DNA of 64,000 nucleotides from Ostrea edulis (lineage: Eukaryota). Made by a program: the position numbers and the translations under genes. The notes below the pieces were generated by a model, which saw only the letters and a list, made by a program, of their open reading frames with translations, was not told the DNA's origin and made no database searches. Below are positions 1 to 64,000 of the stretch, piece by piece; position 1 is the stretch's first letter; each line of letters opens with the position of its first letter. The DNA lies in contig NC_079166.1 of NCBI RefSeq assembly GCF_947568905.1, positions 13,578,001-13,642,000 on the forward strand, written 5' to 3'.

Positions 1-12800: not shown

Positions 12801-14271
12801 ACAGGTCAGACAATTTGTCTGGACCTGACCTATTTACATTTTTAGAATCTAAGGGTTAAGGATCATAATCTCTTTCCTCTCAAGAGAACTCCTACACCTG
12901 ACCCCATTTGTATATTTCTATCCTCTCTCCTCTATTTCCTGTCCATGTGGCCAGCATCATTTGGTCATTTTACAGTTCGCTCTGCAGGTCCTAGGTGAAG
13001 CAGTTAAGCACTGTCTACTAGAGAATTGGCAATAAACATTGATTATCCATATGTGACCTGGGTATAGGCCCCTGACAGTCTGGCAGAATTGTATATGTAC
13101 TGACAATTTATTGGGGTAGTTATCTGGTGTCAGGAGTTTATGTTTGCACGTGGCTGTGTAATGGGGAATGTCAGAGAGTCCAGGGAAAACAAGAGGAGCT
13201 CCCCATTACATAGTCGGCCTGTTTCAGTAGCCACTGATTGCTTACTGATAGAATTGGCAACTAGAAATCAATAGAGTAGTCAGAAATATAATTTACAGGA
13301 GAACTTGAGATCGGCCCAGAGTGCTATATTGTTCTACAATAGCATTGCTTGAATAAAACACTTTATAAATGTTACTGCAATAAAGTTCACAAATATTCAT
13401 GAGCTTCTGCACTATGATAAAAACAAAGATATCCTCTACTTCAGTAGCATTGATCACTGCTTGAAGAATGAACTGACAAGGTGTTTAAATTTTATGGAAG
13501 TTGTGGTTGGGAATCTGGGGTTGATCAGGGTCAATTGAGTGTTTGTTCTTGCACTTTTCACAGTGAATGAAGATAGCTGTGACAAAGACGAGTTTGATGG
13601 CAGCGATAGCGATGAATCCGAGGTGGAGGAAATTCAGCAAAGTTGTCAGCGAAAGAACAAGAGGAAGCAGGCGGACCCACACATCAGTCCTTTCCTTGAT
13701 CTCAGTTACTGGAAGAAGTAGGCATTTTACTACAATTGATCAATTTCTAATGTTTTGGAATTGGGTGTATGCATGTTTTGAATAAATGATATATTCAGTG
13801 AACCAGAATAAATCTAACAAAAAAGATGGGAAGCATAGATATGTTTTCATGAATAATTAAAGATAAGGAAAACATTTAATGCAGATGTGGTTTCACATCT
13901 TGCTTATATATTGTGTTTTATGATTTTGTAGGACAGAGGTCTGCTGTGGTATAATATTTAAGGGCATGCATGGAGAGGTTCTAGTAGATCCCCAGTTACT
14001 GCATCCCTGCTACACCTGTCACAAGAGAGGAAACGAACGAGGAGGGGAGAGGAGACGAGGAGGGGAGATCCGGCGCAGCCAGTCCACTGATGACACAGAG
14101 AGCAACTCCAGCACAAACAGCTACGGGGAAACAGAATTCCTGGACGCATCCAGTGTGGAAAACGATATGGACAGTATCCCGTCACTGGAAAACAGTGCTG
14201 CTATCTCTCTAGCAGAGTTCAAGTGTTCAGACTCCTTCTCACAACCACCCCCGTTGGCAATGGAGTGTTGA
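6894..14271 (+). CDS. SINHCAF: SIN3-HDAC complex-associated factor (FAM60A), complete, 289 aa
   Basis: Exons 6894-7121, 9979-10126, 13564-13717 and 13932-14271 total 870 nt in frame, all GT/AG. Translation MFSFHKPKIYRSINGCCICRAKSSSSRFTDSKRY...CNACVLLVKRWKKLP...VVDARAGP...FLDLSYWKKTEVCCGIIFKGMHGEVLVD matches FAM60A. A probable 5'UTR donor is at 5835 and acceptor at 6880. Confidence 0.96.
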
Positions 14272-17200
14272 CTGCACTAAAACTAAAGAAAAAGTGGGGG
14301 ACTGTATACTGTCTGCAGATTTTTTTTTTTTGATTATTTTTTTGTTTTTGGATGTTTTCTGCAGAATATTATCTATCCATGGTGGATTATTATCTTGCCA
14401 AGATGTGCAGCAAAACTGATTTGAAATATATCGGGGTTTTGAAGTGGGAGAATCTTGATTATGAAATCAATGCGTGTTGTGAAAATGGAATTTAATTTAA
14501 AATATGTGCAAAACCTGTGTGACTGGTGTGTGAAAAAACAGTAAAGGATGGTTTTGCTTGTTTTTTCTGTGAGATTTTAAGGAGAAAGAGATCTGTTTTT
14601 AAAAGAAGAACAAACAAACAAACAAAAAAACCAAAAAAAAAATGTAAAACTGGAAAACTGTGTTAAGGAGAAATTGTTATTTCCAGACCAAAAGGACTTG
14701 GGTGGCTCTAGTCAAACATAACAGTCACAGTTCTATGCCATTGCCTTGGGAAGTCGAGCACATAACGTCAAATGACCTAGTGTGATTCTAAGGGATTTAT
14801 TACGTGGATACATGAAGCACATGATGCAGTGATTGCCTGAAAAGAAAGTTCCTGATTAACTTTTTTGCCAAAATGCTCATTATACATGTATAACATGTAT
14901 TATATATACATGCGTATAGCATATATGATATACGACTTTTTACAACCAAAGTTTACTCTGTAATATTTGATACTGATATTTTTTATTGGTACGCTTGTAC
15001 CAGGCACAATATTATTGTATCGATCATCATCAGGCATTTTTCTGTTGCTCCCATGGTAATTATGACAACACTTACTTTATGGTCATCCCACGTTTTGTGT
15101 TTCTAAAGACATTTAATGCAAGGTGCATCCTGGTCATGAAATCTGAACAAAACTTTTAGCACTTTTTATTAAGATGTGACTATCATTTTTATGATATTTT
15201 AATTTGTCAGTGTTCCAGTTCAGCACAAAATTATATATATACTGAATGTATATATATATGTAAACTGAGGAAATGAAATGTCATAAACATGATTTTGTAA
15301 TGTATATTTATTCTAATTTATGATACTGGTACTGAGATACCAGCTACATGTATATAATGTTGTACAAAGTTGTTTATGAATCATTATTTATTTGCAAAGG
15401 AGAAGTCCACACGCGATTGATTGTTTTTCTTATTGTTCATGGTTGTTCTTATCTCACATCCCATTACAATACTCAACCGATGAAAGTTTAGTTTAAAAAG
15501 AAACAAAAAAAAAACTGTACATATATATAAATCTTTGGCATTATAACTTGCCAGGTACGAATATATTTCTCTTTCAAGTTATTTTATTTCCTTCTGGGTT
15601 AAACCACAAACAACTCTTCGCCTTATTTCTTATTATCTTAACAGGAATAGTCTTATGTGAGCAAATCTTCCCTGGATATTTTGTCCAGGAAGAGATGGTT
15701 GTTGAAAGGAATTATTTCATTGGAGGATGTCTCATGGGGAAGTTAAGATGTAAGCGAAAAAGAAAAATGCTCGGTTTTATTTTCTAATATAATGCAGTTA
15801 ACTCATTTGTCATTTTCGTCACTTCATTTATTTAAAAAAATAAATATAGCAAGGCATTATGCACTGATTAACTGGTGCTGTGATTTAGTCATGATTCTGA
15901 TTTTGACATTAAGAGATACTCAAGTGACCACCATTAACACCCTTAGGTAAAATAAGATTGGGGGTTTAACTTTTTGTTTTTATTTTGTTGAAATATGTAC
16001 AGATGCATATCACATACTTTTCTGGTACTTGTAGAGTGTTGTAATGATGGATTTGAGTGTCAATTCCTGTGATTAGATTGACCGGTGTAAATATGTGGCC
16101 AGAAAGCATATGCCCAGTGGCAATATCTCCATACTTAGAATTTTGGGAAGCAAGTTGGGTTTTTTTTAAATTGTATAGGGAAAAAGTGGAAAATGAAACT
16201 GGGCAAATGATTTCAAGAAAATGATATAAATATATATTACATGTAGTGTCTGTTGTAACACACCCGTTACATAATTTACTTTTAATATATATGAAGGAAA
16301 TGATACCTTTGTTTAGATGAAAATGACCTGTTAAAAAAGAAAATCCTGAACAACATTACGCACTAAGAGGGTAGAGTTTATTGTTAAATTTTAGTGGTCG
16401 CTGGGTACAGATATATGATCAAAGCGATTTGAATGTTCCACTATGACAGATGTTTATAGAAACAGATATATTGTAATGTAAATAGTTTCAATGCATGTCT
16501 TTCTTGAAAAAGTCTTACCTCTAGAAAGTATAGCCTATTGTTGTCTTGTGTTGACATGTGGGAGGAGGATCCAAATATTCCTTGACAAAAAGTCAGACAA
16601 ATTTTCCTAACTTGTTAATTTTCTACATAGGCGAATTTTGGGTCCTTCTCTGGTAACTTTTTTCCAATGTTTTCGAGCTGTTCCGTGTTCATTACAGTCA
16701 GATGAGTAGAATTATTGACCTACAGGAAGTGTAATGTCTGTTTATTGTGTCAGTGGTCTGTATTTTTTATTGCCTAAATGTTGTACTTGCATAAACTTTT
16801 GTGTCACTTAAAAAAGACTGTGAAGTACTAGAAATGCAAACAGGTGTTAACACATAGAAAGCTACTTAGACCTGCTTTTCACACCTATGTGATTCGTGTG
16901 GGTGGGATTTGCTTTATTTTCCTTTGATTTAATCAGGGATTTTTTTTCTCAGGGTAACCCCTCCCCCCACCCCAGTAACTGTTTCAGTTGCAGCATCACA
17001 GTGTCCCCACACAATTTGTATTATTATTTATTTAAGTGTAGAATAGTATTTCTATTCCTCTTTTATACTGAGAAAGAAGCAAATGTTGCCAACAATTTAT
17101 ATTTATACTTTTTAAATCAATTTAAAATGAAAAAAAATATATCATTTAGTTGCTAAAGCAGCGTTCTACCATTGCTGTATGTGACAATGTTGCTAATGTA

Positions 17201-20200
17201 TATTTGTGAGTAGCATTTAATGCAGTGTGTAGAAGACTCATCCCCCATCATATGTTGAGATGTTTTTATCAAGGTCAAACCTGTTCCAGTCAAGGACACT
17301 GCCACATGGAACGCAAGCCATTGAAAACCTCAACATTTTTTTATAGACAGTATAAATGTTCTCCAGAAATACATTGACTGATCTCAATTTTTATATATTG
17401 TGTATGCATGACTACAAGTATACTGAATGCTTTTTGACATGTAAACATGAGTATTGTACCCATTGAGGGCCAGTAAGGAACACGTAACAATAATCTGTCC
17501 AGAATATGTTCATAATAATTTTTTCCTTTTTATAAATAAATTGCATGTGATGATTTGCTTTTTTGTAGTGTAAAGGTTTGTGTTTGATTTTTTTTCCAAA
17601 GTCGCTCAAATATTCGCTGTTGGCAGAAATACACTGACTGTCCTTCATTTGGTAAAAACAAACATACATACACAAGGAGTTTACAATACCTTTTTTTTTC
17701 TTTGAAATTGTCTACCTCAGATATCCAGAACAAGATATAACATAAGAATGGTCGATACTGTGTTGACAGGACTGTCCTCGTTTTATGTTGATCTGGTTAA
17801 TCGTATTCTGTCCTGCAGTAGGGAAGATGAAGGGAAGGAAACATTTTGTATTCATAACCTGGCGGACGGTCGTTTTTTTGGTGTACCTGTGTTTTTTTTA
17901 GTACGTGTGTTTTATTTGTCTTCCACAGTAATAGTGAAAAACCGTCGCCGACATCGAATTTCGTTATTCTCATTTTTCGAATTCCTCAAGTTCAGGGTTT
18001 TGAACTAATTCCATTTACACATTTTCTACGTGGCCTTGTTTCCGCAATAATAGAAACTAGGACACTTAGTCAAGCATTGTAATAAATGAACAATTCCGAG
18101 CAAAAATATAGAACTTGTCAAAATGTTTCCCTTCACTGTCCATGTGTAATGCTGACCATTGGACAGATAGCTACCAAACACCAGTATAAGATAGATGACA
18201 TTCCGAAGTGACCAGTGTGACGGAATATTTCTGTATGTCTTCTCATATGTACATTTCATTATTAAAGCATTGTATTGAAAAATATCAGTTCTTCCTTGTT
18301 ATAATTTCTGAATGATGAGTCAGCATGGTGGGTCAACAGATCAAGAGAGTCTGGAAAAATTAGGTCACACAGCCGTATGCTGAGTGTGCAGATACCGGGC
18401 TGCCGCCGGGCACCCGTCCTGTGAAACGTATCGTAGATGAACCACATGTTTTGTAGTTCGGCATTGTTTCTAACACGAATGCGTATCTGGCGTTAAATGT
18501 TTGTTGATTGTCTCGGGTATCGGGAACACATCTATATGTATTGAATATCGCCTACTTTGTAGTATGCTTAGTGGAGTACGGAACCCATTTACAAATTAGA
18601 CGTGACCCAGATTCTGTACTTTATCGTGAAGAGGGTTCTAGTCTTAAGTGTTCCAAATGTTTTTGTTAGATTGCATGAATGGGGTTCTATCACATATCGC
18701 ATTAATTATTCTTCACGGCATGCTATTCATGCCCTTGTACGACTACAAATCCTGCATCGGACGATATCGTGATCCCACTTAATTAACTTAATTGTTATCA
18801 ATGTACATCGCCTTGTGGCTGTGCTTCTAGCTCCTCTCTCAAGGTCGTGTTTTTTCTACTGAAGGCTTCGGACTGATTGCTTTCTAGGATAATCTGCCGA
18901 GGTGCAGCATGTGAGCAGTACATTCTCTTGGACGTCAAACTGCAAGCTGGCACCCGGACACTTCTGTAAGAAACGACGCACACAACCAATAAATTAAACA
19001 CGCAATGCGGTTTTTTGATACGGGAAACGCATTGGCCCCAGGAGGAAGTTTGCCGCGTTGTGACGTCATGTGATAGAGGATGCTGCAAAGGGATGCAAAA
19101 TTATGTTACATATGTTATCTGAACTATGATGTTCCTTAAACACTCGCATTACAAACGAAATAATAGATCAAATTTCTTTTGTACTCAGACCGTGAGAACC
19201 CGTCACATATGTACTCTCGAACTATTTTTTTAAAAAACCGATCGAGATGGGCTTGTCTTTTCTGGGACTGTGGGTTAAGGTCATTGTATGAGACTGGGCA
19301 TGTTTTACATTCTTTAAATAACTTGCCTTTTGCGCGAGCGATTAGACAAGTATGTGGCTGTACACCGTGTACACAGCGTATGCCTGACTCCAGAGTTACG
19401 GTAAACATCGCTGACGCAATCGTCAGGATCAGGACGCCTACGAGAGTCGAAAACAGACACCGTCTGGATCAATAAAGTATTAAAACGACTACAGTGTGTA
19501 ATATTTCTACGGTGTATTTCTCGGTAATATTTTTTTTTTAACTGCAGGAGTGTTCTGTGCATGATTGGATATGTGGGCCACACATTAACATACAAGCACG
19601 CCGTCAATGAATGAACCATTAGAATTTACGGAGCACCGTACAAACCCTGCACGTCTTCACTCTTCAAGTGCTCTTGCGCGTGATAGCATCCTCTCCCTCG
19701 ATAGACAGATTGCATTTAACAGTACATATCTAATCGTTACTGCTAAAATCCAGCATATTCATAATTCATCGTGGTACCAGAAAGATGTAAGATTTTGATA
19801 GAAAGAGGAAGCTGTTTTTTAAAAGAAAACTTTAATTAAAGTCTTCCAGTTTTATAAGTTATTCATTTTAATAATAAAAGTTTACATTTTTAAAGATTGA
19901 TTTATATTTATACGAGGATATGTTACATAACTGTTATTGTACATACATTGGGTGCTATTGAACTTCAATTGTTGTGTAGTTAAATACGATATAAAACTGA
20001 CCCTTACTACCGGCACGGGAAGAGATAACCGAATATTTAGCCATCTATATAATACTTAATCTGGCCAGTTACGTCAGCTTATGTCACAATTATGGCAACT
20101 TATGTAACAGTAAATCCGGATCATATGGCAATTAAAGTCCTTTGTTGACGAATAAGTTCGCTATAAACAACAGATTAAATGTAAAGGGAAATTCTGGGAT

Positions 20201-21142
20201 GATACCCAAAATAACGATTGTTAACCGATAACATCTTAAGCTTCGACAATCTGTCTTTTGTCGGTGAAGCTGTTTAATAAATTATTAATGAAGGGAATCT
20301 GAGGGTCATTATGATTGATCGAAAGTTAGTTAAGATTCTTATTTGTGGTAGGCGTGATCCCATTAGTGAATTTGGCTAATTGTTCGTCAAAACCAACATC
20401 GAATGGCTGTATTGGCTATTAATCCGTCGCTTGCTAAATGACCATTGTGGCCACTGATAGGACTCGTTTTATATTGTCTGTGACATATCGTTAATGATGG
20501 GAGGACGGATTGATTTTCCGGACAATGCATCCATTGCATACCCGCACGCGACTGTTGGACCCCTGCGCGCGCCTTCCTGATAACTTATCAATCCGGTGCC
20601 ACGTGTTGTTTCTTCGTGAATGTACGCCTGATGGTCAGAATTATAAATATTGATGCGGGTGATTACATTGTTGAGAGCTCGTATTCTCCGGTATGGGATT
20701 TCCCTTTTGATAATATGAACATACGTTAATTAGGACTTGAAAATGAGGTCATTGTGACCATATGCACGTGCATACTACAAATAGCAAAACCGCAGTTGAT
20801 ACCCACAAAGATTAACGTTGTACACAGACATAATGTAATTTAGCTATAATGGAGTATATCATTTCCCCAGTACAACCAAGTCACATCAAAAGATGTAAAA
20901 ACATTCATTTTAAAATCACCTTATTCGTTTTTGTTCCGACCATAGTTAGAGGCGGGTCGTCACCTTTTTTGTTAAAAACAATGGGGGGGGGGGGGTTCAA
21001 TTTAATAAATTCCATATACATTGTGTTTATATTTTGCAATAAATAGGTTTTTATGTACAATAGAAAGGTCGGTATTTTTTGTAACTTTGAAAGAGATCAG
21101 GTTTATTAGCGGCAAAACATTGGTAAAATCAATGTAAATATA

Positions 21143-21301
21143 GTCTGACAATACATATACAGGAACAATATATACATACATTGCTACTATCAGTTGTCTG
21201 ACAATACATATACTGGAACAATATATACATACATTGCTACTATCAGTTTTCTGACAATACATATACTGGAACAATATATACATACATTGCTACTATCAGT
21301 T
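21143..21301. repeat. 53-bp minisatellite, 3 copies
   Basis: Units start at 21143, 21196 and 21249 and are near-identical. Confidence 0.95.
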
Positions 21302-21381
21302 CTATTTAATATCATGGGTTTACTATAGTTCCGATAACATCGTGTCCCTTCGCTTAATCGAGCGTGCAAACTTCTCATAGA

Positions 21382-21401
21382 TAACGTCCCTCTCGAGAAT
21401 A

Positions 21402-21447
<46 letters not shown>

Positions 21448-21627
21448 ATTTAGGCCTATGCTCGGCGCTTACGGCCTTTGAGCAGGGAGGGATAATTATC
21501 GTGCCACACCTGCTGTGACACGGGACCTCGGTTTTTGCGGTCTTATCCGAAGGACCGCCGCATTTAGTCGCCTTCTACGACAAGCAAGGGGTACTGAGGA
21601 CCTATTCTAACCCAATTCCCCACGGGA
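21382..21627 (-). mobile_element. 5'-truncated SINE (V-domain/RUDI-like by recall)
   Basis: Reverse-complement homolog of 30282-30532; core CTTGCTTGTCGTA-GA-G-CGACTAAA, 3' end GTCTCCATATGAGTGAAA. Confidence 0.75.
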
Positions 21628-24600
21628 GATTTCAATGAAACGGGTTTTACTGGTGTTCTCGGTGACCAATCACATGAAATGAATGGTAAATGACGTAGTC
21701 ATCCAAACCTACTCTTACTTAGATACAGTAATTTAAAGTGTTTGCATGCTCGATCAATGATCGATTGTCCCTTCGTCAAACGCTCGGCATTTAGAACTGA
21801 GAACCACGGGTCTTTCGGATATAACCTTAAAAAAACAACAACGGAGATCTATATACCTTGTCGCGATACGTTAAAGAATTCCCACTGAGCACTACGGCCA
21901 TAAGCGCTAAGCATAGGTGGCACTTCACCTACAGAGTGACGTCTCAAGATGAAATTAAATCTTCTCGACGGAACGTAAAACAAAACAGCGTGTATCAGAC
22001 AGTAGAACAGTGCAGGAGTAGTACACATTTAGCAGCAGTTTTCGTAATTTTATCAACGACAGAATTAAAATGAATGCATATTTCTTAGCGAGGCACGTGG
22101 ATTTATGTTAAATTATGCGAAAGCCATTCGGGGGTTTCGCCCACCTCCCCCCATAACCCACTATGCAGGTAACGCAGATCTTAGCCAGGTGAAACGCAAA
22201 ACCCCAGCTGGCTTCGCCACTGCATTGAAATCACGTGTCACGTTTTCAGCTGGAGAACTGTAGCTCTGGCAAATCATTATGACAGACCTTTTTATCTACG
22301 ATATTGTACAGTGTCCATATACTGTACATATTATATGATTCCTTGAGCAAAACAAAAACATCAGTCCAAAAAAAATAAATCACGGGAGCACCCCCCTCCC
22401 CCGATGCCCATCGGGTGATGTTGCCCAGGACCTACTGTGGGTCCCAATAGAAGTATCCCCAAATTCCCCTACCTTATTTTCCTTCACCCCCTCCCCTGCA
22501 CGTTGAGTTCGCTTGGTGTACACGCGTGACATTTATAATTGTCAGATGTTGTCCTTTAACGACAGTTGACATCCATCTCAAAGTATCAGAAATCCGCAAA
22601 TCAAGGAAGAGTTGGGACAATTACTTCAATGTTTCCTTCAATTTCTGCGACCGTCAATATGGTAAAGCCCACGGGGAAAATGGAGCGGAAACTCATTTGC
22701 AACTTATTGTGCTCTATTGTAATTAATCATAGAAGATATTTATATATAGATAAGATCAGCACGGTCATTCCTTCTTGTCAGCACAAGCATTCATATATTT
22801 TGAAAATGCAGAGGACCATGAAATCTGTAAGGTAACTCAGAGTGTGCAGTATAGGTACTTCATAGTTATCGACAAATACCGAATGTACATGTATCATGTT
22901 AACATATGTGTAAACTCGGCCATGACGGTCTGAAAGAGAAGACCGAAGAACTCCCGCAAAGTAGGTCAGGCAGACACAGATGTAAAAATAACACCTGGTC
23001 ACAGTTCTGACAGCCTTCTCAGGTATTTGGCGACCTTCACCAAACATCTCCTCTAGAATGGGGCCCTACACCTACACCCACACCCCGAGGACTGCAACGA
23101 GAGGAACAAACATCTCACCCACACGCCTTCGGCACAATCCACGGATTGTTCACGACACAGATCAATGGAATACGAAGGTCGCAGAGGGCCCAACCCAGCG
23201 GCCATATTGCTCATCATAGCGTACACAAGCAAAATAAAACATATTTTACATACCATTCAACGGAGAACAAACTCCATGTGATTACAATTAAATGTGAAAT
23301 GGTGGTTAAGACTTGTCAAGTCATTTTTTGTTTGGTGTTGTCTTAAGAATTATATGGCTTAATATGAATGAATGATTTATGGAAGAAAGTACCACTTACC
23401 TTCTTAATTGGTGTAAACCTCAATAACACAAAAAAAACAAAAACAGGAACAGGTCCTTGTTTGTTCTATTCAATAATATAATAGCATGCAGTCCTGATGA
23501 ATATGAAAGTTACAAAATATAAATAAAACTACCCCCCACCCCCAATATATAACTGTCATGTTAGGTGGAAATATTGGTACCGAGCATTGCTTCGAACGCA
23601 AACATTTCAAAGTCTGCTGGTCATTTGATGTGACTATCACAGGGAGGCCATCTCTTTCTGAAAGTTTGCGAGCTAATCACCTCTTCCTCCCACTCGGGGG
23701 AAATTGTCCATCAGTAACTGTAAGTGACTCAAAAGCAATGGTGACTCCGCGACCTTTCCAAGTAGACTTTCCAGCAATCAGTATCAGATGTTTTTCAAGA
23801 TCGACGGCCAGTTTAAGTGCCCTTCAATCCTACAATCTCAACTTCCTTCCTGCCTTATTCTCTACTTCTAAGAGTCATGTGACAAAACAATGGGTGCTTA
23901 AGTGCCAATTGGTTCATTCCAAACAGACACCAAAATATACAATATATTCTGCATATTTTGCAACGACAAACGGGGTAGACTGTCTCCGTGCACCGACGGT
24001 CGTGTTCATCGCCACACTAGGTGCTAGACTGTCTCCCACTTTTAATCCATATGTCGCACATTTCATTGTATTGGGGAAGATGAGCACAATCGACACATAA
24101 TAAACAGGTACAGGTGAAAATTAAATTTGAATTATAGAAGCATACATAAAAATGAGAGAGAGAGAACATTGAAACTAGGTACTGTATTTCTCACCCTTCA
24201 AAGTACAAGTTCATGACACACTTTTAAGAGTACGTTATGGTTGCTCAAGATTTGTGGAACATATCCAGGTGGGAAGAATTTATTCTATTTATGAAAGAAT
24301 TGTATCTGAAAATCATAGATAAATTTCGTATGATTTCAAACAAAAACAAGAAATAGAAAAAACTAACAATTAAAATCCAAAAACACAACAAAAACACAAG
24401 TCTTAAAATTCCTTTCAAGATCCACTCCCTGAACATTGAAATCCGCCGTGTCTTTACAGTGGATATTGATGTGCTGAGTGCGTGGACTGGGGATGTTCAT
24501 GTCCTGAAGAAGGATCTATGGTATTTTTCAGAAAAGAAGTTGAAATATCTTTTTCATTGTATTTTCTATTCGCGAATCAGTTTACATCACGGATAAATTA

Positions 24601-25758
24601 AAGTATTTAAGCTGTTAAGTTATGTAAGTATTTATACGTGTACTTAGAAAAAGAGGCTTATAGTGACACCATAGATCAAAATATCGTTTTCCAAAAATCT
24701 AGGTATAAACACGTTAGATAATCTCAAATTTAACCCTCGGATTTGTTTTAATATATAAAGATATGTACTCTAGTATTTGAAACAGATATATAGGTTTTCC
24801 AGTTCAAATAGGTTAACTTTGATTTAATCTGGCCACAAGACCTGCATGCTTTTCTCCTAGATTATGAGATATTTGCAAACGTTATATATAGATATAGTTT
24901 ATTCACCAATCAAGGGCCCTCGGGGGGGGGGGGGGGGGGGGGGCATGTACATGTTAACAGGCAATTAATTATAACAATGAAAATAAATAACAATCATTTA
25001 GAAGTACTACCGCCGGTAGTATCCGGTAATAGAAGTACTACTGGTAATACTGACAGAGTTCACACTTGTGCACTGCACCTATCTATAATTATATATGAAA
25101 TACTGATTACAGACAAGATTTAAATTAACAACATGATAAATAAAGTAACCCAACTGCTTCACACATCAGTTTCTGGGATAGCAGATAATGATAGTGTCGT
25201 GTGAATACTTATATAAAAGAGAATAATAGCATTATATGAAAGAATAATAATAAAAAAAAAATATCCTTAAAATGCACATCAGTATAAAAATATCATCCAC
25301 CATTTTTTTTATTTTTTTTTTATTTTTACGTGAAAGCATTTGATAAACCACGCATCTATTCAATATCGATATTGATTAACTAATATCTCACCCCTACTGA
25401 AAATTGTTAAGAGATTTTTTTATACAACCACATCAACAAATTTTTGAACGTTTAAAGATTGAAATCGAACCCCCATACATTATTCAACAACTCTATATAA
25501 AGTACAGTCATGTGACCCTAATTTGAATGATGGAAGCACACTATGGCGGTGATTGATATGCCAGAATTCCTTTGCCATAAAATGTGTCATTCTGTTCTCA
25601 CATGTAAATAAATGTACAATGAATGTAATGACATTGTAGTATTCTATGACTGAGCCGGAAATCGAACCCGAGACCCCTACATTACGTAGAAGCTTCTCTG
25701 ATTAATCGATTATCATTTTTCACCCGATTCCCAGCACTTCCTTTCTGGGATTTGTAAG

Positions 25759-25908
25759 GTGAAGATAACGAACAGTGATCAATCTCATAACTCCTACAAG
25801 CAATACAAAATAGATAGTTGGGCAAACACGGACCCCTGGACACACCAGAGGTGGGATCAGGTGCCTAGGAGGAGTAAGCATCCCCTGTTGACCGGTCACA
25901 CCCGCCGT
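25759..25908 (-). mobile_element. 3' end of a Penelope-like retroelement
   Basis: Same family as 39058-39316, 45882-46113, 56300-56532, 62708-62805 and 63577-63710. Confidence 0.65.
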
Positions 25909-26119
25909 GAAATAGAAAGACCTGTTATCCACCAAAAGAATAATGGAAAAACCCACTCTAGATGCTGTCACAAGGGAGTACCCGCACGAAAGTGTTTGCC
26001 TTTAAATACACTCCGTCATACCTGTGTAACTAGGAAAGAAGCCACAATAGCTACCACATAACATACCCTATACCCTATATATTCTGGCTGTATATAGTAA
26101 AATGCAATGAGTATTCTGT

Positions 26120-27095
26120 TGGGCAAGTGCCTAGGGGTCATCCCAAACCCTATTTCAGAATTGTTGAAATATATATAAAACAATTGAGATCTTGGCCCCG
26201 TAAACCATATATATTCCTGCTATACATCTCAAGATTAACTGAGTATACTAAATACCAAGCGATCCGGGGTCATCCCGACCCCCATCATTTTTTTATTGAC
26301 CAAGTATCTTCAAAATCAAATGGTTGAAATTCCAACGCTAAAAGCAAGTATATTCTTGACGCATATGACACAATGCACTGAGCACCAGATTTTTGTTCAT
26401 CGTATTTCTACGTCATTTTTCCCTCAATGTGAAAAAGAAAACTTCAACCACTCATTGCATATCTAAAGGACACCACCAATCATCTCCCAAACGATAAATT
26501 GACTACTGCGTAAAATGTAAGATTTCTGGGACCCATGTTTTCGCTGTAGAAAAACGTCGCTCTTCAACCCCCAATTAGCTCCCAGTGAAAATGAAAATTC
26601 CGAGACCCATCTATAGGACACCAACAATTACCTTCCAAAAGATGACTTGGCTAATGAGTAAAATGTAAGAGGAGTTCTGGGAAACAGGTTTTTGTAGAAA
26701 AACGTCGGTTTTGACCCCCAGGGTGAAAAATGAAAATTCTGAAACCTCATCGCATGCACATCTAAAGGACACCACCAATCATCTTCCAAAAGATTATTTG
26801 GTTGTCGTGTAAAATGCAAGAGGAGTTCCGGGAACCAGGTTTTTCTTCGAAAAAACAAAACAAAAACCCATCAACATCGTTTTAACCCCTATCTTGTCCC
26901 CGGGGTAAAATTGAAAATTTCCAAACTTCATCATATATCTACAGGACACCACCAATCGTCTTCCAAAAGATGATTTGGCTAATTTGTGCGTAATCTGTAT
27001 TAGGAGTTCTAGGAACGAGGAGTTAGTATGACGGACGGACGGACCAGGGTAACACCAATATTCCCGAACTATTTTTTAGAATTTGCGGGTATGAT
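26120..27095 (+). mobile_element. HINE/Helentron-like element with an internal satellite-like array
   Basis: Four related units (anchor TCTA-AGGACACCA-CAAT at 26462, 26610, 26761, 26938), then an (ACGG)n microsatellite at 27031-27044 and a short terminal segment. The left boundary is approximate. Confidence 0.65.
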
Positions 27096-27547
27096 AAACG
27101 TCCTTACAGTATGTAACTGTATAGACTCAGCATTAATCTAGATGTACGATAGGTTTCATCTTTGTACACATGACTATACGTAGTGTAAGACCAAATCAAT
27201 CATGGGTACTTGACGAGTATGCACAATGAAGACATGTTCAATGGCGATAAGATTGAATTCAAGTTTCTTCGTGAATATGCATAACATTTTCGATTCCACC
27301 CCGGTTCTCATGTTGAATTTATTGACATGAAGTATCATACATTTGGTATTTAGTCACGCAACATGACGTAAGAATAACACTTACAGCACATTCTAAGACT
27401 AGACGCGCCGTTTCTCATGCAATGGTAATATTTCGAAACATTTCAGGTTTATTATTCCACTTGTTCCTACAAAACAAATCCCCTCTCATTTTCTTTCTCT
27501 CTCATTATTGTTGTAGAGGAGATGCACTTTTCTTACCCCCTTTTCCC

Positions 27548-27550
<3 letters not shown>

Positions 27551-27593
<43 letters not shown>
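27551..27593. repeat. (CT)n microsatellite in a pyrimidine-rich tract
   Basis: Seen directly; it explains the SLSL/ERER ORFs. Confidence 0.95.
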
Positions 27594-27596
<3 letters not shown>

Positions 27597-28482
27597 TTTT
27601 TTTGTCATTTCTCCCCTCCACCTCTCTCTTATAACGTTCCTTTTCATCTCGCCACCATCCCTCCTCTCGTCCACACATACCCCTGGTTTTTTTTTTTATC
27701 CTGCCCACCCATTCATATATATACGAGATAGTTTACAATTGCATGTTTTGCATAGTCTTAGTCCTTGTCATAAATTAATTTCAAAGGTATGGTTATGTCC
27801 AGCAAGTTTGGATATTAAAATAAATATTCATGATATTGAATACTACATTGTCCATACATTGGACTGTCTTTAATCTTCGAATGATAAATAAGATTTCTCT
27901 CGGTGGTTTAAAGTATCTACTAGTTTTAATATGGCGCAAGTTGTACTAATCGTCTTATCTTACGAAAGTTCTAATGCTTCTGTTTTACTTAATTAAATGT
28001 GTTCATAAGTAGTTAGAAATTCAGTGAGGACGAGGAAGTATGTCTTCAATCTCTCCCACAATGTCCTGGAACAGCATGAGGGCAGCCATATTAGAAAAAA
28101 AAAAATCAGAAAAATAGCATGACCTTTCAGATTTTTTTTTTAGTGTGTAGGCCTATTTGCAGGTAATTTTGTTAATCATCATCCGTTTTAGCATAAAACG
28201 ACGATCTTTCAAACTAGCATAACAAGTTTTTCAGCTGATCAGACATTTTTTGACGATGAGCTAACTGCAGTTTGGTTTTGCGAGTTTACTAACATATCAA
28301 TACTGTATATTTAAACATTGTACATTCAATTTTTATTGTAGAGTAAACAAGTTTTCTTTGTCAAGACATTTTACCAAGTAACAGATGTTCATAACTTAAC
28401 AGAAGGCATTGTCCTACTTCATGCAGATTAGCAGTAGGTTGGCGGTGTGGAGCACCAAATTAACATAAAATCAAATAATTCA

Positions 28483-29351
28483 AAATATATTCAATCATTT
28501 GAAAATATCATCAATTCATTTGATGCGCGCAACAATGCAATTAAGTAATGATATAATCAAATCTAAACTATTACGCGCATTAATTAAATATTTGATAGCA
28601 TTAATTATTCTGCTGAACCGATATGCGCTAGAATTGAATTGTTGATCTCTTCAAATGGATTGATGATATCAACAATTGAACTGATGTGCACTCTAATTCA
28701 ATTGAAGAATACAATGATTCAATTAATGCGCGCATCAATTCAGTTAATGTGCACAATGATTCAATTATTGTTTTCTTCAATTCAATTAATGTGCACAATA
28801 ATTCTTTTAGAGGGGACAATCATTTAATAAGATATATCTTCAATCCAACATATCTGCAATTGAATTGCAATCTCTTTAATTGAATTGTTGCTCTCCTTAA
28901 AAGAATTGATGCGTGAATATATTCCTAATACAAAATTGTTGTGAATAACTATAGATATCTTCAAATGAATTAAAGAGACCATCAAATCATTTCTACTAAG
29001 CTCTAAACTAAATTTGCGAGCAATTATAATTACACCACATTGATCCGCGCATCAATTGAATTAATGGGAACAATAACTGAATTGATGCGCGCAGCAATTT
29101 GGTTCATGAGAGCAATATTTCATTTGAAGCACGCATCACTTTCAATCATTCATTTGATACGCACATCAAATTAATTATTGCTATTAATAATTCATTTAAT
29201 GCGCACTAATCAATATTGTGCACAATTATTCAATTGATGCGCGCATCCATTCAATGGATGAGAGCAATGATTGATTTCATGTGCACATCAAATGAATTAT
29301 TGCGCGCAATAATTGAATTAATGATATCATCAAACGATTAATGATATATTT
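28483..29351. mobile_element. Foldback-like element built from a degenerate 21-bp unit
   Basis: The left end AAATATATTCAATCATTTGAAAATATCATCAATTCATTTGATGCGCGCAACAAT resembles the reverse complement of the right end. The interior repeats AATTCAATTAATGCGCGCATC variants in both orientations. Confidence 0.65.
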
Positions 29352-30281
29352 AATCATCTGCGTTTATATTACAGTGTAGTTACTCGCTTCGTATGGAGAA
29401 GCTTCCGTTTACCGACTTCATGTATCCTAACTGACAGTATAACAGACTTTATATATCGTATGTTTCCAAATTGTACTTTGCCATCCTTGTGCGTGTAGTA
29501 ATATTAAACCTAACTGTTAGTTCGCGGAAGTATTTAAATCTTTAGAAGCGTTTTGATTTATTAATATACCTTACGTCCTCTTAATACGGAACTAAAATTC
29601 TTGCCCTATTACTAGTTCCTGTTTTCTCGAAAAAGATTAATTACCTCCTTCCTCACCTTTTGCTGGAATCAGTGAGACATTTTAAGCATACATGTCGTCT
29701 TTTATACTTTTTAAAATATTTTCCATATTACTTCCCGAAATGTAAGCCATTGTAGCTTCATACCAGCTATAAAGGAGTGTAGATGGGTGAGATCGGAACA
29801 CTTGTCACGTGGTGCGATTTGTGAATAGAAGGTTTTGAATGTGGTGTTTATTGTACGCGGTGTTTAATAATTCATATAGACGACTTCAATGGAAATGTTT
29901 TCCTAAATTAGACCGAGAACATGTGAACATTTGTATAACATTTAACAAAAACAGGTTCCCGGAAATGTTTACATTCACGTCGGCGTATTTTTGTGATTTC
30001 TTATCCATTGACATAAGTGAATGTAATCGTTATTTTTGAAGTACGTAACTATACATATTTTGATCTAAATCTTATGTGCTTGTCCTTTCGCTTACTATAC
30101 CTCGGTAAAATCGACTTGGTGAACATCGGTTTATAAAATACATGGTTGTGCTAAACTATCATAATGAGTCGCCATAGTCATTAATTTATATACACAATTC
30201 CAATGTTTTGGCCTTCGATATCTTTATCAATTGCACCCTAATATTTTTTTTAATATAATATGTATTGGTCCTTTATTTTCC

Positions 30282-30532
30282 TTGGGGATTCGGTTCTAGA
30301 ATAGGTCCTTGAGTAGTACCTTGCTTGTCGTAAGAGACGACTAAACGGGGCCTTCGGATGAGACCGCAAAAACCGAAGTTCATCTGTCTCAGCAGGTGTG
30401 GCACGATAAAGATCCCTCCTTGCTCAAGAGGCCGTGACCGCCGAGCAAAGGCCTAAATTTTGCAGCCCTTCACCGGCATTGGTGAAGTCTCCATATGAGT
30501 GAAAAATTCTCAAGAGGGACAACTAACCAACC
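30282..30532 (+). mobile_element. 5'-truncated SINE (V-domain/RUDI-like by recall)
   Basis: Homolog of 21382-21627 in the opposite orientation, with a short AACC tail. Confidence 0.75.
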
Positions 30533-33169
30533 ATCCCACAGCTGTGTGTTGTTGTGACGGTACATCCTGTTTTTAGCCTCGTTTTCAGTATCATTAAGGT
30601 GTGAATTCATGATTTTTTTTTTTTAAAAAGGTATTTTCCCAGTATCTCGTTTATTGATCAGAAAACAAATAAAACAATTTCAAAATCGGTAATTATATAT
30701 AAAATACACAAAATGAAGTAAAATGTATATTTCTCTTCCGGGACACTTTTAAAGATCTTTGTGTTTGTTTTAATTTGATGTGAACTTATCATGTTATATA
30801 TTGTAAATTCTTAACTTACCGGGTGGCAGTAAAAACGTTTAGGAAATAAATTGCATTTTTGAAAATAGATAACAGCATGAATTGCGACGCTATACTCCAG
30901 CATAAGTCATAAAGCGCGTTCATAAAAAGTAAACTGGCGTGTTCAAGCGTTGCTGCCCCCCCCCCCCCCCCCATGTGCATGTATTTAAAAAAAAAAAGTA
31001 AATTGATATTAATATTTTACTTTCATTTCTGTTGGAATTTCCAGCCCTTAAAACTGTTGTACTATATTCATCAAGATTCAAAAACGCATTGAGGAAATGG
31101 TTATCTTTTCAATTGGCAATATATTTATTTACATATACATATATGAGAATCGGTTGGAGGTTGAAATTCAGCAATCATTCGTTGGTGTTGGCATGTGCAA
31201 CACACGTGTCGTCCTGCATTCTTACAGCTATACTTGATTTAACTCTCCTTTGTTCGAGGACAGAGATCGAAACCAATTTCTGAATGAGACAATAAAACAA
31301 ACACCTGAAAAATGAATCTCTGAGCACTTGTGTCCTTCATGAAACCTGATTCCATAACAGAATGAAAATTAGGTCAATCTTTAGGGGACTCTCAGACAAA
31401 GACGCGAGCTTGACCATGTCGCCAGTATTTGAATACTATAACGAATGTAGTTCAAAATGTGGTAATCAATTTACAATAGCGAATGGGACGAAGGACGCAA
31501 TTATACACCTACAAGGTTTAATTGGCTTGTTACTTAATCCATTTGAAAATAAAATAGACTTTCTATTCGTGACCCCGCGAATTTAGCTATTTCAGTATTA
31601 AATAAACATAAAAATTGCGGATCACAATGAAACCTCACCACTAGTGTTTATCTTGATTAACGTTTCTGCAATTAGTTTATCGGGATTTACATCCTAATTA
31701 ATGTTCAATAAACACACTGTGTTAGAGGAATATAGAATCTTTCTATCAAATAATTTACCAATTGCATGATGCCTTCACAAGAAGTGTTGGTGATGTGCCT
31801 ATGTTAGATAAGGAAGCCACCGCGTGATACCTGCATTGTTCTCGCACGATATTAAATTCACATTCAAACAAAAATCTCAAGAATTTATATCAAAAGTGAA
31901 AATCGGATTACAAATTGCGTAAGATTTGTATCGAACTCAACTTTAGTTTAGGAGGTGTGGGTTTTATTTACGAACATGAGAAAGAAACACATTTGAAAAA
32001 TGAGCCTTTCAGAAAACACAAGAATTTGATGAATTGTCACATCCGAAAAAGAACATTTGCAAAAATCGATCAATGTGCATGATAAATGTATATACGACAA
32101 GAGTTGACAATCTCATGGCCAATGATTATACTTTCAAGTACACATTAAGGATTCCGCATGTCTGACCTTAATTGTCTAGACGGAATCTAATTAACATAAT
32201 CAATATAATTAAAAACTAAGTTTACTTAACGTTTTAATGAAGGAAACAAAGAATGAAGAAGAAAATGACCAAAGAATGATCCGTGTCACGGGACGGTGTT
32301 CTGACTATAGCCCTCCGATATCGCTTATACATATTTTTGGTACATGAACTGGTAAATAGCTTTCTCGCACTCACCCACCCCTTTAGTGGATGAGCCGTTG
32401 AAATTGCATCCTGTTACACAAATTGACGCAAATGCAGCATACCAGGGAAAAAGGTCACAAGCATGTTTTTCCGTTGGCGGATAAACTTTTTCCGATTGCA
32501 AATGACGTCGTCATAAAGAAATAATTTTTTTTTTCAGGATAACTTCCTGTTTACAATTCAGCAGCATTATTATTTCCGGACCCAGCTTCTTAGTTTGTGT
32601 ACAGGAAAACATGACTTCAAAGAGAATTCTTTAAAACTCGATTTGAAGTAAGGCTTATATAGTTTCAACTTTTCAAAGAAATCGAATTGACCAGCAGTTT
32701 TGATTGTTCAAATTGTATCCTATAGGAATAAAATGATATTAATTTTTCGTTCTGTGTAGATATAGACAATTTATTTTGCGTTATTTATACATATATTATG
32801 TGTGAACCATATGAAACCATATTGCACATATGCACTCATTATAAACATGACATGTTGATCTAGTACCAATGCACCGTCCCGTGGTATCTTTTGCATTACA
32901 GTGGAGTTAATCATATGTACTTATACTACCTTTACTATTATTACATATAGTGTTGTTATGTACATGTATATATATATATATATTTTTTCCTGTGTGTATT
33001 TCTGACTGTTTTGCATTAGGATACACGGTGGTACTTACATATAATGCAAATAAGTATTATCATGTTCAAACGTCTCATGTATGAACATTGCTCATACTAA
33101 TAGTGCAGATTTTACTCTTGTTTTGTTCTTTTCTTTTTATCGTCATTGCACATTGAAATGTTAACAATC

Positions 33170-33232
33170 ATGTATGCTGTATGCCCGAGAGGGCCCTAAT
33201 TTGGAAATAAATCATATTCTATTCTATTCTAT
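33170..33232 (+). mobile_element. Probable LINE 3' terminus
   Basis: GCCCGAGAGGGCCC hairpin, then AATAAA and a (TATTC)n tail. Confidence 0.35.
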
Positions 33233-34230
33233 ACACGCACATGCGCAAAGTAAGCTGTACATATCGGATTTCTGTTCCCACCCCTTCCCCATGTTTTTTA
33301 TGATAGCAAAGTGTATGATGAATTGAACTCGTGTAGTGAAGTACGAACGCTCGCGACTCCCTCCCCCTCCATGCGATTTAAAGTTTGGCATAATGATTTG
33401 GAGTTCTTCATTTTCTTTATAAATCACCATCCATCCCCCCATCCACTTAGGAGTTTGACACTTATTGAGAAAAATAACATACCTCTTAGGTTTTTGCTGA
33501 TTTATTCATTTTGTTTGTGAACATTTTTAAAATTGACCTTCAAATGCCCCTCCCCCTCCACTCACTTTGCAAAATTGGTTAAGTTTGCAATTATTATTTG
33601 TAGTTTCTCCCGGCAAAGTTGCTGATGATAAAGTACAGTAAGATATGACACCACAGTACAGTGTTATGATACAGTGTCAGTAGTAATTCTGATATAAGTA
33701 TGTTATCATACTATAGTACAATACAAGTATGTAGTATAACGGGCGCATGAACACATGTGCGTGCGCATTATACGTGCTTCCTCAAACAAAAACCCACACA
33801 TAGACTGTATACCGGTAACTGCGAAATCGGGAATAGTCCGTCCCCGATTATGTACACTCCCTCTTGCCATGGAGGTAATGCAACTCAAATACATGTACCA
33901 GGTGGGGATAGGATTCTGGGTAAAAAAAAGTGATCATTTTAAAAAATGTCAATCGCTAAACATCTCAAGGCTAAATGTGTATACTAGTATGTGCCAATTA
34001 ATAATATGTTCGCAATATTGGTTTCACGACCTAGTTTTTTCTTACGTAACTTCAAGGGGACAGAGTGAGTTTCCTGAATTAGTTGCAAAGCTTTTCAGAG
34101 AACGGAAGTGATTTAGATTTGCGTTATCAATTTTATCAGATTAATCGTTGTCCCGTGTTATTTTTCAGTCCCGTGTTTCATGACATCGCTAGCCTAAATT
34201 GATCATCCTTTCTGAGAAATTGTTGATCAT

Positions 34231-34411
34231 CAGTGGCGGATCCAGGAAATTTTTAAAGGGAGGTGCGACCGAAGTTTGTACCTTTAAATACCGTCCTAAA
34301 AAGAGATGTTTGTTTGAAGACCTCAAAATGACAAAAATTGACCACATATGTAAAAAAAAAATTCAACCGGGGGTGGGATCCAACTCCCGTAACCTCCTAG
34401 ATCCACCACTG
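34231..34411. mobile_element. Short MITE
   Basis: TIRs CAGTGGCGGATCCAGGA / TCCTAGATCCACCACTG; flanks ATCAT and ATCAC. Confidence 0.75.
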
Positions 34412-35054
34412 ATCACCAGAATGCATATCAAATTCCTCGTGGTTGTTCCTGAGGACGCGTGATGCTCTATATAAAGAGATAAGTCGACAACAATTTAAAA
34501 CCATGTCTACAGGCGTTCGGTTTAGGAGGATCGATACTGCAGTGGTAGCGTTGTGTCTTCAGGACGTATATATCAAAATGTCTCGCTGGTGAGGCCAAAG
34601 CAAATGTAGGCCACTGACACACGCCATAACATCAGTAGCCTCATAAATAACCGCATCTCATAATGTATGATGGCCTTGGAATAAATTCAACATTTTTTTA
34701 AGGAAGTGACCAGGCATTGGCAGAAATTGGTATTGAATGGCTTAGTGTGTCTGAAATAGTATGTTCAATGGCAGCGGCAAAGATTGTGAAAGCTCGTTTC
34801 ATGACTATCTAGCTCTGTCATGGGGCCAGAGCACCTGGTCCGGGTCACAAGTAAAGTCCGATGTACTGATCACAACTGTGCGCTCAGTTGTTTCTTGTTT
34901 TTGAGAGTAGAAAATTGAGAGATTTAATAATGACATATTTTCTGTATTTGCTATAGCTAAGGCCTAAACATGCAGAGACCATGTGCGCCATAGATTTCAC
35001 AATTTTGGTTGAGGTCTATATGCTCATTATTTTATTACCTCCCATTTGATTTTT

Positions 35055-35329
35055 TTTTACTCAGCAGAGACGTCGCCATCTTTAAGCAAAGTGCCACAAA
35101 TTTTGACCCATTGCGCTCAGGGGTTGTCTTTATCGTGGCAACGCTTACCATGACCTCCGTTTTGAAGGTCATATCCGAAAGACCCGTGATGTTCACTTCT
35201 AATCAACCAATGTCTGGCGCTTGGTAAAGGAACAATCACTACCTATGTCAAGATTAAAGCGACGGCGGAGTCGAGATTCGAGCCCCGGCCCCGGTTGCAA
35301 AGTCAGCGCTCTAACCTCTAGGTTATACC
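35055..35329 (-). mobile_element. tRNA-derived SINE
   Basis: On the minus strand, a tRNA-like head with A-box-like TAGAGGTTAGAG and B-box-like GGCTCGAATC. The 3' part resembles the SINE ends at 21402 and 41540. Confidence 0.6.
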
Positions 35330-35362
35330 ACGACCAGTTCCATGCCCATTATGACTTCCGGT

Positions 35363-35580
35363 GTAAAGAAGATCTTTGTAGATTGCATCATTTTCTATAG
35401 TTTTTAAATTCATATCTATGCCCACTACCCCTAAAGGAACCACATACAAGATTTAGTGACAAAGGCGAAGTAGTTTCTGAGAGGGAGTTGAAAATGTTCA
35501 AAAATCAAGAGCGACACATGAATGACGACGGACGAGAACGGATAGCAATGGGTCACCCGAGTGACTCAGGTGACCTAAAA
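35363..35580 (+). mobile_element. 3' end of a HINE/Helentron-like element
   Basis: GACGACGGACG, then the terminal hairpin GGTCACCCGAG-TGA-CTCAGGTGACC (35551-35575) and TAAAA. Confidence 0.6.
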
Positions 35581-36868
35581 ACCCTGCAACATTCATCGGT
35601 GACTGTTGTAGTAACAGCTAGTGGCTAATGGAGTTCCGCGCGCGTTTTAGAGGCAGGTATATTGATTGACGGAAGGATTCGTGACCGCCTCGGTTGTTGA
35701 CCCTCCGTTCACATCACTTGGGCAGATGGAAAGCTCATTCAGAGGCTGTGAAAGGCACTGTATCGCTATTTTATCTCCACAAGTCGAGAAAAGGTCATCG
35801 GTGGACAGGGAATTTCGGGTCAACCAACATTGATTTCTTTCACTCCCGAAGACCTTATAAGGGCGGAGAATGAAAGTGCAACGAACTTCTGTCTTTTGTT
35901 CACATTTATATCCTACACATTAAGCTAGCGTATTCTCATATTAATGTAAATTTGTGTACATGTACAAATAATTGTCTACGACATGAGTTACGAAACCTTT
36001 TGAGTGGAGTATGCAAATATTGGTTTTTAATGGCACATGTTGGAGTATATGTGCACTGTATGCTGAACACGAGCCAGAAATTGCAATGCTTGTAACATGT
36101 TGTGCAAATAATATTGCTATTCAATGAATTTTTATGCCAAATATAAATGACTTTGGAATGTTACTTTTAGATCTACAAGGGTCAATCACTCCTTACCTTA
36201 AAGGCGATTTCAGAAATGGTTACTAAACATGCTCACCTGCCGATAATGATCTGGAAATGGAACCAAAATTCGCTTTTCAATAACAAACTTTCCGTACATC
36301 AGATGAGTTCGATGACATACAGAATGCAACATCAAGCATATAGTAAAGAAAACACTAGGGATGAAAAGAACTCGAAGATTATAGGGTTGCATGCAAATTT
36401 GAAGATAATTCATCAGAAAAGTGAAAAGACTGTAGGAATTAGAGAGGTCGGGTTTGTCGAACGGCTGACGACCGAGGAATTAATCCACCAGCAATCGATG
36501 ATGTGAAGACATGTACAACGAACATGGAGTCATTCACTCCATAAACCCCGGCTGATCCTTTGACATCTTTTTCAAGGTGTTAGGAGCGGATCAATGATTT
36601 GATGCAAAGTGCAAGTTCGTAATATGTAAGCCTTTAAAAGACTAGCGGATTTGATTTTAACATGATTTTAGAGTTTACTCAAGCGACCATAATCACGGGG
36701 CACAGAGATATTTTGTGTACACGCCTTAATGATTGAGATGATGTTTAACGTTGCATGCCTGAAAGCGATTCTTGATAATTAGCAAACTTTGTCTACAACT
36801 GGAAGGCAGGGCATCCGGAAGGTACAATTTTGATAGGTTTTTGATTTTTTGTTGACTCCGGATGTTGC

Positions 36869-37212
36869 AACTGTACTTACAAACCAATATTAGTAGTGAT
36901 CAAACTGTACTTACAAATCAGTACTAGGCCTAGTAGTAGTCAAACTGTACTTACAAATCAATATTAGTAGTGGTCAAACAATTACAAATCAATAATAGTA
37001 GTGGTCAAACTGTACTTACGAATCAATATTAGTAGCGATCAAAATGTATTTACAAATCAATACTAGTAATGGTCAAAATGTACTTACATATCAATACCAG
37101 TAGTGGTCAAATTGTATTTACAAATCAATACTAGTAGTTGTCAAACTATACTTACAAATCATTATTAGTAGTGATCAAACTGTACTTACAAATCAATACT
37201 AGTAGCGGTAAA
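36869..37212. repeat. 34-bp minisatellite, about 10 copies
   Basis: Unit AAACTGTACTTACAAATCAATATTAGTAGTGGTC with variants. Confidence 0.95.
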
Positions 37213-37251
37213 AATAATGCTTCTTTGCTAAGTTGATCGATGAACAATTAA

Positions 37252-37458
37252 CTGATGTCGGTAATTTACGAGATTGATATAGGCTTACTGAGCTAATATC
37301 GGTAATTTACGACATTGGTACAGAAAATTACTAGTCTGATGTCGGTAATTTACGAGATTAATGCAGGTAAATTACTGAGCTGATATCGGTAATTTACGAG
37401 CTTGATACAAGTAAATTACTGGGCTGATCACGATGATTTATGAAATTGACATAAGTAC
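37252..37458. repeat. Minisatellite of about 43 bp, about 5 diverged copies
   Basis: Anchor TCGGTAATTTAC at 37258, 37299, 37342 and 37386. Confidence 0.85.
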
Positions 37459-37721
37459 CTTTCATTCAACTGTGTTCATACCAAACCTATATGACGTACC
37501 CAGGTAATACTAGTGCTATGTAATAGTTTGTTGTATTATAACGTATTGCTGCGGCCCAAAGCGCTAAGCTGTCTAAATATGAGTGAAACATTCTAGACAA
37601 ACTGCCACCTACAATCTGACAATATCTCTTTAACACATATAATGGAAATTATTGTTTACGGTGAACCAATTTGCTTTCAGGAATGACAAGATTAGACTTA
37701 AGGTGATGCCAAAGTAGCGAG

Positions 37722-38468
37722 TATGAGTAAATGATGGAATATGGGTAAATGATGGAGTGTGAGTAAATCATGGAGCGTGAGTAAATCATGGAATAGGAGT
37801 AAATCATGGAGTAGGAGTAAATCATGGAGTAGGAGTAAATCATGGAATAGGAGTAAATCATGGAGTAGGAGTAAATAATGGAGTAGGAGTAAATCATGGA
37901 GTACATGTAGGAGTAAATCATGGAGTAGGAGTAAATCATGGAGTAGGAGTAAATCACACAGTAGGAGTAAATCATGGAGCGTGAGTAAATCATGGAGTAG
38001 GAGTAAATCATGGAGTAGGAGTAAATCATGGAATAGGAGTAAATCATGGAGTAGGAGTAAATCATGGAGTAGGAGTAAATCATGGAGTAGGAGTAAATCA
38101 TGGAATAGGAGTAAATCATGGAGTAGGAGTAAATCATGGAGTACATGTAGGAGTAAATCATGGAGTAGGAGTAAATCATGGAGTAGGAGTAAATCACAGA
38201 GTAGGAGTAAATCACAGAGTAGGAGTAAATCACAGAGTAGGAGTAAATCATGGAGTAGGAGTAAATCACAGAGTAGGAGTAAATCATAGAGTAGGAGTAA
38301 ATCACAGAGTAGAAGTAAATCATGGAGTAGGAGTAAATGATGGAGTAGGAGTAAATCATGGAGTGTGAGTAAATCATAGAGTAGGAGTAAATCATGGAGT
38401 GTGAGTAAATCATGGAATAGGAATAAATCATGGAGTAGGAGTAAATCATGGAGTAGGAGTATATCATA
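37722..38468. repeat. 18-bp minisatellite, about 41 copies, with a 240-bp higher-order repeat
   Basis: Unit GGAGTAGGAGTAAATCAT; a 24-bp variant (GTACATGTAG) recurs at 37901 and 38141. Confidence 0.97.
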
Positions 38469-39057
38469 GTTTGCCACCGTGTATTTCCTTACCTTCCATG
38501 AATTTGGGGATCGAAATTAAGTTCATTTCTTTTTCAATTCTGACAATCCGTGACTCTTGTTACTTGGTAACTCAAGTATTGTAAGTCATTAACCAAATTT
38601 TTCTCATCCGGCGAGCCGAAGATGAAAGGGAAACACAAATTCCAGCTTTTATTATAATTTTAAGAGAATGAAGAGGGTTTAAATTTCATAAATATACTCC
38701 AAACATTTAAAAATATTGACAATGATTTCTAACATCTTCTGAGAATTATTTTCAGCATAGCTTAGTACATCGGGACATCTGAAGTTTAACAGTACATATG
38801 TACTTATGTAGGAAAGTTTAATCTACGCAGACACACAAGGAAGAATGCTTATGATACGCGGTGAACAGAGTACATGCATTCATGAATGTGAATATATATT
38901 CTAACCAAGACTAGGTAATTCTAAAAAGCTTAAACTATCTTTGGAATTGCATGTTTTACAAAATGTTTGATTCAATTCATGAAAATAAACATTTCTATTT
39001 AAAGTTTTAAACATTTCTATTTAACATTTTCCCATATGAGTGAAAAATTCTATTTTT

Positions 39058-39316
39058 CATTGGGTCAAATGCTATCTGACGTGTTTCATACCCATTGGTA
39101 ATGCTGTTCTTTTGACGACGGATCAATCTGTTTACCTGACCAAGATACAGGGCTCATGGCGGGTGTGACCACTCAACAGGGAATGCTTACTCCTTCTAGA
39201 CACCGTATCCCATCTTTGCTATGTCCAGGGGTTCGTGTTTGTCCTGCTTTTAATTTTGTATTCTTTATAGGATTTATGGTATTGTTCCATCACTGTTCGT
39301 TATATCCGCCTTTTTC
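39058..39316 (+). mobile_element. Penelope-like retroelement, ORF end plus 3' end
   Basis: Reads LGQMLSDVFHT, then the same 3' sequence as the other copies in the window. Confidence 0.6.
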
Positions 39317-39465
39317 ATAGTCGAATTTATATAATACATTATCATAATGAAAATTATTCAAACACATTGCATTTCTGTATGTATGTAACATGTATAATAG
39401 ATAGATACCAATGTATTATAGGTTATGGCGATATAATGTAAAGGAATCAGAGTTGTCTAATACAT

Positions 39466-39655
39466 GTATTACATCTGGTGTGAGACAAGGGCGTATCATC
39501 TTTCTATTTCTGTTCCTTGTAGTGAATAACTGGATTAGGATCAACATCGTTGGAAACCCACGGTCGTTCGCACCCACCGTAGGTTTCCGACGATGAGCCT
39601 ATCAGCTGACTGCAGTGGATATGACGATGATGTTACACTGATGTCTTATGTATAA
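39466..39655 (+). mobile_element. Degenerate RTE-clade LINE reverse transcriptase fragment
   Basis: ITSGVRQGRIIFLFLFLVVNNWIR, then a decayed, frameshifted QLTAVDMT..DDVTL segment, corresponding to the GVRQG and ADD RT motifs. Confidence 0.65.
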
Positions 39656-41509
39656 TGAATTCAGAAGATTACAAATCATCAGAATAATAAACACGAGAAG
39701 ATGAAGATTATCAAAACTGGGCATCTGGTGTTAGAAAGACATTGAGAGGTATTATGGAGAGTATGTAAATACCTTTACTTCCTATGTTACTTGCAAGATG
39801 AGTTTTGATTGGTTAACAAGCCGGCTGCAAATTTCCGTGTACTAAAGCCGGGAATAGATAATATACCGTCAAAATGTTGTCTCTGAATATCGCAGTGTTC
39901 ATGATTATTGAGATTGAGTATATATTTCCGTTTAATTCAAACTTCACTCCTTGACCCCCTTAATTGTACAATAGAATAACTCACATGATGACATATTTTA
40001 TTTAACCAGGAAATAAATTTTTATTGTTTCTCAGCTAAACATGATTGGGCCTGGATAATTGGTTTTAAAAATAGGAAGTATATTGAATTTCGTAATGCAG
40101 GTCTAATGAATGGATGTACGGGGGAATATCGGTATATACTCTGGGGGTCGAACCAGATTCATTCGATGGACTACGCATGCCTTGGATTTGTATTCCATAC
40201 ACCTTTTGGTCTCAAGATGTATGGAATACAGCTATCCCCGTTCACGCTGGAATGGAACTGGATAATAAATATTATGTTGTTGAGATATTCCACGCAGACT
40301 TCAAATGGTCTTATTCTCTTCTATCCTTTTCTTGGCATTGTCATTTCCTTCAGAGATATCACCTTGACTAAAACTATAACAAAACCACTTGCTGGAGTAA
40401 AATACAGAAGAGTAAAGAAAAGCATCTGTGTAAATGAAACCATCGAACGACCATTTCATGCTATCCATCTGGCAAACAAAGAGCGATAACTGACTTAGAA
40501 TTAATTGCATAGAGCTGCGTTATAGCTTTCTAACTTTAAAACATCATTCATAATTCGACGAATTCACAAGTATCCTTCATGTTTCATTCTTTCTAGACAA
40601 AACATTTTCCAGTTTAAGGTAATACTTAGTAATTTAAAATTTTCACCTCACGAGATGAGAAGTTTGCCTTTGTACACAAAATAACCACTTTGAAGATATC
40701 TGATTGCAAGGTAAGATTTTTGAATGCATTTGTAAAAAAAAAAAAATCAAGCCAAGTAGAAGTGTGTGGATATAAACACGCGTTTGACATACAGAAGGTT
40801 CTATTTGAGAACCGGCGTGATCCTGGTAAATGAATTCCCTGGTAAACAATACGTTTTGTGTGTACATGTTGCTATAGTAATGTGAGGTACAACACCCCTA
40901 GATTCAGAGTTTGCATATTTTGAATTAATTACAGTATAAATACAAGATTCTTGCAAAAGATTTCTTTATTATCAATCAAATCAATGTACATATTTCCAGA
41001 ATAAGCATCGCCCCATACAAGTTTTAGATGTAACAGCATCAGCTTTGCTCACCTCCGTTCATTGATCAAAATCTGAACATAACTGACTTAAGAGTTGTAG
41101 TGACGGAAGAAAGCTCCCCGAAAAAAAAACTAGATGGGAGAACTTTGTAATCTTTAGAAGTGAAAGTACTAAAAATATATAATTTTTATTACAAAATTAA
41201 ATTATTCACCTAAAAAATGCGAAATATAAGACATTACACTCATATTAAAAAAATATTCTAGAAGAAAATACTCTGTATTGTTGAAAAAGCAGATGAGCAT
41301 AGATGTTAACATGAATATTTCGTTTTAATGTTTCGTTTTGAAGTTCGTTAGTTGTGAAAGATCGATTAAAGGCTTCAGAGTTTCGGGGTTTTATGAATTC
41401 CCTCTCAGAGACGTAATAAAAGTCACTAAAACCGACACATTCTTAAACTATGGGAAGTTTAGAATATACAGAAGTAGTGTTGTCATTCCGATACCACACG
41501 GCCGACTGC

Positions 41510-41663
41510 TTTGTTTGTCTGCTTTACGTCCCATCGATTATTTTTCACTCATTCTGAGACGTTACCCGTTGTAGGTGAAGTGCTACAATTAGACCTATGC
41601 TTAACGCTCAGGGTCGTAGCAATGAGACTTCTTTAACCAGCCAACGCCTGCCGCGACACGGGA
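41510..41663 (-). mobile_element. SINE 3' fragment (duplicated at about 49273-49428)
   Basis: (TTGT)n tail, TTTACGTCCCATCGA-TTTTTCACTCATT-TGAGACG, ending GACACGGGA like 21382-21627. Confidence 0.6.
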
Positions 41664-44600
41664 CATACTGCGCACATGCAAAGTTATTATTTTATATTCT
41701 ATAGGGCGGTCAGTTTACTACACTGGGTTGTTATCAGATTTCTATAGGCCAATCACGAAGGTTCTACAATTTTTTTTAATATTTGCCTGTTGATCACGAA
41801 GTCTGAGTAAAATGAAATACATGTAGATATGTTTCGAAACATCACGCAGCTGCCTTAACACGTGACACGTTTTTTACATATAAATTCAATGACGATGACA
41901 AAATTACGGACAACCCCATTTTAAAGTTCCATGTACCAGTATAGTGTATATAAGTGATTATTTTATGGCATTTAGCTATACGTTCGTATTTCCTGCCACG
42001 TGACATCCAATTAATTTACAATTTTAATAACGTAAACAAATACGGAAGTAAATACATGTAGATATAGTTTGCATTTGGTCACTATAGACTATGGCTGATT
42101 TTGTGGGTCGTGTGAAGGAAATAGATAATATTACTGACATCTTATGCTCCCCTTCATCTACAAAAAGTGCAGTCATTTTGTATGGAACGAAAGCAGTAGG
42201 CAAATCCTCGGTAGCTCGAGAAGTTTGCAAGAGTATGGAGGATTTGGAAGTACACTGGGTGGACTTAACACATATTGGAGAGGCAATCAAAATTCTTGAA
42301 CCTTTAGTGATCACGATTCTAAACGAAAATCATCTAATTATCGATGAAGAGAACGTCGATGATTTATTTGATGACTTGCTGGAAAGACTATGTTGCAGAC
42401 TTACAGGGCCCGAGAAAAAACACCTCATTGTATTTGACAATATGGATGAGGTATTAGAAAGAAAATTGTCAACGTACATGACAAAGATGATTCATACCCT
42501 TGCTTGTGTTGATGGCGTACGAATCTTGGCTACATCAACGATAAAACTTGAAGTCAAACATCCTTATGTACTGGAAATGGCACTAGAACCATTATCAATC
42601 AAAGACTCTGAAAACCTGCTTCACAAACTTTGCCCCTGTTTGAATCGGAATGAAATGTTTTACAAAGTAATAGACCTGTGTGAAGGGTTACCACTTGTTC
42701 TTAAAATGACAGCGAGTGAAATTGATGCAGGGGAGCTCACCGTGGATGAAATAGTGTGTTTACTGAGTCAGTGTCGACTGAAATTTCTCAGCCAGGAGTT
42801 TTATCCAAGTACAGACCGACTGGGTAAAAAGTTCCCAAAATGCACAGCAAACTGCATTATATGTTAACACGAATGAGTAGAGATATACTATGTTAAAACG
42901 TGTCTATCTTTTGCAGGACCAGTGTATCTCGCTTTTTTACGACGACTCTCAAAACCTCTGCAAGATAAATTGTCCATGATCAATTATATCCCAGGTACCT
43001 TTGATGAAAAGGAAGCTGTAGGAATGATGGGTAAGTTTTATGAATTTTATGGGTAAGCTTTTAGGAATGGAGGGTAAAGTTTTAGGAATGATGGGTAAAC
43101 TTTTAGGAATGATGTGTAAGCCTCCAAATTGTCCTCCATGAAACATTTGTCCAAGTGTCATTAATGTATGTTAAAAATCAGGACGTGAAGACTCCTCCAC
43201 TATTGGGCACCTGGAAGCAGCAATAAAACATCATGTTATTCACAAGTACGGAATTCACAAAAGATTGGACATTCATGGAATTTTACGAGATTGCATATCC
43301 GAGTTCATGGCAATCAAGAACCTACCGTGTATGTACAGTTTGAATGAAGTCGTTCAATGAATCTCAAGTAAATTACTTTTAATTCAGTTATTGAAAAACC
43401 TTAAGCAGATGATGTTCTATAATAATAGCGTTGAGGTGCATATATACTTTCAGTGGTACGTACTAGATTTTGTAAGGTATTTTCTGAGATCCTTCGGGAG
43501 TTGGATGAAAAGTCTCGTACCTCTGACTACCAGGTGGCGCTCTGTCGATTGAATCAGGAGCAGCAGAACTTCAATAAGCTGTTTAAAGATGTCTTCCACT
43601 GCACTAGCGACACCTATCATATTTTTGTCAACATTGCCTCCTATCAATATAACATGTCCACGTCAGCTTTTATGTTTAATTCACCTGATTCATATGGTAA
43701 AATATCCTTATCATATTTCATTTAAGAAACTTTTATTCATTTTTATATCTATTCTACAATTTTTCGTCTTGCCTTCATATTAATATCTACACGCCATGTT
43801 TCTTCTGACAGAAATGGGGATGGTTTTCTACGAAGAATGTTTACGCCTAACTCGAAAACACGGGAATGATTATGACACATCAAAAGTACTTAATGGTTTA
43901 GGACGTGTGGTGACAAATATAAAGGTATATCTTCGTACTCTCTGATATTTCAAATCGCAAGTTTATTTTAGAATTTATCCCACAATCAAAAGTAAGAATA
44001 TGTATTGGTATATACGTGTATTCTGGTTTACTTCATTACAATAAGAAAGGAATATTACGGGGCACGAACGAACTAAACATTTCGACCTATTCCTTTCATC
44101 TGGGATGAAATCAAGTAGTTTACGTTGAATGAGGTGTTGTATTTTGCCATTATAGATACCCGAACGATGTCAGTTTGGAAATATATTTTATTTAATCATT
44201 AGTACATATGTACCTTTAAAATAGGAATATATCTGGTAATTTATAATGAGGAAAGTGAAAACAGTGACATCTCGACCCTCTTACCTTCCCCCAAAAAAGG
44301 AGAGATGTGACAGAAATCTCACAATTATTCTACAAACGTGTCGCTTAATGTTTTGACTGGGGTATATGTAATGCATGTACAGTGCATTAACATCACTTTA
44401 GTGAGTTCTGTGTATATTTTAGATATTCATTGTTGTAATTCATGGACATGTTGAGACAGATTACATTTGTTATTTTCCTGATTAAGCTAAAGATACATTG
44501 TAGGTGTTCAATCAAGAAGGAAATGTTCCTGGTTTTTGATAATCGTTACCAAAATACGTGTTTATATAAAAACAATCTTATTCATACCTTTTCCTGAATG

Positions 44601-45159
44601 AATTTTTAATATTTACTCACTCTTGTATTTTGAGGTTAAATCATATAAAACATAAAAAACCCACGACCAACAAAAAATAATCACATGATTAAAAGATTTA
44701 ACAATTTATTTACTATTATTTACAGAAAAATCCATCAATAAAAAGATATTGACTTACACAAAATAAAGTTTACAAAGCAGTGTCCCTTGTTTGTTCACCG
44801 CTAAGCTGAATTTACACACGGGAATAAGGCTGTTTATAGCACTGTTGAAATCGGCTACAAAGTCGTTCACCAGTAATGTAGTATCCAATGTAATTCTTTA
44901 GAGTGCTTATTACCATACAATGTACTGTCTATAACATAATTCTAGATATGTCTATTTCTAGTAAACAGGTGATACATACCTTTGTATTCAATTTTCACCA
45001 TTCTACAAATAGAATGTCTTTTCCAGAGGCTTATCTAGATTACATGCGTCAATGAATAATATCAAGTACAAATGTATTATACAACAATAGAAACTTCATA
45101 TTCTACACAATACTTTGATAGAATAACTTATCAGCAAAATATATTTTAAGTTGAAATAG

Positions 45160-45641
45160 TAGTGATGAGAATCGGTGATAATTTCATAATCGATGATTGA
45201 TTTACTGTAACTAACTAATTATCGATTATTATCGGACATAGAGAAATTCTATAATACAGTTATTTAACTACAGAAAAAGTGTAAATAAATATTTTCTATG
45301 TTTATATTTGTTGTTTCTATTGCTGAGAGAGTGTAAGTGAATATTTTCTGTTTGTATTTCTTATTCATTTACTATCTTAATATCCTTTAATTACATTTAT
45401 AAAAGTCAATACGATTTTCTCGGGTATGAATACTTTCACTTTCATGTGCGCCGCCATTACAATAAACAAAACTTTTAGGTTAATAAATAGGTCACGGTGG
45501 AATAATTTTCAAATCCTACAGTCCTTGAGAAAACAAAATCTAAACACCGATTAATTGGAATAAAATTTTCATAATCGAGCGCTTAGAATTTGCCAACAAT
45601 CGACTGATTTTCGATTATAATCGATGATTGCAACACCACTA
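45160..45641. mobile_element. hAT-type MITE in intron 5 of copy A
   Basis: Termini TAGTGATG...CACCACTA; perfect 8-bp TSD TGAAATAG (45152-45159 and 45642-45649). Confidence 0.85.
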
Positions 45642-45881
45642 TGAAATAGACAGCTGTATACATTTCCTATGCAGTACTATCATATCGGTAATTAGGACAA
45701 GGGACCTAAATAGGACCGATACTATAAGTCTAATCTTAAAATATATACTTTACATTATTGTTGAACAACATTTAATTTTATATCACTGTTCGTTTTCTTC
45801 ATTTTTTCATCAAACAAATGTTAAAGCAAGTTGTATGTTCAGAAATCGCACTCGTTAAATTCATGACATTACATCATTACA

Positions 45882-46113
45882 TGACTTGTTTCATACCGAT
45901 TGTTAGGCCGTTCTTGGCACACTAATTTTGACTACGGATAACTCCGTTTACTTGATCAAGATAGACGGCTCACGGCGGATGTGACCGGTCGACAAGGGAT
46001 GATTAATCCTCCTAGGCACCTGATCCCACCTCTGGTATATCCAAGGGTCCGTGTTTGCCCAACTATCAATTTTGTATTGCATATAGGAGTTATGAGATTG
46101 ATTACTGTTCATC
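45882..46113 (+). mobile_element. Penelope-like retroelement 3' end (duplicated at 56300-56532)
   Basis: Reverse complement of the 25759-25908 type sequence. Confidence 0.65.
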
Positions 46114-49043
46114 AAAGATGCAAATTGCATCTCTCAATCGTCGATCAAATTTCCTAACACAATTTCATTTTGTTTGTGACATGCTATATAAATACATGTA
46201 TTTAACTTGTCATTGGTACATCAGGAAGATCACGTTCTTGGTGAGCGCCATTACAGGGAAGCCTTACGTATCAGACAGCGACATCACAAACAACAGGACT
46301 ACTTCCTGGCGTTCCTGTATCAGAGCCTGGGTTGGAACCTAGGATGCCAGGGAAAAACACTTGATGCTATATTGTAAGTAATAGAATATAAGTTATTGTA
46401 AGTAAGTGATAGAATATAAGTAATTGTTAGTAATACATTTAAGTGTTTATAAGTTAATAAGATATAAGTAATTGTAAGCTTTAATACTTTTATTTCAATA
46501 AAGATTAAGTGTGAGAAAATTATGTTATGATATCAAATTCGTATGTATCAATTTCATATGATTTTAGGCTATTTCTTTATTTAGTGATACAAGGTGTCGT
46601 TTTCTAAATTTAGACCTAATTGACACGGGTCATGCACTTATTGATCTATTGATAGGTTCCTCGAGAAAGCCCTTAAGATTGAACTGGAACTTGGGATGTA
46701 CACAGAAAATCTAATCTTGAATACACTTCAAACGCTAGCTCTCTTTCATCTGGATTTAGGTATCGTGTAATGAATTGAAATACATATACAAAAAAAACAG
46801 AATGCAAGTCAGAGTAGACTGAAAAAATAGTGCATGATTATGTGAAAATGACATAATCGTTTGAACTGATAATAAATTTGACCAGATTATATCACTTTTA
46901 ATGTTTTTGAAGATCATATAGACGATGGTGAAAAGTACCAAATGGAAGCTTTTCGACGCAGACGACTGGCCATAGGGACAGACATGCACCCAATCATGGG
47001 TTCCATGATGAACAATGTTGGTGAAATGTATGAAAAGAAGGGTGATTTTGAAGAAGCAGAAAGCTATTTTCGACGTGGACTAGAAATAAAAACGCATACG
47101 AACGCTGCAGTGAAAAGTATTGTGTTATCGGAAATAAACTTGGCAAACCTACTGACGGATACCGGACGGGCAGACGACGCCCTGGATGTCCTGCATTGTA
47201 GCATGAATCGGATGGGAAAATTCAGTGGTATCTTTGAAGATACACAATCTCTTGTTCATGAAAGTTTTGGTAGAGCATTTAGGGAAAAAGGAGAAAATAT
47301 AGATCAGCCATGAAATCGTTTCGAGACGCCATTGGCCGTCATGGCGACAGTTGTGCACGTGATTTCGGGGTAATTGGTTTGCAGTGTCGATTGGCGGAGA
47401 GCCTAACATGTCTTCACAAATACAAGGAAGTAATAAATATAATCAAATATTCTTTAAACCAGAAGGATGCTGCAATTAAGCACAATCCGTCATCATTGGT
47501 AGTGCTTCGTTGCTACAAAATCCTCAGAAACGCACAGATTGAATCCGATTGCATCTGGGATGCGCAGGAATCATACAAGAAAGGATATATAGAATTCATA
47601 CGCTTAAAAAACTTATTTGAAAATCTCGATAAGGAAAATTGTCTTTTTAAACTTCAGACTGAATGGGATATTGTACAAACTAATGATGTTTTAGAGAATG
47701 ATACTGTTCATGTACACTCTATGTTCCTATAGCCATAAGAACTGGGGACAGAAAGGACAAATTTTCTGTCACATGCTAGCCAAAACTTTAACCAAGTTGC
47801 ATGAAATACAGCCATCCTGGTACACGCTAGATTGGAACTGGATAATAAATATTATGTTGTTGAGATATTCCACGCAGACTTTAAATGGTCTTATTCTGTC
47901 CCATTTTTATTGACGCCCCTTATCTTCGTATAAAAACCAGCAAGTTATCCTTTTCTTGGCATTCTCATTTCCTTCAGTGATATCATCGTGACTAAAACTA
48001 TTACAAAACCATTTACAGAAGAGTAAAGAAAAGCATTGAACGACCATTTCATGCTATCCATCTGGCAAACAAAGAGCGATAACTGACTTAGAATTAATTG
48101 CACAGAGCTGCGTTATAGCTTTCTAACTTTAAAACATCATTCATAATTCAACGAATTCACAAGTATCCTTCGTGTTTCATTCTTTCTAGACAAAACATTT
48201 TCCAGTTTAAGGTAATACTTAGTAATTTAAAATTTTCATCTCATGAGATGAGAAGTTTGCCTTTGTACACAAAATAACCACTTTGAAGATATCTGATTGC
48301 AAGGTCAGATTTTTGAATGCATTTGTAAAAAAAAAAAAAAAAATCAAGCCAAGTAGAAGTGTGTGGATATAAACACGCGTTTGACATACAGAAGGTTCTA
48401 TTTGAGAACCGGCGTGATCCTGGTAAATGAATTCCCTGGTGAACAATACGTTTTGTGTGTACATGTTGCTATAGTAATGTAAGCTACAACACCCTCAGAT
48501 TCAGTGTTTGCATATTTTGAATTAATTATAGTATAAATACAAGATTCTAGCAAAAGATTTTCTTTATTATCAATCAAAGCAATGTACATACTTCCAAAAT
48601 AAGTATCGCCCCCATACAAGTTTTAGATGTAACAGCATCAGCTTTGCTCACCTCCGATAATCGATCAAAATCTGAGGATAACAGACTTAAGAGTTGTAGT
48701 GACGGAAGAAAGATCCCCGAAAAAAAAAAACTAGATGGGAGAACTTTGTAATCTTTAGAAATGAAAGTACTAAAAATATATCATTTTTATTACGGAATTA
48801 AACCACTCACCTAAAAAATGCGAAACATAAGACATTACACTCGTATTAAAAAAAGTATTCTAGAAAAAAATGCTCTGCATTGTTGAAAAAGCAGATGAGC
48901 ATAGATGTTAACGTGAATAAAACGTTTTAATGTTTCGTTTTGAAGTTCGTTAGTTGTGAAAGATCGATTAAAGGCTTCAGAGTTTCGGGTTTTGTAAATT
49001 CCATATCAAAGACGTAATAAAAGTCACTAAAACCGACACATTC

Positions 49044-49287
49044 TTAAACTATGGGAAGTTTAGAATATACAGAAGTAGTGTTGTCATTCCGATACCACAC
49101 GGCCGATTGCTTTGTCTGTCTGCTTAAACTATATGGGAAGTTTAGAATATACAGAAGTAGTGTTGTCATTCCGATACCACACGGCCGATTGCTTTGTCTG
49201 TCTGCTTAAACTATATGGGAAGTTTAGAATATACAGAAGTAGTGTTGTCATTCCGATACCACACGGCCGATTGCTTTGTTTGTCTGC
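49044..49287. repeat. 80-82 bp unit triplicated in duplication unit 2 (single in unit 1, about 41444-41523)
   Basis: TTAAACT anchors at 49044, 49124 and 49206. Confidence 0.92.
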
Positions 49288-49983
49288 TTTACGTCCCGTC
49301 GATTATTTTTCACTCATTCTGAGACGTCACCCGTTGTAGGTGAAGTACTACAATTAGACCTATGCTTAGCGCTCAGGGTCGTAGCAATGAGACTTCTTCA
49401 ACCAGCCAACGCCTGCCGCGACACGAGACATACTGCGCACATGCAAAGTTATTATTTTATATTCTATAGGGCGGCCAGTTTACTACCCTGGGTTGTTATC
49501 AGATTCCTATAGGCCAATCACGAAGGTTGTACACATTTTTTATGTGTGTCTGTTGATCACGAAGTCTGAGTAAAATGAACTACATGTAGATATTTTTCGA
49601 AACCTCATGCAGCTGCCTTACCACGTGACACGGTTTTTACATATAAATTCAATGACGGTGACGAAATTACGGACAATCCCGTTTTAAAGTTCCATATACT
49701 AGTGTATATAAATGATTATTTTATGACATTTAGCCATACGTTCGTATTTCATGCCACGTGACATCCAATTAATTTACATTTTAGATTTTGGTGCAACTTC
49801 ATAAGAGTCATGAGAAATTGATCACTGGTATAAACCCTTGTACCGCCCATCCTAGAACTTGTTAAAATTGGCACATTCTCTTCATACCAGCCACCAGCAC
49901 ATTGATACTCCTGAAGGACATGATGTATATAACAGCATCTGTAACAAGCATAGACATCAAGGTGAATATCATTTAAAGTATTG

Positions 49984-50166
49984 TAGGGGTGGATCAAGAA
50001 AATTTGCAACGGGGGGGGGGGGGGGGGGCAAGTGTAATTTATACTATCCCCCTAAAAGAGGTATGGTGTAAATTAAAATGATCAAAATTGCAACCCAAAT
50101 CCCCATATTTGTTACATATGAACTACCAAATGGGGGATGGCACCACCCCCTCTTGTCCCACCACTG
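49984..50166. mobile_element. Degenerate short MITE related to 34231-34411
   Basis: TAGGGGTGGATCAAGAA...CCCACCACTG with a G-tract interior. Confidence 0.4.
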
Positions 50167-51030
50167 CATTCTTAAACAGTAAATAAACATCTTGTATCGA
50201 AAGAAGAATTCAAACGCCACAATCTAAATTGAATTAATTTAAGATCTGAATGTATGAATGAATGTTTACTATTTCTTTGTTGCCACAAGAGGCATAGTAT
50301 TTTACAAATACATAGACACAGAAATGAAGTACATGTGTATCAAAAACTTTTGCTAGGTCCCGTATTATGTAAATATTGTAAAAACATGTTATTTCAGTTA
50401 TCCCAATCGTGTTTGAAATTTTTTGTTTCCAAATTGGTAGCATTTTCCGTGAGGGTCACAATAAAAACATAAGCAATATCATTATTAATTAAAACATAAT
50501 GAAAATGAGAAACTGCATTGCCTTGTAAATGTGTCCCCCTAGCTATCAGCATCCCATAAAAATGTGTTATTACAAGTATTAATTAGGGAGATGGACAAAA
50601 CATGGTACAAATAGATACCTGCATATATTTACTTTATCCAGCCAATTGTTTTATTCCCCCGTCCCTTTTGCATTCATTTTGTCTCCTTAATCAAAAGTAC
50701 CATACTGCATAATTGTGTCATGTAATGCTAGTTCTAACTCATAAAAAACTAAACTCTTCAACTTGACAGCTGTTTATTATCGAACATATTAAGTAAAATA
50801 TGTTTTAAATCAATCACCCGGTCGTGGGTAAAACTCACTGCTTCCGAGTTCTCAATCGGCGATTTAAATATAAGTATTATGACTTGTTTACCTGCATCTA
50901 TAAATCCACTTCTTCCTCTTTTTACATAAGTAGGGAATCTACATAGGATGTAGGTTTATTTTAACGCTGTCATCTGAGCATAACCAAAGCATAACAAAGT
51001 GACATTTTTCGATTGCTGCCTGGAAGTATT

Positions 51031-51061
51031 AAATCGAAAGTGAAAGTAAACGAGACTTTCC
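51031..51061 (+). promoter_or_regulatory. IRF-binding element plus kB-like site upstream of copy B
   Basis: AAATCGAAAGTGAAAGT (51031-51047) fits the IRF/ISRE consensus. GAGACTTTCC (51052-51061) is one mismatch from canonical GGGACTTTCC. Confidence 0.45.
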
Positions 51062-51137
51062 GACCCTATTTTAATCGCGTAAACAAATACGGAAGTAAAT
51101 ACATGTAGATATAGTTTGCATTTGGCCACTATAGACT

Positions 51138-54100
51138 ATGGTTGATTTTGTGGGTCGTGTGAAGGAGATAGATAATATTACTGACATCTTATGCTCCCCT
51201 TCATCTACAAAAAGTGCCGTCATTTTGTATGGAATGAAAGCAGTAGGCAAATCCTCGGTAGCTCGAGAAGTTTGCAAGAGTATCGAGGATTTGGAAGTAC
51301 ACTGGGTGGACTTAACACATATTGGAGAGGCAATCAAAATTCTTGAACCTTTAGTGATCACGATTCTAAACGAAAATCATCTAATTATCGATGAAGAGAA
51401 CGTCGATGATTTATTTGATGACTTGCTGGAAAGACTATGTTGCAGACTTACAGGGCCCGAGAAAAAACACCTCATTGTATTTGACAATATGGATGACGTA
51501 TTAGAAAGAAAATTGTCAACGTACATGACAAAGATGATTCATACCCTTGCTTGTGTTGATGGCGTACGAATCTTGGCTACATCAACGATAAAACTTGAAA
51601 TCAATCATCCTTATGTACTGGAAATGGTACTAGAACCATTATCAATCAAAGACTCTCAAAACCTGCTTCATAAACTTTGCCCCTTCTTGAAACGGAATGA
51701 AATGTTTTACAAAGTAATAGACCTGTGTGAAGGGTTACCACTTGTTCTTAAAATGACAGCGAGTGAAATTGATGCAGGGGAGCTCACCGTGGATGAAATA
51801 GTGTGTTTACTGAGTCAGTGTCGACTGAAATTTCTCAGCCAGGAGTTTTATCCAAGTACAGACAGATTAGGTAAAAAGTTATCCAAAAGCGCAGCAAACT
51901 GCACTATATGTTAACACGAATGAGTAGAGAGATACTATGTTAACACAAACGAGTAGAGATGTACTATGTTAAAATGGGTGTATCTTTTGCAGGACCAGTG
52001 TATCTCGCTTTTTTACGACGACTCTCAAAACCTCTGCAAGATAAATTGTCCATGATCAATTATATCCCAGGTACCTTTGATGAAAAGGAAGCTGTAGGAA
52101 TGATGGGTAAGTTTTATGAATTTTATGGGTAAGCTTTTAGGAATGGTGGGTAAAGTTTTAGAAATGTTGGGTAAATTTTTAGGAATGATCGATACGTTTT
52201 AGGAATGATGGGTAAACTTTTAGGAATGATGTGTAAGCTTCCAAATTGTCCACCATGAAACACAAGATATTTTACATTTGTCCAAGTGTCATTAATGTAT
52301 CTTAAAAATCAGGACGTGAAGACTCCTCCACTACTGGGCACCTGGAAGCAGCAATAAAACATCATGTTATTCACAAGTACGGAATTCACAAAAGATTGGA
52401 CATTCATGGAATTTTACGAGATTGCATATCCGAGTTCATGACAATCAAGAACCTACCATGTATGTACAGCTTGAATGAAGTCGTTCAATGAATCTCAAGT
52501 AAATTACTTTTAATTCAGTTATTGAAAAACCTTAAGCAGATGATGTTCTATAATAATAGCGTTGAGGTGCATATATACTTTCAGTGGTACGTACTAGATT
52601 TTGTAAGGTATTTTCTGAGATCCTTCGGGAGTTGGATGAAAAGTCTCGTACCTCTGACTACCAGGTGGCGCTCTGTCGATTGAATCAGGAGCAGCAGAAC
52701 TTCAATAAGCTGTTTAAAGATGTCTTCCACTGCACTAGCGACACCTATCACATTTTTGTCAACATTGCCTCCTATCAATATAACATGTCCACGTCAGCTT
52801 TTATGTTTAATTCACCTGATTCATATGGTAAAATATCCTTATCATATTTCATTTAAGAAACTTTTATTCATTTTTATATCTATTCTACAATTTTCCGTCT
52901 TGCCTTCATATTAATATCTACACACCATGTTTCTTCTGACAGAAATGGGGATGGTTTTCTACGAAGAATGTTTACGCCTAACTCGAAAACACGGGAATGA
53001 TTATGACACATCAAAAGTACTTAATGGTTTAGGACGTGTGGTGACAAATATAAAGGTATATCTTCGTATTCTCTGATATTTCAAATTGCAAGTTTATTTT
53101 AGAATTCATCCCACAATCAAAAGTAAGAATATGTATTGGTATATACGTGTATTCTGGTTTACTTCATTATAATAAGAAAGGAATATTACGGGACACGAAC
53201 GAACTAAAAATTTCGACCTATTCCTTTCATCTGGGATGAAATCAATTAGTTTACGTTGAATGAGGTGTTGTATTTTGCCATTATAGATACCTGAACGATG
53301 TCAGTTTGGAAATATATTTTATTTAATCATTAGTACATATGTACCTTTAAAATAGGAATATATCTGGTAATTTATAATGAGGAAAGTGAAAACAGTGACA
53401 TCTCGACCCTCTTACCTTCCCAAAAAAAAGGAGAGATGTGACAGAAATCTCACAATTATTCTACAAACATGTCGCTTAATGTTTTGACTGGGGTATATGT
53501 AATGCATGTACAGTGCATTAACATCACTTTAGTGAGTTGTGTATATTTTAGCCATTTATTGTTGTAATTCATGGACATGTTGAGCCAAATTACATTTGTT
53601 ATTTCCCTGATTAAACTAAAGATACATTGCACGTGTTCAATCAAGAAGGAAATGTTGCTGGTTTTTGATAATTGTTACCAAAATACGTGTTTATATAAAA
53701 AAATCTTATTCATACTTTTCCTGAATGAATTTTTAATATTTACTCACTCTTGTATTTTGAGGTTAAATCATATTAAACATAAAAAACCCACGACCAGCAA
53801 AAAACAATCACATGATTAAAAGATTTAACAATTTATTTACTATTATTTACAGAAAAATATATCAATAAAAAGATATTGACTTACACAAAATAAAGATCAC
53901 AAAGCAGTGTCCCTTGTTTGTTCACCGCTAAGCTGAATTTACACACGAGAATAAGGCTGTTTATAGCACCGTTGAAATCGGCCGCAAAATCGTTCACCAG
54001 TAATGTAATATCCAATGTAATTCTTTAGAGTGCTTATTACCATAAAATTACTGTCTATAACATAACGTACCTTTGTATTGAACTTTCACCATTCTACAAA

Positions 54101-54968
54101 TAGAATGTCTTTTCCAGAGGCTTATCTAGATTACATGCGTCAATGAATAACATCAAGTACAAATGTATTATACAACAATAGAAACTTCATATTCTACACA
54201 ATACTTTGATAGAATAACTTATCAGCAAAATATATTTTAAGTTGAAATAGTAGTGATGAGAATTGGTGAGAATTTCATAATCGATGATTGATTTACTGTA
54301 ACTAACTAATCATCGATTATTATCGGACATAGAGAAATTCTATAATACAAGTCATTTAAGGTAGGTAAATACTATTAGAAATTTCTGTCAATCAAATATT
54401 TTTTTCATTTAAATAACTTTAACAACTCATAAACTAACTAAAAAGCCCATATAAGACATACCTTTGCAGGTTTATTTTTATACTATGTGCTACAGAGCAC
54501 ATATACCCCCAAACGTAAAAGCCAAATTCTAACACAAGAATGCCTTATCTCATGTTTTATTAAAAATATGCACCAAAGCACATCATATTAAGCTATAATA
54601 TATAAAAACCAATAGGTATTCATTTACTGAGATAATTTTTAAAGATATTCAATTGAAAACATACATAATTGCTGTTTAATCTGCTCACATCTTTCAGAAA
54701 AAAATCACAGAATATTGCAATTTTGAAAAATTCTCAAAATCTAAATGGTTTACATGCCAGTTTTTTTTAAAAAAATATTTAGAATTATATCTAAGGTTAA
54801 CAAAAAACATATTTTACCATAGTTGACCAGAGATATTTTGCAAAATGGTCTCTTGAATATGTAAACCCCCATTTTTAAATTTAAGTTTTACAATTATTCT
54901 TTGCACACTTTGAAAATAGTAAATTGTAACAGCAAATACAGTCTTAAAATCAAGATTAACAGAATATG

Positions 54969-55016
<48 letters not shown>

Positions 55017-58000
55017 ACTGAAAATTTTGTCCTACCAGACAATTAGAACACAAGGAGTGGGGGGGGGGGTGCACCCCACCCCTTCCTTTTTCTCACAATT
55101 GTTTTGGTGTGTGTGTTATTCTTTTTTTGTTTGTCCATCAATCATATATTACATAAAAATACATACATGCTATCTCATACTTATAGAAAAAATAAATATA
55201 GTGTAACATATGTGTAGATTCTAGCAACTACAGCTCATGTACAAATAATTTTGTTTCTTGAAAGTACTTGTGAAGAACAGTTCAAATATTCAACAACTTT
55301 GCTGATGATTTTCTGAGGATTTATAATTCTTGGTTTCTTTGAACCAAACACACTCCCTAAAATTCAGTTTGAATTCCACTGTGAGGATCACTCCTATGTA
55401 TGATTTTTAACTTGTTCAGGCTTAGATTGCAAGCTATGAGCCGTTTAAGCCTATGAGCCTTTCAATGTAGATATTACATTGCTTTGTAACATTGGAGCTA
55501 GTGAGGACTTCACACTATAATAATTCATGGTAAATATATCTAAGATTCACATTTGAATGCTAAATGTGACTCGTACATACAGTTCTCGTAAACTACAAAC
55601 ATCAAACAAAAAAGTTATAACTGGAACTTTCTAGTCGGTGTTTAAAATTTAAAACCGGATACGTAAAAGCACGGACTTTCCTAAACTAGTGAACAAATGT
55701 AAATAAATATTATCTATGTTTATATTTGTTGTTTCTATTGCTGAGAGAGTGTAAATGAATATTTTCTGTTTATATTTCTTATTCATTTACTATCTTAATA
55801 TCCTTTAATTACAGTTATAAAAGTCAATACGATTTTATCGGGTATGAATACTTTCACTTTCATGCGCGCCGCCATTACAATAAACAAAACTTTTAGGTTA
55901 ATAAATCGGTGACGGAGGAATATTCTTCAAATCCTACAGTCCTTGAGAAAACAAAATCTAAACACCGATTAACTGGAATAAAATTTTCATAATCGAGCGC
56001 TTAGAATTTGCCAACAATCGACTGATTTTCGATTATAATCGATGATTGCAACACCACTATGAAATAGACAGCTGTATACATTTCCTATGCAGTACTATCA
56101 TATCGGTAATTAGGACAAGGAACCTAAAAAGGACCCATAATATAAGTCTAATCTTAAAATATATACTTTACATTATCGTTGAACAACATTTAAATTTATA
56201 TCACTGTTCGTTTTCTTCATTTTTTCATCAAACAAATTGTAAAGCAAGTTGTATGTTCAGAAATCGCACTCGTTAAATTCATGACATTACATCATTACAT
56301 GACTTGTTTCATACCAATTGTTAGGCCGTTCTTGGCACACTAATTTTGACTACGGATAACTCCGTTTCCTTGATCAAGATAGACGGCTCACGACGGGTGT
56401 GACCGGTCGACAAGGGATGATTACTCCCCCCTAAGCACCTGATCCCACCTATGGTATATCCAAGGGTCCGTGTTTGCCCAACTATCAATTTTGTATTGCT
56501 TATAGGAGTGATGAGATTGATTACTGTTCATCAAAGATGCAAATTGCATCTCTCAATCGTCGATCAAATTTCCTAACACAATTTCATTTTGTTTCTGACA
56601 TGCTATATAAATACATGTATTTAACTTGTCATTGGTACATCAGGGAGACCACGTTCTTGGTGAGCGCCATTACAGGGAAGCCTTACGTATCAGACAGCGA
56701 CATCACAAACAACAGGACTACTTCCTGGCGTTCCTGTATCAGAGCCTGGGTTGGAACCTAGGATGCCAGGGGAAAACACTTGATGCTATATTGTAAGTAA
56801 TAGAATAAAAGTTATTGTAAGTAAGTGATAGAATATAAGTAATTGTAAGCAATATATTTTAGTGTTTATAAGTTAATAAGATATAAGTAATTGTAAGCTT
56901 TAATACTTTTATTTCAATAAAGATTAAGTGTGAGAAAATTATGTCATATTATCAAATTCGTATGTATCAATTTCATATGATTTTAGGCTATTTCTTTATT
57001 TAGTGATACAAGGTGTCGTTTTCTAAATTTAGACCTAATTGACACGGGTCATGCACTTGTTGATCTATTGATAGGTTCCTCGAGAAAGCCCTTAAGATTG
57101 AACTGGAACTTGGGATGTACACAGAAAATCTAATCTTGAATACACTTCAGACGCTAGCTCTCTTTCATCTGGATTTAGGTATCGTGTAATGAATTGAAAT
57201 ACATATACAAAAAACAGAATGCAAGTCAGAGTAGACTGAAAAAATAGTGCATGATTATGTGAAAATGACATAATCGTTTGAACTGATAATAAATTTGACC
57301 AGATTATATCACTTTTAATGTTTTTGAAGATCATATAGACGATGGTGAAAAGTACCAAATGGAAGCTTTTCGACGCAGACGACTGGCCATAGGGACAGAC
57401 ATGCACCCAATCATGGGTTCCATGATGAACAATGTTGGTGAAATGTATGAAAAGAAGGGTGATTTTGAAGAAGCAGAAAGCTATTTTCGACGTGGACTAG
57501 AAATAAAAACGCATACGAACGCTGCAGTGAAAAGTATAGTGTTATCGGAAATAAACTTGGCAAACCTACTGACGGATACCGGACGGGCAGACGACGCCCT
57601 GGATGTCCTGCATTGTAGCATGAATCGGATGGGAAAATTCAGTGGTATCTTTGAAGATACACAATCTCTTGTTCATGAAAGTTTTGGTAGAGCATTTAGG
57701 GAAAAAGGAAAATATAGATTAGCCATGAAATCTTTTCGAGACGCCATTGGCCGTCATGGCGACAGTTGTGCACGTGATTTCGGGGTAATTGGTCTGCAGT
57801 GTCGATTGGCGGAGAGCCTAACATGTCTTCACAAATACAAAGAAGTAATAAATGTAATCAAATATTCTTTAAACCAGAAGGATGCTGCAATTAAGCACAA
57901 TCCGTCATCATTGGTAGTGCTTCGTTGTTACAAAATCCTCAGAAACGCACAGATTGAATCCGACTGCATCTGGGATGCGCGAGAATCATACAAGAAAGGA

Positions 58001-58147
58001 TATATAGAATTCATACGCTTAAAAAACTTATTTGAAAATCTCGATAACGAGAATTGTCTTTTTAAACTTCAGACTGAATGGGATATTGTACAAGCTAATG
58101 ATGTTTTAGAGAATGATATTGTTCATGTACACTCTATGTTCCTATAG
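51138..58147 (+). CDS. NB-ARC/STAND ATPase with winged helix and C-terminal TPR array (NLR-like), copy B, intact, 806 aa
   Basis: Exons 51138-51870, 51993-52106, 52313-52459, 52585-52827, 52943-53055, 56644-56792, 57075-57178 and 57330-58147 total 2421 nt = 807 codons with no internal stop. Motifs: Walker A GMKAVGKS, Walker B IVFDNMDD, GLPL, DIHGILR, and TPRs such as HPIMGSMMNNVGEMYEKKGDFEEAESYFRRGLEI. Confidence 0.9.
54251..56059. mobile_element. The same hAT MITE in copy B, interrupted by a nested insertion
   Basis: TSD TGAAATAG at 54243-54250 and 56060-56067. Confidence 0.8.
54360..55681. mobile_element. Nested 1.32-kb insertion at a TTAA site (Kolobok-like), contains (TA)n at 54972-55010
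   Basis: Absent from copy A, which has a single TTAA. Flanked by TTAA (54356-54359) and TAAA (55682-55685). TIRs are weak. Confidence 0.55.
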
Positions 58148-58426
58148 CCATAAGAACTGGGGACAGAAACGACAAATTTTCTGTCAAATGCTAGGCAAAA
58201 CTTGAACCAAGTTAATTCCCAATGGTTGATCTTTTGCGTTTAAGCCACGAATAATGCATGTATGAAAACAAGCGTTTTTTTGCAAGTTCTATATGTTTCT
58301 TATGTCGTTTTGATGTCATGAATTACATCATTGCTCTTAGAGTGTTGCAATTAAAACCAGGAAGACATTTTCCAACAGCTATTTGACATTTTAACTGCAT
58401 GCACGCACGATAATCATCAATCTCCA

Positions 58427-58625
58427 TCGTGGATTTCCCATATTTGTACAGCAATATTTCAATATCACTCGCAGATGGTTTTTATGCCTCTCAGCTGATT
58501 CGATACGCAAGAGCTTGTGCGTATGACCAGTTTTTAAATCGAGGCAGGCTACTGACAAATATATTGATGTTACAGGTATTTGAACAGTCTCGTTTAAAGT
58601 CAGCCTTTCGCCAGTTCAATGGCCG
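58427..58625 (+). mobile_element. Penelope-like retroelement ORF fragment (C-terminal to RT)
   Basis: IVDFPYLYSNISISLADGFYASQLIRYARACAYDQFLNRGRLLTNILMLQVFEQSRLKSAFRQFNGR. Confidence 0.7.
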
Positions 58626-58799
58626 TACACTGTTGCTCGAGAACTAGCACTACGACCCTACTTTTTTCGTTTTGATTTCATAATTCTCTGTCCATGTATA
58701 AATCAATGATATACTTCCAAAAATGACAATACTACAAAACTTAGGAGCGAATCTCTATAATTGGTACTTTGGTATTGTTTCAAATAAAAAGAGATACAG

Positions 58800-59130
58800 T
58801 ATTCAAAATGTAGTAGTTTCAATCTTGCTTCAACATAAAAAAGTTCAACTTTGAAGAAATGTTGCATTTTGAACATTGAAAAAATAGTCCTGATTTTCAA
58901 TTTTGTTTCAACGTAGAAAAACTGCTGTAATAGCAACGGAAAATTATGTTGCATCTTCAACGTTGTTTCAGCGTTGAAAAGTTTCTTAAAGCAAAGTCAA
59001 CGTTGAAACTATAATGTTGGATCAACATGAAACTGACTGGTTGTTCGCTATTTCAACCATGATTCAATGTATTCTCATAGTTGAGATATGTTTTGTATCA
59101 AAGCTCTTTATTGCACATAGGTAACATTTG
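58800..59130. repeat. Repeat-rich segment with recurring TTCAAC/GTTGAA palindromic motifs, probable decayed MITE
   Basis: Multiple CAACGTTG-type motifs; termini not resolved. Confidence 0.35.
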
Positions 59131-59589
59131 GAAAGGAAACCCAATTGCTTCACACCATAGAAACGTAGAATATTCAATCATCGGTTCAGCGATGAACAAC
59201 ATAGCTCTAAGGTACAAAACCTTTAAAATGTTTTTAAACATTTCTAAACGGAGTTGAGATTAATCTAAGAATTAAAACCATTACATAAAATCTAAATAAA
59301 ATAGGGAATCCCGAAAAAGCCAGCCAGAACCTTTTGGAGAATAGTTTTTGGATATTTTGAAAATATACCCGATTTCCTCCTAAGATTTGAACCCTGTTTT
59401 ATGTCACACGTTTGAGGATATTAAGATGTGAGAATCACAGAATGAAAAGTGATAAATTTTAGAAGGGGGATTTCAGCCTTTGATCTTGATATGTAAGCAT
59501 CGGCATGTTGAATTCAAAGATTGATTAATACATGATTTGCAGGTAATGTTGTATAATGAAAATGAGTAAAACTAAATATGTCGGCTTAT

Positions 59590-59885
59590 TCAGCATTTCC
59601 TTTCCTTTATGCCTATCGCTCTTCTCGAAGCATAGGCCGTCGAAAAGAGTCCGCCAAATCCTCGGTCCTGGACTGCCCTCTCCAGCTGTTTCCAGGCGTG
59701 CCCATCTTCTTGACGTCTGCCTCAAGGTCGCGCCACCAGGTGTTTCTTGGCCGTCCTCTCTTCCGTTGTTACTGGAGATTCCACGAGAGAACGTCCGTCT
59801 GGTGATGTTATTGGCTGGTTTCCTCAGGGTGTGCCCAATCTATCCACATTTTCTCATTAAGCTTTTACTGTCTTACAAGTCATTT
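59590..59885 (-). mobile_element. 3' end of an RTE-clade LINE ORF, frameshifted
   Basis: The minus strand reads IGHTLRKPANNITRR..WNLQ*QRKRGRPRNTWWRDLEADVKKMG..WKQLERAVQDRG..RTLFDGLC, the typical RTE C-terminus. Confidence 0.8.
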
Positions 59886-60684
59886 CAGTAATAGCGAGGA
59901 GTCACAGGCTAAGATGACGAGGGACAATCCTCTAATTTTTGTACCAAAGGAATGTGTCGGTATAAAATTCGATTTACCGAATATCTTCAGTTTCTTTTCG
60001 GTGGTGACGGGTTTTATTTATTTTCCAGATATCGTAGATAATTTTTAAAAAGAAATTTAAGTTAGAAAAATATGTAATCGTACTGTCCACCTCAGTTTCT
60101 GTAAATCTGAACTCCTCCGTTGTAGACAATTTTCGCGGTTTTTACCAGTTCACTCTTTCTTTACCGAATTCCCTGCGGTGTTTTGACAGCTGATACAACG
60201 TGCAACCCATATTTATAGATGTCAGCTACCTACCTGTATGGCCTATTATCTGTCACCCAGCTCCTTTCCAATACATTTCATTTGTCGACTATCTTTCACG
60301 ATGTTTGATATTATCATAGGAAACTATTTCAGTAGTTTTCATAATACACAGAGTTTTGTCAAATATAAAATTTTAATTTTTCGAAATGTTTGACAGGTAA
60401 TCGATACTTCCATGGGCCTTGCCGCTTCAGTTATCAATGATACAAAGATGAAAAATAGGTAATTTGAGATGATTATTTTGTGGCGCTTTGAAATAAATAA
60501 TCGTTATCAGTATGTACTCAGTTTTATTTTCATATAACTGTTAAGTGGCATACCCTTGAATGAAGTTCGAGCAAAATAAATATTACGAATACTTAACTTC
60601 TCTCACATGAAGTACATACCGATAAGATTTTATCAGTTTGAATAAAACCGGAAACACCGCAGTTTTCCTTGCTGTGTTGCTACA

Positions 60685-63600
60685 ATGGCCAATTTTATAG
60701 GTCGAAAATCTGAATTAACAGATTTGACAGCAAAACTCGGACAATGTGATATAGTTGTCGTTCATGGATTGAAAGGCGTTGGAAAATCATCTTTAGCAAG
60801 AGAATACTGTAAGCACATCGAACGACCTTACTTTTGGATTGACCTCCGAAACATCACTGATTCTGATGAAATTCTGCAGTCGCTTGTCAGACATTTTATA
60901 CAGGAGGCAATCGGAGTTGATGACCCTAGAGAATTGCTAAGTGTCGTATGTGAAAATATTGTAAGAAGGAGACTCGATTTAGTCATTATATTTGACAACG
61001 CAGAGGATATATTTAAAACCGAAGAGGATATTTTGTGTGTAGACATTTTACTTTCACTTTCACAATTGAAAAATACTAAGGTGTTGGTGACATCAACCAC
61101 CAGGTTTCCCACGAAAACTATTGATTGTGAGGAGTTTTTATTGAAGGAACTGTCTTTTCAGGATTCCTTTGATCTATTAAAGAGTATCTGTCCAAATCTG
61201 AAGGACACAGAAAAAATAGCAAAGATTGTTGAGCTTTGTGAAGGTCTTCCTCTGGCATTGCTTCTGACCGGTGGGGAAATAGAGGACAACTCACTGAGTG
61301 TAGACGAAATTATATATCTACTTAGTCACCACAGACTTAAGATATTGAGTTCTGAATGCTACACACAAGATGAGCAAATCGGTATGTTTATCTATAGGCA
61401 GAGAGATTAAAGGTATTCAATGTATAACGAAAAGATAATGACCAATTTTGAAGAATTTAAATCAACGTAAATGATTATTGCTTATTAATGATGAAAGTGA
61501 AGTAGGTGAAAATGATTAGAAGCCGATCATTTTGCAGTTGAGACCATTTTTAAAGAGTAATCTGCCCTTTGTAAAAATAAAAATCTATTTTTTCTAAACA
61601 TTTGTGTGGTAAATGATTAATTCAATTTAATGTATTCATAAAGATAAAGTGTATGTAATTTTTCACAAAGAGATCTGAATGAAAATTTAATTTCTTTGAA
61701 AAATATTTTAATAAAACACGCTCTTCCCATTGAATTTATTGTTAAATTCTAAGTGAAATAAATCAAGCAGTAAACAAAATTTTGAAAATTACCATAGTGG
61801 ATTATTTTTATTTGATGAACCCTTCAAATGATACCATGGTTACAAACATTTCACCATCCATTTACTAGATAAGACATATGGTCAATATACATTGAATACC
61901 TTAAAACATTAAGACAATAGATAAGTAACTTGTGTCTAGATTGTACTTTGGCAGTTTGTTTACCATGCCTGATTCAAAGTGTCATGATTCATTCTAAAGC
62001 ATATTTAAAATAAATGTGAGATTATGCATGTCTGACGGAAATGATCTTAAATGCTTTATTCTAATTTTAGAACCCATTTATAAAGGCTTCTTGGACAGAC
62101 TTCCCAAAGATTTGGAAGAAAAATTAACAATTGTGAATTACATTCCAGGCACATTTGATTTAGAAGAGGCGGTGGATATATTGGGTAATGGGTGACTATT
62201 GCATTATCTTATTTTGTTGTAAACAATAATATTTTCATTTGTTTATTTGCATATTAAACCCAAATAAGTCAAGCAAAGTCAGTGATTAAGTCTTAAATTT
62301 TGAAATTTTTAGGGTCTGGTGAAGACGAGTCACATGACACACTGCAGACATTTTTACATCGTCATTTGATTACACAAGTTTCAGACAAAAGATTCGATAT
62401 CCATGGAATTTTGAGAGATTGCATGAAGGAATATTTGAAAATCAAAGATATCAAAGGTACGTAAGGGTGTTTAGGAAATTCCTGGCAAACATTTTTGTCA
62501 TGAGTAGGACTAGTGGAAACGGCAGTATGATTCTGTATATTACGATTAAATGAAATATTCATTGATCGACGAAAACTCGTTAGGAGAGGGGATTCTTATG
62601 AACAATTCTCAAACTCGAAAATAAGTTGGTTGCAAGTACATCTTTCATTACCTTAAGTTATAAAAATCATAATGTTGATCCGAGGATTCAAACTTTTATA
62701 CAGTAAGATGAAAGACGAAGATAACAAACAGTGATCAATCTCATAACTCCTATAAGCAATACAAAATAGAGATTTGGGCAGAGATGGACCCCTGGACGCA
62801 CCAGAGCATGCACATTTAATGCCATCCAATAAAAAGCACTGAAATTGAGAAACACAATTACTCAATAGATGTTGATGGCTAATTCTAGTAAGAATTTTAT
62901 CTAACTTGCACACAAGTAATGGCAAAGTACTCAAAAACACAGGCGACCGCCGACTTCAAACATGGATTCCGAAGTAAATTAAATTGTAAAACAAACTGTT
63001 CAGCTCACTCTATGCATTAATGTAACAACGGATAATACTTATAAAGGATTAAGTTCTGACTTCAAAATAGATAACAAAACAGATTAAAATCAGAATCACC
63101 GAGTATATGTATTTAAATATAACAAAATATCCAAATAACAATGAAAATGAGTTATTACTACTACGACAATGTTTGTCTGATACAGTTGACAAGAAGGTTT
63201 AGTTATACATATTTTCTGTAAATATAGAATTGCGAAATGCTGATTTTAATAAACGAGATTGTTGGAACCCCTGTATCATCAACATCAACTTCTTTGTCAG
63301 TAGCCTGCTTCGATTTAAAATCTGACCATTCGCAGAACAAGCTCTTGCGTATCGAATCAGATTAGAGATGTAAACACCATATGCAGGTGATAATGTAATA
63401 TTGCTACATGAATATGGGAAGTTGACGATGGAGAAGTTGAAATCATCCCGTTTGTCATAGATGTTTACTTATAATTACAGAGTGACATAAAAAGCGATAC
63501 CGTGCATTTAGTAAATATGTCGGAAATGTATGGTAATTTTTGTCGTGGTTTGAAATGTTTTGGGGATTTTCATGAAAGGTGAAGATAAGGAATAGTGCTC

Positions 63601-64000
63601 AATCTCATAATCCCATAAGCAATACAAAATAGAAAGTTGGGCAAACATGGACCCCTGGACACACCAGATGTGGGAGCAGTTGCCTAGAAGTAGTAAGCAT
63701 CCCCTGTCATCCATTGCAATGATGATTAATATGTATGGAAAGTCTGGTGCTTTCATTTTTCGCACACTTTCTCCATCCACCTTAACAAAATCAAGTATTT
63801 CCAACGCGCCAAAATCCTCCGATACACTTTATGTAAATCTGTTTTTTGAGGTTCAAAATGTGCAAGGATGTGATGCTTGGCGATATGATAGATCAGTATA
63901 ACAAAATCCTTTAATTTGTAGGTGTTCGGGCGCGCTTCTGCAAAACTTTTTCAGACATTCTAAAGGAGATAGAGAAGAGGACACACACAAGAGATTACAC
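60685..64000 (+). CDS. NB-ARC/STAND ATPase gene, copy C (older paralog), 3' end outside the window
   Basis: Exons 60685-61381, 62071-62184, 62313-62456 and 63922->64000 have the same intron positions and phases as copies A/B. Motifs: FIGR, Walker A GLKGVGKS, Walker B IIFDNAED, CEGLPLAL, NYIPGTFD, DIHGILRDC, VRARFCK. Confidence 0.88.
63290..63470 (-). mobile_element. Penelope-like retroelement ORF fragment in intron 3 of copy C
   Basis: YDKRDDFNFSIVNFPYSCSNITLSPAYGVYISNLIRYARACSANGQILNRSRLLTKKL. Further 3'-end pieces lie at 62708-62805 and 63577-63710. Confidence 0.72.

What the first reader, a model, noticed from the sequence alone, without database searches (positions are those of the whole stretch)
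42091..64000. Tandem array of effector-less NB-ARC-TPR (NLR-like) genes
Seen: three spliced paralogs whose first coding exon starts 3 residues before the FVGR/FIGR motif and holds Walker A, Walker B and GLPL. A winged-helix-like exon (DIHGILR) follows, then in A/B roughly 7-8 long (about 42 aa) TPRs. Known: NB-ARC plus TPR is an immune-receptor architecture in fungal NLRs, plant TNPs and bacterial Avs, which normally carry an N-terminal death, TIR or enzymatic effector; the best-known animal NLRs are NACHT-LRR. Inference: this is a lineage-expanded molluscan sensor family that has no effector and must signal in trans through a helper or adaptor, or by oligomerisation alone.
Basis: partly seen in the sequence, partly recalled or inferred. 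Interest (0 to 1): 0.82.

Follow-up and report, generated by a model that had tools for sequence, protein, structure and literature searches.

The report
Oyster NB-ARC–TPR genes without N-terminal effector
A flat-oyster chromosome carries a tandem cluster of five NLR-like switch proteins (NB-ARC ATPase plus TPR repeats) that lack the usual N-terminal signalling domain, and three of them end in a membrane-anchor-like tail, so any signal must leave the protein some other way.

Summary
The window (Ostrea edulis, chromosome-scale contig) contains three spliced NB-ARC–TPR genes. These are A (42091-47313), B (51138-58147, 806 aa) and C (60685 onward, cut by the window end). Two more copies, D and E, lie just beyond the window.

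The missing N-terminal effector is supported three ways:
- A spliced RNA contig reads straight through the suspected TAG|ACT acceptor, so an in-frame stop sits two codons before the ATG.
- The RefSeq models for A and C start at the same ATGs.
- 24 mollusc homologues (bivalves and gastropods) all begin 2-14 residues before the FxGR motif.

On a tree, this mollusc clade sits next to DED-bearing chiton and crinoid relatives.

Three corrections or additions:
- A carries a 2-bp insertion that truncates it to 667 aa.
- The cluster holds two old types: soluble A/B, and C/D/E. All oyster orthologues of C/D/E end in a 21-residue hydrophobic, non-amphipathic segment plus a basic tail, which looks like a tail anchor.
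- The type-1-then-type-2 gene order is also found in Magallana gigas.

Pairwise dN/dS is 0.26-0.39, so there is no sign of an arms race, and an immune role remains untested. I rate this a new variant of a known kind. The scan had not reported the family on other DNA.

The parts
42091..47313 (+). Gene A (RefSeq LOC130053246, type 1, soluble). It has 8 coding exons: 42091-42823, 42917-43030, 43182-43328, 43454-43696, 43812-43924, 46225-46373, 46656-46759, 46913-47313. The product is 667 aa, truncated.
   Evidence: The model reproduces P0164 exactly. Exon 1 matches NB-ARC. An A-type spliced RNA contig shows the gene is transcribed.
42078..42090 (+). Transcribed leader of A. It contains the in-frame TAG (42085-42087) and the unused AG acceptor.
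   Evidence: RNA contig X1 record 4 reaches the homologous B position 51125 and carries A-type letters. An Illumina adapter lies directly upstream.
47289..47732 (+). Site of the 2-bp (GA) insertion in A's last exon, followed by the out-of-frame remnant of the C-terminal TPR region (ORF 47310-47732).
   Evidence: A/B DNA alignment and ORF list.
51138..58147 (+). Gene B (type 1, soluble, intact, 806 aa). It has 8 coding exons: 51138-51870, 51993-52106, 52313-52459, 52585-52827, 52943-53055, 56644-56792, 57075-57178, 57330-58147.
   Evidence: Spliced model with GT-AG introns and an open frame. Pfam NB-ARC in exon 1 and TPR_12/TPR_10 in the last exon. Junctions 1-4 match the RNA contig.
60685..64000 (+). 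Gene C (RefSeq LOC130046267, type 2, 823 aa), 5' part only. Exons in the window are 60685-61381, 62071-62184, 62313-62456 and 63922 to the window end. The gene continues to 3410 bases past the window end, where it encodes the tail-anchor-like C-terminus.
   Evidence: The model reproduces P0157 exactly. NB-ARC scores 47.9 bits. The hydrophobic tail is shown.

Best explanation
This is a conserved two-type tandem cluster of mollusc-specific STAND ATPases. The domain order is NBD, HD1, winged helix, helical arm, then about 9 TPR hairpins of roughly 42 aa. The proteins begin directly at the nucleotide-binding module.

**Shown:**
- The architecture.
- The true start codon of the A-type transcript.
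- The same start in the homologues' gene models across molluscs.
- Conserved Walker A Gly/Lys, Walker B Asp, GLPL, and an MHD-like His (DIHGILRD).
- Purifying selection.
- Two anciently split types kept side by side in Ostrea and Magallana.
- A tail-anchor-like C-terminus in type 2 (C, D, E).

**Inferred mechanism:**
- As in other NB-ARC/STAND switches, the TPR arm holds an ADP-bound closed monomer.
- Binding of a ligand to the TPRs allows nucleotide exchange and ring-like oligomerisation through the NOD.
- With no death-fold, TIR or enzymatic head, output must come from induced proximity.
- For type 2, that would mean clustering on the cytosolic face of an organelle membrane, where the C-terminal helix anchors it. 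The moderate hydrophobicity and basic flank suggest mitochondrial outer membrane or ER.
- For soluble type 1, it would mean recruiting a partner or co-assembling with type 2.
- A role in innate immunity or cell death is the most likely context, but it rests on analogy only.
For: - **NB-ARC identity:** NB-ARC is above Pfam cut-off in all five copies.
- **Structure model:** The AlphaFold model of C has pLDDT 89.5 and pTM 0.80, with NBD 1-155, HD1 158-221, WHD 232-311, arm 317-383, 9 hairpins 394-783, a disordered linker 789-796 and a terminal helix 796-822.
- **Fold matches:** Foldseek's best hits are the PH0952 STAND-TPR protein and then NRC, ZAR1, CED-4 and Apaf-1. These align over about 350 residues at about 4 A. 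A PDB sequence profile search hits NRC4, PH0952 and NRC3.
- **Start codon:** RNA read-through of the candidate acceptor, RefSeq starts and N-termini in 24 homologues.
- **Motif conservation:**
- **Tree:** A 29-row mollusc clade (SH-aLRT 97) has no real N-terminal domain and lies next to DED-bearing chiton and crinoid proteins.
- **Tail:** All nine type-2 tails have Kyte-Doolittle 2.05-2.6, Eisenberg mean hydrophobicity 0.60-0.79 and hydrophobic moment 0.04-0.21, followed by 3-7 residues of net charge +1 to +3. Type 1 has none of this.
- **Gene order:** The same order (789-aa type 1, then 825- and 819-aa type 2) occurs in M. gigas.
- **Selection:** dN/dS 0.26-0.39.
Against: - No expression-under-challenge, localisation or biochemical data exist.
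- RNA support for the 5' end comes from one contig of one run, and it is A-type only. The starts of B, C, D and E rest on gene models and conservation.
- The second Walker B acid is Asn in 19 of 24 family members, and the sensor-1 Arg is not conserved. ATP hydrolysis may therefore be weak or absent.
- Gene-wide dN/dS below 0.4 and the low copy number are not typical of fast-evolving immune receptors.
- The membrane tail is predicted from hydrophobicity scales and an AlphaFold helix only. It carries a conserved Lys/Arg mid-segment.
Confidence: 0.6

Rival explanations
1. These are housekeeping or structural STAND scaffolds. They would be conserved organelle- or cytoskeleton-associated regulators (as the label 'nephrocystin-3-like' on the Mercenaria homologue hints), not pathogen sensors.
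For: - Both types are old and kept in the same order in Ostrea and Magallana.
- dN/dS is 0.26-0.39 in both the NBD and TPR exons.
- Only about 5 copies were found.
- A membrane anchor suits a fixed cellular location.
- The Walker B and sensor-1 deviations suggest a slow switch.
Against: - The Pfam NPHP3_N and TPR_NPHP3 matches are far below cut-off.
- Recent tandem duplication (A/B 94-96% identical, C/D/E 93-96%) and a frameshifted copy fit birth-and-death turnover.
- The nearest relatives carry death-effector or HEPN heads, which are typical of immunity and cell-death proteins.
Confidence: 0.28
2. An N-terminal effector exists but is encoded by unannotated upstream exons.
For: An AG lies in phase just before the ATG in A and B, and AGs lie within 22 nt of the ATG in C, D and E. 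Only one RNA contig was examined.
Against: - The RNA contig reads through the AG and includes the in-frame TAG.
- RefSeq models start at the same ATG.
- All 24 aligned homologues from many species start within 14 residues of FxGR.
- In a distant paralogue elsewhere in this genome, the N-terminal domain sits in the same exon as the FIGR motif, not in a separate one.
Confidence: 0.04
3. The array is decaying: these are expressed pseudogenes left after loss of a DED-bearing ancestor.
For: Copy A is frameshifted. B has a 1.28-kb repeat inserted about 70 bp upstream of its ATG and 1.3 kb inserted in an intron.
Against: B, C, D and E keep complete open frames. dN/dS is well below 1. Orthologues are intact across molluscs. 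The catalytic-site Gly/Lys residues are invariant.
Confidence: 0.03

Closest known systems
Metazoan death-fold NB-ARC–TPR 'NLR-like / Apaf-1-like' proteins (amphioxus, crinoid and chiton DED–NB-ARC–TPR; placozoan and Hydra NB-ARC–TPR; PMC6321704, PMC10959488)
   Same: They share the NB-ARC core and the 42-aa TPR arm. They are the nearest neighbours on the NB-ARC tree.
   Different: Those proteins carry an N-terminal DED, CARD or Death-like domain. The mollusc clade starts at the NBD, and oyster type 2 adds a C-terminal hydrophobic anchor.
PH0952 / MalT-type STAND ATPases with a TPR sensor (PDB 6mfv; PMC6468293)
   Same: PH0952 is the best structural and second-best sequence match. It has the same NOD–arm–TPR layout, so the same autoinhibition logic is likely.
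   Different: [quoted passage not shown] It is also prokaryotic.
Plant NB-ARC NLRs (NRC, ZAR1) and Apaf-1/CED-4
   Same: The NBD-HD1-WHD superposes at about 4 A over about 350 residues. The GLPL and MHD-like motifs are shared.
   Different: The sensor is TPR rather than LRR or WD40, and there is no CC, TIR or CARD head. Walker B reads D-N instead of D-D. APAF-1 itself is reported absent from molluscs (PMC11463336).
Bacterial Avs (STAND–TPR antiphage sensors, PDB 8dgc)
   Same: A STAND NTPase plus a TPR sensor that binds a ligand and oligomerises. Foldseek E-value 9e-9.
   Different: Avs proteins carry N-terminal nuclease or other effectors and are much larger. The global TM-score is low.

Membership tests
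NB-ARC (AP-ATPase) clade of STAND NTPases | Pfam PF00931 above the gathering score | tested here: met
   28.3, 34.9 and 47.9 bits for A, B and C against 23.5. D and E score 47.9 and 53.3.
NB-ARC (AP-ATPase) clade of STAND NTPases | NBD-HD1-WHD fold superposing on solved NB-ARC proteins | tested here: met
   Foldseek aligns NRC3, NRC4, ZAR1 and CED-4 at rmsd 3.7-4.7 A over 345-367 columns, probability 1.00.
NB-ARC (AP-ATPase) clade of STAND NTPases | Walker A GK[ST], Walker B hhhhDD, sensor-1 Arg, GLPL, MHD His | tested here: inconclusive
   Walker A is invariant and GLPL is conserved. Walker B Asp is present in 22/24, but the next residue is Asn in 19/24. The sensor-1 position is K/E/R. The MHD-like His is present in 17/24.
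Canonical tripartite NLR (effector–NOD–repeat) | N-terminal effector domain (death-fold, TIR, CC, enzymatic) | tested here: not met
   The protein starts 3 residues before FxGR. This is backed by RNA read-through of the acceptor with an in-frame stop, no Pfam domain, and the same start in 24 homologues.
Apaf-1 / CED-4 apoptosome proteins | N-terminal CARD, and WD40 repeats in Apaf-1 | tested here: not met
   There is no CARD, and the repeats are TPR_10/TPR_12.
Nephrocystin-3 (NPHP3) | Pfam NPHP3_N and TPR_NPHP3 above cut-off | tested here: not met
   NPHP3_N scores 14-19.7 bits against 24.8. TPR_NPHP3 scores 18-50 bits against 100.
Tail-anchored membrane proteins (type 2 only: C, D, E) | A single hydrophobic, non-amphipathic segment of about 20 aa within about 30 residues of the C-terminus, with a short polar/basic tail and no signal peptide | tested here: met
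   Kyte-Doolittle 2.05-2.6, Eisenberg mean hydrophobicity 0.60-0.79, hydrophobic moment 0.04-0.21, and 3-7 residues after the segment with net charge +1 to +3. This holds in 9 of 9 type-2 proteins from 5 oyster species.
Tail-anchored membrane proteins (type 2 only: C, D, E) | Actual membrane insertion and localisation | not testable with these tools
   This needs microscopy or fractionation.

The most novel reading that the evidence does not exclude
Oyster type-2 proteins (C, D, E) are tail-anchored, resistosome-like NB-ARC switches on an organelle surface, most plausibly the mitochondrial outer membrane. On activation, ring assembly bundles 6-8 transmembrane helices, each carrying a conserved mid-membrane Lys/Arg. 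This bundle perturbs or permeabilises the membrane. The adjacent soluble type-1 genes (A, B) act as co-assembling sensors. Together they would form a sensor/executor NLR pair giving a cell-death or immune output in a phylum that has lost Apaf-1.
Probability: 0.1. Interest if true: 0.85.

Novelty: new variant of a known kind. Interest (0 to 1): 0.52.

Why it matters
NB-ARC–TPR proteins with death-fold heads are known from cnidarians, placozoans and amphioxus. Molluscs, however, are usually described as poor in NLRs and as lacking Apaf-1.

This work defines a mollusc-wide NB-ARC–TPR clade that has shed the N-terminal head. It also shows that oysters keep a soluble type and a tail-anchored type side by side.

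That gives a concrete and cheap system for two questions: how a headless STAND ATPase signals, and whether membrane tethering can stand in for an effector domain. The genes are also candidates in a commercially important host of Bonamia and OsHV-1. All members are currently annotated only as 'uncharacterized protein'.

Tried and rejected
1. I first took runs X3, X4 and X6 for RNA because of their small listed size. Laying them showed continuous coverage of introns, so they are DNA and say nothing about expression.
2. I first read the DNA joint 49778->51068 as an insertion polymorphism of copy B. The contig carries copy-A letters at the diagnostic sites I could check, so it is copy A laid on B. 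I rejected the polymorphism reading.
3. A whole-genome PF00931 search hit only the five array genes. I do not use this as a census, because a multi-exon NB-ARC gene at C3:44.867 Mb was missed.
4. I considered PH0952 as a natural 'effector-less' precedent. The paper shows its N-terminal DNA-binding domain was removed for crystallography, so I rejected it.
5. K1PPD3 of M. gigas appeared to have a 330-aa N-terminal extension. It is a chimeric model: the TPR end of one copy fused to the NB-ARC of the next.
6. The look-up of encoding contigs returned nothing for the O. edulis and S. cucullata proteins.
7. Literature searches for the LOC and UniProt identifiers, for 'NB-ARC + tail-anchored', and for NB-ARC/TPR in bivalves found no description of this family.
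8. A scallop 'nephrocystin-3-like' survival-associated SNP (PMC11829576) could not be tied to this family, so it is not used as evidence.
9. I did not run complex prediction, because no binding claim is made beyond speculation.
Full report
**What is in the sequence**

On the + strand, three long first-exon ORFs begin MADFVGR (42091), MVDFVGR (51138) and MANFIGR (60685). Each passes Pfam's NB-ARC gathering score and also matches AAA_16 and related STAND models. Each ends at a G|GTA donor in phase 1.

A search of the window's own genome (895 Mb, 52 contigs; the window is C3:13578001-13642000) found two further copies 9 and 26 kb beyond the window end. I fetched and read these. A/B are 94-96% identical. 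C/D/E are 93-96% identical to each other. The two groups are only 38% identical.

The genome is Ostrea edulis. RefSeq proteins LOC130046267 (823 aa) and LOC130053246 (667 aa) lie on a contig of the same length as C3. My spliced models of C and A reproduce them exactly.

**Gene models**

A has the same structure, but carries a 2-bp insertion in the last exon relative to B. The frame ends at 47313, and the rest of the TPR region survives out of frame to 47732. RefSeq annotates this truncated 667-aa product.

C is cut by the window end inside exon 4. D and E cover all 823 query residues in tblastn.

The A/B duplication unit is 40430-47798 against 48023-58213. Two segments are specific to B: 49784-51067 and 54359-55684.

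**Is there a hidden N-terminal exon?**

I laid four public runs on 47700-53699.

- Three runs proved to be DNA.
- The fourth (X1) gave one 2466-nt spliced contig covering 51127-51866 | 51992-52105 | 52312-52457 | 52585-52826 | 52942-53056 and onward.
- That contig continues unspliced through the TAG|ACT acceptor. Its last 23 letters are Illumina adapter, abutting position 51125.
- At all six listed variant positions, and at the exon-1 end, the contig carries copy-A letters. It is therefore the transcript of A or an A-like allele, with its 5' end 13 nt before the ATG.
- The in-frame TAG two codons upstream is therefore part of the mRNA.

Independent evidence agrees:

- RefSeq models of A and C start at these ATGs.
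- In an alignment of 24 homologues from oysters, scallops, pearl oyster, Solemya, Mercenaria, Mya, Potamilus and two gastropods, every protein starts 2-14 residues before FxGR.
- In a profile search of 1.84 billion representatives, the 24 best full-length hits all have the NB-ARC starting at residue 29 or earlier. The one exception, M. gigas K1PPD3, is a chimera of two tandem copies.

**Architecture**

An AlphaFold2 model of C, built on the 24-sequence alignment, is confident (pLDDT 89.5, pTM 0.80). It shows:

| Element | Residues |
|---|---|
| NBD | 1-155 |
| HD1 | 158-221 |
| Winged helix | 232-311 |
| Helical arm | 317-383 |
| Nine TPR-like hairpins | 394-783 |
| Low-confidence linker | 789-796 |
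| Final helix | 796-822 |

Foldseek ranks the archaeal STAND-TPR protein PH0952 first. After it come the NRC and ZAR1 resistosomes, Avs3, Apaf-1 and CED-4. The NOD superposes on these at about 4 A over about 350 residues. The PDB sequence profile search agrees.

Across the family:
- Walker A Gly/Lys are invariant.
- Walker B Asp is present in 22/24, but is followed by Asn in 19/24.
- The sensor-1 Arg is not conserved.
- GLPL is conserved.
- The His of DIHGILRD, the MHD-equivalent position by inference, is present in 17/24.

C, D and E end in a 21-residue hydrophobic segment followed by a short basic tail. The same is true of every oyster orthologue of this type: Saccostrea cucullata, S. echinata (two genes), Magallana gigas (two genes) and Crassostrea virginica.

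| Measure | Value in all nine tails |
|---|---|
| Kyte-Doolittle | 2.05-2.6 |
| Eisenberg mean hydrophobicity | 0.60-0.79 |
| Hydrophobic moment | 0.04-0.21 |
| Residues after the segment | 3-7 |
| Net charge after the segment | +1 to +3 |

A Lys/Arg is conserved mid-segment. This is the signature of a tail-anchored membrane protein, not an amphipathic TPR cap. A/B and their orthologues lack it, and Pfam sees no domain there. STAND effectors can lie at either end of the protein (PMC6468293), so 'effector-less' holds for the N-terminus only.

**Evolution**

A maximum-likelihood tree of 86 NB-ARC regions (quick search, SH-aLRT support) recovers a 29-row clade with support 97. Of its rows, 27 have no N-terminal extension. 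The other two are the chimera and a Potamilus model with an 82-aa extension that matches no domain. The members I could name are bivalves and gastropods, plus a cephalopod cluster.

Its neighbours are a chiton protein with a weak DED match and a crinoid DED–NB-ARC–TPR. Amphioxus DED forms and Lingula HEPN forms lie further out. Loss of a death-fold head in the mollusc lineage is therefore a reasonable reading. The tree is unrooted, however, so the direction of change is inferred.

Inside the oyster subclade (support 98), type 1 (A/B) and type 2 (C/D/E) each have orthologues in other oyster genera. Their split therefore predates those genera.

In M. gigas the same order is found on one strand: a 789-aa type 1, then 825- and 819-aa type 2.

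Pairwise Nei-Gojobori dN/dS is 0.27-0.39 in exon 1 and 0.26-0.33 in the last exon. That indicates purifying selection, with no gene-wide sign of diversifying selection.

**Context**

APAF-1 is reported absent from molluscs and annelids (PMC11463336; PMC10959488). NB-ARC–TPR proteins with CARD or death-like heads are described in placozoans and Hydra (PMC6321704). I found no paper describing this mollusc family or a tail-anchored NB-ARC protein. All database names are 'uncharacterized protein' or, once, 'nephrocystin-3-like'. The NPHP3 Pfam models are not met.

**Reading**

The architecture and the absence of an N-terminal head are well supported. The mechanism is inferred from established STAND biology: a TPR-gated nucleotide switch that oligomerises, with type 2 acting on a membrane surface. 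The immune role is analogy only. The main rival is a conserved non-immune scaffold function, which the low dN/dS and the stable two-type synteny favour.

Noticed in passing
window 49784-51067: The 1.28-kb segment present only upstream of copy B, ending about 70 bp before its ATG, has a word depth of roughly 5,000-20,000 in DNA run X3. Flanking sequence sits at about 135. It is therefore a high-copy repeat or transposable element. The IRF-like and kB-like sites noted in s1-307064 lie inside this repeat. Copy A, the one seen transcribed, lacks it.
   Followed up: partly
window 49100-49500 (and homologous 41338-41574): Another very high-depth repeat (up to about 50,000 in X3) lies upstream of both A and B. 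Similar short ORFs occur at 41338-41574 and 49112-49339.
   Followed up: no
window 54359-55684: A 1.3-kb insertion specific to copy B lies inside intron 5. It includes an (AT)n-rich / TATA-repeat stretch.
   Followed up: no
window 37719-38469: A minisatellite of about 750 bp with an 18-bp unit. It reads as the MIYSYS... pseudo-ORFs on the minus strand.
   Followed up: no
L006:2420-2872 and L006:4031-4177 (G000:C3:44865420-44867177): A distant multi-exon NB-ARC gene in the same chromosome. One exon ends with EEFIGRE after about 110 residues of an unassigned N-terminal domain. The next exon carries a canonical GMGGMGKT P-loop. The whole-genome PF00931 search missed this gene.
   Followed up: partly
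L010:1-20463 (Magallana gigas OY970753.1:1128622-1153219): The syntenic cluster in the Pacific oyster: a 789-aa soluble type 1, followed by two tail-anchored type-2 genes (825 and 819 aa) on the same strand, then an EGF-repeat gene on the other strand.
   Followed up: yes
35.8-36.5 kb past the window end (L004:5830-6531): A weak TPR-only tblastn match (31% to the Saccostrea protein) lies downstream of copy E. It may be a further fragment or an unrelated TPR gene.
   Followed up: no
profile-search hits P0057, P0080, P0097, P0100, P0112, P0121, P0146 (C-terminal) and P0060, P0095, P0104, P0119, P0127, P0133 (N-terminal): Many more distant NB-ARC–TPR relatives of unknown taxa also carry strongly hydrophobic segments near one end. 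Membrane tethering may be a recurrent theme in this STAND group.
   Followed up: no
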